NCBI GenBank assembly: GCA_964427585.1
Contig: CAYRVC010000001.1
Location: 34,220-98,219, forward strand
Source of the DNA: an uncultured Candidatus Saccharibacteria bacterium
GTDB taxonomy: Bacteria; Patescibacteriota; Minisyncoccia; Minisyncoccales; Staskawiczbacteraceae
Length of the DNA stretch: 64,000 nt
Direction of reading: 5' to 3'
A program made the position numbers and the translations under genes. Below, in pieces: positions 1 to 64,000 of this stretch; positions within the stretch are counted from its first letter, which is position 1, and every line of letters begins with the position of its first letter. Under the pieces are notes generated by a model. It saw nothing but the letters and a program-made list of their open reading frames with translations, did not search any database and was not told where the DNA came from.

Positions 1-2
1 AC

Positions 3-146
3 CATCCTCACGGAGGAGGAGAAGGCAGACAGCCTATTGGCTTGAAATATCCTAAAACGCCGTGGGGAAAGCATGCCTTGGGAGTAAAAACAAGAAAAAG
101 AAACAAACGGTCAAATAAATTTATCATTCAAAGAAGAAAGAAATAA
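3..146 (+). CDS. rplB: 50S ribosomal protein L2, C-terminal fragment (gene runs off the window's 5' edge)
   Basis: Frame 3 reads [47 protein letters not shown], the conserved L2 C-terminus. It lies directly upstream of rpsS. Confidence 0.9.
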
Positions 147-147
147 T

Positions 148-486
148 ATGTCACGAAGTTTGAAAAAAGGTCCGTATGTTGACCAAAAATTATTGAAAAA
201 AGCGCTGAATACCAGGAAAGACGAAAAGAAAATCATAAAAACCTGGGCCAGGGGGTCTTCTATCTCGCCGGAAATGGTGGGTTTTACTTTTGGCGTGCAC
301 AACGGGAAAGAATTCGTTTCCATTTATATTTCAGAGGACATGGTGGGCCATAAGCTGGGCGAATTCGCTCCCACCACCAAGTTTATAAGGCACGGAGGCA
401 GGATGCAGAGGGAAATTGAGCAGGGAGCTGAACAAAAAGAAGCGGTTAAAACGGAAGCCTTGAAAAAAGGACCGGTTAAAAAATAA
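148..486 (+). CDS. rpsS: 30S ribosomal protein S19 (with a Lys/Glu-rich C-terminal tail)
   Basis: SLKKGPYVD...[12 protein letters not shown]...GHKLGEF matches the S19 pattern, and the gene is in operon position. Confidence 0.95.
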
Positions 487-488
487 CA

Positions 489-863
489 ATGGAAGTAAAG
501 GTTAAATTAAGCAATTTAAGGATAGCCCCGAGGAAGGTAAGGCAGGTTGTGGACATGGTAAGGGGAAAGAAAGCTGATGAAGCCCAGTCGATTCTTTCGT
601 TTACGATAAACAAGCCAGCCGGCCATGTTTTAAAGCTTTTGAACAGCGCCTTAGCTTCGGCTCGCCATGATTTTTCGCTTGACGAATCAAAACTTTACAT
701 ATCAAAAATTTTAACGGACGAAGGCCCGAAATTGAAAAGGTGGCATCCGATGTCCCGCGGAAGGGCGTATCCCATAGAGAAAAGAACATCGCACATAACG
801 CTGGTGTTAAGTGAAATAAATTCAGAGAAAATAAAGAAAAATAAAAGAAAAAATAAAAGTTAA
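489..863 (+). CDS. rplV: 50S ribosomal protein L22
   Basis: RIAPRKVRQVVDMVRGK... matches the L22 pattern. The gene sits between rpsS and rpsC. Confidence 0.93.
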   Translation: MEVKVKLSNLRIAPRKVRQVVDMVRGKKADEAQSILSFTINKPAGHVLKLLNSALASARHDFSLDESKLYISKILTDEGPKLKRWHPMSRGRAYPIEKRTSHITLVLSEINSEKIKKNKRKNKS

Positions 864-875
864 AAATTCGCCGCT

Positions 876-1529
876 ATGGCTCACAAAGTCAATCCAAAAT
901 CATTCAGAATAAGGGGAATGGAAGACTGGAATACACGGGGTTTTTACGGAAAAAAAATGTTCCTGCATTTGAAGGAGGATTTTTTGATCAGGGATTTTTT
1001 AAAGAAAAGGCTGGCTGAAGCATCGGTGGCAGGCATTCAAATAGAGCGTTCAGCCAACAAAGTGAATATAATAATTGAAACAGCCAGGCCAGGCCTCATC
1101 ATAGGAAGGGGAGGAGGCGGAGCTGAAGCATTGAAAAAAGAAACAGAAAAGATGATTAAAAAAAGCATTTCGCAAAAAAGCGTTTTGGAATTAAGAATAG
1201 AGATAAGGGAAATAAAAGACCCCTGGACATCGGCTTCCCTGGTGGCCCAGATGGCGGCCCAGCAGATAGAAAAAAGGATACCATTCCGTCATGTTTTGAA
1301 AAAAAGCATGGAAAGGGTAATGCAGAATAAGGATATGAAGGGCGTAAAAATGGAACTGTCCGGCAGGCTGAACGGCGTGGAAATAGCAAGGAAAGAGTGG
1401 TTAAAACAGGGCAGGCTTCCAAGAAATACCATAAGGGCGGACATTGATTACAGTCAAAGCGAAGCCCATTGCACCTACGGCGCGATTGGAATAAAGGTGT
1501 GGATATATAAAGGAGATAAATTTGAATAA
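876..1529 (+). CDS. rpsC: 30S ribosomal protein S3
   Basis: [14 protein letters not shown] start, a KH-type GLIIGRGG motif, and operon position. Confidence 0.95.
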
Positions 1530-1537
1530 ATATTGCC

Positions 1538-1948
1538 ATGGGAATACTAATGCCAAAAAAAGTTAAACACAGGAAATGGCACAGAGGAAAGTCGAAAGGG
1601 ATTGAAAACCGCGCGACCGATCTTAATTTCGGAATTTTTGGATTGAAGGCCTTGGAAACCAAATGGATAACCGCCCGCCAATTGGAATCGGCAAGGAGAT
1701 GCATAATAAGATATTTTAAAAAAGGCGGAAAGCTCTGGATAAGAATTTTTCCGGATAAGCCGGTAACAGCCAAGGGGGCGGAAGTGGGAATGGGCGGAGG
1801 AAAAGGCGCTGTCGACCATTATGTTTACCCCGTAAGGCCGGGCAGGATTATTTTTGAAATAGACGGAATCAAGGAAGATATGGCCAGAGAGGCTTTGAGG
1901 GGAGCGGCAAACAAGTTGCCTATCAAAACAAGATTTATTAAAAAATAG
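1538..1948 (+). CDS. rplP: 50S ribosomal protein L16
   Basis: [14 protein letters not shown]...ARQLESARR matches L16. The true start may be the ATG at 1550. Confidence 0.93.
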
Positions 1949-1950
1949 AC

Positions 1951-2136
1951 ATGAAAGCAAGCGAATTGAGAAAAAAAGACAAAAAAGAGCTGGAAAAGCA
2001 GGCTCAAGACTTGCGGAAAAAATTGGCTGACATCAGGTTTAAGTTTTCTTCCAACAAGTTGAAAAACGTAAAAGAAATAAGCAATTCAAAAAAAGAAATA
2101 GCAAGAATTTTAACTGTTTTAAAAGAAATAAAATGA
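1951..2136 (+). CDS. rpmC: 50S ribosomal protein L29
   Basis: 61 aa; [24 protein letters not shown] matches the L29 pattern; operon position. Confidence 0.9.
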
Positions 2137-2363
2137 AGAAAAAATTAGCAGGAATTGTGGTTTCAGACAAGATGAAAAAAACAGTAGTGGTTGAGGTTGA
2201 AAGGATAAAAGAAGCTAAAAAGTATAAGAGAAGGTATAAAGTCCACAAAAAATATAAAGCCCACGACGAAAACCAGGAATACCATGCCGGGGATAAGGTT
2301 TTAATAGAAGAAACAAAACCTTTGTCAAAGGACAAAAGGTGGAAAGTAATACAAAAAATTTAA
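2133..2363 (+). CDS. rpsQ: 30S ribosomal protein S17
   Basis: [18 protein letters not shown]...[27 protein letters not shown] matches S17. There is an ATGA overlap with rpmC. Confidence 0.93.
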
Positions 2364-2367
2364 AAAT

Positions 2368-2736
2368 ATGATACAGTTAAGGTCAATGTTAAAAGTGGCT
2401 GACAACTCCGGAGCAAAAATTATCCAGGTTATTAACGTTCCGGGCGGGACTCGCCGGAGATACGGCGGCTTGGGGGATATAGTAGTGGCCGCGGTAAAGA
2501 AAGCCGAACCCAGAAAACTGGTTAAAAAACACGAAAAAGTGAAAGCGGTCATCATAAGGCTGAAAAAAGAGTATAAAAGAGCCGACGGATCGTATATCCG
2601 TTTTGACGACAACGCGGCTGTGATTTTAGGCGACGGAAAGCTTCCCAAGGCAACCAGGATTTTCGGGCCCACTGCCAGGGAATTGAAAGAAAAAGGCTTT
2701 GATAAAATAGCGACGATGGCCAGCGAATTGTTGTAA
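2368..2736 (+). CDS. rplN: 50S ribosomal protein L14
   Basis: [17 protein letters not shown]...IRFDDNAAV matches L14. Confidence 0.95.
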
Positions 2737-2857
2737 CCCCCACACCATAACGAGCCATTTTTTGGGGGTGTAATAGTATTAATTTTATAACACAGACGTA
2801 TGCTGAACAAATCAATTTTTTTAAAAATTTGATTTGGTGGCTCGTTTGGTGTGGGGG
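2737..2857 (+). promoter_or_regulatory. Structured 120-nt element with about 20-bp GC-rich terminal inverted repeats filling the rplN-rplX gap
   Basis: CCCCCACACCATAACGAGCCA (2737-2757) is complementary to TGGCTCGTTTGGTGTGGGGG (2838-2857) with a 1-nt bulge. An inner hairpin pairs 2808-2820 with 2823-2836. Confidence 0.6.
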
Positions 2858-3162
2858 TGAAAATAAAAAAGGGAGACAATGTTTTGGTGCAGTCAGGGAA
2901 AGACAGGGGTAAAAGCGGAAAAGTGCTTAGAGTTCTTGTTAAAAGAAACAGGATTTTGGTTGAAGGCGTAAATTTCAGAAAAAAACACGTAAGGCCGAAA
3001 AAAAGCGGGGAAAAGGGACAGATTGTGGATGTTTTATCGGCCTTGGATATTTCCAGCGTTAAAATAATCTGCCCCCGATGCGGGAAAGCGGCCAGGGTGG
3101 GTTATAAAATTGAAAATGAAAAAAAATTAAGGGTTTGCAAAAAATGCGGCCAGCAGATATGA
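2857..3162 (+). CDS. rplX: 50S ribosomal protein L24 (C-terminal CxxC..CxxC ribbon)
   Basis: The GTG at 2857 gives MKIKKGDNVLVQSGKDRGK, a canonical L24 N-terminus. The ORF track starts 6 nt earlier, at 2851. Confidence 0.92.
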   Translation: MKIKKGDNVLVQSGKDRGKSGKVLRVLVKRNRILVEGVNFRKKHVRPKKSGEKGQIVDVLSALDISSVKIICPRCGKAARVGYKIENEKKLRVCKKCGQQI

Positions 3163-3167
3163 CAAAT

Positions 3168-3731
3168 ATGACCAGCCTTAGAGAAAAATATAAAAAAGAA
3201 GCGGCGCCCCAGATGATGAAGGTTTTCGGCTATAAGAATGTTATGGCGGTTCCTTCCGTTAAAAAGGTTGTGATAAACAGCTGTTTTGGAAAAAACATCG
3301 CGGGCAAGTCGGCCGGGGAGAGGGAAAAGATACAGAATGCCATTGTGCATGACCTGTCTTTGATTTCCGGTCAAAGGCCGAAACTGGCAAAATCAAAAAA
3401 ATCAATTGCCGGGTTCAAATTGAGGGAAGGGCTGGAAATTGCCGCGGTGGCGACATTGAGAAAAACTAAAATGTGGGATTTTTTAGAAAGGCTTATTTAT
3501 CTGGCATTGCCAAGGTCTCACGATTTTAAAGGAATAGACCCAAAATCAATCGACAAAAGAGGAAACCTTAATTTAGGCTTTAAGGAGCATATTTCGTTTC
3601 CCGAAATTTTTGCGGAAAAGGAGAAAACAATTTTCGGGCTGGAAATAACAGTGGTGACAAACGCAAAGAGCAAAGAAGAAGGCTCAGAATTGTATAAATT
3701 ATTAGGATTTCCCATTAAAGATATCAAATAA
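3168..3731 (+). CDS. rplE: 50S ribosomal protein L5
   Basis: [37 protein letters not shown] aligns to L5 N-termini. In-frame ATGs at 3135, 3144 and 3159 are alternative starts. Confidence 0.92.
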
Positions 3732-3732
3732 C

Positions 3733-3918
3733 ATGGCAAAAACATCACAAGTGGCGAAAACAAACAAAAAACCGAAATATTCCACAAGAACGGTAAGGCG
3801 GTGTTTCAAATGCGGAAGGAGAAGGGGCTTTATGAGAATCTTCGGGCTTTGCAGAATATGTTTTCGCGAATTGGCGAACAAAGGAGAGATACCCGGCGTG
3901 AAGAAATCAAGCTGGTAA
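3733..3918 (+). CDS. rpsN: 30S ribosomal protein S14, zinc-binding short (type Z) form
   Basis: 61 aa; [38 protein letters not shown]. Confidence 0.95.
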
Positions 3919-3968
3919 TTAACGAAATTAAAATTTAAAATTAAAAATTTTTTTACAAGGTAAAAGCT

Positions 3969-4403
3969 ATGACAGACCCGATTACAGACATGTTAAACAG
4001 AATAAGAAACGCAAGCCTTCTTTTAAAAGAAGATGTTTTGGTTCCTTTTTCAAAAATAAAATATGAAATCGCCGTGATTTTGGCAAAGGAAGGTTTTGCC
4101 GGAGAAGTCAAAAAAATAATCAAACCTCAAAGACAGCCCGTAAAATCCGCCTCAGCAAAAACCGGCAAGGAAAAGAACAAGGCGATAAAAATAACCTTGA
4201 AATATGAAAACAACGCTCAGGTTATTTCAGGATTGAAAAGGGTTTCAAAGCCCGGCCAGAGAATTTACGGAAAATCGCCTGAAATTAAAAGGGTCAAAGG
4301 GGGATACGGGTTATCAATTATTTCAACGTCCAAAGGCCTGATGACCAGCAAGGAAGCTAAAAAAAATAAAATCGGGGGTGAAATATTATTAGAAGTTTGG
4401 TAA
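3969..4403 (+). CDS. rpsH: 30S ribosomal protein S8 (with an internal Lys-rich insertion)
   Basis: MTDPITDMLNRIRNA...GGEILLEVW matches S8. There is extra sequence around KPQRQPVKSASAKTGKEKNK. Confidence 0.93.
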   Translation: MTDPITDMLNRIRNASLLLKEDVLVPFSKIKYEIAVILAKEGFAGEVKKIIKPQRQPVKSASAKTGKEKNKAIKITLKYENNAQVISGLKRVSKPGQRIYGKSPEIKRVKGGYGLSIISTSKGLMTSKEAKKNKIGGEILLEVW

Positions 4404-4404
4404 T

Positions 4405-4956
4405 ATGTCAAAAATAGGCAAAAAGCCGATAGAAATTTTAGAAGGCGTAAAAGTGGAATCGGACGGGAATAATGTTAAGGTTTCAGGGCCCAAAGGAGAG
4501 CTCAAAGCCTCTTTTCCCCCGGCCTTAAACATGGAAATAGCTGGCAAGGAGATTTTGATTTCCGTAAAGCAGGAAAATCCTTCAAACAAAATAAGGGCGC
4601 TTTGGGGATTGTACAGGTCTTTGGTTTTTAATATGGTTTTGGGCGTGAGCAAAGGGTTTGAAAAGAAGCTGGAAATAGAAGGCGTCGGATATAAAGCGGT
4701 TGTTGACGGGGAATCTTTGGTTTTGAACGTCGGATTTATAAATCCCGTAAGGATAAAAAAACCTGAAGGCATTACTTTTTTGGTTGAAAAAAACGTGATT
4801 ACGGTTTCGGGCATAGATAAGGAAAAAGTGGGCCAGATAGCGGCTATAATCAGAAAAGCCAAAAAAGCGGAGCCGTACAAAGGGAAGGGCATAAAATATC
4901 AAGGAGAAAAAATAAGGAGGAAAGAAGGCAAAAAAATAGTTGCGGCAAAGAAATAA
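4405..4956 (+). CDS. rplF: 50S ribosomal protein L6
   Basis: MSKIGKKPIEILEGVKV...EPYKGKGIKY matches L6. Confidence 0.94.
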   Translation: MSKIGKKPIEILEGVKVESDGNNVKVSGPKGELKASFPPALNMEIAGKEILISVKQENPSNKIRALWGLYRSLVFNMVLGVSKGFEKKLEIEGVGYKAVVDGESLVLNVGFINPVRIKKPEGITFLVEKNVITVSGIDKEKVGQIAAIIRKAKKAEPYKGKGIKYQGEKIRRKEGKKIVAAKK

Positions 4957-4971
4957 CCAATTAGAATATTT

Positions 4972-5328
4972 ATGAATAAACAGCAAAAAAGGGAAAAAAG
5001 GCATAAAAAGATAAGGGCAAGAATCAGCGGCACCAAGGAAAAGCCCAGGCTTTTTGTGTTCAGGTCAGATAAGCACATATATGCCCAGATTATTGACGAT
5101 GACACGGCAAAAGTTTTGCTGGCCGCTTCAGACAAAGAGGTGAAGAAAACGGAAAAAAAGGAAAAGGGAGGCAAAACAAATATCGCTTTCCAGGTTGGAA
5201 AAATAATAGCCAAAAAAGCAGCTGAAAAATCAATTGAAAAAGTGGTTTTTGACAGGGGAGGTTTTATCTTCCATGGCAGAATTAAGGCGCTGGCAGAAGG
5301 AGCCAGGGAAGGGGGTTTAAAATTTTAA
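4972..5328 (+). CDS. rplR: 50S ribosomal protein L18
   Basis: [18 protein letters not shown]...[26 protein letters not shown] matches L18. Confidence 0.94.
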
Positions 5329-5337
5329 TATTGAAAT

Positions 5338-5886
5338 ATGGCAGAATCAAAGAATAAAATTGAAGAAATAAAAGAAAAACCAAAGAAAGACGACGGATTT
5401 AGAAAATTCAGCGGTCGGAGTTACGGCCGCGGGCGGCCTGACGCGCCCATTAAAGATGATATCGAATCAAAGCTTTTGGATCTTGCCAGGGTTACCAGGG
5501 TTACCGGAGGAGGGAAGCGTTTGAGGTTCAGGGCTGTCGTGGCCGCCGGCGACAAGAAAGGCAGGGTCGGCCTTGGCGTAGACAAGGGAAAAGATGTGTC
5601 GCAGGCAATAGAAAAAGCCACAAGAAGAGCCAGAAAAAACTTAATTTTAGTTCAGATAGCGGGGGAAACCATTGCCTATGAGGTGCAGGCGAAATCAGGC
5701 CCGGCGGTTGTTTTATTAAAACCGCAGAAAAAAGGAAGGGGTTTGGTTGCCGGCGGAGCCGTAAGAATAATCTGCGAGCTGGCCGGAATTAAAAATATCA
5801 GTTCGAAAATACTTTCCGGATCGAAAAACAAGCTTAACAACGCCACGGCGACAATAGAGGCGTTAAAAAAACTTAAAGCAAAATAA
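5338..5886 (+). CDS. rpsE: 30S ribosomal protein S5 (N-terminal extension)
   Basis: VTRVTGGGKRLRFRAVVAAGDKKGRVGLGVDKGKDV...GRGLVAGGAVR matches S5. Confidence 0.94.
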   Translation: MAESKNKIEEIKEKPKKDDGFRKFSGRSYGRGRPDAPIKDDIESKLLDLARVTRVTGGGKRLRFRAVVAAGDKKGRVGLGVDKGKDVSQAIEKATRRARKNLILVQIAGETIAYEVQAKSGPAVVLLKPQKKGRGLVAGGAVRIICELAGIKNISSKILSGSKNKLNNATATIEALKKLKAK

Positions 5887-5887
5887 T

Positions 5888-6319
5888 ATGCAGATTAACG
5901 AATTAAAACCTTATCACAAGAATAAAGGCAAAAAAAGAGTGGGCAGGGGAGGAAAAAAAGGCACTTATTCAGGAAAAGGATTAAAAGGCCAAAAATCAAG
6001 GGCAGGCAGAAAAATGGTTCCGATTATCAGGGAGCTTATTAAAAGATATCCCAAATTAAAAGGATACAGAAGTTTTTCCCTGGAGGATTTTTCAGTTGTG
6101 GTTAATATTGATCTTCTGGAAAAAACATCGGAAAAGGGGGAAACCATCAGCCCCGAAAGCTTGCTGAAAAAAGGAATTATCCGTAAAATAAAAGGAAGAA
6201 ATCCCGATGTTAAAATTTTAGGGTCGGGAAAACTGACAAAGCCATTGGTTATAGAAAATTGCAGTGTTTCCAAATCTGCAAGGGAGGCCATAGAGAAAGC
6301 CGGCGGCAATGTGCGATAA
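5888..6319 (+). CDS. rplO: 50S ribosomal protein L15
   Basis: KKRVGRGGKKGTYSGKGLKGQKSRAG matches L15. It starts 1 nt after the rpsE stop, so no L30 gene lies between them. Confidence 0.93.
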   Translation: MQINELKPYHKNKGKKRVGRGGKKGTYSGKGLKGQKSRAGRKMVPIIRELIKRYPKLKGYRSFSLEDFSVVVNIDLLEKTSEKGETISPESLLKKGIIRKIKGRNPDVKILGSGKLTKPLVIENCSVSKSAREAIEKAGGNVR

Positions 6320-6336
6320 TTTGAAATATAAAAGTT

Positions 6337-7614
6337 ATGTGGCACGAAAAAATACTATTTCTTTTCAGAAACAAAGAATTAAGGAATAAAATTTTATTTA
6401 TAATTTTCCTTTTTGTTGTTTTCAGAATCGCCGCCAATATCCCCATTCCCGGAATCGGAACTGAAAATTTAAGGAAATTTTTTGCCGAAAATCAGGTTTT
6501 CGGCCTTTTAAATGTTTTTGCCGGCGGAGCTTTGAGCAATTTTTCAATAATTCTGCTGGGGCTCGGGCCTTATATCACAGCCACCATCATCTTGCAATTG
6601 CTTACCATGATTTTTCCGGCGCTGGAAAAAATGTACAAAGAAGAAGGCGAGGCCGGCCGCCATAAATTCAACCAATATTCAAGATTACTGACCATTCCCC
6701 TGGCTTTTTTTGAAGGATACGGAATGCTGACTGTTTTCCAAAGGCAAGGGATAATTTCCGGCCTTTCTCCAGAAATTTTATTGAGCTCCGTCATCACCAT
6801 TGCCGCGGGAGCTATGTTTTTGATGTGGCTGGGAGAAATTATTTCCGAGCAGGGCATGGGGAACGGCATTTCTCTTTTGATATTTGCGGGAATAGTGGCC
6901 AATCTTCCGATAAACATATTCCAGACATTCGTAAGCTGGGATCCTTCCAAAATCCCTTCTTATCTGCTGTTTTTTTTCCTGTCTTTGGTTATAATCGCCG
7001 GCGTTGTTTTAATTACGGAAGCCCGCAGGAACATACTTGTTTCCTACGCCAAAAGGGTGAGGGGGTCAAAGATGTACGGCGGGTTCTCGACATATCTGCC
7101 TTTGAATGTAAACCCGGCCGGAGTCATTCCTATTATCTTCGCCCTTTCAGTTCTTTTGTTTCCGGGGATGATTGCTAACTTTTTGGGAGGGGTTCCGGGG
7201 GCAGTGGGGAATGTCGCCAACTCCATGGGAAATTTTTTCAATAATATTTGGGTCAACGGCATTTTGTATTTTATTCTTGTGATTATGTTTACCTATTTTT
7301 ACACTGCCGTTACTTTTGACCCGAAAACCATAGCTGAAAATCTGCAAAAAATGGGCGGGTTTATTCCAGGCGTAAGGCCGGGCAGGCCCACGGCTGATTT
7401 TTTAAAGCATATTTTAAACAGGGTTTTGTTCACCGGCGCCATTTTTCTGGCCTTAATAGCCGTTCTTCCGTCTATTGTTGCCGGACTTACCGGGGTAACA
7501 GGCTTCACTTTTTTGATAGGAGGAACATCGCTTTTAATAGTTGTAAGCGTTGTGCTGGAAACAGTGCGGCAGATAAACGCCCAGCTCGAGATGAGGGAAT
7601 ACGACACTTTTTAA
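6337..7614 (+). CDS. secY: Preprotein translocase subunit SecY
   Basis: 425 aa, multi-TM; IPIPGI, GGALSNFSIILLGLGPYITATIILQLL, GISLLIFAGIV; operon position. Confidence 0.95.
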   Translation: MWHEKILFLFRNKELRNKILFIIFLFVVFRIAANIPIPGIGTENLRKFFAENQVFGLLNVFAGGALSNFSIILLGLGPYITATIILQLLTMIFPALEKMYKEEGEAGRHKFNQYSRLLTIPLAFFEGYGMLTVFQRQGIISGLSPEILLSSVITIAAGAMFLMWLGEIISEQGMGNGISLLIFAGIVANLPINIFQTFVSWDPSKIPSYLLFFFLSLVIIAGVVLITEARRNILVSYAKRVRGSKMYGGFSTYLPLNVNPAGVIPIIFALSVLLFPGMIANFLGGVPGAVGNVANSMGNFFNNIWVNGILYFILVIMFTYFYTAVTFDPKTIAENLQKMGGFIPGVRPGRPTADFLKHILNRVLFTGAIFLALIAVLPSIVAGLTGVTGFTFLIGGTSLLIVVSVVLETVRQINAQLEMREYDTF

Positions 7615-7660
7615 TCTGTTGATTAAAAAGTGAATTTTAAATTTTTAATTTTAAATTTTT

Positions 7661-8350
7661 ATGAAACAGGTTATAATTTTATTCGGGCCTCCGGGGGCGG
7701 GCAAAGGCACGCAGGCCGAGCTTCTGGCAGATAAACTGGGGTATTATCACTTTGAATCAAGCAAGGTTATCGAAGCCTGTTTTCAAAACGAACAGCAGGA
7801 AAAAGTTTTCAGCATAGAAGGAAACGATTACAAAGTAGGCGACGAAAAAAAAAGATGGGAGCAGGGCTTGCTCAACAGCCCTCCTTTTGTTGTTTTTTTG
7901 ATGGCTGAAAGGATAAAGGAATTGGCGGAGATGGGAAAATCAATTATTTTTTCCGGTTCCCCCAGAACGGTTTACGAGGCCGAAAGGGAAATTCCTCTTT
8001 TAAAAGAGCTTTACGGTCTGGAGAATATAAATTTTCTTTTTTTAGAAATTTCTCCTAAAACCACTATTTTTAGGAACTCTAACAGGAGGATATGCGAGCT
8101 TATCCGTCATTCTATTTTGTTTACTCCAGAAACGGAAAAATTAACCTTTTGTCCTTTAGACGGGTCAAAACTGGTAAGGAGAAAGGGTTTAGATGAACTG
8201 GCGACAATTAAAAAACGCTTGGAAATTTTCAAAGAGCAAACGTTTCCCGTTTTAGAGACAGTCAAAAGAGCGGAGATAGAAATTAAAAAAGTGAACGGCG
8301 AACAGTGGGTGGCGGATGTTTTTCAGGATGTTCTCGGAGCGCTTAAATAA
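7661..8350 (+). CDS. adk: Adenylate kinase
   Basis: P-loop ILFGPPGAGKGTQAELLA, followed by a lid-like segment. It follows secY. Confidence 0.85.
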   Translation: MKQVIILFGPPGAGKGTQAELLADKLGYYHFESSKVIEACFQNEQQEKVFSIEGNDYKVGDEKKRWEQGLLNSPPFVVFLMAERIKELAEMGKSIIFSGSPRTVYEAEREIPLLKELYGLENINFLFLEISPKTTIFRNSNRRICELIRHSILFTPETEKLTFCPLDGSKLVRRKGLDELATIKKRLEIFKEQTFPVLETVKRAEIEIKKVNGEQWVADVFQDVLGALK

Positions 8351-8355
8351 ATATC

Positions 8356-9102
8356 GTGATAACAATAAAAACCGAGGAAGAAATAAATATAATGAGGGAG
8401 GGCGGCCGGATTTTGGCTGGAGTTTTGGAAAAAATAAGCCGATTGGCAAAGCCGGGCGTCGCCACAATGGAATTAGACAGGGCCGCTGAGGCCCTTATTT
8501 TAAAGCATGGGGCAAAGCCGTCTTTTAAAGGATATCACGGTTTTCCCCATTCAGCCTGCATTTCCGTAAACGATGAAGTCGTGCATTGTTTTCCGTCAGG
8601 CAGGATTTTAAAAGAGGGCGACGTTGTGTGCTTAGACCTCGGCGTTTTTTACAAGGGATACCATACCGATATGGCAAAAACAGTTATAGCAGGCAAGGGA
8701 ACATGGCGGGCAAGAAGGCTGGTTTCTGTCACTGAAAGATCTTTGGATGTTGGCATTAAAAAGGTTAAAATCGGAAACACGTTGGGAGACATCGGCCACG
8801 CTGTCCAAAAATATGTCGAATCCCGCGGATTTTCAGTGGTAAGGGATTTATGCGGCCACGGCATAGGAAAAGAAATCCATGAGGAGCCCCATATCCCCAA
8901 TTTCGGCGAGAAGCATAGCGGCGAAAAGCTTTCGGAAGGCATGGTAATCTGCATAGAGCCCATGGTAACGGCGGGAGACTGGCATTTAAAAAAAGCCGGG
9001 GACGGCTATGGATTTGCCACCAAAGACGGCTCGCTGTCCGCCCATTTCGAACACACAATAGCCGTAACCAAACATGGCCCTAAAGTATTGACAGAGCTAT
9101 AA
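8356..9102 (+). CDS. map: Methionine aminopeptidase type I
   Basis: GTG start; IKTEEEINIMREGG...GYHGFPHSACISVNDEVVHCFP...DLGVFYKGYHTDMAKT...GHGIGKEIHEEP...FEHT. Confidence 0.93.
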   Translation: MITIKTEEEINIMREGGRILAGVLEKISRLAKPGVATMELDRAAEALILKHGAKPSFKGYHGFPHSACISVNDEVVHCFPSGRILKEGDVVCLDLGVFYKGYHTDMAKTVIAGKGTWRARRLVSVTERSLDVGIKKVKIGNTLGDIGHAVQKYVESRGFSVVRDLCGHGIGKEIHEEPHIPNFGEKHSGEKLSEGMVICIEPMVTAGDWHLKKAGDGYGFATKDGSLSAHFEHTIAVTKHGPKVLTEL

Positions 9103-9170
9103 TTGCAATGTACTATTATACCAGCACACGGAGTTTTAGTTTTGACAATTTTGCCGGAATGAAAGGAGAT

Positions 9171-9425
9171 ATGATGTGTTCAAAACCGAAAAAATCTAAA
9201 TCAAAATCAACCCGGATGCGCCAGGAAAAAAAAGAGCAGCAAGTTCGAAATGATATGAAAATTAGCTTGCAACGCTCAGAGGAGAATGAACAATTAGAAC
9301 AAGCGATAAATATCGGATACGGATTTGCTGATCCAAATGACGACCATGATTCAGACTATGAAGGTGATGATTGGCGAAGTCCATATCGTTCTGATTCTGA
9401 TATTGACGAAGAAGACGAACAATAA
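9171..9425 (+). CDS. Orphan small protein with a basic N-terminus and a hyper-acidic C-terminus
   Basis: AGGAG sits ahead of the ATG pair at 9171/9174. Sequence runs MMCSKPKKSKSKSTRMRQ...DDHDSDYEGDDWRSPYRSDSDIDEEDEQ. The ORF track extends it to 9108. Confidence 0.45.
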   Translation: MMCSKPKKSKSKSTRMRQEKKEQQVRNDMKISLQRSEENEQLEQAINIGYGFADPNDDHDSDYEGDDWRSPYRSDSDIDEEDEQ

Positions 9426-9495
9426 AATTTTAAAATAAAAAAACTCCGCCAGAAAGCCCGAGATAACATCAACGGCTTTTTTTATATATTGCATT

Positions 9496-9519
9496 TTAAT
9501 GCGCAACTTAATGCGCAAC
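9496..9519. repeat. Tandem direct repeat, 2 x TTAATGCGCAAC (plus a degenerate AAGGCGCAAAG)
   Basis: Two exact adjacent 12-mers read directly, located upstream of the PaaX-like gene. Confidence 0.8.
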
Positions 9520-9529
9520 CAAAGGCGCA

Positions 9530-9567
9530 AAGTGAGGTTTTTTCACTCGAGTGAAAAAACCTCACTT
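9530..9567. repeat. 38-nt perfect palindrome, copy 1 of the TTTTTTCACTCGAGTGAAAAAA family
   Basis: AAGTGAGGTTTTTTCACTCGAGTGAAAAAACCTCACTT is its own reverse complement. Confidence 0.95.
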
Positions 9568-9616
9568 TAATCGTCATTTTTATGTTATAATAAAAATAAG
9601 CATAAGAAAATAAAAA

Positions 9617-10159
9617 ATGAAAGACTCGGTGATAAAACAAATATTATTGCATTTATATGATTGTATAGATTATGGTTTCAGTTACAGGGTGAAAAAAGGT
9701 CTTTTTATTGATAGTTTATTTCCCGGCGGCTGGAAAAAATTTAGCAAAGAAGAAATAAAAGAAGGCATTAAATATTTAAAAACAACTAATTTTATTACAA
9801 GAAAAGAAGGGTATGATGGTTCGGTGATTATTTCATTAACCGAAAAAGGCAAACTTCGAGCGCTTAATATAAGATTCAAAAGATTAAATTATAAAAAAGA
9901 GCCTTGGGATAAAAAATGGCGAATGGTTGCATTTGATATTCCAAACACGCATAGAAAGGGAAGGGATGCTGTGAGGTATCGCTTGCGCACCGCAGGATTT
10001 TATGAATTGCAGGAAAGTATACTTATATATCCTTATGATTGCGAGAGTGAAATTAGAGATTTTATAACGCTGTTTAAACTCGAAAAATACGTCCGTTTTG
10101 CATTATTGGATTTTATTGATGGAGAGGATTATCTTGTAAAATTATTCAAGCTGGTTTAG
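9617..10159 (+). CDS. PaaX-like / Cas2-fold putative transcriptional regulator
   Basis: The N-terminal half is wHTH-like. WRMVAFDIPNTHRKGRDAVRYRLRTAGFYELQESILIYPYD matches the PaaX-type middle-domain pattern. The gene is visibly AT-rich. Confidence 0.55.
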   Translation: MKDSVIKQILLHLYDCIDYGFSYRVKKGLFIDSLFPGGWKKFSKEEIKEGIKYLKTTNFITRKEGYDGSVIISLTEKGKLRALNIRFKRLNYKKEPWDKKWRMVAFDIPNTHRKGRDAVRYRLRTAGFYELQESILIYPYDCESEIRDFITLFKLEKYVRFALLDFIDGEDYLVKLFKLV

Positions 10160-10193
10160 GTATGTTTTTTCACTCGAGTGAAAAAATATACCT
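10158..10193. repeat. 36-nt palindrome (1 mismatch), copy 2 of the TTTTTTCACTCGAGTGAAAAAA family
   Basis: AGGTATGTTTTTTCACTCGAGTGAAAAAATATACCT. It overlaps the TAG stop of the preceding gene. Confidence 0.95.
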
Positions 10194-10256
10194 ATTGCAC
10201 ATTTATTTTTGTGGTAGAATAAAATAAGAATATTTTTAAATTTAAATCTAAATTTT

Positions 10257-11012
10257 ATGAAAAATTTGATTGCGGGGAATTGGAAGATGAATCCGGAAAC
10301 CGAAAAAGAAGCTAAGGCTCTTTTTTTAAAAATTAAAAAAGGAATAAAAAATATAAAGAATGCCGAGGTGGTTTTGTGTCCGCCGTTTTTGTATTTGCCC
10401 GTGTTGGCCAATATTCAGCCTGGCAAGATTTTTTTAGGTTCGCAGAATTGCTTCTGGGAAGAAAAAGGCGCTTTTACCGGCGAAATTTCAGCCTTAATGT
10501 TGAAGGATTTTAAGGTAAAGTACATTATTTTGGGGCATTCTGAGCGCCGGAAATATTTTAATGAAACAAACGAGCTAATTAATAAAAAAATAAAAAAAGC
10601 ATTGGATGAGGGCCTTAAAGTTATTTTTTGCGCAGGCGAGACGGCTGAGGAGAAAAGTAGCGGAAAAAAATTAGATGCTTTAGGCCGTCAGCTTAGGGAA
10701 GGGTTAAAAAATATTCCAAAAAACAAAATAAATGGCATAAGCATTGCCTATGAACCCGTCTGGTCGATTGGAACAGGGAATAATTGTTCCGTTGAAGAAA
10801 CGATGACTTCTGTTTTATCCATAAGAAAAATAATCGCGGATTTATACGGCAGGAAATCAGCTACCGGAATGAGGATTCTTTACGGCGGAAGCGTAAACAG
10901 CAAGAATGCAGGCCACTATATAAAGGAATCTAAGGCCAACGGCCTGTTGGCAGGAGGAGCTTCAACGAACGCGGAGGAGTTTATAAAAATTGTAAAATCT
11001 TCAGAACCTTGA
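10257..11012 (+). CDS. tpiA: Triosephosphate isomerase
   Basis: IAGNWKMN, ILGHSERR, AYEPVWSIGTG, YGGSV. Confidence 0.93.
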   Translation: MKNLIAGNWKMNPETEKEAKALFLKIKKGIKNIKNAEVVLCPPFLYLPVLANIQPGKIFLGSQNCFWEEKGAFTGEISALMLKDFKVKYIILGHSERRKYFNETNELINKKIKKALDEGLKVIFCAGETAEEKSSGKKLDALGRQLREGLKNIPKNKINGISIAYEPVWSIGTGNNCSVEETMTSVLSIRKIIADLYGRKSATGMRILYGGSVNSKNAGHYIKESKANGLLAGGASTNAEEFIKIVKSSEP

Positions 11013-11169
11013 GTTACGAAATGCCTTACGAATTATTTTATTTTGGATTGCGGGCGAGACTTTGCAAAAATTTTGAGGCATATACGGAGTATTCTGCCTC
11101 AAAATTTTTACAAAGGCGCAGCCCAAGCCAAAATATAAATAATTTAAGCGCATTTTGTAACTCAAGGTT
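11005..11169 (+). repeat. Family-A nested-hairpin element (MITE-like), copy 1, about 165 nt
   Basis: Near-identical to 44273-44434. Terminal inverted repeats are AACCTTGAGTTACGAAATGCC and their complement. The central hairpin is AAAATTTTGAGGCA/TGCCTCAAAATTTT. Confidence 0.9.
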
Positions 11170-11249
11170 CATAATAAAAAGTCGTTGGATGTATCTCAAA
11201 ATATATTCGCTGATTGACATAAGGGATATTTTTTAATAGCATAAGTAAT

Positions 11250-11789
11250 ATGTCTAATATTGAGGAAAGTCAAATACTTAGCGGGGGGTTTTACAGCCCC
11301 AGCAAAGGAAATTTGGAATTTAAGGAAGTCATAAAAGATATTTTCGGGTATATGGCGGAATTTCCGGAAAATCAGTATGAAATTGTAGTTGGTTGCGATT
11401 CTCCGTCTTCAGACAAGCCGTTTTTTCCTATTGCCATAGTGGTTTTAAAAGTAGGTTTTGGCGGCCGGTTTTTTTTAAAAAAAATGAGTTATCCGGAAGC
11501 TTTTTTAAAAAAATTTGCCAATATTAACTGGAAAAACAGAATTTTGCAGGAAGTTTATTTGTCTTGCGAGCTGGCCCTTTGTTTGAAAGAAGCGCTGGAA
11601 AAAGAAGCGAAAAAGAATGCTCTAAATTTTAATTATCAATTCCAGTATATTCATGCCGACGTCGGGGAACAGGGGAAAACAAAAGAAATGGTCAAAGAAG
11701 TGGTGGGCCTGATAAGAAGCAACGGCTTTGAAGCAAGAATAAAACCCCAGTCGTTTGCCGCATCTGTGGTGGCCGACCGCTATACATAG
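11250..11789 (+). CDS. YkuK/DUF458-type RNase H-like family protein
   Basis: YEIVVGCDS...AIVVLKVGFGGRFF and HADVGEQGKTKEMV...IKPQSFAASVVADRYT match the family pattern from memory. Confidence 0.55.
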   Translation: MSNIEESQILSGGFYSPSKGNLEFKEVIKDIFGYMAEFPENQYEIVVGCDSPSSDKPFFPIAIVVLKVGFGGRFFLKKMSYPEAFLKKFANINWKNRILQEVYLSCELALCLKEALEKEAKKNALNFNYQFQYIHADVGEQGKTKEMVKEVVGLIRSNGFEARIKPQSFAASVVADRYT

Positions 11790-11962
11790 CCAATTTTATA
11801 AAAGTAAAAGTGGAATTTTTAATTTTAAATTTTTAAATAATTCTTAAATTTTTTAATTTTTAAACAACGCCGGAAACGGCGTTTTTAGTTGAACAGGGAA
11901 GAGTAAAAAATGGGTGGCTGGGCATTATTGCGTTGTAAAAATTTTTGGTATAAAATAGTTAA

Positions 11963-13837
11963 ATGACTTCAAAAGAATTACGCCAGAAATTTTTGGATTA
12001 TTTCGAAAAACACGGACACAAAATAGTGCCATCTTCTTCGCTTTTGCCGACTGACCAGAGCGTGCTTTTTTCGACTGCCGGAATGCAGCAGTTTAAGACG
12101 TATTACTTGGGGGAAAAGTCGCCTTACGGAAAAAATGTTGCTTCCTGCCAAAAGTGCATCAGAACTTCAGATATTGACGAAGTGGGCGATGAGCGACATC
12201 TAACATTTTTTGAAATGCTTGGTAATTTTTCTTTTGGCGGATATTTTAAAGAAGAAGCAATAAAATTGGCACATGATTTTATCGTTAGAGATTTGGGATT
12301 GGAAATTGATTATGTCACGGTTTTTAGCCCCGAAAAGGTTGCAGAAGGAGATTGGAGAAAGGGAGTGGAAGAAGACAAAAAATCGTTTGAGATTTGGAAA
12401 GAAATAGGTGTGCCGGAAGAAAAAATAAGAAAAGAAGGAATTGATAATTTTTGGGGGCCGACGGGCGAGGAAGGACCTTGCGGACCAACAACAGAAATTT
12501 ATGTGAATGGCATTGAAATTTGGAATATTGTTTTTAACGAATTTTTTTGTGATAAGAATAAAAGACTTAAAAAGTTAGGGCAGGAAGGAGTTGATACTGG
12601 CATGGGACTAGAAAGATTAGCAATGGTGATACAAAAAAAAGAAACAGTTTTTGAAACAGATCTATTTCAGCCTATAATTTCTAAAATTTTGTCTTTGACT
12701 GGAATAGTACACGATAGTAACAATATTCCGCTGTCTGTTTACCCACATGGTGCTATAGGGTCAAATTTAAGCCAAGAGGAATCTGTTATATCAGTGAGGG
12801 TAGCCGTTGACCATATTAAAGCAGCGACATTCTTAATCGCTGACGGCGTTGTGTCATCTAATAAGGGTAGAGGGTATATTTTAAGGCGTTTAATTCGAAG
12901 AATAATTACGCGTGGTAGGCGGATAGGAATTATGAAGATTGGGTCAGAAAATTTTCTATCAGAGTTAGCGGAAGTAGTTATAAAACAATATGGATCACAT
13001 TATCGAGAACTAATTAATAATCGTAGTAAAATTTTATCTGAACTTGATAAAGAAGAAACTAAATTTAGAGTAACCTTAACGGCCGGGTTGAGAAAAATGG
13101 AAGAGTATGTTGCGAAAAAAAATAATAATAGTCAATTTGCAGAAAGGGATAGAACTGATTTTAGATCTAAAAGTGACGATTTTATTAATTTAATTTCCGG
13201 CAAAGATGCATTCGATTTATATCAAACTTATGGATTTCCTCCAGAATTGTTAAATGAAGAATTGGCTCGATATGCAATGGGTTATCATAAAGAAGAATTT
13301 AAAGAAGAATTTAAAAAAGAACTAGAAAAACACCAAGAACTTTCGCGCACCGCTTCAGCCGGGATGTTCAAAGGAGGATTGGCGGATGAAAGCGAAAAAA
13401 CCGTAAAACTCCATACTGCGGCTCATTTGATGCTGGCCGGTTTAAGGAAGATTTTGGGGGAAACAGTGGTCCAGAAAGGAAGCAATATTACCAGAGAGAG
13501 ATTAAGGTTTGATTTTTCTTATGGTAAAAAAATGACAAAGGAGCAGATAGACGAGACAGAGAAGTTTGTAAATGATATAATAAAAAAAGACCTGCCTGTA
13601 TGGTTTGAAGAAATGCCATTTCAAAAAGCCAGAGAGATAAACGCCACAGGAGTTTTTGAATCGAAATACAGAGAAATGGTAAAGGTTTATTTCGCAGGCA
13701 AGGGAGAGGAAAATGTCAGCAAAGAAATTTGCGGAGGGCCCCACGTTGAGAGAACGGGAATTTTAGGGCATTTTAAAATACAAAAAGAAGAATCTTCTTC
13801 CGCCGGAATAAGAAGGATAAAGGCGGTGTTAGAATAA
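11963..13837 (+). CDS. alaS: Alanine--tRNA ligase, short form (ends after the editing domain)
   Basis: MTSKELRQKFLDYFEKHGH...SLLP...LFSTAGMQQFK...FEMLGNFSFGGYFK...GMGLERL; editing-domain motifs HTAAHLM and CGGPHV. Confidence 0.93.
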   Translation: MTSKELRQKFLDYFEKHGHKIVPSSSLLPTDQSVLFSTAGMQQFKTYYLGEKSPYGKNVASCQKCIRTSDIDEVGDERHLTFFEMLGNFSFGGYFKEEAIKLAHDFIVRDLGLEIDYVTVFSPEKVAEGDWRKGVEEDKKSFEIWKEIGVPEEKIRKEGIDNFWGPTGEEGPCGPTTEIYVNGIEIWNIVFNEFFCDKNKRLKKLGQEGVDTGMGLERLAMVIQKKETVFETDLFQPIISKILSLTGIVHDSNNIPLSVYPHGAIGSNLSQEESVISVRVAVDHIKAATFLIADGVVSSNKGRGYILRRLIRRIITRGRRIGIMKIGSENFLSELAEVVIKQYGSHYRELINNRSKILSELDKEETKFRVTLTAGLRKMEEYVAKKNNNSQFAERDRTDFRSKSDDFINLISGKDAFDLYQTYGFPPELLNEELARYAMGYHKEEFKEEFKKELEKHQELSRTASAGMFKGGLADESEKTVKLHTAAHLMLAGLRKILGETVVQKGSNITRERLRFDFSYGKKMTKEQIDETEKFVNDIIKKDLPVWFEEMPFQKAREINATGVFESKYREMVKVYFAGKGEENVSKEICGGPHVERTGILGHFKIQKEESSSAGIRRIKAVLE

Positions 13838-13846
13838 AATATCAAT

Positions 13847-15205
13847 ATGGCAAAAAAAATATATGACATCAAGCCGCCGGAATTGGCAGACAAACTTCAA
13901 GAGAAGGCGGAGATTGGCGTAAAAAAAGACAACCTAAAGAGCAAAACCAAAAAACCCGATTTTTTGGCATTAAAGAAAAAAACCGGCAAAAAGAAATCAC
14001 AGCCCGCCTTCGCTAAAGCTATAGCGGGCAGGCAAAAGAGCGATAAAAATATTCTGCTTGTTAAAATTTTTACGGGAGCAGGGATATTCGCCGCAATATT
14101 TATCATATATTTGTTTTTTAAGCTGCCCATGGCGAAAGTGGACATTTGGCCTAAAACGGAAACAGTAAATTTTCAGGAAACAGTGGTGGCCGATACTTCG
14201 ATAGTTTACGTTGACGTGGACAATAAAGTTATTCCGGCCGCCTATTTTGAAGAAGAAATGGAATTTTCCAGGGAATTTCCGGCCACGGGGAACAGTTCAA
14301 ACGACGGGAAAGCCGGAGGGACATTCATAATTTACAATAAATGCGATTTTTTCCAGCCCGTTATATTAAAAACAGGAACGCATTTTATTTCCGATTCCGA
14401 CAAATATTTCAAAATACTTTCAAAAGCCGTTGTGCCCTCGGCCAGGAAAGAAGGGGGAAAAATAATTCCCGGATCTGTTTTGGCAGAGGTTGAGGCGTCA
14501 GAAGGAGGAGAGGAATACAATATAAAACCGGCAAGTTTTTCGGTTCCCAAATTCGCCGGTACGGTTTATTATTACTGCATATACGCCCAGTCAAAAGACG
14601 CAATGGCCGGGGGATTTTCTTCGGCAGTCAAAAAAATTACGGAAGAAGACATCCAAAACGCCAGGGATGCGGTTGAAAAGCAACTTTTGACAGATATTGA
14701 AAATTCTTTGAAAAGCAAAATTTCATCCGATCATGTTATTATAAGCAACGCCATTTCGTCAAAGATAGTTTCAAGGGAAAGCGCCACGAAAGCCGGAGTA
14801 GCGATAGACAAATTCAATTACAGCGCCAAAGCAAAGGCGAGCTCTTTGGTTTTTAAAAAGGCGGATTTGGACAAGTTCGCGGCAGGTTATATCGTTTCCA
14901 AAATGGAAGAGAAAAAGAGGCTGGTTCAGGAAAGCCTCGATGTCAAATACAACGCGGATACTGTTGACTTTGATTGGGGTAAAATCGCCCTTAAGCTGGA
15001 ATTTTCAGGAAAAATATACGGAGAAATAGATAAAAATTCCCTGGCATTTTTATTAAGGCGAAAAACAGGCGACCAGATAAACGAAACGGTAAACAACAAC
15101 CTGGGAGACAGGGTTTCAAAAGTCAAGGTTAATTTTTGGCCATTTTGGGTGAAAAAATCCCCCAAAAACCAGAAATCAATTACTGTTGAATTGAGGTTTG
15201 ATTGA
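13847..15205 (+). CDS. Membrane-anchored orphan protein (Lys-rich N-terminus, one TM, large extracytoplasmic domain)
   Basis: 452-aa ORF with the TM segment IFTGAGIFAAIFIIYLFF. I recognised no catalytic motif. Confidence 0.6.
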   Translation: MAKKIYDIKPPELADKLQEKAEIGVKKDNLKSKTKKPDFLALKKKTGKKKSQPAFAKAIAGRQKSDKNILLVKIFTGAGIFAAIFIIYLFFKLPMAKVDIWPKTETVNFQETVVADTSIVYVDVDNKVIPAAYFEEEMEFSREFPATGNSSNDGKAGGTFIIYNKCDFFQPVILKTGTHFISDSDKYFKILSKAVVPSARKEGGKIIPGSVLAEVEASEGGEEYNIKPASFSVPKFAGTVYYYCIYAQSKDAMAGGFSSAVKKITEEDIQNARDAVEKQLLTDIENSLKSKISSDHVIISNAISSKIVSRESATKAGVAIDKFNYSAKAKASSLVFKKADLDKFAAGYIVSKMEEKKRLVQESLDVKYNADTVDFDWGKIALKLEFSGKIYGEIDKNSLAFLLRRKTGDQINETVNNNLGDRVSKVKVNFWPFWVKKSPKNQKSITVELRFD

Positions 15206-15221
15206 ATCGTTCAAAATACTA

Positions 15222-15250
15222 TTGACTATTATAAGCTTATCTGATATCAT
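15222..15250 (+). promoter_or_regulatory. Sigma-70-like promoter for infA
   Basis: TTGACT (15222-15227), a 17-nt spacer, then TATCAT (15245-15250). Confidence 0.5.
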
Positions 15251-15270
15251 TAAAAATATTAAATTTATAA

Positions 15271-15507
15271 ATGATTGCCGGAGGCAATAAAAATTCCAAA
15301 GATATTATCAAAAGAGAAGGAAGGGTGATTGAGGCTTTGCCCAATGCCTTTTTTAAAGTAATTTTGGACGACCAAAAAGAGATTTTAGGCTTTCTTTCAG
15401 GGAAGATGAGAATGAATAAAATAAGTATTTTGCCAGGAGATAAAGTAATGATAGAGATGACTCCTTACGACGAAAATAAGGGGAGGATTGTTTACAGGCT
15501 AAGGTGA
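15271..15507 (+). CDS. infA: Translation initiation factor IF-1
   Basis: EGRVIEALPNAFFKVILDD...GKMRMNKISILPGDKVMIEMTPYD...GRIVYR. Confidence 0.94.
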   Translation: MIAGGNKNSKDIIKREGRVIEALPNAFFKVILDDQKEILGFLSGKMRMNKISILPGDKVMIEMTPYDENKGRIVYRLR

Positions 15508-15513
15508 GAATCC

Positions 15514-15556
15514 GAACCGAGTTTGCCCGGCACTTGATTTTTTGAGTGCTCGGTTC
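15514..15556 (+). terminator. Imperfect hairpin or attenuator between infA and rpmJ
   Basis: GAACCGAG pairs with CTCGGTTC, with inner GCACT/AGTGC pairing, followed by TTGATTTTATT. Confidence 0.3.
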
Positions 15557-15585
15557 TTGATTTTATTCGTTGAAGTTCTGATATT

Positions 15586-15702
15586 ATGAAAACAAGGCCA
15601 TCAATAAAAAAAATTTGCAAAGATTGTAAGCTCGTCCGCCGCGAGGGGCGCATTTATATTATCTGTAAAAAAAATCCCAAACACAAACAACGTCAGGGTT
15701 AA
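15586..15702 (+). CDS. rpmJ: 50S ribosomal protein L36
   Basis: Absent from the ORF track (under 60 aa). Manual translation gives [38 protein letters not shown]. Confidence 0.92.
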
Positions 15703-15712
15703 TATATACAAT

Positions 15713-16102
15713 ATGCCGAGATTAGTAGGGGTGAATATACCCGAAAATAAAAGAATAGAAATTGCTTTAACCTATGTTTACGGAATAGGCCGGGCTTTGA
15801 GTAAAAAAATATTGGAGCAGGCAAAGGTTGATTTTAATAAAAAGGCTAAAGATTTGACAACCCAGGAGATCAACGGATTAAAAGAAATCATTGAAAAAAA
15901 TCATAAAATAGAGGGAGATTTGAGAAGGCACGTGATGATGAACGTAAAAAGGCTGAAAGACATCGGCGCGTGGAGGGGCATGAGGCACATAAAAGGCCTG
16001 CCCGCAAGAGGCCAGAGGACAAAAACCAACACGAGAACAGTCAGGGGAAATGTAAGGAAGACAATGGGTTCTGGCCGCCGGTCTCCATCAGCGCCGACAT
16101 AA
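15713..16102 (+). CDS. rpsM: 30S ribosomal protein S13
   Basis: MPRLVGVNIPENKRIEIALTYVYGIG...WRGMRH..GLPARGQRTKTN. Confidence 0.95.
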   Translation: MPRLVGVNIPENKRIEIALTYVYGIGRALSKKILEQAKVDFNKKAKDLTTQEINGLKEIIEKNHKIEGDLRRHVMMNVKRLKDIGAWRGMRHIKGLPARGQRTKTNTRTVRGNVRKTMGSGRRSPSAPT

Positions 16103-16113
16103 AATAGAAATCT

Positions 16114-16569
16114 ATGGGGAAAAAACATATTGTAAAAACAAATCAGGAAGAGATTATAAAAGAGGGAGAGAAGGTGGAGCAGGCAGTAAAAAAAGAAGTC
16201 AAAGTAAAGTCTGCCTCTGTTGACGCCAGAAACTGTAAAATATACATATCTTCTTCGTATAATAATACGTTGATGACCCTTACAAATTTAAAGGGCCAAG
16301 TTTTGGCTTTCAAGTCCGCGGGATCAGTGGGTTTTAAAGGAACGAAAAAGGCCACTTCTTTTGCCGCCTCAAGGGTGGCTGAAGCCATAGCCAATATCTG
16401 TAAAAAGTTTAATGTTGAAAAAACCGAGGTTCTGGTCAAGGGAATAGGGGCCGGCCGAGAATCGGCAGTAAGGACTTTGGTTAACCAGGGAATAAATATT
16501 ATCGCAATCAGGGATATAACGCCCTCTCCCCACAACGGTTGCCGGCCCAAAAAAGTAAGGCGCGTATAA
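16114..16569 (+). CDS. rpsK: 30S ribosomal protein S11 (N-terminal extension)
   Basis: IYISSSYNNTLMTLTNLKGQVLAFKSAGSVGFKGTKKATSFAA...PHNGCRPKKVRRV. Confidence 0.94.
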   Translation: MGKKHIVKTNQEEIIKEGEKVEQAVKKEVKVKSASVDARNCKIYISSSYNNTLMTLTNLKGQVLAFKSAGSVGFKGTKKATSFAASRVAEAIANICKKFNVEKTEVLVKGIGAGRESAVRTLVNQGINIIAIRDITPSPHNGCRPKKVRRV

Positions 16570-16596
16570 AATTAAGACCGCGCAAATGCCACAAAT

Positions 16597-17226
16597 ATGA
16601 AAGACGATCAATGTAAAATTTGCAGGACATTCGGCCAGAAGCTCTTTTTGAAAGGAGAGCGTTGTTTGTCTCCAAAATGCGCCATTACCAGAAGGGCATA
16701 CTCTCCCAATGCTCAGAAAAAAAGAAAAAAAGGCGCGCCTTCCGGATATAAAAAATCGCTGGAACAAAAACAGGCTATTAAAAAATGGTATGGTCTTTCT
16801 GAAAAACAATTTAAGAAATATGTTAATGAGACATTGAAAAAAATAGGCAAGGTGGAAAATGTTTCAGAAGAGCTTGTAAAAAAGCTGGAAAAAAGGCTGG
16901 ATAATGTCATTTTTCGGCTGGGGCTTGCCAAATCCAGGCCGCAGGCCAGGCAAATGGTCAGCCACGGATATTTTTTGATAAACGGCAAACGGGTCAATAT
17001 TCCATCTTATTCGGTTAAAAAAGAAGACAAAGTTTCTTTGAAAGAATCGAAGAAGAAAAAAACAATTTTAAAAGACATATCAGCCGAATTGAAAAATAGG
17101 GAAGCTCCAGTGTGGCTTTTGCTGGACAGGGAAAAGCTGGAAGCAAAGGTGGTGGCTGACCCAACTATGGAAGAAGCCAATCCGCCCGCTGAAATCTCTT
17201 TAGTTTTTGAATTTTATTCACGTTAA
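16597..17226 (+). CDS. rpsD: 30S ribosomal protein S4
   Basis: CKICRTFGQKLFLKGERC.SPKC...RLDNVIFRLGLAKSRPQARQMVSHGYFLINGKRVNIPSY. Confidence 0.94.
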   Translation: MKDDQCKICRTFGQKLFLKGERCLSPKCAITRRAYSPNAQKKRKKGAPSGYKKSLEQKQAIKKWYGLSEKQFKKYVNETLKKIGKVENVSEELVKKLEKRLDNVIFRLGLAKSRPQARQMVSHGYFLINGKRVNIPSYSVKKEDKVSLKESKKKKTILKDISAELKNREAPVWLLLDREKLEAKVVADPTMEEANPPAEISLVFEFYSR

Positions 17227-17371
17227 AATACGAATTTTATAATTTTTAATTTTATAATTTTGCAAATAATTTTTTAATAACAGAATTTTTAAACACGACA
17301 GCGTTGTTTAGAAATTTAAAAATTAGAGAATTACTTAAAAATTAAAAATTGGAAATTAAAAATTTAGCAAT
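17227..17371. repeat. AT-only imperfect long inverted repeat in the rpsD-rpoA spacer
   Basis: Arms built from AATTTTTAATTTTATAATTTT-type units flank a central AAACACGACAGCGTTGTTT. Confidence 0.5.
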
Positions 17372-18334
17372 ATGATTCCTCTCCCACTGCCCCCAAAAAT
17401 AATAAAAAAAGGAAAAAACCAGGCGCTTTTTGAAATTGAGAATCTTTACCCTGGTTACGGCGTTACCGTAGGCAATGCCTTAAGAAGAGTATTATTGTCT
17501 TCTTTGGAAGGAGTTGCTGTCACGGAAGCTAAAATAAAAGGGGTATCGCACGAATTTTCAACGATTTCAGGAGTTCTTGAAGACGTGATAATGATTCTTT
17601 TGAATTTAAAGAAGCTGAGATTTAAAATCCATGAGGGGGGAAGCCATAGATTAAGTTTGAACGTGAAAGGCGAAAAAGATGTAAAGGGATCTGATTTCAA
17701 ATTATCTCCGGAAGTGGAGCTTGTTAACCCTGATGTTCATATTGCCACGGCAACAGACAAGAAAACGGAACTGGATATAGAGATACAGATTGAAAAGGGC
17801 TTAGGATACGAGCCAAAAGAATTGAGAAAAGCAAAAAAGGAAAAAATCGCAGCCAACGCCAAGCCGGAAATAGGAATAATAGTGCTGGACGCCATTTTCA
17901 CGCCTGTTAAAAATGTTAATTTCCATGTGGAAAGTATGCGCGTCGGAGATAGAACAGACTTTGACAGGCTTAGCCTGGAAATAGAAACCGATGGCGCCGT
18001 TGCCCCGGAAGAAGCGTTTTTTGAGGCCTGCGATCTACTTTTAAAGCATTTTAACGTCATTTTCGAGGGAAAAGCGCCCAAAAAAGAGACGGCCAAGGAA
18101 AAAACAGAAGCAGGAGAAGGACAAGATTTAACTAAAATGAATGTTGAAGATTTAAAGCTGTCGGGCAGGACGCTGAATGCCTTATTAAAAAACAATATTA
18201 AAACTGCCGGCGGGCTTTTGAGAAAATCTGAAAAAAGTCTGCAGGAGCTGGAGGGAATGGGAGAGAAGGCCATTTTGGAAATTAAGAAGAAATTAAAAAA
18301 ACTGGGCCTGGAAATAAAATCAAGCGAAGAATAA
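17372..18334 (+). CDS. rpoA: DNA-directed RNA polymerase subunit alpha
   Basis: GYGVTVGNALRRVLLSSLEG in the N-terminal domain; C-terminal domain LSGRTLNALLKNNIKTAGGLL. Confidence 0.94.
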   Translation: MIPLPLPPKIIKKGKNQALFEIENLYPGYGVTVGNALRRVLLSSLEGVAVTEAKIKGVSHEFSTISGVLEDVIMILLNLKKLRFKIHEGGSHRLSLNVKGEKDVKGSDFKLSPEVELVNPDVHIATATDKKTELDIEIQIEKGLGYEPKELRKAKKEKIAANAKPEIGIIVLDAIFTPVKNVNFHVESMRVGDRTDFDRLSLEIETDGAVAPEEAFFEACDLLLKHFNVIFEGKAPKKETAKEKTEAGEGQDLTKMNVEDLKLSGRTLNALLKNNIKTAGGLLRKSEKSLQELEGMGEKAILEIKKKLKKLGLEIKSSEE

Positions 18335-18335
18335 T

Positions 18336-18686
18336 ATGAGAAAGCTTAATAAAGGGAGAAAATTATCAAGGAAAAAAGGGCCGAGGGAGGCGCTGTTGAG
18401 AACACTGGCAAACAGCCTCTTTTTGCGTGAAAAAATAAAAACAACCGAGGCCAAGGCCAAAGAATTGAGGATTTTAGCCGAGAAGATAATCACCAAAGCT
18501 AAAAAGAACGATCTTTCCGGCCGAAGAGCGATAGCCAAAACATTGGCGCCGGCCATGGCGAAGAAAGCCACTCAAGACATGGCGGGAAGATATAGCCAAA
18601 GGCAGGGTGGATACACCAGAATTATAAAACTGGGCCCCCGGCATTCTGACGGAGCCAAAATGGTTATAATAGAATTTGTGAAATAA
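18336..18686 (+). CDS. rplQ: 50S ribosomal protein L17
   Basis: LNKGRKLSRKKGPREALLRTLANSLFLREKIKTTEAKAKELR...GGYTRIIKLGPRHSDGAKM. Confidence 0.93.
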   Translation: MRKLNKGRKLSRKKGPREALLRTLANSLFLREKIKTTEAKAKELRILAEKIITKAKKNDLSGRRAIAKTLAPAMAKKATQDMAGRYSQRQGGYTRIIKLGPRHSDGAKMVIIEFVK

Positions 18687-18691
18687 TTTTT

Positions 18692-19054
18692 ATGGAAGAA
18701 AATAACAGGCAAACTCATATAATTGATGCCGATGGAAAATCCTTGGGCAGATTGGCGGTTGAGGTAGCGGTTTTGCTCAGAGGAAAGCAAAAGCCTGATT
18801 TCGCGCCCCACAAGGACGACGGCGATTTCGTTGTTGTCAGAAATTTAGAAAAGATAAAATATACCGGAAAAAAGTTTGACAATAAGATTTATTACCGCCA
18901 TACCGGGTATCCGGGAGGATTGAAAAAAGCCACCATGAAAGAAATTTATGAAAAAAAAGGCGCGTCCCAAATTTTAAAAATGGCTGTTTTCGGGATGCTG
19001 ACAAAAAACAAATTAAGGGCAAAACAAATAAAAAGGCTTAAATTCGAAAAATAA
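18692..19054 (+). CDS. rplM: 50S ribosomal protein L13
   Basis: HIIDADGKSLGRLAVEVAVLLRGKQKPDFAPH.D.GDFVVVRN...YYRHTGYPGGLK. Confidence 0.93.
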   Translation: MEENNRQTHIIDADGKSLGRLAVEVAVLLRGKQKPDFAPHKDDGDFVVVRNLEKIKYTGKKFDNKIYYRHTGYPGGLKKATMKEIYEKKGASQILKMAVFGMLTKNKLRAKQIKRLKFEK

Positions 19055-19055
19055 C

Positions 19056-19556
19056 ATGGAAACAGACATAAGAGACGATATTCTTAAAAAAAACCAGGAA
19101 GACGCGGGAGATGAGGCATTGGCCAATGAAGTGGCGGCAAAAATAAAAGAAGAATCCGGCAAGCCCGACCGTTATTTTGCGGCAATAGGAAGAAGAAAAA
19201 CAGCAATGGCCAGGATAAGACTTTTTACCAAAGGAGAGAAAGGGCTTTTTGTGAATAATAAGCCTTATGAACAGTATTTCCGCTCCGAAGAAGACCAGCA
19301 TACAGCCGCTTCATCCCTGAAAAAAATGAAATGCTTCGACAAATTCATGGTTACCGTAAACGTGAAAGGAGGAGGCCGCAGTTCGCAGGCGGAAGCCATA
19401 AGGCACGGCACAGCCAGGGTTTTGGTTGTATTCAATCAGAATTTCAGGAAGAGGCTTAGGAAAGCGGGATTTTTAACAAGGGACCCGAGAATGAGGGAAA
19501 GGAAAAAATTCGGGCTGAAAAGAGCAAGAAGGGCCCCCCAGTGGTCAAAAAGATAG
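19056..19556 (+). CDS. rpsI: 30S ribosomal protein S9 (acidic N-terminal extension)
   Basis: GRRKTAMARIRL...GGGRSSQAEAIRHGTARVL...LTRDPRMRERKKFGLKRARRAPQWSKR. Confidence 0.93.
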   Translation: METDIRDDILKKNQEDAGDEALANEVAAKIKEESGKPDRYFAAIGRRKTAMARIRLFTKGEKGLFVNNKPYEQYFRSEEDQHTAASSLKKMKCFDKFMVTVNVKGGGRSSQAEAIRHGTARVLVVFNQNFRKRLRKAGFLTRDPRMRERKKFGLKRARRAPQWSKR

Positions 19557-19573
19557 TCTACACTCAGAAACCA

Positions 19574-19610
19574 ACCCGTCAGCCATTACCCGGCTGGCGG
19601 GTTTTTGTTG
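19574..19610 (+). terminator. Rho-independent terminator closing the r-protein operon
   Basis: ACCCGTCAGCC / GGCTGGCGGGT stem (one G-U pair) followed by TTTTTGTTGTTT. Confidence 0.75.
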
Positions 19611-19647
19611 TTTAGGCCAGAAATTTTATAAAATTTAACAATTTTTG

Positions 19648-19667
19648 ACTAACTTTATAAAGTTAGT
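19648..19667. promoter_or_regulatory. 20-nt perfect palindrome upstream of the methyltransferase (candidate operator)
   Basis: ACTAACTTTATAAAGTTAGT overlaps a TTGACT hexamer, 46 nt before the MTase ATG. Confidence 0.4.
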
Positions 19668-19712
19668 TGTTGATTTTGAAGTGAGAAAAAGGTAAACTAT
19701 ATTAAAGAAAGC

Positions 19713-20993
19713 ATGAAAACGAATCATAAGATAATAATTGGAGACTCCAGGAATATGGCGGAATTAGAAAATAATTCTGTACATTTAGTTGTTACTTCAC
19801 CACCATATTGGCAATTGAAAGATTATGGGACAAAAGATCAGATCGGCTTTAATGATAGTTATGAGAATTATATCAATAATCTGAATTTAGTATGGAAAGA
19901 ATGCTTCAGGGTTTTAAATGATGGGTGTCGTCTATGTATAAATATCGGTGATCAATTTGCGCGGTCTGTTTATTATGGAAGATATAAAATCATTCCAATA
20001 AGGATAGAAATAATAAAGTTTTGTGAAAGTATAGGATTTGATTATATGGGTTCTATTATTTGGCAAAAAGCAACAACAATGAACACAACTGGTGGAGCGA
20101 CCATAATGGGTAGTTTTCCCTATCCAAGAAATGGGATTGTAAAATTAGATTATGAGTTTATATTGATTTTTAAAAAAATAGGAGATGCTCCAAAAGTTTC
20201 CAGAGAAGTTAAAGAAAAATCTAAAATGTCTAAAGAGGAATGGAATCAATATTTTACAGGACATTGGAATTTTAATGGAGTTAAACAAATTGAACATTTA
20301 GCGATGTTCCCAGAAGAATTGCCAAAACGGTTGATAAAAATGTTCAGCTTCGTGGGAGACACTGTTTTAGACCCGTTTTTAGGAAGTGGTACAACTACTC
20401 TCGCTGCAAAAAATTTAGGCAGAAATTCAGCAGGATATGAAATTAACAAGGAATTTTTACCGCATATGAAGGAAAAAATAGAAGTCTCGAATAATGATGC
20501 TAATTTTGATTTTATCAAACAAGAAAAAATCCTTACTGATTATGAAAAAGAAATATTAGATTTACCATACATTTTTAAGGACGCGGTAAAATTTGAAAGA
20601 AAAATTGACCCTAAGAAATTACAATTTGGTTCGAAAATAGACTCAACAAGGGAAGAAGATATTCAGTCATACTATGTAAAAGGAATTATGAGTCCTGAAA
20701 AATTATTGTTAAATAATGATTTAGTAGTAAAATTAATTGGAGTTAAGACAAAAAAAGAGAAAATAGACGAAGCTATTAAATTTTTGCAGAAAAAATTAAA
20801 AAATCAGCAGGTTTTCATTAGATTTGATACGCTGAAATATGACGGGAAAAATAATTTACTTTGCTATTTATATTTGAAAAATAAAACCTTCATAAACGCC
20901 CATTTAATAAAAAATGACCTTGTTGATGTTGACCAAGAATTTGATTATAAATATAAACTTAAATTTTTAAATTTAACTAAAAATTATGCCTAA
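19713..20993 (+). CDS. Beta-class N4-cytosine/N6-adenine DNA methyltransferase with a C-terminal degenerate SNase-like domain
   Basis: Motif IV VVTSPPYW comes before motif I DPFLGSGTT, which is the beta order. The C-terminus has an SNase-like pattern, VKLIGVKTKK...LLCYLYLKNKTFINAHLIKNDLVDV. Confidence 0.85.
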   Translation: MKTNHKIIIGDSRNMAELENNSVHLVVTSPPYWQLKDYGTKDQIGFNDSYENYINNLNLVWKECFRVLNDGCRLCINIGDQFARSVYYGRYKIIPIRIEIIKFCESIGFDYMGSIIWQKATTMNTTGGATIMGSFPYPRNGIVKLDYEFILIFKKIGDAPKVSREVKEKSKMSKEEWNQYFTGHWNFNGVKQIEHLAMFPEELPKRLIKMFSFVGDTVLDPFLGSGTTTLAAKNLGRNSAGYEINKEFLPHMKEKIEVSNNDANFDFIKQEKILTDYEKEILDLPYIFKDAVKFERKIDPKKLQFGSKIDSTREEDIQSYYVKGIMSPEKLLLNNDLVVKLIGVKTKKEKIDEAIKFLQKKLKNQQVFIRFDTLKYDGKNNLLCYLYLKNKTFINAHLIKNDLVDVDQEFDYKYKLKFLNLTKNYA

Positions 20994-21618
20994 TGAATGG
21001 ATTTTAAACCAAGCTAATATGAGGTGGGGATTAACCAAAAAGAACAAGGTTGGTCCCGTCGCGGAATTAATAAGAAAGTGCTCTCCCAAAACACTCGATG
21101 AGTGGGAAAAATTTTATTTAGAAAGAGCTTATCCAAAGGAGCATCTTGAACAGCTTGGGAAAATTTTATTTATTAAAGTTACAGATGTTTGTAAAGCCGA
21201 AATAGAAGATGTCACAGAAGCAGATTGCATAGATTTTATCTATAATTTAGTAATAAATAGGACTTTTGATGGTTATCAATCAGAGATACAAACCATTTAC
21301 GGACAACTTGAGGAAAAGCTCGGAGTCAAAATTGAAGCCGCGCCAGATGCGTGGGATAGGGGATACAATGTAGATTATTTTATTAAGATAAACGACAAAT
21401 ATATTGGTCTCCAGATAAAGCCGGCTGGATATGAATATATTACTCAAATTATAAACGAACGAGATCAGCAGAAAAAGACTCATGAAAAATTTACTGAAAA
21501 ATATGGAGGCAGAGTTTTTTATGTAATCTCTATAACTGATGGGAAAAATAAAATAATTCATAATCTCGAGGTAATTGAGGAAATAAATAAGGAAATCGCA
21601 AAATTATCTGAAAAATAA
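20986..21618 (+). CDS. Putative type II restriction endonuclease (partner of the MTase)
   Basis: Overlaps the MTase by 8 nt. 210 aa with a PD-(D/E)xK-like segment, NVDYFIKINDKYIGLQIKP. Same AT-rich composition as the MTase. Confidence 0.55.
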   Translation: MPNEWILNQANMRWGLTKKNKVGPVAELIRKCSPKTLDEWEKFYLERAYPKEHLEQLGKILFIKVTDVCKAEIEDVTEADCIDFIYNLVINRTFDGYQSEIQTIYGQLEEKLGVKIEAAPDAWDRGYNVDYFIKINDKYIGLQIKPAGYEYITQIINERDQQKKTHEKFTEKYGGRVFYVISITDGKNKIIHNLEVIEEINKEIAKLSEK

Positions 21619-21778
21619 AATGGGCTAAATAATAATAAAACACATCGTAGAGACCAGGCTACTTAAAAGAATTTTTTCCTTCTCAAATTTCGGTGGATAA
21701 TTGGCGGATTGGTTTGTCAAGGAATTGGACGGAGAAAAAGTTAGAATTTCAATGGGGTCGAAGAGGTAATTTTAAAGA

Positions 21779-21817
21779 CAAAAAAAACAACCCCGCCTAG
21801 ACGGGGTTGTTTTTTTT
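21779..21817. terminator. Bidirectional rho-independent terminator
   Basis: A-run, CAACCCCG-loop-CGGGGTTG, then T-run. It sits between convergent genes. Confidence 0.8.
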
Positions 21818-21824
21818 GGTTGAT

Positions 21825-22955
21825 TTAAGGCAGGATTTTTTCTGATAAAAAAGTTTTATCGCCATCAAGGATATATAATTTCTTATCCTGCTGGCTAAAA
21901 TATATTTCAGCCTCTTTCCCGTTGCCAGGATTAAACAGCCTGGCAGATGTTCCGTTCAAAAGAGCCAAATTTTCAGGCAGGGTAACGATATTTATGTTAT
22001 TTTTATTGTCGGTTTCGGAAATTTTTATTCTTCCCTCAACAGTGAAAACAATGTAATCATTGTTAAGCCACTGGCATTGGCTGATTTTTTCCGAAAACCT
22101 GTTTAAAAATATTTTTTCATAATCTGATTGGTCAGACAATTGCCATACATAAGAGAACAGTATTTCATAATCATTGTAAAACAGCAGTTTTTTTTGGTCA
22201 GGGGACAATTCAATCTCTTTCACCGGCCCGTAAAAATTAAGGAACTCTTTTATTTTTTGATCAAAAAGAAGAAGATTGTCGTTTTCAAAAAGGAAAATAT
22301 TTTGGAAGACAGAGTTCAGTTTATAATTATTTTTTTTGTTAATTTTCAGGGGAATAGAGCTTAATTTTTGATTATCCCCGCTGGAAATATCAAAATCGTA
22401 AAGAAATCCATCCAGCCCCAGCCAGGTTATTTTATTGTTGCCAGCTAATTCAAAAGCAGCCGAGTTTTTTAAAATTAATAAAGGCCCAGAATCCGGATTG
22501 TTTTGATATAAAGCCCCGTTTTTTATGAAGAATAATTCATTCGGCTCCTGTTTTTTTCCAGGCCATGGCTTCCCGCTTTCCAACTCATCAAACAAAATAT
22601 TTTCTTTAAACAGCAGGATGTGTTCAAGTTTTACCACTTCTTTTTCTTTTATGTCCAGGGTTTTTTGATAAGGGAAATACCCCTCTTTTTTAACCAAAAC
22701 ATTGTGCTGTTTTGGCAGTAGATTCTGGGCGAAAATAGAGCCTGCGAACATTTTTGTTCTTCCAACGAATTCAGAATCAACGAAAACCTCGGCTGATTCT
22801 GGCCATGCCTTTATGAACACTCCGCCGGTGGCCGATATCTTTTTTTGTTCAAAATCAATTCTGTATCCTAAAGAATAAACAACAACCGCGGGGGCCGCGA
22901 TAAAAAAGAAAATGGCGCAGGATAGCAGTATTATTAAGCGGACTTTTTTAGTCAT
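21825..22955 (-). CDS. Membrane-anchored PEGA-domain protein
   Basis: N-terminal TM segment. VFIKAWPESAEVFVDSEFVGRT...HNVLVKKEGYFPYQKTLDI matches the PEGA pattern. This is the only long minus-strand gene. Confidence 0.55.
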   Translation of the reverse strand: MTKKVRLIILLSCAIFFFIAAPAVVVYSLGYRIDFEQKKISATGGVFIKAWPESAEVFVDSEFVGRTKMFAGSIFAQNLLPKQHNVLVKKEGYFPYQKTLDIKEKEVVKLEHILLFKENILFDELESGKPWPGKKQEPNELFFIKNGALYQNNPDSGPLLILKNSAAFELAGNNKITWLGLDGFLYDFDISSGDNQKLSSIPLKINKKNNYKLNSVFQNIFLFENDNLLLFDQKIKEFLNFYGPVKEIELSPDQKKLLFYNDYEILFSYVWQLSDQSDYEKIFLNRFSEKISQCQWLNNDYIVFTVEGRIKISETDNKNNINIVTLPENLALLNGTSARLFNPGNGKEAEIYFSQQDKKLYILDGDKTFLSEKILP

Positions 22956-23006
22956 AATAATCTCAATTATTCTATGATGATAACATAGAATTTTAAAATT
23001 TCATCA

Positions 23007-23034
23007 TTGACATTATTATAATTTATGATAAAAT
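23007..23034 (+). promoter_or_regulatory. Sigma-70-like promoter (extended -10)
   Basis: TTGACA (23007-23012), a 16-nt spacer ending in TGA, then TAAAAT (23029-23034). Confidence 0.45.
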
Positions 23035-23093
23035 AAGATATTTTCCGGATGGTCTGGAAAAAATGGTTTAATTCAGTTCTTTGAAAAGGAGAA

Positions 23094-23795
23094 TTGGCCG
23101 TGGCCGAACATTTTGACTGCATAATAGTTTTAGGCTCTCAAATAGGGATAAATGAGAAAGGCAAGATGGTCCCTGCTTTTCATACGGAAATGAAAGCAAG
23201 GGCGGCAGGCATTGCCTGGCAACAACTATCAAATAATAAATTTATTTTGACCGGCGGATATAATATCGGGGTTCGATACGCGATGGAATTGGATGTTCCG
23301 GTTTATGGAACGCCGGGTTCGGACAAAAAGCCGGATTTCTCAGAAGAGGCTAAACAGAGGGCGAGCCGTTATCGTTCCGAGGCCTCGGTAATTGCCGAGG
23401 TAATGAAAAAAGAATATGGTATCCCGCTGTGGGCATTGCTTTTAGAGGAAGAATCTGCCACAACCCAGCAAAACGCGGAGTTTTGCGCCGATATTGTGGA
23501 AGATTTGTTTTGGAGCAGAGTCGGCGGGCAAAGGGCCAGAATAGGGATTCTTACCCTTCTTTATCATATGGAGAGGGCGTTAAAAGAATTTAAAAAGGCG
23601 TTTGCCGAAAAAAAGGTGGATGATGTTGCGTTTGTTTATCCGCTTTTTGCGGAAAATTTGCTAAGCTTTGAAACCCAGTGGGTTGATAAAATATGCCAGT
23701 ATTACAGCGTTCCCAAAGGCGGCAAGCAATGGGACGTGAAAAAAATAAGACGATTGTTGTCAAAGGGAAAGAGCCTGAATTCCTTATTAACGTAG
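23094..23795 (+). CDS. DUF218 (YdcF/SanA-like) domain protein
   Basis: CIIVLGSQ...GG...ESATTQQNAEF matches the DUF218 pattern. The start is TTG at 23094 or GTG at 23100, after AAGGAG. Confidence 0.55.
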   Translation: MAVAEHFDCIIVLGSQIGINEKGKMVPAFHTEMKARAAGIAWQQLSNNKFILTGGYNIGVRYAMELDVPVYGTPGSDKKPDFSEEAKQRASRYRSEASVIAEVMKKEYGIPLWALLLEEESATTQQNAEFCADIVEDLFWSRVGGQRARIGILTLLYHMERALKEFKKAFAEKKVDDVAFVYPLFAENLLSFETQWVDKICQYYSVPKGGKQWDVKKIRRLLSKGKSLNSLLT

Positions 23796-23808
23796 AAAGG
23801 GCGACATT

Positions 23809-24036
23809 ATGTTTTGGAGCAGAAAATATAAAGAAGTCAGCGAAGATGGCGTTGCTATGTTGGCTGGAGTATTAATTGTTGAGGCGACAAACATAGAGGA
23901 GGCAAAGAAAATGATTTTTGAAACAGAAATGAGATGGACGGACGCGTACTGCATAGGCCCTGTTGATGGGCCGTATCAAACAGAAGAAGAAGCAATAGAA
24001 AAAGCCAGAAAAAGGGCGAAAAAAATCAAAAAATAA
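23809..24036 (+). CDS. Hypothetical small protein
   Basis: 75-aa ORF with no recognisable motif. Confidence 0.4.
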   Translation: MFWSRKYKEVSEDGVAMLAGVLIVEATNIEEAKKMIFETEMRWTDAYCIGPVDGPYQTEEEAIEKARKRAKKIKK

Positions 24037-24072
24037 TGATTTCAAAATTGCCCGCGGGCAATTTTGAAATCA
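24037..24072. repeat. 36-nt perfect loop-less palindrome centred on CCGCGG
   Basis: TGATTTCAAAATTGCCCGCGGGCAATTTTGAAATCA is its own reverse complement and begins right after the stop codon. Confidence 0.95.
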
Positions 24073-24083
24073 CTTCAAAATAT

Positions 24084-24114
24084 GCCGTTTCTAAACAGAA
24101 ACGGCTTTTATTTT
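24084..24114 (+). terminator. Rho-independent terminator
   Basis: GCCGTTTC-TAAACA-GAAACGGC followed by TTTTATTTT. Confidence 0.8.
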
Positions 24115-24149
24115 GCGAATTTTTCGAAAATTAGTTATAATGCAAAAAT

Positions 24150-24986
24150 ATGAAAATAAATATTTTTTGCGCCACATATTCTGATTTCGTAAAATTCAAC
24201 AAAAAGCCCAATGAGGATTTTTATCTGGTTTCAGAAAAATTCCCTATTTTTGTTTTGGCTGACGGAGTCACCCAGTCATCGTTTCTTTCGGGAGAATACA
24301 GCTATCCTGAAGGAGCGAGAACGGCGGCAAAAATTTTCTGCTACGAAACGCTATCTTGCATGGAAGAAAATTTTAAAAAAAGAGAAGACGAAATTTTATT
24401 CAAAGAATCTTTCAAAAAAGCGAATAAAAAAATAAAAGAGCTTAATGAAACGGAAGGTATGGCAAAAAAACTTGATTACCTTGTTTTTGATTATTTTGAC
24501 GCGGTGGGCATTGCCGGTTTTCTAAAAAAAGATATTCTTCATTACGGATTTGTGGGGGATTGCGGGCTTATTGTTTTTGACAAAAACAATGAAATAAAAT
24601 TCCAAACAGAAGACCAAGTCGAGCCGGCAATGATAAACGCGAGAGATAAATATAAAAATTGGAAGGAGCTGGACAAAAGGCAAAGAACAATAATAATGCA
24701 CAAAGAATTCAGAAATTTAAAAGGAGGATCAGGATACGGAAGCTTTTCTGGCGAAGATGGGATAGAAGATTATTACATTACCGGAAAAACAAAACTTTCA
24801 GCAGGCGACTTGGCTGTTTTCTATTCAGACGGATTTTTGCCCTATTTCCAATTTATAGAGTTTATTGATATTTTAAGGAAGCAGAACCAGAATATATTAG
24901 ACAGTTTTGTTGTTAAGAAAGCCGAAGAGAATCCCGAAGAATTAGGTTGTGACAGGACGTTGATTTCTTTTAATTTTAACCGTTAA
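24150..24986 (+). CDS. PP2C/SpoIIE-like (PPM family) phosphatase-domain protein
   Basis: NEDFY..VLADGVT, GDCGLIVF, FYSDGF and GCDRTLI resemble the PPM metal-binding motifs. Confidence 0.5.
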   Translation: MKINIFCATYSDFVKFNKKPNEDFYLVSEKFPIFVLADGVTQSSFLSGEYSYPEGARTAAKIFCYETLSCMEENFKKREDEILFKESFKKANKKIKELNETEGMAKKLDYLVFDYFDAVGIAGFLKKDILHYGFVGDCGLIVFDKNNEIKFQTEDQVEPAMINARDKYKNWKELDKRQRTIIMHKEFRNLKGGSGYGSFSGEDGIEDYYITGKTKLSAGDLAVFYSDGFLPYFQFIEFIDILRKQNQNILDSFVVKKAEENPEELGCDRTLISFNFNR

Positions 24987-25014
24987 AACATAAAACTCTG
25001 ATTAGGCCGGGTAA

Positions 25015-25040
25015 GGTTTTTTCACTCGAGTGAAAAAACC
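25015..25040. repeat. 26-nt perfect palindrome, copy 3 of the TTTTTTCACTCGAGTGAAAAAA family
   Basis: GGTTTTTTCACTCGAGTGAAAAAACC is identical to the inner 26 nt of copy 1. Confidence 0.95.
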
Positions 25041-25069
25041 GCGCCAATATTAAAAATTAAAAATATAAT

Positions 25070-25100
25070 AAAAAAAGCCCGGCTACCTGAGTAGTCGGGC
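25070..25100 (-). terminator. Rho-independent terminator oriented for the minus strand
   Basis: GCCCGGCTAC-CTGA-GTAGTCGGGC preceded on the + strand by A7, which is a U-run on the minus strand. No T-run follows on the + strand. Confidence 0.55.
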
Positions 25101-25158
25101 GTATAATAAATATAATCATATTGCTTTTATTTTGTCAAATTTTTTGGAATTTCTTGAA

Positions 25159-25188
25159 TTTGACATTAAAATAAAATTGAGATAGCAT
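25159..25188 (+). promoter_or_regulatory. Candidate promoter for murA
   Basis: TTGACA (25159-25164), an 18-nt spacer, then TAGCAT (25183-25188). Confidence 0.4.
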
Positions 25189-25210
25189 TAAACATATTAT
25201 TGTTATAAAT

Positions 25211-26488
25211 ATGCCGGATAAATTTATTATCAAGGGAGGAAAACCTTTGAGGGGAGAGATTGAGGTTGGAGGGTCAAAAAATGCGGCCTTTCCTGTTTTG
25301 GTTGCGACTATTCTGACAAAAGAGCCATGCGTAATAGGCAATATTCCCCTGATAGAAGACGTATTAAAAATGATTGGCATATTAAAGGCCCTGGGGGCGG
25401 ACGTAGAATGGCTCAGCGAAAGAAAAATAAAAATACAATGCAAAAACATTGACCCTGAAAAACTTCCCCATGATGTTGTAAGCAACTTTCGGGGTTCTGT
25501 TTTATTTTGGGGCCCGCTGTTGGCGAGGTTTGGCAGTTTTAAAACAAAATCTCCAGGGGGATGCATCATCGGCGCCAGGCCATTAGACACCCATTTTGAC
25601 GCTTTTTCACAAATGGGCGTTAATGTTTCAGAGAAAGGAAAATTTTATCAATTTGAAAAAAATAATGCAGATGAGTTAAAAGACGGCCACGAAGTGGTCC
25701 TTGAAGAATTCAGCGTTACGGCAACGGAAAACGTTTTGTTATTTGCCAGCGCCTTGAAAAATAAAATAATTTTAAAAATTGCCGACCAGGATTATCAGGT
25801 GCAGGAGTTGATTAAGGTTTTAAACAAAATGGGGGCTGAAATAAAAATTTCAGGCCCGCATATTTTTAAAATTGAAAAAGGCGGAAATCTTAAAGGATTC
25901 AGCCACGAGCTGGTTGCGGATCCCATTGAGGCAGGCACATTTATTATCGCGGCAATCGCTACAAAGGGCGAAGTTTTGGTTAAAAATGTCGAATTAACCC
26001 ACTTGACGCTTTTTCTAAAAAAAATGAAGGGATTTGGAGCCAATATTGAATTTCAAGACAGCAGGTCTGTCAAAGTTATGCCTTCGCCAAAACTTATAAT
26101 AAATAAAATTCAGAGCTTGCCGTATCCTGGCATACATACCGATTTACAGCCCGAATTCGGGGTTTTGGCGACCCAAACAAAGGGCTCTACTTTAATACAC
26201 GATCCTCTTTATGAAGGCAGATTGAAATATCTTGATGAATTGAATAGAATGGGAGCAGATATAATTTTTTGCGACCCTCACAGGGCGATAATAAACGGCC
26301 CGACGCATCTGCGGGGCGTGGAAGTGCCAAGCTTGGATTTAAGGGCCGGAGCCGCGTTGATTATAGCAGGGCTGTTGGCCCAGGGCGTAACCACAATTAA
26401 CAACGCTTACCAGGTGGACAGGGGGTATGAAAAAATCGAGGAAAGGCTGCAAAAATTGGGAGCGGATATCAAACGCGTTAATTCTTAA
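25211..26488 (+). CDS. murA: UDP-N-acetylglucosamine 1-carboxyvinyltransferase
   Basis: FIIKGGKPLRGEIEVGGSKNAA.PVL...GGCIIGARPLDTH...DLRAGAALIIAGL. Confidence 0.93.
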   Translation: MPDKFIIKGGKPLRGEIEVGGSKNAAFPVLVATILTKEPCVIGNIPLIEDVLKMIGILKALGADVEWLSERKIKIQCKNIDPEKLPHDVVSNFRGSVLFWGPLLARFGSFKTKSPGGCIIGARPLDTHFDAFSQMGVNVSEKGKFYQFEKNNADELKDGHEVVLEEFSVTATENVLLFASALKNKIILKIADQDYQVQELIKVLNKMGAEIKISGPHIFKIEKGGNLKGFSHELVADPIEAGTFIIAAIATKGEVLVKNVELTHLTLFLKKMKGFGANIEFQDSRSVKVMPSPKLIINKIQSLPYPGIHTDLQPEFGVLATQTKGSTLIHDPLYEGRLKYLDELNRMGADIIFCDPHRAIINGPTHLRGVEVPSLDLRAGAALIIAGLLAQGVTTINNAYQVDRGYEKIEERLQKLGADIKRVNS

Positions 26489-26499
26489 ATTAAATATTT

Positions 26500-27507
26500 A
26501 TGTTCAGCGCTAAAATTGCCATTGATTTGGGAACATGCAACTCTTTAGTTTATGTTTTGGGCAAAGGCATTGTTTTATACGAGCCTTCGGTGGTTGCCGT
26601 GTCTTTGACCGACAATAAAATCCTGGCAGTGGGGGAAGGGGCAAAGGAAATGATCGGCCGCACTCCAGCTGACATCAAGGTTTACAGGCCGTTAAAAGAC
26701 GGGGTCATAGCCGACTACCGCGTAACCCAGGCAATGATCCGCTATTTTATTGACAAGACGGCAGGCCGGTTTAAATTTTTTAAGCCGGAGCTGGTGATAT
26801 CTGTTCCGGCCGGCATTACCAGCACGGAAAGGAGGGCGGTTATTGAAGCGGCTTTGTCTGCCGGGGCAAAGCAGGCATATGTGGCCAAAGAGCCCATATT
26901 GGCTGCCATTGGAGCCGGCATTCCCATTAACTCATGCTCAGGACATATGATTATTGATATTGGAGGGGGCACTTCGGAGGTGGCTGTCATTTCTTTGGGC
27001 GGAATAGTCACATCGCATTCGGTAAGGGTGGCCGGAGACAAAATGGACGCGGCAATAGGGGAGTATATAAAAAGAAAATATAACCTGGCAATAGGAACGC
27101 AATCGGCGGAAGAAATAAAAATAAAGGTAGGCGCCGCCCTTTTGCAGAAAGAGTCGAAATATTTGGAAATACAGGGCAGGGATTTGATTTTGGGACTGCC
27201 CCGCAATATCAAGGTTTCAAACAACGAAATTTGCGAAGCGGTTTCCGACGTGCTGGCTGAAATAGTGCAGGCCGCCAAACACGTGCTAAGCGAAACTCCT
27301 CCAGAGCTTTCCGCAGATATAATGAACAAAGGGATAGTAATGGCCGGAGGAGGATCTTTGCTTCCCAAAATAAACGAGCTTGTTGCGAACAGCACGGGCG
27401 TTCCTTGTTTTGTGGCCGAAGAGCCTTTGTTTTGCGTGGTAAAAGGAACGGGAATAGTTTTAGAGCATTTGGACGAATACAAGAAAGTGGTAATGTCTAA
27501 AAAATAA
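26500..27507 (+). CDS. mreB: Rod-shape/actin-like protein MreB (paralogue 1)
   Basis: IAIDLGTCNSLVYV...EPSVVAV...RPLKDGVIADY...IIDIGGGTSEVAVISLGGIV...GIVMAGGGSLL. Confidence 0.9.
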   Translation: MFSAKIAIDLGTCNSLVYVLGKGIVLYEPSVVAVSLTDNKILAVGEGAKEMIGRTPADIKVYRPLKDGVIADYRVTQAMIRYFIDKTAGRFKFFKPELVISVPAGITSTERRAVIEAALSAGAKQAYVAKEPILAAIGAGIPINSCSGHMIIDIGGGTSEVAVISLGGIVTSHSVRVAGDKMDAAIGEYIKRKYNLAIGTQSAEEIKIKVGAALLQKESKYLEIQGRDLILGLPRNIKVSNNEICEAVSDVLAEIVQAAKHVLSETPPELSADIMNKGIVMAGGGSLLPKINELVANSTGVPCFVAEEPLFCVVKGTGIVLEHLDEYKKVVMSKK

Positions 27508-27511
27508 GTTT

Positions 27512-28453
27512 ATGATGATTGGGCACCAGAAGCAGTGGGATTTTCTGAAAAATAAGTTTGAATCAGGAAAGCTTGGTCATGCTTATTTGTTTTCGGGGGA
27601 GAGCCAGTTGGGAAAAAGAACCTTTGCAAAGGAATTCGTCAAGCTGATAAACTGCCAGGAAAAAAAAGAAAAGCCCTGCCAGAAATGCCAGAATTGCAAA
27701 ATGATTGAAGGGGAAAGGTTTCCAGACCTTTTTACAATAAAAAACAACGGACAGGAAATAACGATTGACAAGGCAAGGGAGGCGCAGAATTTTTTAAGCT
27801 ATAAATCGTATTACGGCTCTTTCAAATCTGTTATAATAGACGAGGCTGAAAAAATGAACCAGGAGGCTCAAAGCTGTTTTTTAAAAACAGTAGAGGAGCC
27901 CAAAGGAAAAACAATAATAATTTTTGTTTCTTTGAGGCCCGAAGCCCTTTTGCCGACCATATTCTCCAGATGCCAGCCAATAAAATTTTTTCTTGCGCGA
28001 AAAGGCCTGATTGAAGATTATTTGAAAAATCAGGGAGTAGGCAAAGACAAAGCGGAAACGCTGGCCTTGGCTTCTGAAGGAAAACCGGGGAGGGCTATGG
28101 AATTATTTTTTAATCAAGGAATAATTGAAAAAGAAAAAAAGTTATTGAATCAACTGTCTGAAATAATCAATTCCAGCCTGGCTGAAAAATTCCAATATGT
28201 AAAAAAACTTGAATTGGAAAACAACGAATTGAATGAAATTTTGGCGGTTTTGATAAAATATTTCAGAGAAATTTTATTTTTAAAAACAGGGGCGGGTTTA
28301 GGCCAAAAAATCCAGGCTCCGATTCCTTTAACGGATTATTCGTTGCAAAAGATTAAAAAAAACATAGAGCTTATAGATTATATCCAGAGGCAGGCTTCCG
28401 TTTATAATATAAACCCGAAATTAGCTTTAGAATACATCTTAGCAGAAATTTAA
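27512..28453 (+). CDS. holB: DNA polymerase III delta' subunit
   Basis: HAYLFSGESQLGKRTFAKEF...C..C..C...VIIDEAEKMNQEAQSCFLKTVEEP...PTIFSRCQ. Confidence 0.85.
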   Translation: MMIGHQKQWDFLKNKFESGKLGHAYLFSGESQLGKRTFAKEFVKLINCQEKKEKPCQKCQNCKMIEGERFPDLFTIKNNGQEITIDKAREAQNFLSYKSYYGSFKSVIIDEAEKMNQEAQSCFLKTVEEPKGKTIIIFVSLRPEALLPTIFSRCQPIKFFLARKGLIEDYLKNQGVGKDKAETLALASEGKPGRAMELFFNQGIIEKEKKLLNQLSEIINSSLAEKFQYVKKLELENNELNEILAVLIKYFREILFLKTGAGLGQKIQAPIPLTDYSLQKIKKNIELIDYIQRQASVYNINPKLALEYILAEI

Positions 28454-28473
28454 ATTAAAATTATTAAAAAAAT

Positions 28474-29025
28474 ATGCATAAAGAGATAATAAATAAAGCA
28501 AAACCGGAATTTGAAAAAACAATGAAATTTTTAGAAGGGGAGATGGCGAAAATACGCGCTTCAAGAGCCTCTCCCGCTTTGATTGAAGATATAGAGGTTG
28601 ACTGCTTCGGTTCGAAATTCGCCTTAAAGCAGCTGGGCGCTATTTCTTCACCTCAACCAAATCAGCTTTTGGTCCAGCCATGGGATGTTTCATATATAGA
28701 CCCGATACAAAAAGCCATTGCTTCAGCCGGGCTTTCGCTGTCTTCTGCTGTTGATAAAAATGTGATTCGCTTAAACCTGCCCCTTCTTACGGAAGAATAC
28801 AGGCAGGGATTGGCAAAGCTTTTGAGCGAAAAAGCGGAAGCAGCCAGACAAACGGTGAGGCGCCAGAGGGAGCGCTGTTGGAACGAAATCCAGGATGCCT
28901 TCAAAGAAAAGAAAATTTCAGAAGACGACAAGTTCCGCGGCAAAAACGAATTGCAGAAAATAATAGACGAGTATAACGAAAAAATAAAGGAACTGGTGGA
29001 GAAAAAAAAGAACGAAATAGTATAA
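28474..29025 (+). CDS. frr: Ribosome recycling factor
   Basis: MKFLEGEMAKIRASRASPALIEDIEVDCFG....LKQLGAIS...LTEEYRQGLAK. Confidence 0.92.
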   Translation: MHKEIINKAKPEFEKTMKFLEGEMAKIRASRASPALIEDIEVDCFGSKFALKQLGAISSPQPNQLLVQPWDVSYIDPIQKAIASAGLSLSSAVDKNVIRLNLPLLTEEYRQGLAKLLSEKAEAARQTVRRQRERCWNEIQDAFKEKKISEDDKFRGKNELQKIIDEYNEKIKELVEKKKNEIV

Positions 29026-29046
29026 AATAAAATTAGGTTAATTTTT

Positions 29047-30171
29047 ATGATTTTAATATTGCTTGTTGCTATTTTCAGTTTGGTGGCCCTGATGGTTATC
29101 CATGAATTCGGGCATTTTATCATAGCCAAAAAATTCGGAATAAAAGTGGAAGAGTTCGGCATAGGGTATCCGCCGCGTATTTTTGGAAAAAAATTCGGAG
29201 AAACGATTTATTCCATAAATTTACTGCCGTTGGGCGCCTTTGTTAAAATTTACGGAGAAGAGGGCGGCGTTGATGATTACCGGAGTTTCACGGGGCTGGC
29301 CATCTGGAAAAGAATCCTTATTGTGCTGGGAGGGGTTGCGGCTTTTTGGCTGGCCGCCATAGTCATTTTTTCCGTTGTTTTTGCCATTGGCGTGAATATT
29401 CCGGTGGTTGATGAAGATATCCCGGGATTAACCAATCCTGAAGTGAGGGTTATAGGAATTTCAGAGAATTCTCCGGCAGAAAAAGCGGGGTTGAAATCCG
29501 GCGACATAATTTTAAAAGCCAAAACCCAGGATTCGCAATCTGTTGAAATCAAAAAAATAAAAGATTTCCAGGAAATAACAAAGAATAATCTCGGCAAGGA
29601 TATTTCTTTTACCGTAAACAGGAAAGGAAATAATTTTGAAATTTCATTGGCTCCGCGCCTTGAATGGCCGGAAAACGAAGGTCCTGCCGGCCTGGTGCTG
29701 GAAAGAACCGCCGATATCATCGGAAAACATCCCCTATATATAGCTCCCTTCAAAGGAGCTGCCTACACCTGGGAAATAACAGTAAACTCAACCTTGGGAT
29801 TATTCCAGGTTTTTTCGCAATTGTTTTCGGGAAAGGGCGTTCCGCAGGGGGCGGAATTCGCCGGACCATTGGGCATTACCGTGTTTTTGGCAAGGGCGGC
29901 TGACTACGGCATCGGGTATTTCCTGTATTTCGTGGGAGTCATTTCGGTTCTCGTCGCCATATTCAACCTGTTTCCCATTCCGGCCTTAGACGGAGGAAAG
30001 CTGGTGTTTTTGCTCATTGAAAAAATAAGGAAAAAGCCAGTTTCGCCCCTGATCGAGCAACGGATGACTGTTTTCTTTTTTATCCTGCTTATCAGCCTTT
30101 CTATTTTCATAACAGTAAAATTTGACATCCCGCGTTTTTCCGAATTTTTGAAATCAAGCATCCAAAAATAA
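29047..30171 (+). CDS. rseP: RIP metalloprotease RseP (site-2 protease, M50) with a PDZ domain
   Basis: HEFGHFIIAKKFG zinc motif, PDZ-like SPAEKAGLKSGDIIL, C-terminal NLFPIPALDGG. Confidence 0.9.
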   Translation: MILILLVAIFSLVALMVIHEFGHFIIAKKFGIKVEEFGIGYPPRIFGKKFGETIYSINLLPLGAFVKIYGEEGGVDDYRSFTGLAIWKRILIVLGGVAAFWLAAIVIFSVVFAIGVNIPVVDEDIPGLTNPEVRVIGISENSPAEKAGLKSGDIILKAKTQDSQSVEIKKIKDFQEITKNNLGKDISFTVNRKGNNFEISLAPRLEWPENEGPAGLVLERTADIIGKHPLYIAPFKGAAYTWEITVNSTLGLFQVFSQLFSGKGVPQGAEFAGPLGITVFLARAADYGIGYFLYFVGVISVLVAIFNLFPIPALDGGKLVFLLIEKIRKKPVSPLIEQRMTVFFFILLISLSIFITVKFDIPRFSEFLKSSIQK

Positions 30172-30176
30172 TTAAA

Positions 30177-30815
30177 ATGTCTTTTATCTTTTTAGACGAA
30201 TCAGGAGATTTAGGATTTAATTTCAAAAAAAGAAAAACTTCAAAGTTTTTTATAATAACTTTTTTAGCCACTGGAAATAAAAAAATAATCGAAAAGATTG
30301 TCAAAAAAACTCATTCAGAATTAAAGAAAAAATACAAAAAAAAGTTCAGTGTTTTGCATGCTTCAAAGGATAAACCAATAATCCGCCAAAGGTTGTTAAA
30401 AAGATTAAGCGATAAAGATTGTATTATTATGGCGATTTATTTAAACAAGAAAAAGGTTTATACTAATTTGCAAGAAGAAAAAGCCGTTCTTTATAATTAT
30501 GTTGCAAATATATTATTGGACAGAATATGCGCAAAAAAAATTATTACTGGAAAAGATAATATTGAACTCGTGGCATCTAGAAGGGAAACAAATAAATTTT
30601 TAAATGAAAATTTTAAAAATTATATAGATAATAAAGCAAGAAATCAGCACAAAATTAATATTAATGTTAAAATCAAAACGCCTTTTGAGGAAAAATCGTT
30701 GCAGGCGGCAGATTTCGCGAGTTGGGCTATTTTTAGAAAATATGAGCATGGAGACGACAGCTATTATAATTTAATCAAAAATAAAATAACGGAGGAGAGT
30801 CCGCTATTTCCATAA
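30177..30815 (+). CDS. DUF3800-family protein
   Basis: The MSFIFLDESGDLGF start is typical of DUF3800. The gene is visibly AT-rich compared with its neighbours. Confidence 0.55.
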   Translation: MSFIFLDESGDLGFNFKKRKTSKFFIITFLATGNKKIIEKIVKKTHSELKKKYKKKFSVLHASKDKPIIRQRLLKRLSDKDCIIMAIYLNKKKVYTNLQEEKAVLYNYVANILLDRICAKKIITGKDNIELVASRRETNKFLNENFKNYIDNKARNQHKININVKIKTPFEEKSLQAADFASWAIFRKYEHGDDSYYNLIKNKITEESPLFP

Positions 30816-31023
30816 AAAACAAAACCCCGTACGCTATTTACGAGCAACCATCCGGAAGCCCACGCACGAGGATTTACTTGTTATACTGTCATTATACTTT
30901 ATTATAGGTATGTGTCAAGAGCGGATTATTTTTTACAAAAAGATAAATTTTTATTAAAGAATAAAAGTAAAAAAAGAAGACAAAGGAAAAAAAGTGATAA
31001 TGTTAATTTGAATTTTTAAAAAT

Positions 31024-32277
31024 ATGCTTCAATCAAAATTATTCTATAAAACAGCGAAAGAAAAGTCGGCCGATACCGAATCTATTTCACATGAATTGCT
31101 GACCCGCGCCGGGTTTGTTGACCAGCTTATGGCCGGGGTTTACACATTTTTGCCGCTGGGTTTTATGGTTTTGAAAAAAATTGAAAATATAATAAGAAAA
31201 AATATGGAAAACGCGGGCGGACAGGAAGTTTTAATGCCGGTTTTACAGCCGAAAGAAAACTGGCAGAAAACAGGCAGGTGGGAAACCCTGGACATACTTT
31301 TTAAAATAAAAGCCAGCGGCGAAAAAGAATATGCCTTAGGGCCTACCCACGAAGAAGTTATTTCTCCTCTGGCAAAGAAAATTATTTTTTCATATAAGGA
31401 CCTGCCTTTTTATCTTTTCCAGATACAGACAAAATTCAGAAACGAGCCAAGGGCGAAATCCGGCATTCTAAGGACGCGGGAATTTTTAATGAAAGACCTT
31501 TATTCTTTTCACGCAGACCAGGGAGATTTGGATAAATACTATGAAAAGATGCTAAAAGTTTATTTCAATATTTTTAAAGAATGCGGCATTTACAAAGGAG
31601 GAAAAAATCCGCATACTTACAGAACGCTGGCTTCCGGAGGAAGTTTTTCAAAATATTCAGACGAGTTTCAAACAATTACTGAAGCTGGAGAAGACATAAT
31701 TTATATCTGTAAAAAATGCCAGACTGCCGTCAATAAGGAAATTATAAGCGAAAATAAAAATTGCCCCAATTGCAAATCCGCAGATTTTGAAGAAAAAAAG
31801 GCGATTGAGGTGGGGAATATTTTTAAACTGGGAACAAAATATTCTTTGCCCTTTGATTTAAAATTCAGGGATAAGGACGGATCGGAAAAACCGGTTTTAA
31901 TGGGCTGTTACGGAATAGGGATTTCAAGGCTGATGGGCGCCGTTGCGGAGGCAAGTCACGACAACAAAGGAATAATCTGGCCTAAAAATATTGCTCCATT
32001 TTCAGCGCATTTGATTCTCGTGGAAAACAGCCGAAAGGTAAAACAGGCGGCTGATAAGATATACGACAATTTTCAAAAACAAAAAATTGAAATATTATAT
32101 GACGACAGGCAGGGAAAGTCGGTTGGAGAAAAATTTGCGGTTTCGGACTTGATTGGAATTCCGCATAGGATAGTGGTGTCTGAAAAAACACTGGCAAAAA
32201 ATTCGGTCGAAGTAAAGGAAAGGACAAAAAACCAGGCAAAATTAGTTAAGATAAAAGAATTAATAAAATTATTCTAA
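31024..32277 (+). CDS. proS: Proline--tRNA ligase, short form without an INS editing domain
   Basis: HELLTRAGFVDQLMAGVYTFLPLG, FRNEPRAKSGILRTREFLMKDLYSFH, GCYGIGISRL. A CxxC..CxxC insert lies between motifs 2 and 3. Confidence 0.9.
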   Translation: MLQSKLFYKTAKEKSADTESISHELLTRAGFVDQLMAGVYTFLPLGFMVLKKIENIIRKNMENAGGQEVLMPVLQPKENWQKTGRWETLDILFKIKASGEKEYALGPTHEEVISPLAKKIIFSYKDLPFYLFQIQTKFRNEPRAKSGILRTREFLMKDLYSFHADQGDLDKYYEKMLKVYFNIFKECGIYKGGKNPHTYRTLASGGSFSKYSDEFQTITEAGEDIIYICKKCQTAVNKEIISENKNCPNCKSADFEEKKAIEVGNIFKLGTKYSLPFDLKFRDKDGSEKPVLMGCYGIGISRLMGAVAEASHDNKGIIWPKNIAPFSAHLILVENSRKVKQAADKIYDNFQKQKIEILYDDRQGKSVGEKFAVSDLIGIPHRIVVSEKTLAKNSVEVKERTKNQAKLVKIKELIKLF

Positions 32278-32284
32278 TTAACCT

Positions 32285-32412
32285 AATTATTCTAATTGTT
32301 CTAATCAATGTCTAATTTCTAATGACTAATTCAAAAACCCGTTTCAGACATTAGACATTTTATCATTTAGATTTGATTAGAATAATTAGAGTAATTAGAA
32401 TAATTAGACATT
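32285..32412 (+). repeat. Family-B long-hairpin element (MITE-like), copy 1
   Basis: Highly similar to 38525-38661. The left arm is made of TTCTAAT-type units and the right arm of ATTAGA-type units, which are mutually complementary. Confidence 0.9.
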
Positions 32413-32423
32413 AGTGAAAGGTT

Positions 32424-33485
32424 ATGTTTAAAAAACTATTTTCATTCTTATCTATTGACATGGCGATTGATTTGGGAACCGCTAATTCTTTGGTATATGT
32501 TAAAGACAGAGGCATAATTATAAATGAGCCGTCGGTGGTGGCAGTTAACAACAAAACAGGCCAGGTGCTGGCTATTGGCGAGGAAGCCAAAAAAATGGTG
32601 GGCCGCACGCCAGCATATATCACGGCCACCAGGCCCCTTGTGAACGGGGTAATTTCGGACTTTGAGGTAACCGAGCAGATGCTCAAATACTTTATTGAAA
32701 AAGCGGCTTCTTCAGGCAAAAAAGCGCTGGGGGTGGGTTCTTTGCCGAGGGTAATTATCGGTATTCCCTGCGGAGTCACGGAAGTTGAAAGAAGGGCGGT
32801 AAGGAACGCCGCCAAGTCAGCTGGAGCAAAAACTGTTTTTTTGATTGAAGAGCCCTTGGCTTCGGCCATTGGGGCCAAGCTTCCCATTCAGGAGGCTGGC
32901 GGAAATTTCATTGTTGATATAGGCGGAGGGACAACCGAGGTGGCCGTAATATCCTTGGGGGGAATAGTGGCTTTCAAAAGCCTGAGGGTTGCCGGCGACA
33001 AATTGAACGATGATATCGTGCAATTCGCCCAAAAAGAGTATAAGCTTTTAATAGGAGAAAGAACCGCGGAATTCATTAAAATAAGCATTGGTTCGGCCAT
33101 ACCATTGAAAGAAAAAAAGGAGATGCCGATGCGCGGCAGAAACCTGATTACCGGCCTGCCAGAAGAGGTGGTTGTTTTCAACGACGATGTCCAAAGGGCT
33201 TTGGACAGGTCGGTAAAACAGATTGTTTTGGCCATTAAAACGACAATTGAGGAAACTCCGCCGGAATTGCTGGCCGATGTGATGACGAACGGCATTTATC
33301 TGGCAGGGGGAGGCTCTCTTTTAAGGGGGCTTGATCTTCTTATCGCCAGGGAAACCAAAATGCCCTGCAAAATTATTGACGATCCTTTGACATCGGTTGT
33401 AAGGGGGGCCGGCATAGCCTTGGAAAACATAGAAAAGCTTTCGGAAGTTATGTCAAAAGACGAAGAGGAAGAAGCATTTACGTAA
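32424..33485 (+). CDS. mreB: Actin-like protein MreB (paralogue 2)
   Basis: MAIDLGTANSLVYV...EPSVVAV...RPLVNGVISDF...IVDIGGGTTEVAVISLGGIV...GIYLAGGGSLL. Confidence 0.9.
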   Translation: MFKKLFSFLSIDMAIDLGTANSLVYVKDRGIIINEPSVVAVNNKTGQVLAIGEEAKKMVGRTPAYITATRPLVNGVISDFEVTEQMLKYFIEKAASSGKKALGVGSLPRVIIGIPCGVTEVERRAVRNAAKSAGAKTVFLIEEPLASAIGAKLPIQEAGGNFIVDIGGGTTEVAVISLGGIVAFKSLRVAGDKLNDDIVQFAQKEYKLLIGERTAEFIKISIGSAIPLKEKKEMPMRGRNLITGLPEEVVVFNDDVQRALDRSVKQIVLAIKTTIEETPPELLADVMTNGIYLAGGGSLLRGLDLLIARETKMPCKIIDDPLTSVVRGAGIALENIEKLSEVMSKDEEEEAFT

Positions 33486-33489
33486 TTTA

Positions 33490-33768
33490 ATGATCAGCAA
33501 AGACGAAGTAAAACATATAGCGAAGCTGGCGAGGATTGAATTGACCGAACAGGAAATAGAAAAAATGCAAAAAGATTTGTCGTCTGTTTTGGATTATTTT
33601 GATTTGTTGAAAAAAGCCGGAAAACCCGGAAAAGAAGAGGCGATTTCCAAAAAGGTTGAAAATGCAACCAGGAAAGACGAGGCCTGCCATAGCGGTTTGG
33701 CAGACGAACTGGTTTCAGCTTCGCCTGACAGGAAAGACGATTATATCAAAGTAAAAGCAATATTATAA
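33490..33768 (+). CDS. gatC: Asp/Glu-tRNA amidotransferase subunit C
   Basis: ISKDEVKHIAKLARIELTEQEIEKMQKDLSSVLDYFDLL. TAATG overlap with gatA. Confidence 0.88.
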   Translation: MISKDEVKHIAKLARIELTEQEIEKMQKDLSSVLDYFDLLKKAGKPGKEEAISKKVENATRKDEACHSGLADELVSASPDRKDDYIKVKAIL

Positions 33769-35186
33769 TGCATTTAGTAGGCTTAACAATCAAACAGGCC
33801 CACGAAGGTCTTTTAAAAAAAGATTTTTCAGCCGTTGAGCTGGCCCGGGCGTATTTATCTGAAATTAAAGCAAAAGACAAGGAACTCAACGCATTTTTGG
33901 CAGTAACGGAGGAATTGGCTTTGAGGCAGGCCGAATCGGTTGATGAAAAAATATCATCCGGCGGCGACATTCCTTTTCTGGCCGGAATTCCCTGTGCCAT
34001 AAAAGACGCAATCATGGTAAAAGACCAAAAGTGCACTGCCGGTTCTAAAATTCTGGAAAATTATACGGCTTCTTATGATGCTAAGGTAATCAAAAAACTT
34101 AAAAAAGAGGGGGCTGTAATTTTGGGGAAAACAAACCTTGATGAGTTTGCCATGGGGGGGTCTGGGGAAAATTCCGCTTTCGGCCCTACAAAAAATCCCA
34201 ATGACGAAAGCCGTGTGGCTGGCGGCAGTTCATCGGGTTCAGCCGCTTCCGTGGCGGCAAACGAGGCTTGTTTTGCCTTGGGTTCTGACACCGGGGGATC
34301 CGTGCGTTTGCCTTCGTCTTTTTGCGGCATCGTGGGATTGAAACCGACTTACGGAGCGGTTTCCCGCTTCGGCCTTATATCCTTAGCTTCTTCCTTGGAC
34401 CAAATAGGCCCCATGGCAAAAACAGTTGAAGACTGCAAAATAGTGTTTAATGCGATTAACGGTAATGACCCGCTTGATGCGACTTCCTTAGAATCAAAAA
34501 TTTCAAATTTCAAATTTCAAATTTCAAATTTAAAAATTGGCGTTCCAAAAGAGTATTTTGTAAAAGGAATGGAGCCTGAAGTTGAAAAAATAATAAACGG
34601 AACCATTAAAAAAATAGAGAGGCAGGGAGCAAAAATAGAGGAGATAAGCCTGCCGAATACTTCTTACGCCCTGGCTTGTTATTATATAATATTGCCCGCG
34701 GAAGCGTCGGCTAACCTCGCCCGCTTTGACGGCATAAAATACGGCTTGTCAAAACAGGAGAAAGATCTTTTGGATGTTTATTTAAAAACCCGGGGCAAGG
34801 GCTTTGGAGATGAAGTTAAAAGAAGGATTATGCTGGGAACATACAGCTTGTCGTCAGGCTATCATGACGCTTATTACAAAAGGGCGGTCCAGGTAAGGCA
34901 GCTGATAAAAAATGATTTTAAAGAGGCGTTCAAAAAAGTTGATTTGATAGTTTGCCCGGTTTCGCCGACCGTGGCTTTCAAGCTGGGTGAAAAAACAGCC
35001 GACCCTCTTTCAATGTATCTGGTTGACATTTATACCGTTTCCGTCAATCTGGCAGGATTGCCTGGCATCTCCTTGCCCGCAGGCAAAGCGGGAAACCTGC
35101 CCGTGGGCATCCAGCTCATAGCAAACCATTTTGAGGAGAACAAAATTTTTGCTATGGCGTCCCTAGTTGAAAAAATGGTAAAATAA
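33768..35186 (+). CDS. gatA: Asp/Glu-tRNA amidotransferase subunit A
   Basis: Amidase signature GGSSSGSAASVAA...GSDTGGSVRLPSSFCG. Confidence 0.93.
   Translation: MHLVGLTIKQAHEGLLKKDFSAVELARAYLSEIKAKDKELNAFLAVTEELALRQAESVDEKISSGGDIPFLAGIPCAIKDAIMVKDQKCTAGSKILENYTASYDAKVIKKLKKEGAVILGKTNLDEFAMGGSGENSAFGPTKNPNDESRVAGGSSSGSAASVAANEACFALGSDTGGSVRLPSSFCGIVGLKPTYGAVSRFGLISLASSLDQIGPMAKTVEDCKIVFNAINGNDPLDATSLESKISNFKFQISNLKIGVPKEYFVKGMEPEVEKIINGTIKKIERQGAKIEEISLPNTSYALACYYIILPAEASANLARFDGIKYGLSKQEKDLLDVYLKTRGKGFGDEVKRRIMLGTYSLSSGYHDAYYKRAVQVRQLIKNDFKEAFKKVDLIVCPVSPTVAFKLGEKTADPLSMYLVDIYTVSVNLAGLPGISLPAGKAGNLPVGIQLIANHFEENKIFAMASLVEKMVK
34498..34532 (+). repeat. Heptamer tandem repeat (AAATTTC x4 plus a partial unit) inside gatA
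   Basis: Read directly. It encodes SNFKFQISNLK in a variable linker. Confidence 0.9.
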
Positions 35187-35213
35187 TAATAATTATTTTG
35201 CGAAGTAAAATCT

Positions 35214-35756
35214 ATGGATTGGGAATCATTATACAACAATCTTCAGGTCAGGGATTTTATTTATTTCATTTCTTCTGCGGATATCCAGGATATGCTTTTT
35301 CCGGTAAAAGTCATCTTTATCGCTTTTGCGATATTTTTTTTAACGGCGATAATTTATTTCATGATGAACTCCAGCTATTTGAAATACCAGTTGCTTGAGG
35401 ATGTCACGGAATTTTTTTCCTGGCAGGCCTACGGACTGAAAGAGGTTTCCAAAAGATGGAATAAAATCAAAAGCAAAATAAAAGAGGATTCGGAAGCATC
35501 GTATAAGCTTGCTATAATAGAAGCCGATGAATTTTTGACCGACGTGCTGGAAGACAGAGGATATTCGGGAAAAAGCTTTGAAGAGGCGGTTGAAAAAATA
35601 GACAAAGAAACATTTTTAAACATCGGCCAGTTAAAAGAGATCCACCAGGTGCGCAATTCCATTGTTTACAATCCGGATTACAAGCTTGACATTAACCAGG
35701 CAAAAAAGATTTTAGCCACATACGAACAGGCAATCAATAACATCTGGGTATCGTGA
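35214..35756 (+). CDS. Hypothetical membrane-anchored protein
   Basis: 180-aa ORF with the TM segment VKVIFIAFAIFFLTAIIYFMM. Confidence 0.5.
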   Translation: MDWESLYNNLQVRDFIYFISSADIQDMLFPVKVIFIAFAIFFLTAIIYFMMNSSYLKYQLLEDVTEFFSWQAYGLKEVSKRWNKIKSKIKEDSEASYKLAIIEADEFLTDVLEDRGYSGKSFEEAVEKIDKETFLNIGQLKEIHQVRNSIVYNPDYKLDINQAKKILATYEQAINNIWVS

Positions 35757-35816
35757 CATAATGCATTTTAATATGCGCTAAAAACAAAAAAATGATAATA
35801 TAAAATCAAATAATAG

Positions 35817-35924
35817 CTATCTGTAAAATAACGGCCCGGCTGACCACATAATCATGCTTAAAGCAACCAGGCTTATCAGGAAGATCCATACTATTCTGAA
35901 AATTGTCTTGGGTTTTATTTTCAT
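35817..35924 (-). CDS. Possible 35-aa single-TM micro-protein
   Basis: Manual translation gives MKIKPKTIFRIVWIFLISLVALSMIMWSAGPLFYR*. I found no RBS or promoter support. Confidence 0.25.
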   Translation of the reverse strand: MKIKPKTIFRIVWIFLISLVALSMIMWSAGPLFYR

Positions 35925-35942
35925 ATTTTTCTATTTTATTGC

Positions 35943-36356
35943 ATGGTATCACATTTTACAAAAAAGCAAAAGGGAAAAACTATAAAGAACGGGTTATTCC
36001 AGGCTATAAGCATTTTTTTGGCGGTTATTCTGGTATTTTTGGTTTTTGCGGATATTAAAATTTATAAAAACAAAAAAAAACTCAATTCCCAGCTTAAGGA
36101 ATACCAGAGGCAGATTGAAGAAATAAAAAAAAGCAACGAGGAAATGGAAGAGGGGATAGCTATGGCGGATGACAGGGAATATATTGAGAAAATAGCCAGG
36201 GAGGAATTTTCAATGCAGCAGCCAGGGGAAAAAGTAGTGGCCTTTTTAACGCCTGAGAGAGAAGAAGAACCGCAACCGCCAGATAACGATAATTTTTGGA
36301 ACAGAAATTTTTTTCTAAAATGGGTAAATAATATGTGGAAGTCAGTTATAGAATAA
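35943..36356 (+). CDS. Septum formation initiator (FtsB/DivIC-like)
   Basis: TM segment, then coiled coil, then DDREYIEKIAREEFSMQQPGEKVVAF, the FtsB/DivIC signature. Confidence 0.75.
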   Translation: MVSHFTKKQKGKTIKNGLFQAISIFLAVILVFLVFADIKIYKNKKKLNSQLKEYQRQIEEIKKSNEEMEEGIAMADDREYIEKIAREEFSMQQPGEKVVAFLTPEREEEPQPPDNDNFWNRNFFLKWVNNMWKSVIE

Positions 36357-36360
36357 TTTT

Positions 36361-36431
36361 GCGGGTATGGTTCAATGGCAGAACATATCCTTCCCAAGGA
36401 TATGATACGGGTTCGATTCCCGTTGCCCGCT
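36361..36431 (+). tRNA. tRNA-Gly (anticodon CCC)
   Basis: Manual cloverleaf: acceptor GCGGGTA/TGCCCGC, anticodon loop TTCCCAA, T-arm ACGGG-TTCGATT-CCCGT. No encoded CCA. Confidence 0.9.
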
Positions 36432-36457
36432 CAAAAATTTGCGCGCAAATTTTTGAG
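36430..36457. repeat. 28-nt perfect loop-less palindrome centred on GCGCGC
   Basis: CTCAAAAATTTGCGCGCAAATTTTTGAG overlaps the tRNA-Gly 3' end. Confidence 0.9.
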
Positions 36458-36496
36458 CGAGGCTCGCCCGCCCCGAGGTATTATTATTTTAAGTTG

Positions 36497-36568
36497 CCGG
36501 AGTAGCTCAGTGGCAGAGCAACTCTTTCGTAAAGAGTAGGCCGCGAGTTCGAATCTCGCCTCCGGCTC
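36497..36568 (+). tRNA. tRNA-Thr (anticodon CGT)
   Basis: Acceptor GCCGGAG/CTCCGGC, anticodon loop TTCGTAA, T-arm GCGAG-TTCGAAT-CTCGC. Confidence 0.9.
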
Positions 36569-36579
36569 ATTGTGCGACA

Positions 36580-36625
36580 ATAGCGGTCAAAAATCTCACG
36601 ATCGTGAGATTTTTGACCGCTATTA
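36580..36625. terminator. 46-nt perfect palindrome centred on CGATCG, likely terminator of the tRNA pair
   Basis: AATAGCGGTCAAAAATCTCACGATCGTGAGATTTTTGACCGCTATT followed by ATTTCTTCTTTTT. Confidence 0.65.
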
Positions 36626-36704
36626 TTTCTTCTTTTTCTAATATTTGCGATGCTAATGCGGTTCATTGCCAGCAGGCTTAACCCCTTTTTTATTTATTGA
36701 AAAT

Positions 36705-37836
36705 ATGTTAAATTTAACCCATATGGCAGATTTAACTCCGCAAATAAAAGAGCTTGAAAAACGCCTCCGGCATTTGGGAGACTGTCTTTGAGTTGGATAG
36801 AAAGGAAATTGAAATGAAAGAGCTGGAAAAAGACACGCAAAAAATCGGTTTTTGGGATAACAAGGAAAAAGCGGCGGAGAAGACGCAAAGGTTGTCGGAT
36901 TTAAAAGAGGAAACAGAAAGAATAAAAGAATTGGAAAAAAAAATTTACGAGCTTTCAGAATTGAATGATTTGGCATTCACTGCCGGAGACGAAAATTTAG
37001 CAGAAGATTTGTTGATAAGGCATAATGAATTGAATGTTGAAATACAAAAGGAAGAGATGGAAACATTTTTGGCCGGCAAATACGATAAAAGCAACGCCAT
37101 AATGGAAATATCTTCAGGGGCAGGAGGCCAGGATTCCCAGGATTGGGTGACGATGTTATTAAGGATGTACCAGAGGTATTGCTCAAAAAAAGGATTCAAA
37201 ACGGAAATTCTTCAGCAGTCTTTCGGGGAGGCAGGCGGGCCTGAAGGCAGAATAGGCACAAAATCAGTTGCCTTGGAAATACGGGGAAGACACGCTTACG
37301 GATTTTTAAAAAAAGAAACAGGGGCGCACAGGCTGGTAAGGATTTCGCCTTTTTCCGCCCAAAAATTGCGCCACACTTCTTTTGCCCTGGTGTCTGTTCT
37401 GCCTGAAATTAAAGAGAATGATAATGAGATAAAAATAAATTCGGAAGATTTGAAAATAGACACGTTTAAGTCGTCTGGGCCGGGCGGACAATATGTAAAC
37501 AAAACGGAATCGGCCATAAGGATAACCCATATGCCAACGGGCATTGTTGTTTCATCTCAAACGGAAAGGCTTCAAGGAAAAAACAGGGAAAACGCAATGA
37601 AGATATTGTACGCCAAGCTTTACCGGCTGAACGAAGAAAAACGCCTTAAAGAACTGAAAAAAATAAAAGGAGAAAGGGTTTTGGCGGATTTCGGCAGTCA
37701 GATAAGGTCTTATGTCCTGCACCCATATAAGCTGGTGAAGGATTTGAGAACCCAATATGAAACATCGGACACCGAGGCGGTGCTCGACGGCGATTTGGAT
37801 AAATTCATAGAAGCGGAAATTCACTCGGTCAAATAA
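36705..37836 (+). CDS. prfB: Peptide chain release factor 2, requiring a programmed +1 frameshift (36705..36788 joined to 36790..37836)
   Basis: Frame 0 reads M(LNLTHM)ADLTPQIKELEKRLRHLGDCL then TGA. The +1 frame continues ELDRKEIEMKE...FWDN...SGPGGQYVNKTESAIRITH. An alternative start is at 36723. Confidence 0.9.
36775..36792 (+). promoter_or_regulatory. RF2 autoregulatory +1 frameshift site
   Basis: GGGAG (SD-like), ACTGT, then CTT TGA G. The slippery CTT is at 36786-36788 and the in-frame TGA at 36789-36791. Confidence 0.85.
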
Positions 37837-38516
37837 TGATAAAATTCGATAAAGTAACAAAAGTTTACCCCCCCGACAGCCTTGTGCTGGAAGATATTTC
37901 TTTTGAAATAAAAGAAGGGGAGTTTGTATCTATAGTGGGAAAATCCGGAGCCGGAAAAACAACCTTAACCCGCCTGCTTTTAGGGCTGGAAGAGCCGACC
38001 TCCGGCCGTGTGTATTTTGAAGGCGTAAATGTCCATGAAGCCAGCCCGCCCGAACTCCAGGCTATCAGGAGAAAAATAGGGGTGATCTACCAGGATTATA
38101 AGCTCCTTCCGGCAAAAACAGTTTATGAAAATGTCGCCTATATAATGGAAGTTGAAGGCAAGGAAAGCAGTGATATTTCAGGATATGTCAATAACATTTT
38201 AGACATAATCGGATTAAGCGGAAAAATGAATAATTTTCCAAAAGAGCTTTCCGGCGGGGAACAGCAGAGGCTGGCCATTGCCAGGGCGCTGGTTAAAAAT
38301 CCCTTGGTGATTGTGGCCGACGAGCCTACCGGCAACCTTGATCCTTACAACACATATGAAACCATTTCCCTTTTAGAGAAAATGAACAAAGCCGGAAAAA
38401 CAGTAATGCTTCTGACCCATGACAGGGAAGTGGTGAATAAGCTTGGCAAAAGGGTCATTACTTTAGATAGCGGAAGAATCGTAAGGGACGAAGATGAAGG
38501 AAGATTTATAATATAA
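37836..38516 (+). CDS. ftsE: Cell division ATP-binding protein FtsE
   Basis: Walker [13 protein letters not shown] signature LSGGEQQR, Walker [18 protein letters not shown] overlap with prfB. Confidence 0.9.
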
Positions 38517-38524
38517 ATTATTCG

Positions 38525-38661
38525 AATTATTCTAATTGTTCTAATTATTCTAATAAATGCCTAATTTCTAATGCCTAATTCAAAAATGGTTTTTAGACAT
38601 TAGACATTTTGTCATTGGGATTTGATTAGAATAATTAAAATAATTAGGTTAATTAGACATT
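38525..38661 (+). repeat. Family-B long-hairpin element, copy 2
   Basis: Aligns to 32285-32412 with one extra TATTCTAAT unit and a few substitutions. Confidence 0.9.
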
Positions 38662-38669
38662 TTCAAAAC

Positions 38670-39584
38670 ATGCTTACTAATTTTAGAAGAATATGCAAAT
38701 TCGCCGTTGTTGATTTCAACCGCAACAAAGGCATATCCATTGCCGCAGTTTTCGTTTTGATGGTTACCATTATGCTGGTAACCGGTTTGCTGTTCTTTGA
38801 GGGAATAGCCAATTTTTTGATTTTGCAGGTGCAGGAAAAAATAGACATAACGGCCTATTTTAAAGAAGCGGCAACGGAAGAAGACATCCTAAAAGTAAGG
38901 GACGGAATCCTGAATCTTTCTCCGGAAATTAAAAATGTGAAAGTAGTTTTTAAAGAAGAAGCGATGCGGATTTTCGTTGAAAAACACAAAAACGAAGAAG
39001 TATTTTTAAAAGCCTTGGAAGAAGTGGGGACAAATCCTTTCTTCAATTCATTGAACATACAAACCGATGCCGATCCGGCCCAATACGAAGAGATTTCCAA
39101 TATTTTAGAAACGGGAGAGTTTAGCAGTTTCATTGAAAAAGTTGATTTTTCGCAGAAAAAAACCACTATTGAAAAGATTTTTTCCATAACTTCCAATATA
39201 TACAAACTCGGATTGATTTTGAGCCTTATTTCTGTTATTATTGCCGCATTGGTGGTTTTTAGCCTGATAAAGCTGGCCATAGACAATTCCAGGGAAGAAA
39301 TAAGCACAATGAGGATGGTTGGCGCATCAAACTGGTTTATCAGGGGGCCTTTCATCGTGCAGGGGGCTATTTACGGATTTCTGGCTTTTATCATCTGCCT
39401 TGTAATTTCCGCCTTGTCAGCCTATCTTTTGTCGCCGAAAATAGGGATTGTTCTGCCCGGCTTTAATATGTTTGATTATTTTTTGAGGAATTTGTTCTTC
39501 TTCGCCTTAATGCAGCTTGTTTTTGGAATCGGCCTTGGCATGATATCCAGCTTCATCGTTGTCAGGAGATATCTGAAAAATTAA
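38670..39584 (+). CDS. ftsX: Cell division permease-like protein FtsX
   Basis: The ATG at 38670 gives MLTNFRRICKFAVVDFNRNK, a typical FtsX start. The protein has 4 TM segments. The ORF track's 38622 start lies inside the repeat. Confidence 0.85.
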   Translation: MLTNFRRICKFAVVDFNRNKGISIAAVFVLMVTIMLVTGLLFFEGIANFLILQVQEKIDITAYFKEAATEEDILKVRDGILNLSPEIKNVKVVFKEEAMRIFVEKHKNEEVFLKALEEVGTNPFFNSLNIQTDADPAQYEEISNILETGEFSSFIEKVDFSQKKTTIEKIFSITSNIYKLGLILSLISVIIAALVVFSLIKLAIDNSREEISTMRMVGASNWFIRGPFIVQGAIYGFLAFIICLVISALSAYLLSPKIGIVLPGFNMFDYFLRNLFFFALMQLVFGIGLGMISSFIVVRRYLKN

Positions 39585-39590
39585 AATCAT

Positions 39591-39664
39591 TCCGAGGTCG
39601 TCTAATGGTAGGACGTTGCGCTCTGGACGCAAAAATTGGGGTTCGAGTCCCTGCCTCGGAGCCA
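39591..39664 (+). tRNA. tRNA-Gln (anticodon CTG), CCA encoded
   Basis: U1:A72 pair and G73 discriminator, D-arm GTCTAATGGTAGGAC, anticodon loop CTCTGGA. The T-stem has two wobble pairs. Confidence 0.8.
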
Positions 39665-39727
39665 GTCAACTATAAAAACCGGCTGAAGAAGCCGGCTTTT
39701 ATTATTTTATTTACATTTTTTATGTTG

Positions 39728-39799
39728 TGGGTGTGGAAGGAATCGAACCTTCGACCTCTATCTTATCAGGATAGCGTTCTGCCACTGAACTACACACCC
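39728..39799 (-). tRNA. tRNA-Ile (anticodon GAT)
   Basis: The reverse complement reads GGGTGTG TA GTTCAGTGGCAGAAC G CTATC CTGATAA GATAG AGGTC GAAGG TTCGATT CCTTC CACACCC A. Confidence 0.9.
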
Positions 39800-39859
39800 A
39801 GTTAATATTATCTATATGTTATCAAAAACAAGCCGACAAGTAAACCCTGCTCTATAGCC

Positions 39860-39887
39860 TTGCATATTTTAATAATTTTGCTATAAT
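39860..39887 (+). promoter_or_regulatory. Sigma-70-like promoter
   Basis: TTGCAT (39860-39865), a 16-nt spacer, then TATAAT (39882-39887). Confidence 0.5.
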
Positions 39888-39914
39888 TTAAGCCAGTTCT
39901 TTTTTAACGCCGAT

Positions 39915-40172
39915 ATGGAGGAGCGCTTTATGATTATGGGATGCTTATATTGCGACAAACCGGCTCGTTATATGCTTGTATATAAAGGACAAGATATCTA
40001 TGTTTGCGCGGAACATAGAAAAAAATTTATCGGCAGGACATGTATTGAATTTATTAACGAAGCGGAAAGGGCGATTAAGCTCTATAAAGAGCTTGAAGAA
40101 ATGGAAAAGCAAAGAGAAGATATAGGTGACGGATTTGAAAGGGAAATTAAAAAAATCAGTAAAAATTTTTGA
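39915..40172 (+). CDS. Hypothetical small Cys/His protein
   Basis: 85 aa; CLYC...C.EH could bind a metal. Followed by a terminator. Confidence 0.4.
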   Translation: MEERFMIMGCLYCDKPARYMLVYKGQDIYVCAEHRKKFIGRTCIEFINEAERAIKLYKELEEMEKQREDIGDGFEREIKKISKNF

Positions 40173-40203
40173 ATATTAAAAACAGAAAAACGCGATTAAT
40201 AAT

Positions 40204-40229
40204 AGCGGAGGATTTTTCCTCCGCTTTTT
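40204..40229 (+). terminator. Rho-independent terminator
   Basis: AGCGGAGG-ATTTTT-CCTCCGCT followed by TTTTTA. Confidence 0.7.
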
Positions 40230-40345
40230 ATTAATTTTACATATTAACTTGCCAAAAATTCAAAGCAGAGTAAAATAAATTAATAGCAAGAAGCTTGCTT
40301 CTAAATGATTTTCAATGGTTTAGAGGCGGAGCGCTCTTTTATCGC

Positions 40346-40726
40346 ATGTTTTTAAAAAAAGACAGAAAAATTTTAATGTTTTCTGCTGCCGGGCTGGTTA
40401 TTTTCGCCGCGGCAGGATTTTTAATTTTTGATTATTCAGAGCAAGCCAAAACAACAGCTGAGAATTCATCAAACATGGAAGCGGAGGAGCAGTACGACGA
40501 GGATTTTTTGCCCAGGCAGGACGCAGTAGAGCAGGCTGAAAATTCCGGAGAGCAGAATGCCAATCTTCCGGAAATAAAAATAGAAGCAATTCAAGGCACA
40601 GGCCTTTCCATATGCCAGGATAAATGCGGAGACGGCGTCTGCCAGGCCGAGGAATCAGAATGCGATAAAGGAATGAACTGCATATGCAAGGAAACAAAAG
40701 AAGAGTGCCCGGCTGACTGCAAATAA
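40346..40726 (+). CDS. Secreted or membrane-anchored Cys-rich protein
   Basis: The internal ATG gives MFLKKDRKILMFSAAGLVIFAAAGFL (signal or anchor). The C-terminus is CQDKCGDGVCQAEESECDKGMNCICKETKEECPADC. Confidence 0.5.
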   Translation: MFLKKDRKILMFSAAGLVIFAAAGFLIFDYSEQAKTTAENSSNMEAEEQYDEDFLPRQDAVEQAENSGEQNANLPEIKIEAIQGTGLSICQDKCGDGVCQAEESECDKGMNCICKETKEECPADCK

Positions 40727-40741
40727 AAGCAATCAATAATT

Positions 40742-40972
40742 ATGAACAATATTTTAAAAAAATTCAGAACATCGGCTCTTTTATCGCTTCTGCTGTTTTT
40801 TACGGTAGCTTTCTTTCTATATAAGCAGTACTGGCTGGCATTTTTCAGCCTGGCATTGATACTTATATTTCCGCGCTGGGGTCAGGTTAAGAAAATAATC
40901 ATTGGCAAAGACAAGGTTGAAGTGCAGATTCCGGAGGATGTGATAAAAAAAGAGCAAAAAAATAAGGAATAA
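40742..40972 (+). CDS. Small two-TM membrane protein
   Basis: 76-aa ORF with two hydrophobic segments. Confidence 0.4.
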   Translation: MNNILKKFRTSALLSLLLFFTVAFFLYKQYWLAFFSLALILIFPRWGQVKKIIIGKDKVEVQIPEDVIKKEQKNKE

Positions 40973-40976
40973 AGCC

Positions 40977-41240
40977 ATGGCTAATTTTGTGATCAAAAGA
41001 GACGGGAAAAAGGAGCCTTTTAATATAGAACAGATTAAAAAAAGCATCATGGAAGCCGCCATAAGGGCGGGCATAAAAGAAAACGCGGCAAGGCTTTTGG
41101 CAAAAGAAGTTTCAGCGCCCATAGCAGATTCCCTTAAAAATGCCAATGAAGTGTTGGCTTCAGAATTAAGAGCAAGGATTGTTTCGGCCCTCGATGACAT
41201 ATCCCCGGAAGTTTCAGAACAGTGGAAAAATTACCGTTAA
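40977..41240 (+). CDS. Stand-alone ATP-cone domain protein
   Basis: VIKRDGKKEPFNIEQIKKSIMEAAIRAG...ELRARIVSAL matches the ATP-cone pattern. No zinc ribbon and no RNR body. Confidence 0.6.
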   Translation: MANFVIKRDGKKEPFNIEQIKKSIMEAAIRAGIKENAARLLAKEVSAPIADSLKNANEVLASELRARIVSALDDISPEVSEQWKNYR

Positions 41241-41277
41241 TTTTGATAAATGCCTTGACGACCAAGGCGTTTTTAAC

Positions 41278-42786
41278 ATGGCAAAAAAAATATTTTTTAT
41301 CATATGCTTTTTCCTGCTGTTTTCTTTCGCTGAGAACGCATCGGCCCATCAGCCGAATGTTGTTTATTACCTGAAAGGGAACATTAAAATAACCGGCCCT
41401 GAAATTTCCCGGGCGTTTTACGATAAGCTGAAAGGGGAGCCGAGAACTTATATTATAAGTTCTGAAAGTGATTTCACCCTTTACCTTAATATTCTGGTTC
41501 CGGCTCCGCAGAACATAAAAGGGAGATATTCCGTTAATGTATTTTTATTGGATGAGGAGAAAGAAGAGCCGATTGCCTTAATTGACGGCAATTCGGCCGG
41601 GTGGGAAGTTTTTTACGAGCCTTTCGGCAGGGATTATTATCTTAAAGGCCCGGAGTTTGAAAAAGCGGTGAAAGCGGGGAATTATAAGATTACGGTGTTT
41701 TCGGAGAAAAACTGGGGGGAATATGTTTTGGCCGTGGGGAAACAGGAATATTTTGGCGTTTTAGAAATGATTAATGTTTATTGGCAGCTGCCTCTGTTAA
41801 AATATGATTTTTTTAAAACGCCGGTGTGGCAGTTTTTTCTTACGCCATTGGGCATATACGGGGTTATCGCGATTTTAGGCATTTTTATAGCGCTTTCAAC
41901 AGTAAGGCTTTTGATATCTTTAATTTCCAAAAAAGTAAGGATTAATATGGCTAAAACATTGCTGCTGACTTCAACGGGGATGGATATGAAAGAAGAAATC
42001 AAAAATTTGCTTCATAAGCCAGCTTACGACATATTGGTGGCTTTTATCACCACGGCGGCTAAAAAAGAGCAGGATTTGTCTTTTGTGTTAAAAGACCTGG
42101 AGGCGATGACCGAAGTGGGTTTTAATGTTGAAAAAATCGATATAGAAGGCAAAAAAGAATACGAACTTAGAAAGATGCTGGCTAACAAAGACATTATTTT
42201 TGTCGAAGGTGGGAATGCTTATTATTTGCTGGAAGCCATGAAAAAGAGCGGATTTGAAAAGGTGATAAAAGACCTGATGAAAAAGGGCGTGGTTTATCTG
42301 GGAGTTTCCGCCGGAAGCATTGTTGCCGGCCAAACAATAGAAACAAGCATGGATGAAAACATAACGGGCCTGAAAAAAACAGACGGCCTGAAGATTGTGC
42401 CGTTTAATGTTTTTGTTCATTACAGGCCAGAATACGAAGAACTGGCAAAGCAGAAGCTTAAAAATTCAAAATATCCCTTGCATGCCCTTAAAGACGATCA
42501 GGCCTTGCTTATCCAGGGCGAAAATATGGTTATGCTGGGAAAGGGAGAAGAAATAATCTTTAAAAAAGAAGAGCCGAAGCTGATGCTTGTTTTAAAAATT
42601 ATTACAGCTTGCCTGATGATTTTGACAGTATCTTTTTTTGTTTTTGTCTCGTTCAACCAGGATATGTTTTTGCCAAAGAGACCGGTTGCCAGTTTCGAGG
42701 ATTGCGTTAAAGAAGGAAATCCGGCGCTGGAAACGTATCCGGAAAGGTGCAAAACCCCCGACGGTCAAATGTTCGTTAATGAGTAA
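41278..42786 (+). CDS. Multi-domain membrane protein: signal peptide, extracytoplasmic domain, TM, peptidase S51 (dipeptidase E-like), TM, small Cys-containing C-terminal domain
   Basis: Signal peptide MAKKIFFIICFFLLFSFAENASA. S51 core FVEGGNAYYLL...LGVSAGSIVAG...VFVHY. C-terminus FEDCVKEGNPALETYPERCKTPDGQMF. Confidence 0.6.
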   Translation: MAKKIFFIICFFLLFSFAENASAHQPNVVYYLKGNIKITGPEISRAFYDKLKGEPRTYIISSESDFTLYLNILVPAPQNIKGRYSVNVFLLDEEKEEPIALIDGNSAGWEVFYEPFGRDYYLKGPEFEKAVKAGNYKITVFSEKNWGEYVLAVGKQEYFGVLEMINVYWQLPLLKYDFFKTPVWQFFLTPLGIYGVIAILGIFIALSTVRLLISLISKKVRINMAKTLLLTSTGMDMKEEIKNLLHKPAYDILVAFITTAAKKEQDLSFVLKDLEAMTEVGFNVEKIDIEGKKEYELRKMLANKDIIFVEGGNAYYLLEAMKKSGFEKVIKDLMKKGVVYLGVSAGSIVAGQTIETSMDENITGLKKTDGLKIVPFNVFVHYRPEYEELAKQKLKNSKYPLHALKDDQALLIQGENMVMLGKGEEIIFKKEEPKLMLVLKIITACLMILTVSFFVFVSFNQDMFLPKRPVASFEDCVKEGNPALETYPERCKTPDGQMFVNE

Positions 42787-42789
42787 ATT

Positions 42790-43065
42790 ATGTATGACAC
42801 TGTTATAAAATTTATTATTTATTTCATAGTGGGAGTGATACAGGATTTTTTCTTTACTTTGAATTCAAGGTATATTGCCGAAAAAAAAGTGTGGCCGGCG
42901 ACAGCTTTTTCTTTTCTGACCATTTTAATGAGCATGGTTGTTTTATACAACATCTTAAACGAACTGGATTCGGAAAAAAGCATTGCTGCGATATTTTTTT
43001 ATTCCGTGGGAATCAGCCTGGGAACATACCTGGCTATGAAATTTGAAGGATTCAAAAAAGGTTAG
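42790..43065 (+). CDS. Small membrane protein (possibly UPF0316/DUF5698-like)
   Basis: 91 aa, about 3 TM segments; GVIQDFFFTLNSRYI. Confidence 0.35.
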   Translation: MYDTVIKFIIYFIVGVIQDFFFTLNSRYIAEKKVWPATAFSFLTILMSMVVLYNILNELDSEKSIAAIFFYSVGISLGTYLAMKFEGFKKG

Positions 43066-43142
43066 AAAGTTGATTTTTCCAGATAACCTGTTAAGCTTAT
43101 AAAAAGATTTTTTTATGCACCTTTACAATTTTGGAGGGCTCT

Positions 43143-43294
43143 ATGGGATATTTAAGCCTGAAACCGCATGAAAGGATTATTTTAGCTCTTGACGTGAGCT
43201 ATATAAGAAAAGCCAAAAATCTGGTTGCAGAATTATCTCCGCATGTGGGGGTTTTTAAAATCGGCTAAGAAAAGCGTTTAGATCGGAGGGATGA
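43143..43294 (+). pseudogene. pyrF: Relic of orotidine-5'-phosphate decarboxylase, N-terminal ~50 codons, frameshifted
   Basis: GGAGGG RBS, then MGYLSLKPHERIILALDVSYIRKAKNLVAELSPHVGVFKIG*. The +1 frame continues LRKAFRSEG*, which mimics the PyrF ...ALD...KVG.ELF..EG pattern. Confidence 0.6.
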
Positions 43295-44157
43295 AGTATG
43301 ACTGCATCATGGATTCCCAGGATAAGGAGGAGAAAATGAATGAAGAGCAGGAAAAAAAAGATTTGCTTGAAACAAAAGAAATTTTTGCCAAAGCCGGAGC
43401 GATAATAACCGGCGACCATTTTGTTTATGCTAAAAAGCCTGATGGCTGGTATCACGGTTTAGATTACGTGAATAAAGACGCGATATATCCTTTTGTAAAC
43501 TCGGTCAGCGAGTTGTGCCGGAAGCTTGCCCGCCGTTTTTGGGATTATAGCGTTGAAACGGTTGTGGGCCCGACTGTCGGCGCCGTGGTTTTGTCGCAGT
43601 GGACAGCCTACTGGCTGGCCCGGGCATTTAAACAGGATGTTATGGCGGTTTTTGCAGATCCAGAAGAAATATTTGAAGAAAGAAAAATCGGTTTGCAGGC
43701 TGAAATGGAATTCAACGCCTTCGGAAAGGTGAGAATAAAAGGCGAACAAATTGATATGGAAAGAGGCCTGGCAAGCATAGCTTTTTTTGATAAAATTTAC
43801 AGCCGAAGAGTTATCAGGCGGGGATATGACAGGCATGTAACGGGAAAAAAATGCCTTATTGTTGAAGATATTATCAATTCCGGGGAAACGGTCAGGATGA
43901 CCATTGACGCCGTGAAACGGGCCGGCGGAGAAGTCTTGGGCGTCGCCTGCCTTTGCAATCGCAGCGGCAAAAAGGTATCGGCTGAAACCCTTATTGTGCC
44001 GGAACTCGTTTCTTTATTGGATTTGGATATGAAAATGTTTAAGGAAGAAGAATGTCCCATATGCAGGGAAAAAGGGAAGAGGTCCGTACGCACGGATTTG
44101 GGCAAGGGAAAGGAATTTTTAGACAGGCTGGCTGAAGATTTCTGCCAGAGAAAATAA
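43291..44157 (+). CDS. Type I phosphoribosyltransferase, orotate PRTase-like
   Basis: PRPP loop CLIVEDIINSGETV. The N-terminal region is OPRT-like. The C-terminus has a CPIC motif. Confidence 0.65.
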   Translation: MKYDCIMDSQDKEEKMNEEQEKKDLLETKEIFAKAGAIITGDHFVYAKKPDGWYHGLDYVNKDAIYPFVNSVSELCRKLARRFWDYSVETVVGPTVGAVVLSQWTAYWLARAFKQDVMAVFADPEEIFEERKIGLQAEMEFNAFGKVRIKGEQIDMERGLASIAFFDKIYSRRVIRRGYDRHVTGKKCLIVEDIINSGETVRMTIDAVKRAGGEVLGVACLCNRSGKKVSAETLIVPELVSLLDLDMKMFKEEECPICREKGKRSVRTDLGKGKEFLDRLAEDFCQRK

Positions 44158-44191
44158 AAAATTTAAGGTTTAAAATTTGAACTGAAAGCAG

Positions 44192-44223
44192 AACCGCCGG
44201 GCACCGCTTGGCGGTTTTTTTAT
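44192..44223 (+). terminator. Rho-independent terminator
   Basis: AACCGCC-loop-GGCGGTT followed by TTTTTTT. Confidence 0.75.
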
Positions 44224-44272
44224 TTCTTATTATCGCGGCTTGATTTTATTTTAGAACGAGGTAAACTGAATA

Positions 44273-44434
44273 AACCTTGAGTTACGAAATGCCTTACGAA
44301 TTATTTTATTTTGGCTTGCGGGCGAGCCGAAGTAAAAATTTTGAGGCATATACGGAGTATTCTGCCTCAAAATTTTTACAAAAGCGTAGCCCAAGCCAAA
44401 ATTAAAGAATTTAAGGCATTTCGTAATTCAAGGT
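44273..44434 (+). repeat. Family-A nested-hairpin element, copy 2, about 162 nt
   Basis: Same orientation and near-identical to 11005-11169. It ends 8 nt before the ftsZ ATG. Confidence 0.9.
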
Positions 44435-44441
44435 AGTATAA

Positions 44442-46043
44442 ATGAAAAAAATAAAAAGAAAGGCTAAAATAAAGCAGATAAGGAAAAAAAGGCTTAAAAT
44501 TCCTAAAAGGAAAAAGCGCTTTTTCGTTAAAAAAACTAAAAAAGTGAAAAGCATAAATAGAAAAAGGCCGGCAAAAAGGAAAATGAAAACTGTCCGCCTC
44601 CGAAAAGCCGTTGCCGAAAACGCAGGAGAGTTTTTTTCGCCAAAGTCTCTTTTTAAGGCAAAAATAAAAGTCATTGGAATAGGCGGGGGAGGGGCGTCGA
44701 TTGTTTCTGAAATAGGCAGGTCTTTAGACAGGGCGACTTTTGTGATAGCCGACACGGATATCAGGGCTTTGAGGAAAAGGCAGGGAATAAAATATTTTTG
44801 GTTCGGCGAGGAGCTGGCCCACGGCTTAGGCACGGGCGTTAATCCGGGTTTGGCAAAGGAGGCCGCTCTGAAAGAAAAAGAAAAAATATCCGAATTTTTC
44901 AAAGGCCAGGACATTGTTGTTTTTATAGCTTCCCTGGGGGGAGGAGTGGGGTCGGGGGCAACGGAAATTTTTGCAAGGGCCGCTGAAGAATCAGGCGTTA
45001 TCAGCTTTGGGATATTTACCTTGCCCTTTAAGTTTGAAGGCGACAATAAAGCTAAGATAGCCAGGAACGCCCTGAAAAAAATAAGGGAATCGCTTAATGT
45101 TTCCGTTGCCATACCCAATGAAAAAATATTCAAAGTGATAGACAACAGCACCCCGATAGTGGAGGCATTTTCGGTTGTCAATAAAAATCTGGCTGATTCT
45201 TTGGAAAGCCTTATAGACCTTATTTATAATCCGGGAGTCATAAACATTGATTTTGCCGATGTGAGGACGATTTTAAGCGGCAGGGGGAATTTCGCCTTTT
45301 TGAATTCAGCTGAAGCTTCGGGCAAAAACAGGTCAGACGACCTCATTAAAAAAATAGCCGTAAACCCGCTGTACCAGAACAACAATTTTATTGCTGAAAA
45401 AATTCTTTTTAACATTGCGGGGGATTATTCGTTGAGCATGTCGGAAGTGGAAAAGATAAGCAGTTCTGTTTCAGGGCTGAATCCTGCGGCCAAAATCATT
45501 TTCGGAGTATCAAAAAATCCAAAACTCAAAAAGAAAATAAAAGCCACCCTGTTGATGGCAGGTCCCTCAAAAACGGATGCTTCGCCTGTTGAAAAGAAAG
45601 GCATAAAGGCTTTGAAAGAAGATAAGATATCGGCGGAAAAAGAAAAAGAAAAGAAGGCGTTGAAAGAATCTTTTAAACAAAAAAAGCCGAAAAAAGCTGA
45701 AAGCAAAGCCAAAAAACAAAAAAACAAAAGCAAGAAAGCGGTGGGCCAGGCGCAAGATAAAGAAGGCAAAGAAAACGCGCCGTTTATGATTCCGCCCTCC
45801 GGAGAGAGTTTTCCTAAAATTCCGGCGGAGGCTCCGGGAATATTCAGGCCAGAGAGGCTGGACTCCGTTTTGAAGCTTGAAGAAGATGGCGGAAGCGAAA
45901 AAAAACTTGCAGTAAAAAAAACAATAAGAAGGAACGCCCTGGAAATAAAAAAAGCGGAAGCGCTGGAGGAAGATAAAAGATTTTTGCAGGAGAAAGAATG
46001 GGAAATCCCCGCTTTTTTAAGAAAAATTAAATTCAAGCCGTAA
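44442..46043 (+). CDS. ftsZ: Cell division protein FtsZ (divergent; poly-basic N-terminal extension, long K/E linker)
   Basis: IKVIGIGGGG, GLGTGVNP, GGGVGSG, PFKFEG, C-terminal peptide IPAFLRK. An alternative start is at 44583. Confidence 0.88.
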   Translation: MKKIKRKAKIKQIRKKRLKIPKRKKRFFVKKTKKVKSINRKRPAKRKMKTVRLRKAVAENAGEFFSPKSLFKAKIKVIGIGGGGASIVSEIGRSLDRATFVIADTDIRALRKRQGIKYFWFGEELAHGLGTGVNPGLAKEAALKEKEKISEFFKGQDIVVFIASLGGGVGSGATEIFARAAEESGVISFGIFTLPFKFEGDNKAKIARNALKKIRESLNVSVAIPNEKIFKVIDNSTPIVEAFSVVNKNLADSLESLIDLIYNPGVINIDFADVRTILSGRGNFAFLNSAEASGKNRSDDLIKKIAVNPLYQNNNFIAEKILFNIAGDYSLSMSEVEKISSSVSGLNPAAKIIFGVSKNPKLKKKIKATLLMAGPSKTDASPVEKKGIKALKEDKISAEKEKEKKALKESFKQKKPKKAESKAKKQKNKSKKAVGQAQDKEGKENAPFMIPPSGESFPKIPAEAPGIFRPERLDSVLKLEEDGGSEKKLAVKKTIRRNALEIKKAEALEEDKRFLQEKEWEIPAFLRKIKFKP

Positions 46044-46048
46044 GTTTT

Positions 46049-46924
46049 ATGGATGAAATAAAAAAGGTTATTATTCCCATAGCTGGTTTGGCAACCAGAT
46101 TTTTGCCGTTTTCCAAATCGCTGTCAAAAGAGTTTTTTCCTTTGGCAGACAAGCCGATGGTTCAGTATTTGGTCAAAGAAGCAAAAAATTCAGGAATATC
46201 GGAAATAATTTTCGTGGTCAGCCCGAATCAGAAAATGATTTTAAGCTATTTTAAGGAGTCTGCCGAACTGGAAAAAGTTTTGATTTCCAGAAAAAAGGAA
46301 GAGATTTTAAAAGAAATGAAGGAATTTGAAGAAATTTTCCAGGGGATTTCTTTTTCGTTTGCCGTGCAGAAAACCCCATTGGGGGACGGCCACGCCATTC
46401 TGCAGGCGCAGAAGTTTTTAGACGATGAGCCCTCGGGCGTTTTGTTCGGAGACGACATCGTTGACTCCGATACGCCAGCCTTGGCGCAATTGATAAACAT
46501 ATTTAAAACTTGTTCCGCCCCTGTCGTGGCTTTAAAACAGCTCCCCCGTGAAAAACTTCCCGCTTACGGGGTGGTGGCTGTTGAAAAAATAGCCAACCGT
46601 TTGTATAAAATAAAAAAAATCGTGGAAAAGCCGGATGCCTCAAAACTGCCGTCTGACCTGGCTATTGTGGGAAAGTATGTTTTGACTCCTGAAGTTTTTG
46701 ATTATTTGAAAAAAGCTTCTCCTTCCAGGAAAGGGGAAATAATTTTAGCCGAAGTTTTTGACAAAATGCTTTCGGAAGGAAAAACAATTTACGGCTATGA
46801 ATTCAAGGGAGAATGGTTGGAGTGCGGGGATAAATTGAAATGGATGAAATCGTTTTTCTATTTTGCCCTGAAAGACCCGAGATTCGGCAGTGAATTAAAA
46901 AAGTATCTCAAAGAATTAAAATAG
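46049..46924 (+). CDS. galU: UTP--glucose-1-phosphate uridylyltransferase
   Basis: KKVIIPIAGLATRFLPFSKSLSKEFFPLADKPMVQYLVKEA...GDGHA. Confidence 0.88.
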   Translation: MDEIKKVIIPIAGLATRFLPFSKSLSKEFFPLADKPMVQYLVKEAKNSGISEIIFVVSPNQKMILSYFKESAELEKVLISRKKEEILKEMKEFEEIFQGISFSFAVQKTPLGDGHAILQAQKFLDDEPSGVLFGDDIVDSDTPALAQLINIFKTCSAPVVALKQLPREKLPAYGVVAVEKIANRLYKIKKIVEKPDASKLPSDLAIVGKYVLTPEVFDYLKKASPSRKGEIILAEVFDKMLSEGKTIYGYEFKGEWLECGDKLKWMKSFFYFALKDPRFGSELKKYLKELK

Positions 46925-46940
46925 TGTATAATTGATTTAA

Positions 46941-47939
46941 ATGAAAATCGGTTTTTTTGAAACAGAGGGATGGGAAAAAGATTATTTATCGAAAGAGCTT
47001 TCCTTGCATGAGCTTTGTTTTTTTCCAGAGCCCCTTTCAGAGGGCAACGTTGATTTGGCCGGTGATTGCCAAATTGTTTCTCCTTTTATTTATTCAAGTT
47101 TTTCAGAAGGGATTTTTTCAAAATTGCCGGCGCTTAAAATGATAGCAACAAGGTCAACCGGTTTTGACCATATTGAAATCAAAGCGGCGAAAAACAGAAA
47201 AATCATTGTTTCCAATGTTCCTTTTTACGGGGAAAACACGGTGGCCGAGCATACGTTTTCCCTTATACTGGCTATTTCCAGAAAAATTTTTGATTCCGTG
47301 GAAAGGGCTAAAGCGGGCGATTTCTCGCTGGAGGGATTAAGAGGATTTGATTTGAAAGGAAAAACCTTAGGCATCATAGGCCTTGGTCATATAGGATTTA
47401 ATGTTGCCAGAATCGCTAAGGGGTTTGAAATGAATATTTTGGCTCTTGATGTAAAAAAAGACAATAAGGTTACCAGGAAGCTGGGCGTTAAATATGTCAA
47501 ACCAGAAGAGTTATTGAAAAAATCAGATATTATAACCCTGCATGCTCCTTACAATGAGAACACCAGGCATTTGATAAATTCAGAAAATATAAGCCTCATA
47601 AAAAAAGGGGCCTATCTGATAAACACCGCCAGGGGAGGGCTGGTGGAAACATCCGCCTTATTGAAAGCCCTTTCTGAAGGGATATTGGCAGGGGCGGCAC
47701 TGGATGTTCTAGAGGAGGAATGCTTTATCAAAGAAGAGGCCCAGCTTTTATCAAGAGAATTTCCAAAGCAGTGCGACATTAAAACCGCTTTGCAAAACCA
47801 CATACTGCTTTGCCGTAAAAACGTGATTGTCACGCCCCATAACGCTTTCAATTCAGAAGAAGCGCTGAAAAGAATCCTGGAAACAACGGTTCAAAACATA
47901 AAAGCTTTTTCTAAAAATAAACCAATAAACAAAGTTTAA
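46941..47939 (+). CDS. D-isomer-specific 2-hydroxyacid dehydrogenase (D-lactate/glycerate dehydrogenase-like)
   Basis: NAD-binding site GIIGLGHIGFNVA, followed by the catalytic RGGLV...DV..EE...H pattern. Confidence 0.8.
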   Translation: MKIGFFETEGWEKDYLSKELSLHELCFFPEPLSEGNVDLAGDCQIVSPFIYSSFSEGIFSKLPALKMIATRSTGFDHIEIKAAKNRKIIVSNVPFYGENTVAEHTFSLILAISRKIFDSVERAKAGDFSLEGLRGFDLKGKTLGIIGLGHIGFNVARIAKGFEMNILALDVKKDNKVTRKLGVKYVKPEELLKKSDIITLHAPYNENTRHLINSENISLIKKGAYLINTARGGLVETSALLKALSEGILAGAALDVLEEECFIKEEAQLLSREFPKQCDIKTALQNHILLCRKNVIVTPHNAFNSEEALKRILETTVQNIKAFSKNKPINKV

Positions 47940-47941
47940 AT

Positions 47942-48859
47942 ATGAGAGATTTAATTATCATAGGAGCCGGACCGGCCGGGGTTTCTGCCGGAATTTATGC
48001 TTCAAGGCAGAAACTGGATTTGCTCATGATTTCAAAAGAAATCGGAGGCCAGGTGGCGAAAAAAGCTGTTGATATTGAAAATTATCTTGGATTCGGCAAG
48101 ATTTCAGGCCCCGAACTGGCCAAAATTTTTCACGAGCAGATAAAAAGCAATGAAATAGAGGTTATTTTAGACGAAGTTTTAAAAATAGAAAAACAAGGGG
48201 AAAAATTTATTGTTTCCATGGCGAAAGGTAAAATCCATGAATCATTGGCCGTTATCATCTGCTCTGGGGCAGACCCCAGGCCGCTGGAGGTTGAGGGTGA
48301 AAAGGAATTCATAGGAAAAGGCGTAAGTTATTGCGCGTTGTGCGACGGACCGGTGTTTTCAAACAAGACAGTGGCTGTGATCGGAGGAGGAAATTCCGGA
48401 TTCGAATCGGCCATGTTTTTGTCAAATTATGTTAAAAAAATCCACATATTGGAATATGGAGAAAAGCTTAAAGCCGATAAAGAAAACCAGGAGCTGGTTT
48501 ATAAAACAAAAAAGGCGGAAATAATCCTTAACGCCAAGATTTTAAAAATTGAAGGAGGCAGTTTTGTAAAGTCGCTCAGTTATCAGGATTTAAAATCTGA
48601 ACAAAAAAAAATACTGCCGGTTGACGGAATTTTCGTTGAAATAGGATATTCGCCGGCAACGGCTTTTGCCAAAGGCCTTGTTGATTTTTCCGACAGAGAT
48701 GAGATAATTACAGAAAGAGAGACCTATGAAACAAAAACTCCCGGTCTTTTTGCCGCCGGCGACTGCAACTCGGGCAAATACAAGCAAATTGTCACGGCTG
48801 CCGGAGAAGGGGCAAAGGCGGCATTGGCGGCATATGAATACCTGCAAAAAAGCAGATAA
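47942..48859 (+). CDS. trxB: Thioredoxin-disulfide reductase
   Basis: IIIGAGPAG, redox-active CALCDG, GGGNSG, FAAGD. Confidence 0.85.
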   Translation: MRDLIIIGAGPAGVSAGIYASRQKLDLLMISKEIGGQVAKKAVDIENYLGFGKISGPELAKIFHEQIKSNEIEVILDEVLKIEKQGEKFIVSMAKGKIHESLAVIICSGADPRPLEVEGEKEFIGKGVSYCALCDGPVFSNKTVAVIGGGNSGFESAMFLSNYVKKIHILEYGEKLKADKENQELVYKTKKAEIILNAKILKIEGGSFVKSLSYQDLKSEQKKILPVDGIFVEIGYSPATAFAKGLVDFSDRDEIITERETYETKTPGLFAAGDCNSGKYKQIVTAAGEGAKAALAAYEYLQKSR

Positions 48860-48873
48860 GACCGGTTCAATAA

Positions 48874-49350
48874 ATGAATAATATCAAAAAAACAAAAGGT
48901 TTTACCATAATAGAAATCGTGGTGGTTATCGCCATAATCGCAGTTTTGGCTGGAATTGTTATGGTTAACGTAAGCTCTTTTACCAAGAAAGCCAAGGTGA
49001 CGGCGGCAAGGGCCGATGTCCGCCAGCTGGTAATAGCAATGGAGCTTTATCGCGCGAAAAATGGACAACTTCCTCCTCTTGGGGATTCATGTTCGGCTTG
49101 TTCCAATCCCTGCGACGCCGGTGTCTGGAACGCGGTTGTAGACGCCATGATAAACAGCGAAGACGGAAACAGGGGGATGTATATAGACCCCTGGGGCCGC
49201 CCATTTTGCTATGATGACAACGACAAAGTTCCCGCCGGGCCCTGCAGTCCTGTTTTTTCAATGGGAGAAGACGGAGTGAATAATACGGGGACAGGATGCG
49301 CCATTTCAGGCGACGATATAGGCCAAATCCTGCCTTACGGCGGGCCGTAA
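48874..49350 (+). CDS. Type IV pilin / type II pseudopilin-like protein
   Basis: Prepilin N-terminus KGFTIIEIVVVIAIIAVLAGIV (G/F cleavage-methylation motif with E at +5). Confidence 0.8.
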   Translation: MNNIKKTKGFTIIEIVVVIAIIAVLAGIVMVNVSSFTKKAKVTAARADVRQLVIAMELYRAKNGQLPPLGDSCSACSNPCDAGVWNAVVDAMINSEDGNRGMYIDPWGRPFCYDDNDKVPAGPCSPVFSMGEDGVNNTGTGCAISGDDIGQILPYGGP

Positions 49351-49372
49351 ATAAAGAGCTTGGTGAATTTCA

Positions 49373-50641
49373 ATGAACATATTAAAATCACGCGCCAGAA
49401 TCGTTTTTGCAAAAGGAAAAGAAATTCTGGATTCACGGGGAAAACCAACAATAGAAGTTGAATTAAAAACCGATAAGGGAATTTTTTTTGCTTCGGTTCC
49501 GGCAGGCGTTTCCACTGGAAACGATGAAGCGTCAGAATTAAGGGATGATGACGGCAGGGGAGTGAAAAAAGCCATTGAAAACATAAACAAAATTATCGCT
49601 CCGAAGTTAAAAGGAAAAAATCCGGCAGAACAAAAAGAGATTGATGAAATAATGATTAATCTTGACGGCACGGAAAATAAATCAAAATTGGGAGCCAACG
49701 CCATGCTAGCCGTTTCAATGGCCGCGTGCCGGGCGGGAGCGGGCGCTAAAAAAATTCCGCTTTATCAGCACATTTTTAAGTTCGGGGGATCTCCGACATC
49801 CCCCGAAATAGAAATGGGGGGGTGTCGGAGATCCCCCGAACTTCCGTTTCCGATGTTTAATATAATTGAGGGCGGAAAACATGCGGATAATGATTTGGGT
49901 ATCCAGGAATTTCTGCTGGTTTGCCAAAAGAAAACGTTTTTGGAAAATTTAATCCTGGGAAATAAAATTTTCGGCGTTCTTAAAGAAACCATTGAAAAAA
50001 ATCATGGACCGGATGTAAGGCTGGGAGACGAGGGCGGATTCGCCCCTGATATTTCAAAAACAGAACAGGCATTGTATTTGTTAAAAAACGCGATAGCAAA
50101 AGAGCCGGACGCGAAAATCGCTTTGGATGCGGCTTCCTCGCAGTTTTATAAAAACGGAAAGTATGGAATAGACGGAGAGGAATTTACAAGGCAAGGCCTT
50201 TTGGAATTTTACGGGAATTTAATAAATAATTTTCCGATTATTTCCATTGAAGACCCGTTTTCAGAAGATGACTGGCAAGGATTTGAGTTTATTATGCGAC
50301 AAATGGGAGATAAAATATTGGTGGTTGCGGACGACCTTACGACAACTAACGCAAAAAAGATAAGGGAGGCAAAAAGCAGGTCGGCCTGCAATGCCGTAAT
50401 TATAAAACCGAACCAGATTGGCACGGTAAGCGAAACGATTGAGGCGATAAAAACAGCTAAACAAGCTGGCTTTAAAATCATAATCAGCCATAGGGCAGGG
50501 GAAACAGCGGATACATTTATTGCCGATTTGGCAGTAGGGGCTGAGGCCGATTTTATAAAATCAGGTTCTCCCTTAAAAGAAGAAAGAATGGTAAAATATA
50601 AAAGATTGCTGGAAATAGAAAAAGAATTAACATATGGCTAA
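49373..50641 (+). CDS. eno: Enolase (carrying a 20-aa in-frame insertion)
   Basis: ILDSRGKPTIEVE, GANAMLAVSMA, NIIEGGKHADN, DDLTTTN, IKPNQIGT, SHRAGET. Confidence 0.93.
   Translation: MNILKSRARIVFAKGKEILDSRGKPTIEVELKTDKGIFFASVPAGVSTGNDEASELRDDDGRGVKKAIENINKIIAPKLKGKNPAEQKEIDEIMINLDGTENKSKLGANAMLAVSMAACRAGAGAKKIPLYQHIFKFGGSPTSPEIEMGGCRRSPELPFPMFNIIEGGKHADNDLGIQEFLLVCQKKTFLENLILGNKIFGVLKETIEKNHGPDVRLGDEGGFAPDISKTEQALYLLKNAIAKEPDAKIALDAASSQFYKNGKYGIDGEEFTRQGLLEFYGNLINNFPIISIEDPFSEDDWQGFEFIMRQMGDKILVVADDLTTTNAKKIREAKSRSACNAVIIKPNQIGTVSETIEAIKTAKQAGFKIIISHRAGETADTFIADLAVGAEADFIKSGSPLKEERMVKYKRLLEIEKELTYG
49781..49840. repeat. 60-nt GC-rich hairpin inserted in-frame in eno
   Basis: TTCGGGGGATCTCCGACATCCCCC, loop GAAATAGAAAT, then GGGGGGGTGTCGGAGATCCCCCGAA. 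The stem is about 24 bp with one G-U pair. Confidence 0.9.
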
Positions 50642-51317
50642 ATTATTTTTGCTTAGACATTTAAAATCGCAATGGAACGAAGAAAACAGGTTTGCCGGCT
50701 GGACAGACGGGCCTTTGGCAAAAGGCCAGGAAGAAACAATAAAAGAGCTGGCTTTTGAAATTTTTAAATTCAGGATAGATAAAATTTACACTTCTCCTTT
50801 GTTCCGCAATATGAATACCGTGGCTGAAATTTTTGAATACGGCATAAATAAATACCCGCTTTTTATCCATATGGATGGAGGAAAAATGCAGGAATGGGGA
50901 AATTATGCGGACCTGACCGATAACGATGTTTTGGCGTATGTCACGGAAAACTTAAACGAAAGATATTACGGAAAACTGCAGGGGCTCAATAAAGAAGAAA
51001 TTATCAATAAATACGGCGGGGAACAGGTCAGGCTGTGGAGAAGGGATTTCAATTCATCGCCCCCCGAAGGAGAATCTTTGAAAGACGTGTATAAAAGGGT
51101 TGTTCCTTTTTATAAAAAATTCGTTGAAAAGGATTTGAAAGAAGGAAAAAACGTTTTAATCGCGGCAAGCCATAACAGCTTGAGGGCGCTGATAAAATAC
51201 ATAGAGAAAATATCAGACGAAAACATAGCCGATTTCGAACTGCCGTTTAGCGGCTTGATTGAATATGATTTCCATGATAATCTGGACATGAAAAGCAAAA
51301 ATATATTCAGGCCTTAA
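50634..51317 (+). CDS. gpmA: Histidine-phosphatase family phosphoglycerate mutase (dPGM-like)
   Basis: LFLLRHLKSQWNEENRFAGWTD...ERYYG...SHNSLRAL. Overlaps the eno stop by 8 nt. Confidence 0.75.
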   Translation: MAKLFLLRHLKSQWNEENRFAGWTDGPLAKGQEETIKELAFEIFKFRIDKIYTSPLFRNMNTVAEIFEYGINKYPLFIHMDGGKMQEWGNYADLTDNDVLAYVTENLNERYYGKLQGLNKEEIINKYGGEQVRLWRRDFNSSPPEGESLKDVYKRVVPFYKKFVEKDLKEGKNVLIAASHNSLRALIKYIEKISDENIADFELPFSGLIEYDFHDNLDMKSKNIFRP

Positions 51318-51391
51318 AGTCGGAGCATTGCAGGAAAATTAAAATATAATATAATAAATTTATTAAAATTAAATAAATTAACCTAAATTTT

Positions 51392-52435
51392 ATGAAAAAT
51401 TTAAACAGAAATCTTTTATTGACGTCTATTGCCGTGGCCGGAATTGTTATTACCGGACTTTTGGTTTTCAGCGGTTCGAATCCGTCCAAATTTTCTTTAA
51501 ATCTTGGCTCGAATTCGTCAAAAGAAGATATCGCAAAAAAAGCCCTTGATTATATAAATAAAAACCTGCTGAACGGCCAGACAGCCAGCCTGGGCGGTTT
51601 TTCAGAGGAAAGCGGAATAATAAAATTGATAGTAAAGATTGAAGATACCGAATATGATTCTTACGTGACTAAAGACGGAAAGTTTTTAATGCCGTATAAG
51701 GCTATAAATATGGATGAAAGTTCCGAAGGTTTAGAGACCGGCAGCGCCTCTAACACAGACGCGGGGAACACGGCGGCAACCGCCCAGCAAACCTGCGAAA
51801 CTTTGGAAAAAACAGACAAGCCAGTGTTGGAAGCCTATGTGGTAAGCAAATGCCCATTCGGCCTGCAGATGCAAAGGGTTTTGGCTGATGTTATAAAAAA
51901 TGCGCCCGATCTTAAAGATAATATTCTGGTCAGATACATTGGAGCTGTTTCGGGAGGAAAAATAACAGCCATGCACGGGGATGCCGAAGCCCAGGAGAAT
52001 TTAAGGCAGATCTGCATCAGGGACGAGCAAAACAGCAAATACTGGGATTATATTTCCTGCCACATTAAGTCGGGAGATGTGGATAATTGCCTTGCCACAG
52101 CCAAGATTGATAAGAACAAACTCGGCAGTTGTATTTCAGATCCGAATAAGGGATTGAAATACGCAAAAGAGGATTTTGATTTGAATGCCGAATACGATAT
52201 TAAAGGGTCTCCCACTTTGGTTATCAATGGAAAGAAAGTTTCGGAATCGTCTTTTGGCGGAAGAACATCAGAATCTTTAAAATCAATAATTTGCTGTTCT
52301 TCTTCTGAAAAACCCGGCGTTTGTTCTGAAACTTTGGATACTGCCCAGGCGGCTACTTCTTTTTCCGAGGCATATGCCAATTCATCGTCAGGCGCGGGCA
52401 GCAGCGCAAATACGAATTGCGCCCCGGCTCAATAA
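51392..52435 (+). CDS. Membrane-anchored thioredoxin-fold (DsbA-like) protein
   Basis: N-terminal TM segment. A thioredoxin-like block VSKCPFG...GSPTLVING has a single active-site Cys, with several other Cys residues downstream. Confidence 0.45.
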   Translation: MKNLNRNLLLTSIAVAGIVITGLLVFSGSNPSKFSLNLGSNSSKEDIAKKALDYINKNLLNGQTASLGGFSEESGIIKLIVKIEDTEYDSYVTKDGKFLMPYKAINMDESSEGLETGSASNTDAGNTAATAQQTCETLEKTDKPVLEAYVVSKCPFGLQMQRVLADVIKNAPDLKDNILVRYIGAVSGGKITAMHGDAEAQENLRQICIRDEQNSKYWDYISCHIKSGDVDNCLATAKIDKNKLGSCISDPNKGLKYAKEDFDLNAEYDIKGSPTLVINGKKVSESSFGGRTSESLKSIICCSSSEKPGVCSETLDTAQAATSFSEAYANSSSGAGSSANTNCAPAQ

Positions 52436-52465
52436 TATTTCTTCTTGTAATTAACTTTTAAAAAA

Positions 52466-52693
52466 ATGGTAAAAATTTATTCGACTCCAACTTGCGTATA
52501 CTGCTCAACATTAAAAGAATATCTCAAAAGCCGTAAAATTGATTTTTCCGATTTGGACGTTTCTAAGAACGAGAAAGACCTCCAGGAAATGATAAAGATT
52601 TCCGGCCAAATGGGCGTGCCGGTAATTGATATTGACGGAGAGATAATAGTCGGCTTCGACAAAGAAAGAATAGACCAATTCTTGAAAATTTAA
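52466..52693 (+). CDS. Glutaredoxin-like protein (NrdH/YruB type)
   Basis: 75 aa; IYSTPTCVYCSTLKEYL...GVPVIDIDGEIIVGFD. Confidence 0.8.
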   Translation: MVKIYSTPTCVYCSTLKEYLKSRKIDFSDLDVSKNEKDLQEMIKISGQMGVPVIDIDGEIIVGFDKERIDQFLKI

Positions 52694-52703
52694 TCTAAGT
52701 TTT

Positions 52704-53714
52704 ATGCCGATAAAAGTCGCCATCAACGGTTTTGGCAGGATAGGCCGCCAGACATTCAGGATAATTTTGGAAAAGCATCCTCTGCTTGAAGTCGTTGCGA
52801 TAAATGATTTGACGGACAACAAAACTCTTGCCCATCTTTTGAAATACGATTCCGTTTACGGAATTTTGGATAAAAAGGTAAGTTTTTCCGAAAACAGCAT
52901 TTTAATTGACGGAAAAGATTTCCAGGTTTTAGCGGAAAAAGATCCGCTAAAACTGCCCTGGAAAAAATTAAAAGCTGACATCGTATTGGAATGCACCGGA
53001 GTTTTTACAGACGGGGAAGGGGCGAGAAAACATTTGAAGGCCGGGGCGAAAAAAGTGATAATTTCAGCTCCCTGCAAGGAAAAAACAACTCCGGGTTTTG
53101 TGCTGGGAGTGAACGAAGACAAATATAATTCCAAAGAAGTTGATGTTATGGATATGGGATCTTGCACCACAAACTGCTTGGCTCCCATGGCAAAGGTTTT
53201 AAACGATAATTTTAAAATCAAAAACGGTTTTATGACAACCGTGCACAGCTACACCAACGACCAGAGGATTTTAGACCTTCCCCATAAAGATTTAAGAAGG
53301 GCCAGGGCCGCCGGCTTGAATTTGATTCCAACCAGCACCGGAGCCGCCAAAGCCATTGGAAAAATAATCCCGGAATTAGAGGGGAAGTTGGACGGCATTG
53401 CCATAAGAATCCCCACGCCCGCTGTTTCCGTGCTTGATTTGATTGTTGAAGTCGAGAAAGAGGCGACAAAAGAAGAAGTTAACGAGGCCTTTCTGACAGC
53501 GGCCTCCTCGGAAAATTTCAAAGGAATTTTAAGAGTGGAGAAATCCCCCCTGGTTTCAACTGATTTTGTGGGAGACACATATTCAGCCATTGTTGACTTT
53601 AAAGAAACAATGGCAAAGGGGAACCTCATAAAAGCAATGGGCTGGTATGACAACGAATGGGGGTATGCTTCGCGTTTAGCTGAATTTGCTGAATTCGTTG
53701 GGAAAAAAATATAA
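52704..53714 (+). CDS. gap: Glyceraldehyde-3-phosphate dehydrogenase
   Basis: KVAINGFGRIGR, SCTTNCLAP, WYDNEWGY. Confidence 0.94.
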   Translation: MPIKVAINGFGRIGRQTFRIILEKHPLLEVVAINDLTDNKTLAHLLKYDSVYGILDKKVSFSENSILIDGKDFQVLAEKDPLKLPWKKLKADIVLECTGVFTDGEGARKHLKAGAKKVIISAPCKEKTTPGFVLGVNEDKYNSKEVDVMDMGSCTTNCLAPMAKVLNDNFKIKNGFMTTVHSYTNDQRILDLPHKDLRRARAAGLNLIPTSTGAAKAIGKIIPELEGKLDGIAIRIPTPAVSVLDLIVEVEKEATKEEVNEAFLTAASSENFKGILRVEKSPLVSTDFVGDTYSAIVDFKETMAKGNLIKAMGWYDNEWGYASRLAEFAEFVGKKI

Positions 53715-53757
53715 AATAGAAATTCCTCCGAAAATGCCGGATTCATATATTCACAAT

Positions 53758-53791
53758 AAAAAAGAGCATAACTGCTCTTTTTTATTTTTTT
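53758..53791 (+). terminator. Rho-independent terminator
   Basis: AAAGAGCA-TAAC-TGCTCTTT followed by a long T-run. Confidence 0.8.
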
Positions 53792-53859
53792 GAAAAGGTA
53801 TAAAATATAGCAATAGAATATTCTCACAGTTCTTTAACATTAGAAACGGAGAGCCAAAC

Positions 53860-54417
53860 ATGGATAATGTGTCTATGTATCTATTTATCCTTCTTTCTTT
53901 TTTCTTTGCAGATGAGCAGGCAAAAGTCGCCGAGGAAAATACCGCGGTTTTGCAAAAAGAAATGACTGCTTTGGTTGAAAAATTCGGAGATAATCGTTTT
54001 AAAATACGCCAGCAGGCCTATGAAAGGCTGGTGGAAATAGTAGAAGAAGACGAAAAAATGGTCTTTCTGCCCTTTTTAAAAGATGCTGTCCGCTATAAGG
54101 ACAGTGAAACGACTCGCAGGATCAAAGGGGCAATGGATTATTATTATGTCTTTAAACCCGATAATTATTCTTTGATTCCCTGGATTGATATGCTACCGGA
54201 AGATTTTCCGGACAGGAAAAATGTTATTATTAAATATTTAAAAAAATCGCCGCCGCTTTTCGGTGATGGCTGGGATTATCCAGATTACCGGTGGGCGACC
54301 ACGTTGCTTATTTGCGATTTATTGGACAACGGAACGGCGCGCCATGAAGCGATCAATCTTTTAAATGCAATGGCTGAAAAAGAAAAACGCCATAAAGGGG
54401 GGCATAATTGGAAATAA
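53860..54417 (+). CDS. Hypothetical secreted protein
   Basis: 185-aa ORF with a hydrophobic N-terminus and GGAGAG upstream. Confidence 0.45.
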   Translation: MDNVSMYLFILLSFFFADEQAKVAEENTAVLQKEMTALVEKFGDNRFKIRQQAYERLVEIVEEDEKMVFLPFLKDAVRYKDSETTRRIKGAMDYYYVFKPDNYSLIPWIDMLPEDFPDRKNVIIKYLKKSPPLFGDGWDYPDYRWATTLLICDLLDNGTARHEAINLLNAMAEKEKRHKGGHNWK

Positions 54418-54495
54418 GTTAAATTTTGCACATTAACATAAAAAGTGGGGATATTCTCCATTTTTTTATTTTTTAAAAGTTGTATAATAAAATAT

Positions 54496-56424
54496 ATGAT
54501 AAAAAAAGGAGACTTATATTATCCTTCAAAAGAATTTCAGAAAAAAGCCCTGGTAAATAACAGGGCGGTTTATAAAAAGGCGGAAAAAAATCCCTTGAAA
54601 TTTTGGGAAGGGCTGGCCAAAGAATTAAAGTGGCAAAAAAAATGGAAAAAAGTTTTTGAGCAGAAGCCCCCTTATTTTAAATGGTTTTTGGGAGGTAAAA
54701 TAAATATCGCGGAAAATGCCTTGGACAGGAATCTGGAAAAATTGGGAGATAAAATCGCTTTGATATGGGAGCCTGAGCCCGCGGGGGAAAAAGAGAAAAC
54801 TTTTACTTATAATGATCTTTCAAAAGAGGTCAATAAATTCGCCAATGCCTTGAAAAAACTGGGGGTGAAAAAAGGCGACAGGGTGGGAATTTATCTGCCG
54901 ATGATTCCGGAAATCGTAATTTCAATGCTGGCTTCAGCCAGGATTGGAGCTGTTCATTGCGTTATTTTTTCCGCTTTCAGCCCGCAGGCGTTAAAGGTAA
55001 GACTGCAGGATACGGGAGCTAAAATTTTAATTACCGCTGACGGATATCATCGCCGGGGAAAAATTATAAGCTTGAAACAATTAGCTGATGAAGGAATAAA
55101 AGAAACCGAGGTTGAAAAAGTGGCAGTGGTAAAAAGAGCCGGCAACGATGTTTTGATGGAGAATGGCAGAGATTTTTGGTGGAATGATTTGGTTTTGGAA
55201 GAAAGCCCCGAATGCGAGCCGGAACCAATGGATTCAGAAGACCCGCTTTTCATCCTTTACACATCAGGGTCAACCGGAAAGCCGAAAGGATGCGTTCATG
55301 TTTCCGGAGGATACGCGGTGCAGGCATATTGGACGGGAAAATGGATTTTTGATTTGAAAGATGACGATGTTTTCTGGTGTACGGCTGATATAGGCTGGGT
55401 TACGGGCCACACTTACGGTGTTTATTCTCCTTTAATGAACGGAATGACTTTCGTTATGTACGAAGGCAGTCTTGACTGGCCCAATCCGGACAGGTGGTGC
55501 GACATAATTGAAAAGCATAAAATTACCACTTTTTATACCGCTCCCACGGCCATAAGGATGTTTGAAAAATACGGGGCCGAGTTTGTAAGAAAACATAAAT
55601 TGGATAAATTGCAGATATTAGGGTCGGTAGGCGAGCCGATTGACGAGTCAGCCTGGCTTTGGTATTTCACGGAAGTGGGAAAAAGCCGGTGCCCTGTGGT
55701 GGATACCTGGTGGCAGACGGAAACAGGCGGAATTTTAATCAGTTCTTTGCCTGGCACAGGCCCTTTCAAGCCGACTTTTGCAGGCATTCCTTTTCCAGGG
55801 GTAAAGTTTGACATCTTGGATGAAAAAGGGAAATCATTGAAGAAAAACAAAGAAGGCAACCTGGTGATAAAGCCCCCTTTCAGCCCCGGGCTTTTTCGGA
55901 ATATTTATAAAAATCCTGAAAAATATCTTGAAACTTATTGGAGCCAGTATGACAAGAAGTTTTATTTCACCAGCGACGGAGCCTACCGGGATGAAAACGG
56001 CCTCATAAGGATAATAGGAAGAGTGGACGATGTTATAAAAGTTGCCGGCCACAGGATTACGACAGGCGAGCTGGAAAGCGCGGCGGCCCTTCATAAAGAC
56101 ATTACGGAGTCAGCCGCCATAGGCTTGCCCGACGAAATAAAAGGAGAGGTTCCGGTTATTTTCGTCTGCGGAAATAAAATTTTTGATGAATCGGGAAATC
56201 CCAATGAGAACATAAAGCAGGAAGTCGTTGATTTGATAAGGAAACAGATAGGCCCGATCGCTTCCCCGAAAGAAGTTTATCTGGCAAAGGATCTTCCGAA
56301 AACAAGGTCAGGCAAAATAATGAGGAGGATTTTAAGGAAGCTGTTCACTAATGAGGATTTGGGCGATTTAAGCACCCTTTCCAACCCGGAAAGCGTGGAA
56401 GAATTAAAAAAAATAATAAGGTGA
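54496..56424 (+). CDS. acs: Acetyl-CoA synthetase (AMP-forming)
   Basis: The internal ATG gives MIKKGDLYYPSKEF. FILYTSGSTGKPKG, WWQTETGG, YFTSDGAYRDENG, PKTRSGKIMRR. Confidence 0.92.
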   Translation: MIKKGDLYYPSKEFQKKALVNNRAVYKKAEKNPLKFWEGLAKELKWQKKWKKVFEQKPPYFKWFLGGKINIAENALDRNLEKLGDKIALIWEPEPAGEKEKTFTYNDLSKEVNKFANALKKLGVKKGDRVGIYLPMIPEIVISMLASARIGAVHCVIFSAFSPQALKVRLQDTGAKILITADGYHRRGKIISLKQLADEGIKETEVEKVAVVKRAGNDVLMENGRDFWWNDLVLEESPECEPEPMDSEDPLFILYTSGSTGKPKGCVHVSGGYAVQAYWTGKWIFDLKDDDVFWCTADIGWVTGHTYGVYSPLMNGMTFVMYEGSLDWPNPDRWCDIIEKHKITTFYTAPTAIRMFEKYGAEFVRKHKLDKLQILGSVGEPIDESAWLWYFTEVGKSRCPVVDTWWQTETGGILISSLPGTGPFKPTFAGIPFPGVKFDILDEKGKSLKKNKEGNLVIKPPFSPGLFRNIYKNPEKYLETYWSQYDKKFYFTSDGAYRDENGLIRIIGRVDDVIKVAGHRITTGELESAAALHKDITESAAIGLPDEIKGEVPVIFVCGNKIFDESGNPNENIKQEVVDLIRKQIGPIASPKEVYLAKDLPKTRSGKIMRRILRKLFTNEDLGDLSTLSNPESVEELKKIIR

Positions 56425-56523
56425 TTTTTTTCGCAGGGCAACAAATTTTTCTCCGGCTGTGAATGCTTCGCGTTCAGGCCTGCGAAAAATTTATTGCCTC
56501 GTTCAAAAATTAAGTCTAGTTTT

Positions 56524-57102
56524 ATGATAGAAATTCCCATTGAAACATCGGGCAGGCATGTCCATCTGGCAAAAAAAGATTTGGAAAAGCTTTTTGGCAA
56601 GGGACACGAACTTAAAAAGATGAAAAAACTTTTCCAGCCATCCGATTTTGCCGCCAGGGAAACAGTTGATATTGAGGGGGAGAACGGAAGAATTTTGAAA
56701 CTACGGGTTATAGGCCCCGTCAGAAGCAGAACGCAGGTGGAGCTTTCAAAAACAGATGCCATATATTTGGGCATTACGGCTCCAGTAAGGGAATCCGGAA
56801 ACATTAAGGAGACACCGGGAGCCGTTTTGCGGGGGCCTGAAAATAAAATAAGAATAAAGGAAGGCATTATTAACAGCCAGCGTCATATCCACTGCTCGTT
56901 TGCCAGGGCAAAAAAGCTCGGCCTTAAAGACAGGATGATGGTTTCGGTTGAGACTGACGGGCCTGTTGCGGTAACTTTTCATAATGTTTTGGTGAGGCTC
57001 GGCGAAAATTATCGCCTTTGTGTGCATTTGGATACCGACGAAGGCAACGCGGCCGGAATAATAAGAAAAGGAAAAGGAAAAATAATAATTAATAATATTT
57101 AA
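56524..57102 (+). CDS. pduL: PduL-type phosphate acyltransferase (phosphotransacetylase)
   Basis: MIEIPIETSGRHVHL...FAARETV...GPVRSRTQVELSKTDA..LGI...QRHIH...VHLDTDEGNAAG shows the duplicated PduL motif. Confidence 0.85.
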   Translation: MIEIPIETSGRHVHLAKKDLEKLFGKGHELKKMKKLFQPSDFAARETVDIEGENGRILKLRVIGPVRSRTQVELSKTDAIYLGITAPVRESGNIKETPGAVLRGPENKIRIKEGIINSQRHIHCSFARAKKLGLKDRMMVSVETDGPVAVTFHNVLVRLGENYRLCVHLDTDEGNAAGIIRKGKGKIIINNI

Positions 57103-57117
57103 AATTATTTTTTAAAT

Positions 57118-59550
57118 ATGGCGGAAAAAAATAATAAAAATATATTATGGTTTTCGGAAATATTAATAGGAGACGTCCCTTTGGTGGGAGGGAAGAACGC
57201 TTCACTGGGGGAAATGATAAAAAATTTAACTTTAAAGGGAGTTAATATCCCGGATGGTTTTGCCACGACGGCCGGAGCGTATTTCAATTTTTTGGAAAAA
57301 ACCGGGTTAAGCCAAAAAATTGATGAAATTTTAAAAGATTTGGATATCCATGACTTAAAACAGCTTTCCTTGAAAGGAAAAGAGGCAAGAGGTTTGATTT
57401 TATCCGCACAATTGCAAGAAAATCTAAAGAATGAAATCATCCAGGCTTATAAAAAACTTTCCTTGCAATACGGCTCGGAAAATACAGACGTAGCAGTGCG
57501 TTCGTCCGCAACCGCGGAAGATTTACCTAACGCCAGTTTTGCCGGCCAGCAGGAAACTTATTTGAATGTTTCGGGCGAAAAGAATGTTTTGGATGCGGTT
57601 AAAAAATGTTTTGCTTCCCTTTTTACGGACAGAGCCATTGTTTACCGCCAGGAAATGGGATTTTCCCATACAAAAGTGGGGTTGTCGGCCGGAATACAAA
57701 AAATGGCAAGGTCTGACCTGGCCTCCTCCGGCGTGATGTTTTCATGCGATACGGAGTCGGGATTCGGAGACGTGGTTTTAATAAACGCCAGTTACGGGCT
57801 TGGCGAAAATATTGTGCAGGGCGCGGTGGAGCCGGACCAGTATTATGTTTTTGAAACAACATTGAAAAAAGGCGCGCGGCCCATTATTGAAAAAAGAATC
57901 GGTTCAAAGCTTATTAAAATGGTTTATGGGTCGGGAAAAAGGTTTACCGAAAACATCGCCACGACAAAAAAAGAAAGGGAAAATTTTGTTCTGTCAGAAG
58001 ATGAAATTTTGCAGCTTGCCAAATGGTCGGTAATCGTGGAAGAGCATTATAAAAAATCAATGGACATGGAATGGGCGAAAGACGGTCAAACCGGAAAACT
58101 GTATATCGTGCAGGCCAGGCCGGAAACAGTGCAAAGCAGGAAAAATTTAAAGGTGTTGGAGGAATTTATAATAAACAAATCAAAAATTGGAAGAATTTTG
58201 GCAAAGGGAATGAGCGTCGGAAATAAAATCGGGCAGGGAAAGGCGAATAAAATAATGGACGCTAATGATATCGGCAGGTTTAAAAAAGGAGAAATTTTGG
58301 TTACAGGCATGACAGACCCTAATTGGGTTCCTGCCATGAAGCTGGCTTCGGCTATTGTTACTGATTCAGGGGGAAGGACGGCTCATGCCGCAATTGTTTC
58401 CCGAGAATTGGGAATCCCCTGTATAGTGGGAGCTGACAACGCGACAAAGAAAATAAAAAGCGGGCAGGAAATTACAATTGATTGTTCTGAAGGCGAGGAA
58501 GGAAAGGTTTACGAAGGAATAATTCCTTTTGAAATTAAGAAAACAGACATCTCTAATATACCGGAGACAAAGACAAAAATTTTAATGAATGTAGGCGAGC
58601 CTTCAAACGCCTTTAATTTAAGTTTTATCCCGAATGACGGCGTGGGTTTGGCGCGCGAGGAATTTATCATCGCCAACGAAATAAAAGCGCATCCCTTAGC
58701 CCTGTTAAATTATAAATCATTGGAGCCCGCTTTAAAGAAAAAAATAGACCTGATTACTCCAGGCTATGAAGACAAAGCGCAGTTTTACATTGACAAGCTG
58801 GCAGAGGGAATTGGAAAAATAGGAGCGGCTTTTTATCCGAAAAAAGTGATCGTCCGTTTTTCCGATTTTAAAACAAACGAATACAGGTCTTTGTTGGGAG
58901 GTGAATTATACGAGCCAAAAGAAGAAAATCCAATGCTTGGATTCCGCGGGGCTTCCAGATTTTATAGCCCAAAATTCAAACAAGCATTCATTTTAGAATG
59001 CAAGGCAATTAAAAAAGCAAGGGAGCAATTTGGTCTGGATAATATCCAGCTGATGATTCCTTTTTGCAGGACTGTGGAGGAAGGTAAAAAAGTTTTGGCA
59101 ATAATGGAAGAACAGGGGTTGAAAAGAGGAGGCTGGGCGATAGCCGACAGTTCGCTTTCCGTTGAAGGCGGGCTGGAAGTTTACGTTATGGCGGAAATTC
59201 CGTCAAATATCATTATGGCTGAAAAATTTTTGGAAATTTTCGACGGATTTTCCATAGGATCAAACGATTTGACCCAGCTTACCCTGGGATTAGATCGCGA
59301 TAATTCTGAAATCGCCCCCGTGGGAAACGAAAAAAACGAGGCGGTAAAAGAGCTGATTGAAGAGGCTATAAGAGCGTGCAAAAACAATGACAAATACATC
59401 GGCATTTGCGGCCAGGCGCCTTCAGATTTTCCGGATTTCGCCCAGTTTCTTGTTGAAAAAGGGATCGAATCAATTTCTTTAAATCCAGATTCTGTTTTAA
59501 AAACTAAAATCGCAATTTCTCAAACAGAGAAAAATCTGCCTCCAAAATAA
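57118..59550 (+). CDS. ppsA: Phosphoenolpyruvate synthase (pyruvate, water dikinase)
   Basis: VGGKNASLGEM, VAVRSSATAEDLP.ASFAGQQETYLN, phospho-His loop GGRTAHAAIVSRELGIPC, GFSIGSNDLTQL. Confidence 0.93.
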   Translation: MAEKNNKNILWFSEILIGDVPLVGGKNASLGEMIKNLTLKGVNIPDGFATTAGAYFNFLEKTGLSQKIDEILKDLDIHDLKQLSLKGKEARGLILSAQLQENLKNEIIQAYKKLSLQYGSENTDVAVRSSATAEDLPNASFAGQQETYLNVSGEKNVLDAVKKCFASLFTDRAIVYRQEMGFSHTKVGLSAGIQKMARSDLASSGVMFSCDTESGFGDVVLINASYGLGENIVQGAVEPDQYYVFETTLKKGARPIIEKRIGSKLIKMVYGSGKRFTENIATTKKERENFVLSEDEILQLAKWSVIVEEHYKKSMDMEWAKDGQTGKLYIVQARPETVQSRKNLKVLEEFIINKSKIGRILAKGMSVGNKIGQGKANKIMDANDIGRFKKGEILVTGMTDPNWVPAMKLASAIVTDSGGRTAHAAIVSRELGIPCIVGADNATKKIKSGQEITIDCSEGEEGKVYEGIIPFEIKKTDISNIPETKTKILMNVGEPSNAFNLSFIPNDGVGLAREEFIIANEIKAHPLALLNYKSLEPALKKKIDLITPGYEDKAQFYIDKLAEGIGKIGAAFYPKKVIVRFSDFKTNEYRSLLGGELYEPKEENPMLGFRGASRFYSPKFKQAFILECKAIKKAREQFGLDNIQLMIPFCRTVEEGKKVLAIMEEQGLKRGGWAIADSSLSVEGGLEVYVMAEIPSNIIMAEKFLEIFDGFSIGSNDLTQLTLGLDRDNSEIAPVGNEKNEAVKELIEEAIRACKNNDKYIGICGQAPSDFPDFAQFLVEKGIESISLNPDSVLKTKIAISQTEKNLPPK

Positions 59551-59581
59551 GAATTATCATGATAATAGTTATTATGAATTC

Positions 59582-59607
59582 ACACCTGTGCACCGGTGCA
59601 CAGGTGT
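59582..59607. promoter_or_regulatory. 26-nt perfect palindrome (two GTGCAC units), candidate operator of the YerC-like gene
   Basis: ACACCTGTGCACCGGTGCACAGGTGT lies 14 nt upstream of the ATG at 59621. Confidence 0.5.
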
Positions 59608-59620
59608 ATGGGTATAAAAT

Positions 59621-60148
59621 ATGACTACGTTTCATCTTAACAATCTTCCAAAAGAAAAAAGAATTCAGATGATAGGCGAATTCTATGATATGATTGATTC
59701 ATTGAATAACCGAAATGAGGTCCGTCTATTTATTAAGAGCTTATTAACCGCTGATGAGATTGCTAATTTGATGAGACGAATAGAGGTGGCTGTGCTTTTG
59801 TCGGGAAATTATAAATATAACGATATTAAAAAAATATTGGGCGTGGGAAATGAAAAAATTTCTAGCGTCCATAAGTGCCTACTGCAGGATGATAGCGGCT
59901 ATAAAATTATTGTTAAAAGATTAATTGGAAATCGCAAGAAAAGATTAAAAAGAATAAAGAAAATAGAAAAAGAAATGGCAAGCGATTCTCCGTTAAAAAG
60001 AATTAAAAAATTACCCTCGGCTAGAGTTTTACCCAGTTTACTGGATGCGGTTATAGAAAAATTAGAAGATGATAAAGATTTGGAAAGAGAAGCATTGTTA
60101 TTTACTCCATCATCAGCGCCATTTAATAATAGAAAAAATGGAAGATAA
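59621..60148 (+). CDS. TrpR-like YerC/YecD-family DNA-binding protein with a long basic C-terminal tail
   Basis: LLTADEIANLMRRIEVAVLL..GNYKYNDIKKILGVGNEKISSV matches the YerC/YecD pattern. AT-rich. Confidence 0.6.
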   Translation: MTTFHLNNLPKEKRIQMIGEFYDMIDSLNNRNEVRLFIKSLLTADEIANLMRRIEVAVLLSGNYKYNDIKKILGVGNEKISSVHKCLLQDDSGYKIIVKRLIGNRKKRLKRIKKIEKEMASDSPLKRIKKLPSARVLPSLLDAVIEKLEDDKDLEREALLFTPSSAPFNNRKNGR

Positions 60149-60227
60149 CCAAATTAAGCCACTTTATAAGTTTTCTAAAGAGTAGAAAATTCAAAAATTA
60201 AAAATCATATATTTATTTAAAATTATT

Positions 60228-61214
60228 ATGTTTGATATAATTACATTTGGGTCGGCTAGCAAGGATATTTTTATAAAATCAGGCGCTTTTAAAGTTCTGC
60301 ATAACAACAATGATTTTATAGCGGGTAAAGGGATTTGCCTTGATTTGGGTTCTAAAATTGATGTTGACGATATTGTTTTTGCATCGGGCGGAGGAGGGAC
60401 CAATACAGCCGCCACTTTCGCAAGACAGGGGTTTAAAACCGCTTTTTGCGGGGCGGTGGGGGATGATATTGCTGGGAGAGAAATTATTGAAGAGTTAAAG
60501 AAAATCAGCGTTGATACGAAATTTGTTTTGAAAAAAGAAGAAAAATCGACCAATCATTCTATCATTGTTTTAAGCGGCAAAGAAGACAGGACAATTTTAG
60601 TTTATCGGGGAGCGGCTGAATTAGCGGACATCAAAGACATTCCGATAGAAAAGTTAAAAACAAGGTGGATATATTTAGCTCCTTTGTCGGGTTTATTATG
60701 CGACAATTTTGCGTCTATCGTGGATTTTGCCTCAAGGAATAAAATAAAAATTGCCTTAAATCCCTCAAAGCAGCAGCTGGATTTGCCGGCTAAAACATTG
60801 AAAAATATCCTGCAAAAAACAGATATCCTCTTTTTAAACCAGGAAGAAGCTTCAATCTTGGCAAAAATTCCTTTTTCACAGGAAATGGAAATATTCAGAA
60901 AAATTGACGAAATGTTTCCCGGGATTCTTGTGATGACCAAAGGAGGGAAGGGAGTTGCGGTTTCCGACGGAAAATTATTTTATTCTGCAAAGCCGGATCC
61001 CGGAAGAAAAATTGTCGATACGACGGGCGCCGGCGACTCTTTAGCTTCAGGCTTTCTTTCCGAGTTTATAAAAACCAAAGGAAATATCGAGTCGGCCATA
61101 CAATTCGGCCTTGCCAATTCCGCGGCCAACCTTTCAAGAGTCGGCGCAAAAACTGGCCTTCTGGATAAAGAATCAAAATTTGAAAGGGTCCAGGTTTTAA
61201 AAGAAAATAACTAA
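60228..61214 (+). CDS. PfkB-family carbohydrate kinase
   Basis: GGGGTNTAATFARQG...DTTGAGDSLASGF. Confidence 0.8.
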   Translation: MFDIITFGSASKDIFIKSGAFKVLHNNNDFIAGKGICLDLGSKIDVDDIVFASGGGGTNTAATFARQGFKTAFCGAVGDDIAGREIIEELKKISVDTKFVLKKEEKSTNHSIIVLSGKEDRTILVYRGAAELADIKDIPIEKLKTRWIYLAPLSGLLCDNFASIVDFASRNKIKIALNPSKQQLDLPAKTLKNILQKTDILFLNQEEASILAKIPFSQEMEIFRKIDEMFPGILVMTKGGKGVAVSDGKLFYSAKPDPGRKIVDTTGAGDSLASGFLSEFIKTKGNIESAIQFGLANSAANLSRVGAKTGLLDKESKFERVQVLKENN

Positions 61215-61219
61215 AGCAT

Positions 61220-62086
61220 ATGAATAATTTAAAATTTTATCTAAAAAAAGCAAGAAAAGAAAAGTGGGCAATCGGGCAGTTTAATTTTTCAACGGAATCC
61301 CAGTTAAAAGGCGTCGTTTCAGCCGCGCAAAATTTAAAATCTCCCGTAATATTGGGAACCTCCGAAGGCGAAAGCAGGTTTTTTGGCTTGGAGGAGGCGG
61401 TTGCCTTGAGAAATGTCTTGAGAAAAAAAACAAGATTGCCGATTTTCTTGAATTTAGACCACGGCAAATCATTGGATTATCTTGAGGAAGCAATCGATGC
61501 GGGCTATGACATGGTTCATTTCGACGGTTCAAAACTGCCGTCAGAGGAGAATATAAACGAAACAAAAAAGATTGTTAAATACGCCAGAAGAAAGGGCGTT
61601 TTAGTTGAAGGGGAAGTAGGCATGTTTGCCACCGATTCGTCAAAGATGTATCAAGAAAAATTTGAAATCAAAGAAGAATTATTGACTAATCCTGAAGAAT
61701 CTGTAAAATACATAGATAAGTCAAAAGTTTTGCTTTTGGCGATTTCGGTGGGGAATTTCCACGGGATTGAAATTTCGGGGCAGAATCCCCGCCTTCTGCT
61801 GAACAGGCTGGCTGAAATAAAAAGAACGGCAAAGGATGTTTTTTTGGTTTTGCACGGCGGGTCAGGCATTTTAGAGGAAGATATCAGGCAGGCGATCAGC
61901 CTGGGAATTGTAAAAATCAATATCAACACGGAAATCAGGCTGGCCTTCACAAAAAGTTTGAAGGATTATTTAGAAGAAAATTTAGAAGAAATAACTCCTT
62001 ATAAATATCTGCAAAATTCAACCGAGGCGGTTTTAAAGCTTGCTGAAGAAAAAATGTTATTATTTGGAAGCAATAACAAAATATAA
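61220..62086 (+). CDS. fba: Class II fructose/tagatose-bisphosphate aldolase
   Basis: LNLDHGKS, HFDGS, VGNFHG, LVLHGGSG. Confidence 0.85.
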   Translation: MNNLKFYLKKARKEKWAIGQFNFSTESQLKGVVSAAQNLKSPVILGTSEGESRFFGLEEAVALRNVLRKKTRLPIFLNLDHGKSLDYLEEAIDAGYDMVHFDGSKLPSEENINETKKIVKYARRKGVLVEGEVGMFATDSSKMYQEKFEIKEELLTNPEESVKYIDKSKVLLLAISVGNFHGIEISGQNPRLLLNRLAEIKRTAKDVFLVLHGGSGILEEDIRQAISLGIVKININTEIRLAFTKSLKDYLEENLEEITPYKYLQNSTEAVLKLAEEKMLLFGSNNKI

Positions 62087-62298
62087 TGGCAAAAATAATT
62101 TTAGAAAAAGACAAGTGCATCTCCTGCGGGTCGTGCTGGGCGATTTGCGAAGAATATTTTGAAATGGGGGATGACGGAAGATCCCATATTAAAAACGTGA
62201 ATAAGGCGGAATTAGAAGAACTGGAAACAGACGATTTAAAGTGCGCAGAAGCTGCTGTTGAAGCCTGCCCCGTGCAATGCATAATAATAAAAAAATAA
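62086..62298 (+). CDS. Small ferredoxin
   Basis: CISCGSCWAIC...CP motif; 70 aa; TAATG overlap with fba. Confidence 0.75.
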   Translation: MAKIILEKDKCISCGSCWAICEEYFEMGDDGRSHIKNVNKAELEELETDDLKCAEAAVEACPVQCIIIKK

Positions 62299-62303
62299 AA
62301 TAT

Positions 62304-62966
62304 ATGGCAATACTATCAGTAAAAACCAGAAAAGAAACTGGCAAAAAAACAGAAAATTTAAGAAAAAAAGGCATAATTCCCGCCGTGCTTTACGGACCGG
62401 GAGTCAAAGATGTTTTAGTGGAGGTTGGCGAAAAGGATTTTGAAAAAGTATTCAAGCAAACCGGAGAGAGTTCCCTGGTTGATTTGAAAATAGACGGGGA
62501 AAAAGAAAATAGAAAAGTTTTTATCCATGATGTCCAGAAAGACGCGGTTACTGATAAATTTATGCATGCTGATTTTTTCCAGGCGTCTTTGAAAGATGAA
62601 ATTGAGGTAAAGATTCCCTTGGTTTTTGAAGGAGTGTCTTTTGCGGTTAAGGATCTGGGGGCGAATCTGGTTAAAAACATCACAGAAATCGAAGTAAAAG
62701 CCCTGCCGCACAATCTGCCCCATGATATTAAAGTCAGCATAGACGGGCTTTTGAAAATAGGAGACCATATTCTGGTTAAAGACTTGATTGTTCCAAAAGA
62801 AATAAAGATTATGAAAAAACCGGACGAAATAATTGTTTCTGCCGTGGAGCCTGAAAAAGTGGAAGAAGAGCTGGAAAAGCCGATAGAAGAGAAAGTGGAA
62901 GAGGTGGAAAAAGTGGAAAAAGAGAAAAAAGAAGAAATTGTCGAGGAAGAAGACCAAAAAAAATAA
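62304..62966 (+). CDS. rplY: 50S ribosomal protein L25 / general stress protein Ctc (acidic C-terminal tail)
   Basis: The ATG at 62304 gives MAILSVKTRKETGKKTENLRKKGIIPAVLYG, a canonical L25 start. Confidence 0.88.
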   Translation: MAILSVKTRKETGKKTENLRKKGIIPAVLYGPGVKDVLVEVGEKDFEKVFKQTGESSLVDLKIDGEKENRKVFIHDVQKDAVTDKFMHADFFQASLKDEIEVKIPLVFEGVSFAVKDLGANLVKNITEIEVKALPHNLPHDIKVSIDGLLKIGDHILVKDLIVPKEIKIMKKPDEIIVSAVEPEKVEEELEKPIEEKVEEVEKVEKEKKEEIVEEEDQKK

Positions 62967-62979
62967 TAGAAATTCACAG

Positions 62980-63010
62980 CCAGCCCATTGCCATCAGGGC
63001 TGGTTTTTTT
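62980..63010 (+). terminator. Rho-independent terminator
   Basis: CCAGCCC-loop-GGGCTGG followed by TTTTTTT. Confidence 0.8.
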
Positions 63011-63027
63011 GTATAAATAAGATAGTA

Positions 63028-64000
63028 ATGGAAATTGGAATGAAGAATGACAGCAAAATTATAATTTCGCTTACGGTGATTATCTTTTCGGTTTTAATGT
63101 CGCCGGTTTTAGTTTTGGCGGAGGATTTGGCGGCAAGTTGCGCCTTGATTTCAGAATCTGAAAACGACTGCCAGGGTTTAAGTTCTGCAGAATGCCGCCT
63201 TGTTTTGGAAAAATGCGCCGATTATTACGAACAGCAGTCATCTGCAATAGCGAAAGACATTACTAAAACCGAAAAAGAGAAAAAAACCCTTCAGTCGCAA
63301 GTGAGTTCTCTTAAAAAGAAAATCCAGAATTTAAGCTATCAGATAAAACAAGGAAACGTTATGGTAAAAAACCTTGGCATGCAGATTGACGATACCCAAG
63401 TTTCCATTAACAAGACTTCTTTGAAGATAAAGGATTCGGAAGGCCAACTGGCCGATATCTTGAGGTCTATTTATGAAGAAGATCAGAAGTCGTCTATTGA
63501 AATACTGCTTGAAGGAAACCTTTCTGATTTTTTCAGCAATTTAGTCCATATAGAAAATCTTAACTTAAAACTTAGCGAGCTTTTAGACAGCACCAGAAAT
63601 TTGAAATCGTACCTGGAAGGCCAAAAGGGAAAAATGGACAGCGAAAAAGAAGAGCTGGAGGGCGTGGTGAAAGTGAGGGGTCTGCAAAAACAGGAATCGG
63701 AAAAAACCAGGAAAGAGCAGGAAAATTATTTGAAATTAACCGAGGCGCAGTATCAAAAGCAGATGCAGGAAAAGCAGGCCGCGCAAAAAAAGGCGGCCTC
63801 GATCCGGGCCAGAATCTTTGAGTTGTTGGGCGTTTCGAAAGCGCCTACTTTCGGGGAGGCATATGAAATCGCAAAATATGTTTCAGGGTTAACCGGCATA
63901 CGGCCCGCTTTCATTCTGGCGGTTTTAACTCAGGAATCGAATATAGGCAAGAACGTGGGCCAGTGCTATGTTACCAATTTTGACACCGGAGCAGGCATTG
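63028..64000 (+). CDS. Secreted coiled-coil protein with a C-terminal lytic-transglycosylase-like region, 5' partial (open to the window edge)
   Basis: Manual translation is open to nt 64000. Signal peptide IIISLTVIIFSVLMSPVLVLA, long Q/K/E coiled coil, ending ...AFILAVLTQESNIGKNVGQCY. Confidence 0.6.
   Translation, partial: MEIGMKNDSKIIISLTVIIFSVLMSPVLVLAEDLAASCALISESENDCQGLSSAECRLVLEKCADYYEQQSSAIAKDITKTEKEKKTLQSQVSSLKKKIQNLSYQIKQGNVMVKNLGMQIDDTQVSINKTSLKIKDSEGQLADILRSIYEEDQKSSIEILLEGNLSDFFSNLVHIENLNLKLSELLDSTRNLKSYLEGQKGKMDSEKEELEGVVKVRGLQKQESEKTRKEQENYLKLTEAQYQKQMQEKQAAQKKAASIRARIFELLGVSKAPTFGEAYEIAKYVSGLTGIRPAFILAVLTQESNIGKNVGQCYVTNFDTGAGI

Follow-up and report, generated by a model that had tools for sequence, protein, structure and literature searches.

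A probable MITE at the start codon of rplX in a Candidatus Staskawiczbacteria ribosomal-protein operon, with ends shared by units that carry a minimal GIY-YIG nuclease gene

MITEs, including those in operons that alter the expression of neighbouring genes (the Correia elements), are already known. The element described here, which occupies the gap between the ribosomal-protein genes rplN and rplX, resembles bacterial MITEs in that it is small (121 nt), has terminal inverted repeats of ~21 nt, is non-coding and is dispersed at unrelated sites; it also has longer relatives with the same ends and a gene, and short target duplications are found at other copies. It differs from them in two respects: the gene of the longer relatives encodes a GIY-YIG nuclease of 84-85 aa rather than a DDE, HUH, serine, tyrosine or DEDD transposase, and the copy in the window (the whole stretch of DNA that was analysed, 64,000 nt in length) lacks a clean duplication. 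Correia elements (CREE) are hairpin repeats of 100-150 bp with long inverted ends, which lie in or between operons, are co-transcribed and alter the expression of their neighbour. Hairpin size, long inverted ends and operon position are common to these and to the window family. However, the two have no sequence similarity, Correia elements duplicate TA rather than 4 bp, and the window family is strictly co-oriented with its neighbours and supplies a start codon rather than a promoter. We know of no partner gene for Correia elements. The Rickettsia palindromic elements (RPEs) are palindromic repeats of ~100-150 bp located within or against essential genes of a reduced genome and, like the window element, persist at such genes without destroying them; unlike it, they insert in frame and are translated, and they share no sequence similarity with it. 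To our knowledge, RPEs have neither a partner nuclease nor target duplications, and REPINs neither make 4-bp duplications nor abut start codons. The REPIN-RAYT system (PMC3116915) is comparable in combining hairpin-forming non-coding repeats with one small gene flanked by the same repeats, an arrangement that suggests mobilisation in trans, although RAYTs are HUH/Y1 single-strand transposases whereas the partner here is a GIY-YIG protein. The free-standing and intron-borne GIY-YIG homing genes (I-TevI and the Seg proteins) likewise encode a nuclease as the only product of a selfish unit, the insertion of which leaves the host gene functional. Homing enzymes possess large DNA-binding domains, recognise one long target and depend on repair-mediated copying, with no inverted ends or target duplications (PMC1564403). 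The window family, in contrast, has a bare 85-aa domain, many short targets, inverted ends and duplications.

The window opens with a ribosomal-protein operon (S19, L22, S3, L16, L29, S17, L14, L24, L5, S14, S8, L6, L18, S5, L15, SecY and Adk) in a genome of ~40% G+C. The L14-L24 gap is an outlier in this operon, the remaining junctions measuring 0-50 nt. An identical L14 is found in GCA_016181665.1, in which L24 is annotated as Candidatus Staskawiczbacteria (Patescibacteria/CPR) and the L14-L24 gap is again 120 nt. The features of the locus are listed below.

2368..2736, + strand: rplN coding sequence (ribosomal protein L14), from the ORF list and an identical protein in GCA_016181665.1 with a Pfam Ribosomal_L14 call
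2737..2857, + strand: probable non-coding MITE of 121 nt, CCCCCACACCA-end family, from its fold, end-to-end homology, the nhmmer profile and ends common with GIY-YIG units
2737..2758, + strand: left terminal inverted repeat, with the 11-mer CCCCCACACCA at 2737-2747 and a bulge at T2748
2758..2771, + strand: T-run and internal G-run, TTTTTTGGGGGTGT, from alignments with other MITE copies
2808..2836, + strand: interior AT-rich hairpin, from the fold and the alignment with the copy at L007
2837..2857, + strand: right terminal inverted repeat, ending in TGGTGTGGGGG (2847-2857)
2857..3162, + strand: rplX (ribosomal protein L24), 101 aa, GTG start

The rplN stop codon (TAA, 2734-2736) directly adjoins the element, and the GTG start of rplX (2857-2859) is a hybrid, its G derived from the element and its TG from the flank. 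Initiation at this codon yields (M)KIKKGDNV and an L24 of 101 aa, and nearly all of the 120 listed homologues are equally long. The right arm contains a GGTG (2848-2851) that is putatively Shine-Dalgarno-like, an in-frame GTG at 2851-2853 and, at 2857, the G with which the L24 start codon begins. The GTG at 2851, which would give MGVKIKK, is a possible alternative start for L24, and in a relative (P0043) the L24 gene call begins at the equivalent codon. At the other end of the protein (3070-3162), a CxxC...CxxC segment, CPRCGKAARVGYKIENEKKLRVCKKCGQQI, is conserved among the homologues retrieved, and the L24 tail of the window lineage seems to be zinc-ribbon-like.

The two arms, CCCCCACACCATAACGAGCCA (2737-2757) and TGGCTCGTTTGGTGTGGGGG (2838-2857), form an outer stem of 21 bp, composed of 11 bp, the bulged T2748 and a further 10 bp. 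The terminal 11-mer CCCCCACACCA is nearly invariant across the family, and the window MITE is oriented like the GIY-YIG-bearing members, with CCATAACGAG as its left arm and CTCGTTTGG as its right arm. The predicted minimum free energy of the element is -50.2 kcal/mol, compared with -25.0 +/- 3.5 kcal/mol for 200 dinucleotide shuffles (z = -7.2), none of which folded as well. The stem is kept in a 201-nt context, where it gains an extra pair (A2736-U2858). In a 321-nt context the unpaired probability is ~0.00 for 2848-2857 and 0.06 for U2858, whereas the corresponding start region of an element-free relative (L002) has values of 0.4-0.8; in the predicted ensemble, the L24 start is fully sequestered by the stem. 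The earlier note, made from the letters of this DNA, had described an element that begins immediately after the L14 stop and ends on the G of the L24 GTG, had taken the MKIKKGDNV start to be canonical, and had reported GC-rich arms complementary with one bulge around an AT-rich interior with its own hairpin. All of this is borne out, positions and sequences included: the length of L24 agrees with its homologues, the pairing is evident in both the sequence and the predicted fold, the interior hairpin is predicted at 2808-2836, and the fold outperforms the shuffled controls.

The element has no substantial ORF on the + strand, the lone ATG-initiated frame consisting of 10 codons from 2801, and the ORFs listed across it are mechanical, antisense frames that span rplN. 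When the hairpin was compared with Rfam, nothing matched at the gathering score (the only matches in the window were tRNAs elsewhere), and a relaxed threshold yielded only sub-threshold plant microRNA-precursor models, which are generic long-hairpin matches. An intrinsic terminator was also considered and was rejected for want of a U-run beyond the stem, where the sequence reads TGAAAATAAAAAAGG on the + strand and TTACAACAATTC on the - strand.

Comparison with other genomes identifies the gap as inserted material, as the earlier note had supposed. The closest relative found (L002; L14 89% and L24 78-80% identical) has a spacer of 2 nt (TAA-TT-ATG). Across a survey of 83 rplN-rplX junctions, the spacer is 1-20 nt in most Patescibacteria and 100-170 nt in a sizeable minority; the premise that L14 and L24 are normally separated by a short spacer holds for the majority, but long hairpin-filled spacers are not rare in the phylum. 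Every long spacer that was folded forms a long hairpin, each of a different sequence family, indicating that this junction repeatedly accepts hairpin-forming inserts and that no single RNA is conserved. Conservation at the orthologous position, as expected of a ribosomal-protein leader, is not seen: the closest relative is empty, and in the others the spacer is short or contains an unrelated hairpin. The spacers of L010, L032, L037, L043, L074 and L076 contain long hairpins that are unrelated in sequence, and the rplN-rplX junction looks like a hotspot for hairpin repeats. The ends of the L076 element are in common with those at L005/L012 (..TTCTAACGGG) and again finish on the rplX start codon. 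The L005/L012 element, with ends CCCCGTTAGAAG, looks like the representative of a sister family, and L076 looks related to it. We considered whether the window and L005/L012 elements are orthologous, their arms covarying, and rejected this, the arms being unrelated outside the C-run and G-run and the intervening closest relative being empty. At L005/L012 the junction reads ...TTATGAA, then the element, then TGAAAATA, which is consistent with insertion at an overlapping stop and start (ATGA); the left copy would retain the TGA stop and the last G of the element would convert the right copy to GTG. The window insertion could be explained likewise if the ancestral junction were TAATG. Among the 83 surveyed junctions, rplX genes starting with GTG occur only at element-bearing loci (window/L001 and L005/L012) and at L066. 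Two further observations concern other spacers. In a relative (L005 590-750), the L29-S17 gap is occupied by a 160-nt element whose inverted ends measure 18 nt (GTCCTGTTGCGAAATAAG ... CTTATTTCGCAACAGGAC), with a left arm that overlaps the L29 stop codon. In the Clostridia MAGs L024, L026, L027, L029, L031, L034, L035 and L038 the rplN-rplX spacer is consistently 150-215 nt, which could reflect a conserved leader or another repeat.

Copies of the window element were sought with its arms, as the earlier note had proposed for the genome or bin, where multiple copies would point to a mobile repeat. Copies are present at unrelated metagenome loci; within the 64-kb window the element is single, no second copy being detected with a 21-mer (3 mismatches), a 10-mer (1 mismatch) or the nhmmer family profile. 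The exact-arm scan of the metagenome collection identified two unrelated contigs (L007 and L006), while in the genome collection, within whose reach the source genome did not lie, the arm pattern gave 0 matches. In viral contigs, the two-arm pattern with a MITE-sized gap gave seven unrelated matches, all without the subterminal CCA(T/A)AAC, and with a nuclease-sized gap it gave 0 matches. At L007 (5971-6082) a 112-nt copy aligns with the window element over its full length, T-run/G-run and AT-rich hairpin included. This copy directly precedes tsaD, and the two are oriented to each other as the window copy and rplX are; L007 and the window have no nucleotide overlap, and tsaD is absent from the 64-kb window. 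The T-run/G-run of the window, TTTTTTGGGGGTGT, is kept at L007 (TTTTGTGGGGGAT) and in a nested copy at L100 (TTGTTGTGGGGTT); an alternative structure, in which the internal G-run pairs with the left C-run, is possible. The interior hairpin is maintained at L007 with a compensatory change (AAATCAA/TTGATTT compared with AAACCAA/TTGGTTT; T-A to C-G).

Another family member, of 139 nt, occupies the rplN-rplX spacer of a different lineage (L120; L24 68% identical), which was reached via an L24 homologue whose gene call starts MGVKIKK. Its right junction, GGGGG followed by TGAAAATAAAAAA, is identical to that of the window, while its left junction lies 10 nt past the L14 stop and its interior is unlike that of the window element, which suggests an independent insertion. 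The window copy is closer to the tsaD copy of L007 than to the L120 copy at its own locus and, as the closest relative is empty, independent insertions at the same site are the economical reading. A 106-nt copy is nested within the right end of a nuclease-bearing element at L100-L109, and L110 contains a MITE copy of 71 nt. The nhmmer family profile recovers L120, L007 and the nested copies of L100-L109 at E = 1e-18 to 1e-27. In its size (121 nt), its 21-bp arms with one bulge and the presence of copies at unrelated sites (L007, L100-L109, L110 and L120, all in other metagenomes or genomes), the window element corresponds to a MITE. The MITE-like reading of the earlier note is thereby supported and becomes more specific, that of a dispersed family whose ends also bound GIY-YIG genes and whose other members display 4-bp duplications and nesting. 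A 32-nt mini-hairpin, CCCCCACACCACAACGCAGTTTGGCGTGGGGG, consisting of two family ends and a short loop, was also observed at L090 236-267 (and at L096-L099), 3 nt past the stop codon of a gene; it may be a footprint or a minimal derivative.

Several other repeats were noticed in the window. A second, unrelated MITE-like family, ~165 nt long, almost perfectly palindromic and with ends ACCTTGAGTTACGAAATGCCTTA, is present at 11004-11170 and 44274-44434, in the ORF gaps 10257-11012 / 11250-11789 and 43291-44157 / 44442-46043. The mutually similar AT-rich inverted-repeat blocks at 32258-32408 and 38516-38657, composed of TCTAATTA / ATTAGAATAATT-type units, may constitute a third repeat family. A 66-nt GC-rich near-perfect palindrome (AAGTTCGGGGGATCTCCGACATCCCCC ... 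GGGGGGTGTCGGAGATCCCCCGAACTT), with 27-nt arms that are 96% complementary, is located at 49778-49843.

Perfect 4-bp direct duplications, which take the form T..A or C..G, flank seven family insertions:

TTGA, at L088
TGGA, at L006
TGAA, at L100
CTCG, at the MITE nested in the right end of the L100 element
CGCG, at L110
TAAA, at L111
CTTG, at the 71-nt MITE in L110

Removal of the L006 element together with one TGGA restores a continuous ORF (...IVYAW-TNPTANPPSG...). In all 14 tabulated elements the flank bases beside the two ends are complementary (A..T or G..C). The window copy is flanked by GTAA on the left and TGAA on the right, a match at 2 of 4 positions, and the L007, L090 and L120 copies are also without a perfect duplication; that the left flank of the window copy represents a TGAA duplication cut to TAA by a 1-nt deletion is speculative. 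The sequence CATTCA was observed immediately outside the left end at two unrelated loci, L120 (2863-2868) and L007 (6083-6088, reverse strand). At L120 it extends the palindrome (TTCA...TGAA). A 4-bp duplication does not account for CATTCA, which may belong to the end of a subfamily or reflect a preferred target.

Wherever a downstream gene or tRNA could be identified (11 distinct insertions), the element has the same orientation as that gene or tRNA. The right end abuts codon 2 in the window, at L120 and at L100 (GGT GTG GGG G/TG AAA, the slash marking the junction), and likewise at L007 and L090/L091 (G/TA AAA), where the in-frame GTG within the arm is the likely start. At L089 and L111 the right end lies 9-10 nt before an ATG, and at L088 it meets a promoter-like TTGACT-17-TATAGT before rpsL. 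At L110, ARAGORN places the start of a tRNA-Ile within the last GGG of the element, so that the element completes the acceptor stem, and the geometry is the same at another tRNA in L128. In genomes whose spacers are so short, purifying selection, rather than any trait of the element, could largely account for co-orientation and proximity to gene starts.

The second contig recovered by the exact-arm scan, L006, connects these repeats to a nuclease. Here, window-type ends (20/20 and 19/20) enclose an ORF for an 85-aa protein that matches the Pfam GIY-YIG domain (PF01541, E = 7e-16) and whose nearest solved structures are standalone UPF0213/Slx1-like domains (1zg2, E = 4e-8). A database search with this protein returned 64 homologues, mostly of 84-86 aa (range 75-91) and many on short contigs; the few that are named belong to Patescibacteria (Falkowbacteria and Staskawiczbacteria) or 'Ratteibacteria'. 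Each of the seven nuclease genes examined (the L006 ORF, P0122, P0138, P0169, P0141, P0153 and P0164; 61-100% identity, 84-85 aa) is bounded by CCCCCACACCA...TGGTGTGGGGG, in units of 281-413 bp, or 281-304 bp when the extra sequence present in L006 and L100 is left aside. The terminal 11-mers are nearly invariant although the nuclease proteins diverge to ~60%, and the subterminal bases vary between elements while matching within each (CGAGCCA, CGAGTT, CAAGTT, ATTATG and ATTAAGTTA); at L128 a compensatory change lies within the end core itself (CCCCCGCACC / GGTGCGGGGG). The catalytic residues (Tyr, Tyr-x-Gly, Arg, His and Glu) show no variation among 23 members. As in other MITE families, the short copies share their ends with longer, gene-carrying elements (the terminal 11-mers, at 7/7 GIY-YIG genes). 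The nuclease gene is not the source of the MITE interior; the common parts are the ends and, in L006, the right-hand interior. The association also has a boundary, as a distant GIY-YIG gene (P0176; 56% identity, on at least 24 contigs) lacks inverted ends (L112-L119, ~1420-1830); it sits in a tRNA-Pro with a ~32-bp duplication of the tRNA 5' half, and its downstream flanks differ between contigs.

The gene-carrying units combine inverted ends with a target duplication of fixed length, and the GIY-YIG nuclease is the only gene of these longer members, their sole ORF, with no DDE, HUH, serine, tyrosine or DEDD transposase. Nor do they resemble homing endonucleases, since the proteins of 84-85 aa comprise the catalytic domain only and the insertion sites are diverse. 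The short copies may be moved in trans by the nuclease of the family. That the 281-304-bp CCCCCACACCA-end units with their lone Slx1-like gene of 84-85 aa are autonomous transposable elements is a tentative proposal, to which we give slightly less than even odds. We know of no DNA transposase that is a GIY-YIG nuclease, and the 85-aa domain has no obvious DNA-binding or strand-transfer module, making the role of the nuclease in mobility circumstantial. Standalone Slx1-like domains of bacteria are regarded as probable repair proteins in a review of the superfamily (PMC1564403). Two other features of these units were observed. L088 and L089 have sequence in common leftward of and through the same nuclease element and wholly different right sides, a pattern suggestive of either recombination between copies or a switch in assembly at the repeat. 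On the + strand of L006 (~707-814), an ORF, MNKFISKDLIWITLISFLFALLLARLVWGW, runs in frame through the right arm into the interrupted host gene and resembles the displaced N-terminal membrane segment MNKLKTLFFSIIIGLTVAGIVYAW; this element may carry a replacement N-terminus for its host gene.

Taken at the locus itself, 2737-2857 is best explained, with a probability of roughly 0.8, as a non-autonomous MITE that inserted at the rplN stop and rplX start of a Candidatus Staskawiczbacteria operon and persists as a tolerated parasite rather than as an evolved regulator of L24. The insertion would have survived in an essential operon because both translation signals were preserved. On the left, the L14 stop would have stayed intact; on the right, the last G of the element and the leftover TG of the old ATG would have formed a GTG start, preceded by the GGTG of the arm. 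In the operon transcript, the 21-bp stem would set the L14 stop beside the L24 start and bury the latter. A ribosome terminating at the UAA (2734-2736) would cover ~10 nt onward, corresponding to the GC-rich outer half of the left arm, and would melt the outer ~10 bp (CCCCCACACC), freeing GGUGUGGGGG-UG for re-initiation while the inner stem holds the L24 start nearby. With GGUGUGGGGG-UG freed at L14 termination, L24 synthesis would stay coupled to that of L14 despite the 120 extra bases. This model of coupled translation is built on folding predictions, general knowledge of the ribosome footprint and known cases of structure-mediated coupling. In the MS2 coat-replicase and E. coli rpmI-rplT systems, a start is sequestered by upstream pairing and opened by a ribosome on the upstream cistron. 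The pairing in those systems is an evolved, conserved regulator, whereas here it would be a side effect of inverted ends; the sequestration is best read as a by-product of the palindromic ends of the repeat, which would carry a portable start site.

The main alternative is that the element has been domesticated as a processing site. RNase III would cleave the 21-bp stem of the operon transcript, excising the insert in the manner of an rRNA intervening sequence and splitting the L14 message from that of L24, which would be translated from the processed 5' end. RNase III accepts stems of such size, the stem is long and nearly perfect in the predicted fold, and the Correia elements of Neisseria are cut in like manner. 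In other Patescibacteria this spacer is home to many unrelated hairpin elements, implying that a hairpin here is at least harmless, and the insertions that contain GIY-YIG ORFs in CPR rRNA genes are reported not to be introns (PMC11270868). However, the GGUG and GUG of the right arm would be lost or shortened if the stem were cut within its length, and a 2-nt spacer serves the closest relative well. We consider processing of this kind an unlikely explanation.

The other reading raised by the earlier note, an RNA structure that sequesters the L24 initiation region and controls its translation, fares differently in its two parts. Burial of the start is reproduced in the predicted ensemble, in which the L24 start is wholly paired. 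An evolved cis-regulatory leader would require in addition that the stem open on a signal, such as the binding of L24 or another ribosomal protein, or a switch in which the terminal and internal G-runs exchange places as partners of the left C-run. Such leaders are common in ribosomal-protein operons, and the internal G-run (2764-2768), a possible competitor for the left C-run, is kept in other copies. Against dedicated control stand the absence of the element from the closest relative, the lack of a matching Rfam family (beyond the sub-threshold plant microRNA models), the different interior of the L120 copy at the same site, and the presence of the same sequence upstream of tsaD, within another element and around nuclease genes, which implies that the conserved features belong to the repeat and not to rplX. 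This distribution largely refutes a regulatory leader, which we regard as very improbable. A chance palindrome or an assembly artefact from a palindromic mis-join is scarcely credible, for although AT-rich genomes are rich in short palindromes and the window has 154 inverted-repeat pairs of at least 14 nt, none of the 200 shuffles folds equally well, the arm 21-mer is expected 0.00 times by chance, an identical element is present in an independent public assembly record (L001) and homologous copies are found in other samples.

Reading the insert as a tolerated MITE, the odd spacer becomes mobile DNA, and the sequestered L24 start follows from the ends of the repeat without invoking a new ribosomal-protein regulator. 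Our literature search, which left most subscription journals uncovered, found no description of inverted-end units with a minimal GIY-YIG nuclease as their sole gene, 4-bp duplications and MITE derivatives. The elements form a coherent and testable family, in which inverted ends, 4-bp duplications and nesting occur alongside a minimal GIY-YIG nuclease cargo, and this wider family is a candidate for a new class of mobile element. If the proposal of autonomous units is true, it would be the first DNA transposon family to rely on a GIY-YIG nuclease, and its units would rank with the smallest known autonomous mobile elements. The family would comprise MITE derivatives, the window copy among them, and would have a symmetric 4-bp target (T..A or C..G). 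At the right end, an outward-reading translation start (GGTG...GTG) or the ability to complete the 5' end of a tRNA would have evolved, and the family would colonise gene starts in the ultra-compact genomes of Patescibacteria, essential ribosomal-protein operons included. Should the nuclease drive mobility, DNA transposition would gain a catalytic class, and the unexplained standalone Slx1/UPF0213-like proteins of bacteria would gain a role. The family may also explain the non-intron insertions bearing GIY-YIG ORFs in CPR rRNA genes (PMC11270868). Gene calling in such genomes is affected as well, through GTG starts, 'MGV...' N-termini and inflated spacers. The locus also indicates how, in a streamlined genome, a parasite can occupy the start codon of an essential gene: it supplies a new start in place of the old one.

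Follow-up and report, generated by a model that had tools for sequence, protein, structure and literature searches.

Palindromes on both sides of a truncated PaaX-type gene as probable operators of the enclosed protein in Candidatus Staskawiczbacteria

In this study, we analyzed a window of 64,000 nucleotides from a genome of Candidatus Staskawiczbacteria, an uncultured and ultra-small bacterium, in which a gene for a PaaX-like protein of 180 amino acid residues lies between two copies of a palindrome, and a third copy is located ahead of murA. We consider it quite probable that the three palindromes are double-stranded DNA operators of the enclosed protein, which would be a truncated autoregulator of the PaaX type. 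The bracket of palindromes is conserved around homologous genes, the upstream copy has a recurrent position relative to the gene's own promoter, and residues of the protein co-vary with bases of the DNA. The co-variation identifies the palindromes as the likely cognate double-stranded sites of this protein.

The 22-mer shared by the three palindromes, TTTTTTCACTCGAGTGAAAAAA, occurred exactly three times in the window (9538–9559, 10165–10186, and 25017–25038), and no fourth site was found there with up to three mismatches. It was absent from 100 dinucleotide-preserving shuffles, with an expected number of 0, which upholds the view of an earlier note on this DNA that three copies exceed chance. 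The upstream copy (U) consists, in order, of AAAGTGAGG, TTTTTT, CACTC, GAGTG, AAAAAA, and CCTCACTTT, that is, an outer arm, a T/A tract, and an inner core on each side of the dyad. The downstream copy (D) begins on the TAG stop codon of the regulator gene (10157–10159) and has the same 22-bp center as U, with a different outer arm (GGTATG/TATACC). The solo site (S3) is identical over its 26 bp to the center of U, as the earlier note had described for its third copy (25015–25040); it is a perfect palindrome and holds the complete inner core and both tracts. For the other two copies, the palindrome in U and the single mismatch and stop-codon overlap in D agreed with that description, but the extents had to be corrected from 38 nt (9530–9567) to 40 nt (9529–9568) for U and from 36 nt (10158–10193) to 38 nt (10157–10194) for D. 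The exact duplication of TTAATGCGCAAC reported at 9496–9519 is also present, and a degenerate third unit continues it up to 9530 (period 12 and 2.9 copies in TRF). This tandem repeat sits directly 5′ of U and is not kept in the closest relative (locus L003).

Table 1 Features of the window around the regulator gene and the solo site (strand "." where none applies)
Feature	Position	Strand	Description
Tandem repeat TTAATGCGCAAC	9496–9530	.	Two exact units (9496–9519) and a degenerate third
Upstream operator (U), candidate	9529–9568	.	Perfect 40-bp palindrome
Predicted promoter of the regulator gene (extended −10, TGTTATAAT)	9583–9591	+	Same element in homologous loci
Regulator gene	9617–10159	+	180 residues; winged helix and Cas2-like (PaaX_M) domain
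Downstream operator (D), candidate	10157–10194	.	38-bp palindrome with one mismatch
Extended −10-like element TGGTAGAAT	10212–10220	+	40 nt past the D dyad, 37 nt before the tpiA start
tpiA	10257–11012	+	Co-directional downstream gene
Solo site (S3)	25015–25040	.	Perfect 26-bp palindrome
TATAAT hexamer	25064–25069	+	36 nt past the S3 dyad, without a TG extension

The regulator matched the Pfam family PaaX_M (PF20803; E = 4.2e-20, 72.1 bits with a cut-off of 24) over residues 95–164. Pfam showed no match to PaaX_C, the C-terminal effector domain of PaaX, and the protein stops at residue 180; nor did Pfam match its N-terminal winged-helix part. The score against TIGR02277 was 28.5 bits versus a cut-off of 264.55, and the Cas2 profiles PF09827 (13.7 versus 23.8) and TIGR01573 (16 versus 24.5) likewise stayed below their cut-offs. 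An AlphaFold2 (AF2) model (pLDDT 84) showed a winged helix, a linker helix, and a Cas2-like domain, the winged helix comprising a helix at residues 44–56 and a β-hairpin wing at 60–74. In Foldseek, the best match of this model was Escherichia coli PaaX (PDB 8a39). Rv0674, winged-helix proteins, and Cas2 proteins ranked next; the matches included F-93, winged helices of the MarR type, and the Cas2 structures 5g4d and 5zyf. A PDB sequence search with the Cas2-like half gave nothing useful, and a PDB search with the family profile returned Rv0674 alone, weakly. Residue D107, at the position of the catalytic acid of Cas2, is near-invariant in the family. Searches of Pfam, NCBIfam, PADLOC, and PHROGs yielded PaaX_M and weak Cas2 or regulator matches only; we rejected assignment to a defense or phage family, as PADLOC and PHROGs gave nothing beyond these weak matches. 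The closest homologues came from metagenome-assembled genomes (MAGs) of Candidatus Staskawiczbacteria and other Parcubacteria. The family comprises 1,363 clusters at 50% identity (E ≤ 1e-10) and occurs in Patescibacteria, and most of its best 150 matches listed are 170 to 240 residues long. A full-text literature search gave no paper joining PaaX with Cas2, and of the papers listed for PaaX in combination with Patescibacteria, Parcubacteria, or the candidate phyla radiation, none had the word PaaX in its text.

To the first four homologous loci, we added 80 more by a protein-profile scan of metagenome contigs. Under strict criteria, 65/78 loci with enough flanking sequence had the upstream palindrome and 66/78 the downstream one, and the same bracket was found around homologues of 42% and 37% identity. 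The palindromes were 32 to 46 bp long across approximately 80 homologous loci and had a common architecture: a variable outer arm of 6 to 10 nt, a T/A tract (TTTTT or AAATTT), a core of 8 to 10 nt, the complementary tract, and the complementary arm. The core is common to both palindromes of one locus and varies widely among homologues (CACTCGAGTG, GTCTCGAGAC, GCGGCCGC, CACGGCCGTG, GTCGATCGAC, GGCGTACGCC, and GCTGGAGC), even between genomes within one syntenic position. The downstream palindrome starts 0 to 30 nt past the stop codon, and the spacing between the two palindromes is 604 to 759 bp (median 646). The motif thus accompanies this regulator family across genomes, a co-occurrence that the earlier note had proposed to check. 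In some loci (the window, L027, and L042), the outer arm of the upstream copy is not that of the downstream copy, yet both remain perfectly self-complementary, which is not demanded by a plain duplex-binding model. Asymmetric central dinucleotides were flipped between the upstream and downstream copies in approximately 11 of the 16 informative loci.

The regulator gene occupies approximately eight recurrent syntenic positions across many genomes. These include map-X-tpiA, as in the window, trpS-X-rnj, and pilin genes-X-prepilin peptidase, X being the regulator gene, and several lie beside aminoacyl-tRNA synthetase genes; across all contexts, the neighbors are map, tpiA, alaS, rnj, trpS, pilin genes, and the like. 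The syntenic positions are stable paralogous lineages and not the traces of a hopping element. No paa (phenylacetate catabolic) genes were found near the regulator in any context examined, no cas1 was found in the neighboring gene lists, and no spaced repeat array was found in the window. A conserved small upstream ORF was considered and discarded: ORFs of approximately 100 residues do lie 5′ of the gene, but they split into different BLAST clusters, and the one in the window (9108–9425) had no Pfam match.

An extended −10 element (TGnTAnnnT) was found 24 to 44 nt 3′ of the upstream dyad in 49/56 distinct loci, compared with 4/56 on the mirror side; with this spacing, the upstream palindrome extends over the −35 region of the regulator's promoter. 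In the window, the distance from the U dyad to the −10 hexamer of the regulator gene promoter is 37.5 nt. On the downstream side, the arrangement of TGGTAGAAT relative to D matches that of U and its own promoter, and it is kept in L003 (40–42 nt past the dyad in these two loci) but not family-wide. We consider tpiA a probable local target of the D site. As a general role, however, an operator at the promoter of the next gene was rejected for the downstream copy: it holds for the window and L003, but in general the link was found in 5/59 loci, which is background. Separate canonical terminators lie 3′ of the downstream copy in three loci with a convergent next gene (L004, L005, and L007), and others precede the upstream copy. 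In 42/42 loci with a co-directional next gene, no terminator-like hairpin was found between the downstream copy and that gene.

To compare sites with proteins, we numbered the bases of each half-site from the dyad. Base 3 (G) and bases 6–8 (A) were invariant, and the variable bases of the core followed three residues of the protein. At bases 4–5, TG occurred with R/D at residues 113/117 (17/17), CA with K/N (17/18), AC with R/N (13/17), and CC or CG with K/D (5/5); at base 2, A occurred with N or D at residue 110 (27/27) and C with E (30/34). Residues 110, 113, and 117 are spaced i, i+3, and i+7 on the helix 110–125, the first helix of the Cas2-like domain. Mutual information with the average product correction (APC) pointed from bases 1–5 to residues 110, 113, and 117 only, and from bases 14–17 to residues 51, 52, 56, and 57 in the recognition helix of the winged helix only. 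The combination K52/R56/L57 was paired with CGTA at bases 13–16 regardless of the inner core, which means that the two modules are independent. In the protein of the window, the inner core would be specified by N110, R113, and D117, and the outer arm by K52, T56, and T57. Classical side-chain/base pairs are Asn with A, Asp or Glu with C, and Arg or Lys with G; the pairings observed at residues 110, 113, and 117 are these classical ones.

Among nearest-neighbor protein pairs, residues 113/117 differed in 29/32 pairs with different cores and in 8/30 pairs with the same core. By Fitch parsimony on a neighbor-joining tree built without the specificity columns, 19/23 core switches coincided with a switch at 113/117, with a median of 6 and a maximum of 14 for the other columns. 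On this sequence comparison, shared ancestry does not explain the co-variation. The pairing also held out of sample: P0024 and P0062, two NCBI MAG proteins outside the JGI set with D/K/N at residues 110/113/117, were predicted to have xAGCA half-sites, and these were present. P0024 lies on the same contig as P0001, the window orthologue with a GAGTG-type site, so that one genome holds two paralogues with different sites. There are several paralogues per genome, and at least approximately 20 specificity switches in the family. The autoregulatory operator, one of the readings that the earlier note had put forward, is thus the one borne out by the bracket in approximately 80 loci, the placement of the upstream copy over the −35 region, and the co-variation.

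Away from the gene, the motif is scarce. In approximately 730 kb of protein-seeded loci, 121 such palindromes adjoined a homologue and 3 lay elsewhere, one of them S3; mapping the occurrences, as the earlier note had recommended, therefore places 121/124 beside the regulator gene and does not reveal scatter at all gene ends. Exact matches to the 18-nt center were sought in 185,579 species genomes and found at 18 loci. Approximately six of these were bare 18-mers in unrelated phyla, equal to the chance expectation, and the rest were Patescibacteria loci with extended arms, of which two bracket the gene again and approximately 10 are solo intergenic sites. Solo sites were mostly located 17 to 106 nt past a stop codon. 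One was found between atpA and atpG in three different genomes, one (L011) at the rnj-trpS position, where L004, L005, and L007 carry the gene itself, and the MAG H43-bin081_1 had four (in 8-kb loci around the matches). No remnants of the regulator gene were detected beside solo sites by tblastn (E ≤ 1).

S3 is positioned between a PP2C-like ORF, whose stop codon ends 29 nt 5′ of it, and murA, 171 nt 3′ of it, and of its outer arms only the left one (GGTAAGG) resembles that of U. Its dyad and the TATAAT hexamer are spaced like those at the promoter of the regulator gene, and the hexamer is followed by a hairpin and then by murA. The hexamer is a candidate promoter of the murA operon, and S3 may be a weaker operator for this operon. 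A conserved site ahead of murA was not supported: no solo site was found there in L106, L062, or L050. The distal murA site of the earlier note thus stands as a site with a TATAAT at the same spacing; control of the operon is a hypothesis from one genome, as no related genome confirms the link.

From these patterns we infer DNA binding by a dimer, repression, and roles for the downstream and solo sites as follows. The protein, which keeps the winged helix and the Cas2-like middle domain without the effector domain, would probably bind duplex DNA as a symmetric dimer that reads the site with four heads. Its pair of Cas2-like domains would sit at the dyad, where residues 110, 113, and 117 in the N-terminal part of their first helix would read bases 2, 4, and 5; the invariant A/T tract (bases 6–8 and beyond) would come next, and the two recognition helices (residues 51–57) would read bases 14–17 of the outer arms, approximately one helical turn further out. 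The symmetry of such a dimer, with its inner and outer heads, would explain palindromy over the whole 32 to 46 bp. As U covers the −35 region of an extended −10 promoter, protein bound to U should impede RNA polymerase, so that the regulator would repress its own gene as PaaX of E. coli does at Px; we take such autorepression through U as the likely mechanism. D would be a second operator that either aids repression by looping to U or acts as a roadblock to transcription into the co-directional gene, and in this genome it would also be at promoter distance from tpiA. S3 would be a rare solo operator that may place the murA operon under the same control.

This arrangement resembles known systems in part. 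PaaX, the phenylacetyl-CoA-responsive repressor of E. coli and Pseudomonas (PDB 8a39 and 3l09), likewise has an N-terminal winged helix followed by a Cas2-like middle domain. Its targets are inverted repeats, and it represses its own promoter by steric hindrance of RNA polymerase (PMC9493321); the position of the upstream palindrome over the −35 region in 49/56 loci would fit such a role here. By contrast, the regulator has 180 residues compared with approximately 305 in the PaaX chain of 8a39, lacks the C-terminal effector (phenylacetyl-CoA) domain, and is not located beside paa genes. Its candidate operator is a contiguous palindrome of 32 to 46 bp, whereas that of PaaX is TGATTC-N27-GAATCA; a second one lies past the stop codon, and base reading appears to involve the middle domain. 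In the Cas2 dimer, duplex DNA is held via Asn10, Arg14, and Arg16, just past strand 1 (PMC6395717). The putative base-reading surface, a few residues past the acidic end of strand 1, appears to be placed like these residues of E. coli Cas2, a lead from position only. Cas2, however, contacts the backbone only and has no sequence preference, whereas the putatively equivalent helix start co-varies with bases here; in addition, the cas1 and CRISPR array that go with Cas2 in the Cas1–Cas2 integrase are absent near the regulator. The looping systems of LacI (O1/O2/O3), GalR, and DeoR, with auxiliary operators beside or within the regulated gene, also have one operator at the promoter and another several hundred base pairs downstream, but here the second candidate operator of almost all homologues lies just past the stop codon of the regulator gene itself and there is no helical phasing: looping between U and D with such phasing was rejected because the Rayleigh test on the spacing was flat.

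Other readings of the palindromes are less compatible with these data. We regard it as unlikely that the sites act as extruded DNA hairpins or cruciforms, in which a structured palindrome would be recognized rather than, or besides, the linear duplex, for example in sensing supercoiling or in marking a site for processing. Every copy is a near-perfect palindrome of 32 to 46 nt, the differing outer arms of one locus are still self-complementary, single strands fold with −18, −12, and −10 kcal/mol (z-scores −8.8, −8.2, and −4.2), and the flipped central dinucleotides would fit a hairpin as well. However, palindromy over the full length would already follow from a two-fold symmetric dimer that has inner and outer heads. 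Known templated "quasi-palindrome correction" mutations could also keep the arms symmetric without selection. The base pairs of the stem are the same in the duplex and in the hairpin, so that co-variation cannot separate these two models. An RNA hairpin serving as a bidirectional terminator, a 3′-end stabilizer, or an attenuator is, in our judgment, highly improbable, although the sites lie at gene ends, the solo ones mostly shortly past a stop codon, and the predicted hairpins are stable. The T-run lies inside the 5′ arm and not after the stem, and a terminator scan omits these sites; canonical terminators occur separately, after the downstream copy and before the upstream copy, as described above. 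The upstream copy is 5′ of the promoter and so absent from the gene's mRNA. Sense-strand mismatches showed no bias between G·U and A·C (7 to 3 for the upstream copy and 8 to 9 for the downstream copy), the motif hardly occurs at other gene ends in the approximately 730 kb of loci, Rfam gave no match, and base identity follows the side chains as expected for major-groove readout of B-DNA. The shared bidirectional terminator considered in the earlier note is therefore not sustained: the motif is almost confined to the flanks of this gene, it has no trailing T-run, and separate terminators follow it.

The gene and its two palindromes could also form a selfish or mobile cassette of the REP/RAYT or IS200 kind, in which the Cas2-like domain, as a site-specific nuclease or recombinase, would cut the palindromes and spread solo copies; this appears very unlikely. 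As in REP/RAYT and IS200 elements, a small gene lies between palindrome copies, a few solo copies are scattered elsewhere between genes, and the palindrome varies by lineage with the protein. The solo copy of L011 at the position of the gene in other loci would suit such an element, as would the near-invariant D107 at the Cas2 catalytic position and the weak Cas2 profile matches. Unlike in those elements, no HUH/Y1 domain is present, and searches of Pfam, NCBIfam, PADLOC, and PHROGs gave no motif or domain of the HUH, tyrosine, or DDE kind. Solo copies are very rare (3 in approximately 730 kb) and have no gene remnants beside them, the approximately eight recurrent syntenic positions mean that the position is stable, and the fixed relation of the upstream copy to the promoter is better explained by regulation. 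The "ends of a small cassette" of the earlier note are thus apt as a description, since the sites accompany the gene, but nothing points to mobility. A related idea, which we consider quite unlikely, is that the Cas2-like domain is a sequence-specific nickase or recombinase at the center of its own palindromes; such an activity is conceivable because D107 is kept right beside the residues that would read the dyad. If this were true, the operator-gene-operator unit would be a self-regulating selfish or defense-type cassette and a living sequence-specific, ancestor-like form of Cas2. Because of the differing arms, the flipped dinucleotides, D107, and the missing effector domain, a structure-specific or enzymatic reading retains a low probability.

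A repressor flanked by its own operator is ordinary. What is unusual is the family-wide picture, in which each member has a private operator of 32 to 46 bp on both sides of its gene. The specificity switches appear to obey a simple code between residues and bases that is divided between two modules; one module is the Cas2-like domain, which had been regarded as serving dimerization. A variant of PaaX-type autoregulation with an unexpected mode of recognition would be the new element. According to a 2022 review, the structure of a PaaX–operator complex had not been elucidated (PMC9493321). If confirmed, double-stranded operators read by the enclosed protein would provide the first DNA-recognition model for the PaaX family and a Cas2 fold performing sequence-specific readout, together with natural orthogonal repressor–operator pairs for synthetic biology and a handle on gene regulation in unculturable organisms.

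Operator-type palindromes were found between atpA and atpG in three different Patescibacteria genomes, at solo sites lying away from any regulator homologue and sharing the core sequence that defines the CACTCGAGTG type. Such a site may be a conserved distal target. The L012 locus carries two neighboring palindromes, which adjoin an ORF for a putatively protease-like protein of 236 amino acids, and two paralogues of the regulator may act there on one promoter.

Coordinates of palindromes and repeats in the window and in loci from other genomes (L-numbers, with locus-internal positions)
Feature	Coordinates	Context
CACTCGAGTG-type solo sites	L013 102-129; L022 3775-3806; L025 1877-1896	between atpA and atpG
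Two adjacent palindromes, CACTCGAGTG type and GGTCTCGAGACC type	L012 2133-2168 and ~55 nt upstream	differing specificity
Two long palindromes, 36 nt and 50 nt	window 36426-36461 and 36577-36626	directly 3' of two tRNA genes
Perfect palindrome ACACCTGTGCACCGGTGCACAGGTGT, 26 nt	window 59582-59607	between PEP-synthase-like gene and 175-aa ORF (59621-60148)
Tandem repeat, 12-nt unit TTAATGCGCAAC, 2.9 copies	window 9496-9530	abuts putative upstream operator
145-nt repeat, 90% identity between copies	window 11005-11149 and 44273-44417	
147-nt repeat, 86% identity between copies	window 32266-32412 and 38515-38661	

The palindromes that follow the tRNA genes are composed of an A-tract, a core, and a T-tract enclosed by G+C-rich outer arms; this tract order mirrors that of the putative operators of the regulator, and the two palindromes are possibly tRNA terminators. 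The ACACCTGTGCACCGGTGCACAGGTGT palindrome and the adjoining ORF could form a further regulator-operator pair. The TTAATGCGCAAC tandem repeat was absent from L003, the locus of the closest relative. With arms at 11004-11050 and 11124-11170, the 145-nt repeat in turn has the form of a long, imperfect inverted repeat, suggestive of a small element that is MITE-like or structured; one copy separates tpiA from the RNaseH-like gene. The 147-nt repeat is composed of 9-mers (AATTATTCT) in inverted arrays, and one copy is located immediately ahead of a second mreB-like gene.

The bracketed regulator gene at L023 4400-4946 (Parcubacteria GW2011_GWA2_37_10) matched in two frames, so that it is a pseudogene with a frameshift unless the sequence itself is in error; both flanking palindromes were retained. 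For the regulator homologue at the map-X-tpiA position in L082 (10001-10543), flanking palindromes were not detectable; a CGCTCGAGCG-type solo site is present 2.2 kb upstream, at 7799-7822.

Follow-up and report, generated by a model that had tools for sequence, protein, structure and literature searches.

ERIC/IRU elements of Enterobacteria and Yersinia are imperfect palindromes of ~127 bp that are transcribed within mRNAs. The effect of ERIC on mRNA stability depends on its orientation, and there is little evidence of recent transposition of ERIC elements. Rickettsia palindromic elements (RPE), which are palindromic mini-elements of reduced genomes, are inserted in frame inside ORFs and are translated. 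Correia elements (CREE/NEMIS) of Neisseria are known to duplicate only TA at their targets, and the Y1 (HUH) transposition of IS200/IS605 makes no direct target duplications. Two published accounts (PMC2649163; PMC10969869) describe the creation of promoters at the ends of Correia elements and the cutting or protection by RNase III, and inversion of Correia elements has also been reported (PMC10969869). A 2024 review of prokaryotic MITEs is silent on both Patescibacteria and candidate phyla, and no description of MITEs in Patescibacteria or CPR was found in the literature searched. The genomes of Patescibacteria are very small, and mobile DNA is considered scarce in them. Herein, we describe a previously undescribed family of small, non-autonomous transposons (MITEs) in groundwater Patescibacteria, which was probably active recently and has no transposase in sight.

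The window, that is, the whole 64-kb stretch of DNA that was analysed, is gene-dense, with a GC content of 39.5% and coding sequences almost all on a single strand. Its genes are housekeeping genes, including ribosomal protein operons, rpoA, alaS, mreB, ftsZ, ftsEX, and glycolysis genes, and it contains one restriction-modification pair, a methylase/MjaI pair. The closest homologs of the encoded TpiA carry the source names "Patescibacteria group bacterium" and "Candidatus Staskawiczbacteria". Two copies of the element are located on the + strand, both in the sense orientation relative to their flanking genes. Copy 1 (11007-11167, 161 nt, CCTTGA...TCAAGG) was delimited by its alignment, its fold, and its polarity in nhmmer. 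It is flanked by tpiA on the left and, 82 nt after its right end, by a PF04308 gene. Copy 2 occupies 44275-44433 (159 nt). When window positions 11005-11169 and 44273-44434 were aligned, the copies were 91-92% identical over ~162 nt in the same orientation, as the preliminary description of two near-identical copies had stated. The boundaries given there were 2 nt off, as the outer "AA" and "TT" belong to the flanking target duplication and the element proper is confined to 11007-11167 and 44275-44433. No third copy was found in the 64-kb window by blastn, blastn-short, nhmmer, or mismatch-tolerant pattern scans, and the 24-nt terminus had 0 matches in 100 shuffles. Look-ups with the genes at the window edges extended the view of the same genome by ~9 kb, where no further copy was present.

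Both copies were predicted to fold into near-continuous rods, with folding energies of -78.2 kcal/mol (z = -13.4) for copy 1 and -82.8 kcal/mol (z = -12.6) for copy 2, compared with -31 ± 4 kcal/mol for dinucleotide shuffles. All three tiers noticed beforehand, i.e., outer inverted repeats, a middle stem, and a perfect central hairpin, were present in the fold. In copy 1, the left terminal inverted repeat (CCTTGAGTTACGAAATGCCTTA, 11007-11028, + strand) pairs with the right one (TAAGCGCATTTTGTAACTCAAGG, 11145-11167, + strand), and the left repeat is the most conserved block of the family, its columns being invariant or nearly so among 23 copies. The central hairpin of copy 1 (11066-11109, + strand) is composed of AAAAATTTTGAGGCA, a 14-nt loop, and TGCCTCAAAATTTTT, and that of copy 2 (44334-44377, + strand) is identical to it. 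Within these coordinates, the perfect hairpin AAAATTTTGAGGCA-14 nt-TGCCTCAAAATTTT lies at 11067-11108 and 44335-44376. Other members of the family have a GA/AG internal loop or a different loop at the central tip, and in the window copies the internal loops of the family are replaced by perfect pairs. Copy 1 is also present in an independent assembly, the MAG GCA_016181665.1. Logan short-read contigs from several runs break off within the elements, either in copy 1 (after its first 30 nt or within its right end) or at the centre of the hairpin of copy 2, which is expected of a repeated palindrome.

The suggestion that the two copies belong to a larger family was borne out, as approximately 30 further members were recovered from another MAG and from groundwater and sediment metagenomes, all at unrelated loci. 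When the translated element was compared with 5.8 billion proteins, the single match was a spurious 87-aa product, which pointed to a Rifle contig of 707 nt where a 203-nt relative is present twice. With one match in the protein database, spurious ORF calls were not useful as a census. An exact 19-mer scan of species-representative genomes revealed the MAG JBDRST01, with one complete copy and one copy at a contig end, and the other 9 of the 11 matches were chance 19-21-mers in unrelated phyla. The alignment of translated left arms was then used as a degenerate probe against JGI/ENA metagenome contigs and yielded 32 loci, with one copy per ~6-kb locus according to nhmmer. The samples of origin were Hainich H43 groundwater and several groundwater and sediment samples of JGI. 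Plasmid and phage collections gave no blastn match to the element, and the matches of the terminus pattern in viral contigs were only chance matches of 19-23 nt.

The copies are 159-166 nt long, or 203-205 nt when they carry secondary inserts. Their ORFs are only read-throughs of 42-75 aa on both strands of the palindrome, indicating no coding capacity. The inverted repeats measure ~22 nt, the family terminus reads CCTTGAGTTACGAAATG, and in every complete copy CCTTGAGTTACGAAATGCCTT pairs with its complement at the opposite end. The median pairwise identity in the family is 82%. For most copies, the nearest relative is a second copy of the same genome, and near-identical copies occupy different loci within one population. 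The closest pairs (96.9-99.4% identical) are copies from apparently the same genome, among them L032/L036 and L025/L028, which are 98.8-99.4% identical and located on same-sample contigs with matching coverage. The insertion sites are unrelated, AT-rich, and mostly intergenic, and no copy interrupts an ORF. Among 139 ORFs located up to 3 kb to either side of 25 copies, all-versus-all blastp revealed no recurrent neighbour gene family, the sole recurrent cluster being formed by ORFs that overlap the element itself. The PF04308 "RNaseH-like" gene after copy 1, considered as a possible transposase relative, was not recurrent beside other copies. In agreement with the earlier remark that no transposase is nearby, none was found in the 64-kb window or beside any copy of the family, and no extra termini able to bound a longer autonomous element were found within ±3 kb of any copy.

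All copies were compared together with their flanks. The conserved unit starts with CCTTGA and ends with TCAAGG, and the bases outside it vary as direct repeats. The flanking 7-mers matched at 6 or 7 of 7 positions in 7 of 26 copies (six exact and one 6/7), indicating clean 7-bp target-site duplications around a subset of the family. When left flanks were paired with the right flanks of other copies, 21 of 650 pairs (3.2%) matched to this degree, and the observed count exceeded that of all 20,000 permutations (p < 5e-5). The exact 7-mers are TATAATA (L024), TTATTAA (L028), ATAATAT (L031), TTATTGA (L036), TTATAAA (L042), and TAATATA (L044), and exact 6-mers flank L026 and L033. About half of the copies show nothing beyond TA...TA, including window copy 2, whose flanking 7-mers GAATAAA and TAGTATA match at 4 of 7 positions and form no clear duplication. 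The direct repeats of MITEs have been described as decaying over time (PMC10969869), and the missing duplications could reflect such decay or a more complicated course of insertion. The duplicated targets are AT-rich sequences, many of them similar to a -10 box or containing TAA (TATAATA, TAATATA, TTATAAA, TTATTAA, and TTCAGAA).

Recent movement is suggested by the most similar copies. L027 and L031 contain identical 161-nt elements, L024 differs from them by 1 nt, and the flanks of all three are unrelated. Copies that differ by 0-1 nt at three unrelated loci are hard to explain without recent transposition. The family also has several defining features of prokaryotic MITEs, namely small size, no coding, inverted repeats, target duplication, and dispersed non-homologous copies. 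The initial reading of a MITE-like, non-autonomous family is thus supported by the dispersed copies, the 7-bp duplications, the 0-1-nt-different copies at three loci, the covariation described below, and the lack of a transposase in the window and beside all copies. We consider a non-autonomous, recently mobile MITE to be the best full explanation of the data, with a probability of roughly 0.85. The element would be mobilised in trans by a DDE-type transposase that cuts with a 7-bp stagger.

The insertion of copy 1 can be followed at the 3' end of tpiA (10257-11012, + strand; TIM, PF00121), which the element overlaps. The TGA stop of tpiA (11010-11012, + strand) comes from the element terminus CCTTGA, in which the codon CCT (11007-11009) adds one Pro. 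Copy 1 had been described as supplying the last two codons and the stop of tpiA. This holds for the TGA, but only one codon (CCT, Pro) belongs to the element, and the last native codon, GAA, sits in the left target duplication TTCAGAA (11000-11006), with which the right duplication TTCATAA (11168-11174) agrees at 6 of 7 positions. The TAA that originally ended tpiA has been displaced to 11175-11177. Close homologs of TpiA end in ...KIIKSAE*, ...KIVKSAG*, or similar, whereas the window TpiA ends in ...KIVKSSEP* and is one residue longer. Considering that TTCAGAA, the element, and TTCATAA are followed by TAAAAAG, the simplest reconstruction of the end of tpiA before insertion would be ...TCT TCA GAA TAA (protein ...KSSE-TAA), with which the C-termini of the homologs (...KSAE*) are in agreement. 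Copy 1 would have been inserted into TTCAGAA directly before the TAA of tpiA, splitting the ORF from its stop codon, so that TpiA gained one Pro and now ends at the TGA of the element. The unoccupied site would read ...TCTTCAGAATAAAAAG.... Exact-protein look-ups with tpiA, the PF04308 gene, ftsZ, and the phosphoribosyltransferase gene upstream of copy 2 returned filled sites, broken contigs, or nothing, and thus no empty site; the nearest relatives of tpiA are 68% identical. A host ORF that reads into the terminus and stops at the TGA of CCTTGA was observed at three loci (window tpiA, L040, and L041).

Copy 2 lies in an arrangement typical of the family. An intrinsic-terminator-like hairpin with a T-run (44190-44222, + strand), belonging to the upstream phosphoribosyltransferase gene, is located 52 nt before the copy, and the ATG of ftsZ (44442-46043, + strand) is located 8 nt past its right end. 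Copy 2 forms the entire region between the terminator and ftsZ. The nhmmer score of one strand (+) was always 2-3 times that of the other, so that a polarity of the element could be defined. According to the predictions, the + strand RNA has the more stable fold in 23 of 26 copies, with a mean difference of 8.5 kcal/mol, and it contains more G-U pairs. This excess is suggestive only, as the copies are related by descent.

The signal from the gene context is stronger. With this polarity, the ATG of a substantial same-strand ORF was found 6-22 nt after the right end at 12-13 of 25 loci, and the reverse arrangement at 2 (L028 and L051), an orientation bias with a two-sided binomial p of ~0.01. 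The sense loci are window copy 2, L023, L025, L027/L033, L030, L031, L038, L039, L042, L044, L047, and L049, making 12 independent loci, and L048 makes 13. The downstream N-termini look genuine, for example, MKKILIADD of a response regulator and MPLIEVENL of an ABC ATPase. The right end of L045 lies 3 nt before a SAM riboswitch. The antisense copies and some sense copies are further from starts, follow terminators (L032 and L036), or overlap stop codons, and one or more copies lie beside a 5S rRNA gene.

Outward-facing, promoter-like matches (TTTACA-16-CAAAAT) are located in the right arms of copy 1 (11107-11134, + strand) and copy 2 (44375-44402, + strand). They are consensus matches only, and weak ones, at 9 of 12 positions. 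In most of the family, a -35-like TTGAAG is carried by the right arm alone. At many ORFs of the window, only a few bases separate a TATAAT-like box from the ATG, an arrangement suggestive of mRNAs that are leaderless or have a very short leader. The terminal CAAGG was also considered as a Shine-Dalgarno site and was rejected as the main explanation, as this motif is absent from positions -18 to -4 in 58 of 66 window ORFs. In addition, CAAGG is present at both ends and can not explain the orientation bias.

These observations are compatible with the following scheme. The element would land in AT-rich 7-mers of the -10 or TAA type, which adjoin start and stop codons in compact genomes, and copies directly before a start would persist mostly in whichever orientation leaves the gene expressed. 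The right arm could provide an outward promoter for this expression, or a native promoter upstream could read through, in which case the mRNA would gain a 160-nt 5' hairpin. Both routes are on record for Correia elements (PMC2649163; PMC10969869). Copies may survive preferentially when they are co-oriented with their right end 6-22 nt upstream of a start and may provide the 5' leader or promoter of that gene, or be transcribed as such, in the manner of Correia elements in Neisseria. We put this forward tentatively, as a proposal somewhat likelier to be wrong than right. It is more doubtful that the element is, beyond selfish DNA, a portable 5'-leader or promoter cassette that inserts into -10-like 7-mers and whose + strand fold is under RNA-level selection. 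In the sense orientation, such a cassette would either rebuild an outward promoter out of its right arm or place a protective 160-nt hairpin on the 5' end of the mRNA. If this were true, transposition would rewire the expression of core genes such as ftsZ in regulator-poor CPR bacteria, in genomes that are largely without Shine-Dalgarno sites and whose genes often start a few bases after the -10 box.

The hairpin is maintained across the family. For the alignment A4, comprising 23 distinct copies, RNAalifold gave a consensus of 50 pairs, in which 96.9% of the cells form standard pairs. Twenty of the 50 pairs were changed on both sides, compared with 7.4 ± 1.4 in column shuffles (0 of 500 reached 20) and with 1-6 when the partners were slid by 1-3 columns. 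The paired-site covariation is thus strong, although same-genome copies are related by descent and these counts are not independent events. Compensated block swaps were found in L038 (CATTGA/TCAATG and GACCTGG/CCAAGGT), and the inner segments of L042 and L047 are different yet paired. L027 and L033 represent a single insertion shared by two strains, whose 1-kb flanks show 0 and 3 mismatches, and element positions 66-97 (32 nt) are exactly reverse-complemented between them. The CGAAG of the family is replaced by CTTTG in window copy 1. In our reading, this change of a 3-nt block would make the arm a perfect complement of the other arm. The tip flip between L027 and L033 and the block change in copy 1 indicate that arm-to-arm processes at the DNA level contribute. 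As such homogenisation of the arms can mimic selection on structure, covariation alone is no proof of RNA function. The hairpin may be kept partly by template switching or gene conversion from arm to arm and partly by selection on the + strand fold.

The element might instead be first and foremost a structured RNA, acting as a cis-regulatory 5' leader or as a small RNA gene, with its copies kept for an RNA function and mobility incidental or ancient. In favour of this, covariation is strong along the entire rod, the asymmetric internal loops are conserved, the + strand fold is the more stable one in 23 of 26 copies with G-U pairs favoured there, and, owing to the orientation bias, the + strand sits in the 5' region of the genes that follow. 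However, those genes are unrelated to each other, and some copies follow stop codons or terminators, are antisense, or lie beside a 5S rRNA gene. The tip flips without loss of the copy, and the window copies have swapped the internal loops of the family for perfect pairs. The Rfam search gave no family for the element at the gathering threshold, the window yielding only four tRNAs. A permissive search returned only generic miRNA-hairpin matches at ~33 bits, against gathering scores of 100-200, the best being MIR8007 (32.8 bits, against a gathering score of 195). The target-site duplications and the 0-1-nt-different copies at unrelated loci show transposition. We therefore consider a primarily structured RNA improbable. 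The possibility of a structured RNA family, which the preliminary description had raised, does not stand on its own, there being no Rfam family and no constant gene context, whereas RNA-level selection may act on top of mobility in view of the strand asymmetry and the orientation bias.

Movement by a hairpin-dependent, single-strand system, as in IS200/IS605-derived palindrome-associated elements or in REP/BIME elements mobilised by RAYT, was also considered. The whole element is a hairpin, it has strand polarity, and many copies are without a clear duplication. Nevertheless, six copies have exact 7-bp direct duplications and several more have near-exact ones, and the left flanks share only AT-richness, with no conserved 4-5-nt target 5' of the left end. 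In addition, the element is about five times as long as a REP unit, and no tnpA or RAYT-like gene is present at any locus. A single-strand mechanism is thus very improbable. That the window pair is merely a local or segmental duplication or an assembly artefact, which might be suggested by the count of only two copies in 64 kb, with no other in the 9 kb added from this genome, is refuted by ~30 relatives elsewhere, by the strong covariation, by the 33 kb and the unrelated flanks that separate the copies, and by the presence of copy 1 in GCA_016181665.1 together with the Logan contigs of several runs that end inside copy 1 or 2.

The preferred reading, a recently mobile, non-autonomous MITE, raises the questions of what mobilises it and of whether the enzyme is seated on an episome, in a phage, or in the host. 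It also raises the question of whether the excess of sense copies upstream of starts stems from co-option of the element as a promoter or leader. For gene annotation, the element is relevant in that it alters the 3' end of tpiA and fills the region between a terminator and ftsZ. It further bears on expression signals in uncultured organisms and on assembly, short-read contigs breaking inside the element, and the family alignment can be used as a search model to mask or catalogue such repeats.

Among the described systems, Correia elements are alike in being non-coding, ~100-160 bp long, and bounded by terminal inverted repeats of ~25 bp, in having transcripts that fold as a long hairpin, and in occupying AT-rich intergenic DNA, mostly just upstream of genes. 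The inversion reported for them has a counterpart in the inverted tip of L027/L033. However, clean copies of the present family duplicate 7 bp, whereas Correia elements are known to duplicate TA only, and the two are apparently unrelated in sequence. The hosts also differ, being Neisseria and Patescibacteria, respectively. The orientation-dependence of ERIC/IRU elements follows the same logic as the orientation bias found here, although their sequence and hosts are unrelated, and the present family, unlike ERIC, has 0-1-nt-different copies at different loci. RPE are likewise palindromic mini-elements of reduced genomes that are able to join coding sequence, but in the present family reading is confined to the terminal CCT-TGA, which closes three genes at their 3' ends (tpiA, L040, and L041). 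Generic IS-derived MITEs of prokaryotes, such as MITEAba12, RUP, and Nezha (PMC10969869; see also PMC6382973), are also small and non-autonomous, with inverted repeats, target duplications, AT-rich targets, and sigma-70-like promoter motifs. In the element described here, pairing is not restricted to the inverted repeats and spans the whole length with compensatory changes.

Published MITE traits (PMC10969869; PMC2649163) match those of the family in AT-rich targets, decaying direct repeats, stable stem-loop transcripts, and, for Correia elements, promoter activity upstream of genes. The element is not a known Rfam family, and the duplications set it apart from the IS200/IS605 and REP types. 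It works like the Correia or ERIC types and is a member of neither.

Two loci outside the window, L027 and L033, represent one insertion site of family A, the ~160-nt hairpin MITE, in two samples (L027:3002-3162 and L033:3002-3162). The flanks of the insertion differ by 0 and 3 mismatches per kb, and the 32 nt at the centre of the element (positions 66-97) in one sample are the exact reverse complement of those in the other, which amounts to a flipped hairpin tip. The family A element appears to harbour other, nested mini-elements. Additional inserts of ~40-45 nt were found within the arms of the copies at L044 and at L011, a 707-nt Rifle contig with two copies of a 203-nt relative. On the latter contig, a short repeat distinct from family A, TTTTTTCGTCATTGCGAGGAGACCGCAGTCGACGAAGCAATCTCGCCCCTGATT, abuts each of the two element copies at its left end (L011:1-54 and 449-502), and a duplicated piece of the family A terminus lies just 5' of the repeat (L011:421-448). 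Two further members adjoin RNA genes or elements. The member at L045 stops 3 nt 5' of a SAM riboswitch (57.8 bits; site L045:3170-3273), and that at L036 is separated by 13 nt from the 3' end of a 5S rRNA gene closing an rRNA operon (site L036:3177-3285).

Within the window, a perfect 22-bp palindrome, TTTTTTCACTCGAGTGAAAAAA, was found three times (9538-9559, 10165-10186, and 25017-25038). The first two copies flank a gene with a PaaX_M domain (9617-10159), and the first is enlarged to a palindrome of 38 bp; the 22-bp sequence may serve as an operator or as a bidirectional terminator. In GCA_016181665.1, an independent MAG assembly containing the same DNA, contig JACOYW010000042.1 lacks 43 bases within the PaaX-like ORF (window 10032-10074) and is otherwise 99.97-100% identical to the window. 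Correspondingly, the ORF was called at 159 aa on that contig versus 180 aa in the window. The missing bases reflect either variation between strains or an error in assembly. Intergenic AT-only low-complexity repeats (AATTTTTAATTTTAAATTTTTA and similar) are located at 7612-7661, 11793-11866, and 17219-17295, and two of the three are close to contig breaks of GCA_016181665.1 (about 8035-8337 and 17362). At 19713-21618, core genes surround a restriction-modification pair in which an MjaI-family restriction endonuclease gene comes after one for an N6/N4 DNA methylase.

The regions 5' of the window ORFs are extremely AT-rich, and 58 of the 66 lack a Shine-Dalgarno-like motif at -18 to -4. In several genes (e.g., 11963, 24150, 46941, and 54496), a TATAAT or TGnTATAAT box ends only 6-8 nt 5' of the ATG. 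Such spacing suggests that leaderless or very short-leader mRNAs are widespread in the window.

A second hairpin repeat family, unrelated to family A, was also observed, with two window copies of 86% identity in which TTCTAATT/AATTAGAA units flank a central loop. One copy (32266-32412) separates mreB (ATG near 32424-32460) from an aminoacyl-tRNA synthetase gene, and the other (38515-38661) is located between ftsE and ftsX. The position immediately 5' of gene starts is common to both families.

Follow-up and report, generated by a model that had tools for sequence, protein, structure and literature searches.

Classical IVSs of 23S rRNA combine a terminal inverted-repeat stem with an S23p ORF in the loop and tandem heptamers of variable number, and helices 9, 25, and 45 are their classical sites (PMC4990558). 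In Coxiella, RNase III excises the IVS, which is quickly degraded afterward. The origin and mobility of IVSs have been debated since 1990, the standing hypotheses being a "remnant of a transposition" and a "mobile element whose ORF serves mobility" (PMC4990558). The 23S genes of CPR bacteria contain many short, non-intron, uncharacterized insertions at IVS sites, and PF05635 ORFs occur in CPR rRNA insertions (Tsurumaki et al. 2024, PMC11270868). IVSs and the PF05635 genes within them are already known, and the short rRNA insertions of CPR have been counted and left uncharacterized. We found no published report of an IVS-type hairpin family that is also dispersed between genes as a repeat, both with and without an ORF, and our literature search on MITE or REP elements in CPR, or on links between IVSs and MITEs, returned nothing relevant.

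Here, we analyze two copies of a long-hairpin element in a 64-kb stretch of CPR DNA (the window). Exact protein matches assign the window to a Candidatus Staskawiczbacteria MAG (GCA_016181665.1) and also to a Logan assembly of SRR4343430. These copies are probably ORF-less members of a family of IVS-type selfish hairpin elements found in several CPR (Patescibacteria) lineages. The element inserts, is dispersed, occupies rRNA sites, and associates with an ORF; the proposed tie of the window copies themselves to IVSs and PF05635 genes comes from their sequence relatives at other loci. Since both window copies are intergenic and not in a loop of helix 9, 25, or 45, they would be relatives of IVSs and not IVSs in the strict sense. 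Like the IVSs of Salmonella, Leptospira, Coxiella, and Campylobacter, the family has an inverted-repeat stem of tens of base pairs, an optional four-helix-bundle ORF in the loop, tandem units of 7 to 9 nt in variable number, a sporadic distribution, and members in the loops of helices 9 and 25. Unlike IVSs, the window copies and most other members found lie between protein-coding genes, the family is multi-copy per genome, and ORF-less forms dominate. In the comparisons made, its sequence also shows no relation to that of proteobacterial IVSs. Excision by RNase III, with no religation of the transcript, is a feature of classical IVSs and, by analogy, a putative one of this family.

Two copies of a unit-built hairpin in the window

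A preliminary description of this DNA had reported copies at 32285-32412 and 38525-38661 in the same orientation. The sequences are as described, and the match extends further: repeat search and global alignment both give a gapless 147-nt match between 32266-32412 and 38515-38661, with 127/147 positions identical (86%). That description had also given copy 2 one extra unit, which depends on the register chosen. With copy 1 extended to 32266 there is no indel, while in the earlier register 18/18 identity is followed by a 9-nt indel; since each arm repeats nearly the same 9-nt unit, either alignment can be made. An HMM built from the two copies matches only these two in the window (E = 2e-42 and 4e-42), and its weaker reverse-strand matches arise because the element is nearly palindromic. 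The features of the two copies are as follows.

32266..32412, + strand: copy 1, the aligning and hairpin-forming segment (gapless alignment, RNA fold z of -9.96, empty site in the relative L039)
32273..32330, + strand: copy 1 left arm, seven CTAAT units (CTAAT run 32274-32330, predicted pairing)
32331..32372, + strand: copy 1 center, a CAAAAACCCGTTTC loop and then AGACATTAGACATTTTATCATTTAGATT, the conserved asymmetric family core
32373..32414, + strand: copy 1 right arm, five ATTAG units, with an end that reads ...AATTAGACATT(AG)
38515..38661, + strand: copy 2, filling the ftsE-ftsX spacer (alignment with copy 1, RNA fold)
38522-38579, + strand: copy 2 left arm, CTAAT units
38580-38621, + strand: copy 2 core
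38622-38657, + strand: copy 2 right arm, ATTAG units

The CTAAT units of the copy 1 left arm are spaced by 9, 9, 9, 11, 7, and 7 nt. Paired units of the form TTCTAAT-N(0-6)-TTCTAAT occur three times in the window against 0.04 expected, a count reached by 0/100 shuffles, and CTAAT and ATTAG are otherwise rarer than expected there (36 versus 84 and 42 versus 119, respectively). For an AACC unit in the copy 1 left arm, the GGTT unit of the copy 2 right arm is a better match than the partner unit within copy 1 (I8 94% versus I13 93% and I7 80%). Together with whole-unit differences between orthologous copies elsewhere (L011 versus L023 and L024 versus L029), this cross-copy match indicates that the arms evolve by gain, loss, and conversion of units. 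All six reading frames meet a stop codon within 64 nt or less in the element, and the + strand of copy 1 holds 20 stops compared to 13.2 ± 2.2 in shuffles. Contig 13 of the NCBI MAG GCA_016181665.1 breaks off within copy 2, behavior typical of a repeat.

Flanking genes and element-free relatives

The names given earlier to the neighboring genes (proS, mreB, ftsE, and ftsX) proved correct, as did the claim that copy 2 creates a false upstream start for ftsX. FtsX homologues of 304 amino acids cover the query from 38670, where the true ATG start lies, and the TTG at 38622 falls within the right arm of the element.

31024-32277: proS, upstream of copy 1
32275..32277, + strand: proS stop codon TAA, in native sequence that resembles a unit and takes part in the basal pairing of the copy 1 stem
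32424-33485: mreB, downstream of copy 1
37836-38516: ftsE, upstream of copy 2
38514..38516, + strand: ftsE stop codon TAA, directly abutting copy 2
38622..38624, + strand: spurious TTG start of the ftsX ORF (38622-39584), made by the right arm of copy 2

At the proS-mreB junction, L039, the nearest of the relatives found (ProS 89% identical), carries no element: its proS ends in AAATTATTCTAG, and a 7-nt spacer leads to mreB. In L040/L041 (ProS 82% identical), the two genes overlap by 8 nt. These short or overlapping junctions identify copy 1 as an insertion of ~135 to 146 nt. The first unit of copy 1, AAATTATTCTA at 32266-32276, overlaps the proS stop codon and is homologous to AAAAATTTT in L040. 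The preliminary description had placed the proS stop within TTCTAAT-like repeat units; the position of the stop stands, although, judging from the element-free relative, that unit is native proS sequence. Since proS ends in AAATTATTCTAG in L039 with no element present, the inserted DNA of copy 1 starts at ~32278 and runs to 32412, possibly as far as 32423. The native unit at the end of proS either happens to resemble the terminal unit of the element or attracted it.

The ftsE-ftsX junction also varies. Its spacer is 153 nt long in the window and 17 nt long in L037/L038 (FtsX 71% identical). In L034 (FtsX 81% identical), a 60-nt spacer at 2205-2264 carries an unrelated hairpin of CTTATAAC units, and in L035/L036 (FtsX 73% identical) a 109-nt spacer carries another unrelated unit-built hairpin. 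No family members were found in ~100 kb of the nearest relatives. Orthologous junctions therefore exist without the element at both sites, as had been suggested for checking, and the sequence is no conserved spacer; its sporadic presence among close relatives at proS-mreB and ftsE-ftsX is a trait shared with IVSs.

As a separate observation, the L035 spacer (9892-10000) consists of TTTTAAT and TTTCAAA arrays around a GC hairpin, and the ftsE-ftsX junction looks like a hot spot for insertions of unit-built hairpins.

Family members at unrelated loci

Copies were sought with the 21- to 22-nt core in metagenome contigs and in contigs of one genome per species, a set that does not include the source MAG; using the core as bait biases the sample of copies toward the conserved center. 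The family core reads GACATTAGACATTTTGTCATTGGGATTTGATTAG, with arms of NNNCTAAT and ATTAGNNN units. Three core matches fell in species-representative contigs, from MAGs labeled Omnitrophota, Curtissbacteria, and Nealsonbacteria, and 26 in metagenome contigs, where ~20 have full arms and 5 are chance matches without arms. On the matched contigs, nhmmer recovered family members with E values of 1e-16 to 1e-39 and added further copies and half-copies; L032 holds three or four family copies in 5.2 kb. The earlier proposal of a multi-copy long-hairpin element is thus borne out: both window copies have a predicted hairpin, and further members, in both orientations, occupy ~18 distinct unrelated loci in CPR MAGs and metagenomes, so the family is far from confined to its two window copies.

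A common plan unites these copies. A left arm of NNN-CTAAT(T) units leads to a conserved asymmetric center (…AATGACTAAAA|TTTTAGACATTAGACATTTTGTCATTGGGATTTGATTAG), where conservation also extends beyond the bait core, and a right arm of ATTAG-NNN units follows; the termini are short inverted repeats of the form AAT(T/G)…(C/A)ATT. In-situ slippage was considered as the sole origin and is ruled out by the recurrence of the asymmetric core in MAGs labeled as different phyla. The neighbors are mostly ordinary housekeeping genes, among them transketolase/GHMP kinase, lon/ftsW, mreC/mreD, comEC/comEA, dprA/topA, prepilin peptidase, and LCP genes. Relative to transcription, ~12 distinct loci are oriented as in the window and ~6 in the opposite direction. 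Two search patterns gave no matches to the element in viral contigs.

Two side observations concern the same contigs. At 484-617 of L018, the family core is combined with CGAAAT/ATTTCG arms, a sister family with the same architecture and a swapped unit vocabulary. Small GC-rich hairpins (e.g., CCCCAGTAGTAGAGCGAAGCTCACTACGGGG and CCCGCTAATGCGGGATCCCGCTGAGGCGG) are nested in copies at approximate + strand positions ~1572-1635 of L010, 4871-4955 of L013, and ~3416-3446 of L016, and look like a further type of miniature insertion.

Copies within 23S rRNA genes

Two members lie inside 23S rRNA genes. In the Rfam LSU alignment, the element forms a 156-nt insertion in the helix 9 loop of L006 (Curtissbacteria) and fills the helix 25 loop of L021, both antisense to the window orientation. 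They resemble the 23IS2 and 23IS4 insertions of CPR 23S genes in occurring in the same organisms and at the same sites, in being shorter than 200 bp, and in lacking an intron signature (PMC11270868), and are probably examples of them. In that study, the insertions were uncharacterized and were linked neither to a dispersed intergenic repeat nor to the arms of PF05635 genes outside rRNA (PMC11270868).

For both rRNA copies the transcribed strand folds much better than the other one (-65.2 versus -39.9 kcal/mol in helix 9 and -45.9 versus -33.0 kcal/mol in helix 25), with more G·U pairs (8 versus 0 and 8 versus 2). Counted by strand, the wobble mismatch types in these two copies are likewise skewed (8 versus 1 and 9 versus 0). 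The better fold and the wobble pairs on the transcribed strand are evidence of selection at the RNA level within rRNA.

The L006 gene also holds a second, 141-nt insertion (6214-6355, sense strand) at Rfam model position ~285. It is a hairpin of GCGAAT/ATTCGC units with the same architecture as the family. Small CTTGTCC…GGACAAG hairpins bracket it, and similar ones adjoin the helix 9 insertion.

An ORF-bearing form

At 3367-3864 of L032, an ORF of 121 amino acids is flanked by two half-elements, one on its left (3367-3423) and one on its right (3782-3864); the neighboring genes are pgk and one of the SLOG family. Its product scores above threshold with both PF05635, "23S rRNA-intervening sequence protein" (E = 3e-13, 50.3 bits; cut-off, 33.8), and TIGR02436, "four helix bundle protein" (71.5 bits; cut-off, 24). 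The TIGRFAMs comments on TIGR02436 reportedly describe these small genes as behaving like selfish insertions. Patescibacteria encode thousands of proteins at least 75% identical to the L032 product. We took five homologues (77 to 81% identical), picked by protein similarity only, and found the CTAAT left and ATTAG right arms of the family around 5/6 PF05635 genes, namely, that of L032 and four of the five homologues (L042-L051, L052b, L054, and L057; nhmmer E values of 1e-6 to 1e-13). ORF-bearing members, with a PF05635/TIGR02436 four-helix-bundle gene (IVP) of 120 to 126 amino acids in the loop, thus occupy five independent loci: cohesin|IVP, PrgI-like|IVP|TraC-like, rpmE|IVP|prfA, dnaK…|IVP|dnaJ, and SLOG|IVP|pgk. 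All PF05635 ORFs examined run in the same direction as the neighboring genes. By tblastn, the 64-kb window contains no PF05635 gene, and its copies are without an ORF.

Removing the ORF of L032b from start to stop leaves 135 nt. This remainder matches L032a, an ORF-less copy from that contig, at 113/127 positions (89%), and the two window copies at 106/127 and 104/127 positions (~83%). L057 likewise has an ORF-less copy, between grpE and dnaK. The two forms may therefore differ by the loss, or conversely the gain, of exactly the ORF, which could have invaded the hairpin loop secondarily. The same observation, that ORF removal recreates an intact ORF-less copy so exactly, would also be expected if hairpin and gene were separate entities, an independent repeat and a gene cassette that enters hairpin loops by homing, just as it enters those of rRNA helices. 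ORF-less copies are indeed commoner in our sample, and the fifth homologue (L052a, 3410-3990 of L052) is a sister PF05635 gene set in arms of different units (CATAGCG/CGCTATG). We nevertheless regard such independence as very unlikely, as five of six genes of this protein subfamily share one arm family, which suggests co-inheritance, and none of the ORFs was seen without arms.

In both sequence and structure, PF05635 proteins are homologous to Avd, the accessory protein of diversity-generating retroelements (DGRs) (PMC10053308). The genomic setting differs: beside the PF05635 genes examined there is no reverse transcriptase, template, or variable repeat, and the flanks are housekeeping genes. 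The bAvd profile also matches a neighboring call in L047.

A 143-aa PF13366 (PDDEXK_3) gene lies between dockerin- and cohesin-like genes in L042 (1372-1803) and in L043-L051. The 403-aa cohesin-like gene is all that separates it from the PF05635 gene downstream, and it might itself be a further small selfish ORF.

Predicted fold and tests for a role in the host

Folded as RNA, each window copy forms one long imperfect hairpin with an AU-rich stem of ~55 to 60 bp. In copy 1, positions 32273-32408 are paired (-47 kcal/mol, z = -9.96), and in copy 2 positions 38522-38657 (-38.9 kcal/mol, z = -5.56); 0/200 shuffles fold as well as either copy. A long stem with complementary termini, an IVS-type trait, is therefore predicted for both. 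Evidence that the fold is maintained as RNA was sought in several ways. A covariation analysis had been suggested in the preliminary description, and RNAalifold on 18 copies gave neither an in-register consensus hairpin nor in-register covariation; because unit indels destroy the register, a column-wise test of this kind is uninformative here. Complementarity of a copy's arm to its own opposite arm does not differ from that to the arms of other copies (17.0 versus 16.2), so no copy-specific compensation was detected, and the wobble-pair strand test shows no overall bias among intergenic copies (73 G·T versus 66 A·C), strong bias being confined to the two rRNA copies and L015. With no wobble asymmetry, no own-arm fit, and no RNAalifold hairpin, there is no evidence of RNA-level selection outside rRNA.

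Rfam at the gathering threshold finds only tRNAs in the window, and at a permissive threshold the best sub-threshold matches to the element (E = 3.4 to 7) are chance snoRNA-like scores. A structured RNA in the Rfam sense is thus unsupported by the Rfam, arm-fit, and RNAalifold tests. An intrinsic terminator, defined by a short GC-rich stem with a U-tract after it, was also rejected for both window copies. A search for an RNase III signature motif in the window found none.

An alternative hypothesis is that the element serves the host in cis as a bidirectional terminator, an mRNA 3' stabilizer, an RNase III processing signal governing ftsE/ftsX or proS/mreB stoichiometry, or a CTAATT/AATTAG protein-binding array. 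The array, which the preliminary description had also raised, has as yet no support. Copies do begin at the upstream stop codon or a few nucleotides from it, are often bracketed by an A-run and a T-run, and in one case (L011/L023) lie between convergent genes, and the right arm of copy 1 contains promoter-like hexamers (TTGATT-17-TAGAAT at 32373-32401). Such promoter-like matches are, however, not above the level of shuffles (23 versus 19 ± 4.9), a terminator scan of 31000-40000 calls neither copy, no T-run follows copy 1, and a unit spacing of 7 to 9 nt fits no helical repeat. A host function is further at odds with the absence of the element from the same junctions in the closest relatives and with its occurrence in both orientations (~12 versus 6) and inside rRNA helices, and we consider it unlikely.

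Mode of spread

Target-site duplications, whose search had been suggested earlier, did not materialize: over 18 curated copies, the abutting direct repeat has a mean length of 0.61 nt, compared to 0.65 nt for mismatched flanks. A TAA-type 3-nt duplication at the element ends, judged by eye, was inconsistent, and no transposase adjoins the element at any locus listed. These results bear on a classical MITE origin, in which the element would have arisen by deletion from an insertion sequence with a DDE transposase and would be moved by that transposase in trans. A short (~110 to 150 nt), multi-copy, intergenic element with terminal inverted repeats and insertion polymorphism, and with small insertions nested inside some copies, has the outward form of a MITE, and like the Correia (Neisseria), ERIC, and RUP MITEs it is an intergenic palindromic repeat of 100 to 150 nt; their hairpins are co-transcribed with neighboring genes, as those of this family would be. 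Correia RNA is cut by RNase III. The Correia, ERIC, and RUP elements are marked by defined TIRs and TA-type target duplications and have relatives that encode a transposase. For this family, none of the three was found; among the loci fetched, its ORF-bearing relatives encode only a four-helix-bundle protein and no transposase. A MITE origin thus appears highly improbable.

The absence of target-site duplications would suit a REPIN- or IS200/IS605-like single-stranded DNA element, in which a tyrosine HUH enzyme (RAYT/TnpA) cuts at CTAA/TTAG tetranucleotides. Like REP and REPIN elements mobilized with RAYT, the family is hairpin-forming, non-autonomous, dispersed between genes, and free of target-site duplications (PMC3116915). 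Moreover, its left flank very often ends in A-rich ...TAA/ATA, both window copies share an orientation on the leading strand, and variable unit number could reflect alternative cut sites. REPINs, in contrast, are GC-rich and consist of two palindromes of ~20 nt each; they carry a GTAG motif and have a RAYT gene of their own (PMC3116915). Here, the arms are AT-rich unit arrays that form a single long hairpin instead of two subterminal ones, there is no GTAG motif, the associated protein is a helical bundle and not a nuclease, no RAYT or TnpA gene was seen at the loci listed, and the orientation bias is weak (~12:6). Judged from these loci, the HUH route seems very unlikely.

Under our preferred reading, of IVS-type selfish hairpin elements, a transcript reading through proS-mreB or ftsE-ftsX would fold into the ~55- to 60-bp AU-rich stem. 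By analogy with rRNA IVSs, this stem would be a generic substrate of RNase III, and cleavage there might separate the flanking cistrons, as cleavage in 23S rRNA would excise the insert and fragment the 23S molecule. The element may be tolerated as near-neutral. Since TAA or TAG arises in all six frames within 64 nt or less, insertion at stop codons or overlapping genes ends the upstream frame quickly, a plausible explanation of why CTAAT/ATTAG units are tolerated in compact genomes. Spread may proceed via the Avd-like protein, by host recombination at unit-like microhomology, or by an RNA-based route; the native unit-like target at the end of proS may point to microhomology, or else to sites that are …TAA/A-rich being preferred.

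We speculate further, with considerable reserve, that IVSs are only one landing site of a widespread and still active class of mobile hairpins that lacks transposase and target-site duplication. The Avd-like protein would then be a mobility or maintenance factor acting on the unit-built hairpin, and ORF-less copies would be non-autonomous parasites spreading between CPR phyla. This broader scenario is possible but rather doubtful.

Whatever its route, one sequence family exists in three states, as an ORF-less intergenic hairpin, as a hairpin around a PF05635 gene, and as an insertion in helix 9 or 25 of 23S rRNA. Combined with empty orthologous sites, these states offer a comparative system for studying where the element inserts, where it ends, how its units change, and what the Avd-like protein does. 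They also connect an oddity of rRNA known for 35 years with an intergenic repeat that is dispersed and apparently mobile. The element also explains assembly breaks, such as the NCBI MAG contig that ends inside copy 2, as well as false gene starts and C-terminal extensions in CPR annotations. From it one would also predict that transcripts of essential operons such as ftsEX are processed internally in an RNase III-dependent manner.

Other repeats in the window

A different long-hairpin repeat, presumably the Family A of the preliminary description, occurs at 11004-11170 and 44273-44417 (145 nt, 90% identical), with GC-containing arms of 47 to 50 nt (…GGATTGCGGGCGAG…). AT-rich, unit-built inverted repeats (AATTTTTAATTTTATAA… / …AAAAATTAAAAATTGG) with a small GC center at 17219-17366, 7612-7661, and 11793-11866 look like a third hairpin family of similar architecture. 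The perfect palindrome …GGTTTTTTCACTCGAGTGAAAAAACC… is present three times (9529-9568, 10157-10194, and 25011-25040), with arms of 19 to 20 bp and no loop, and might act as a bidirectional terminator or represent one more small family of repeats. A simple scan flags as terminator-like another perfect palindrome, of 23 bp (AATAGCGGTCAAAAATCTCACGA|TCGTGAG…, 36579-36624), situated between two tRNA genes and prfB.

Within the reading frame of gatA (33768-35186), a tandem array of four to five ATTTCAA heptamers lies at 34492-34530, and its translation is SKISNFKFQISNLK. An array of this heptamer also adjoins the hairpin of the L035 ftsE-ftsX spacer (9960-9995), so unit arrays may enter coding sequence as well. 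Finally, a second mreB-like gene lies ~6 kb upstream of the first, its 5' region (26515-26600) sharing 74% DNA identity with 32460-32545; the source genome thus has two MreB paralogues, as do the relatives L040/L041.
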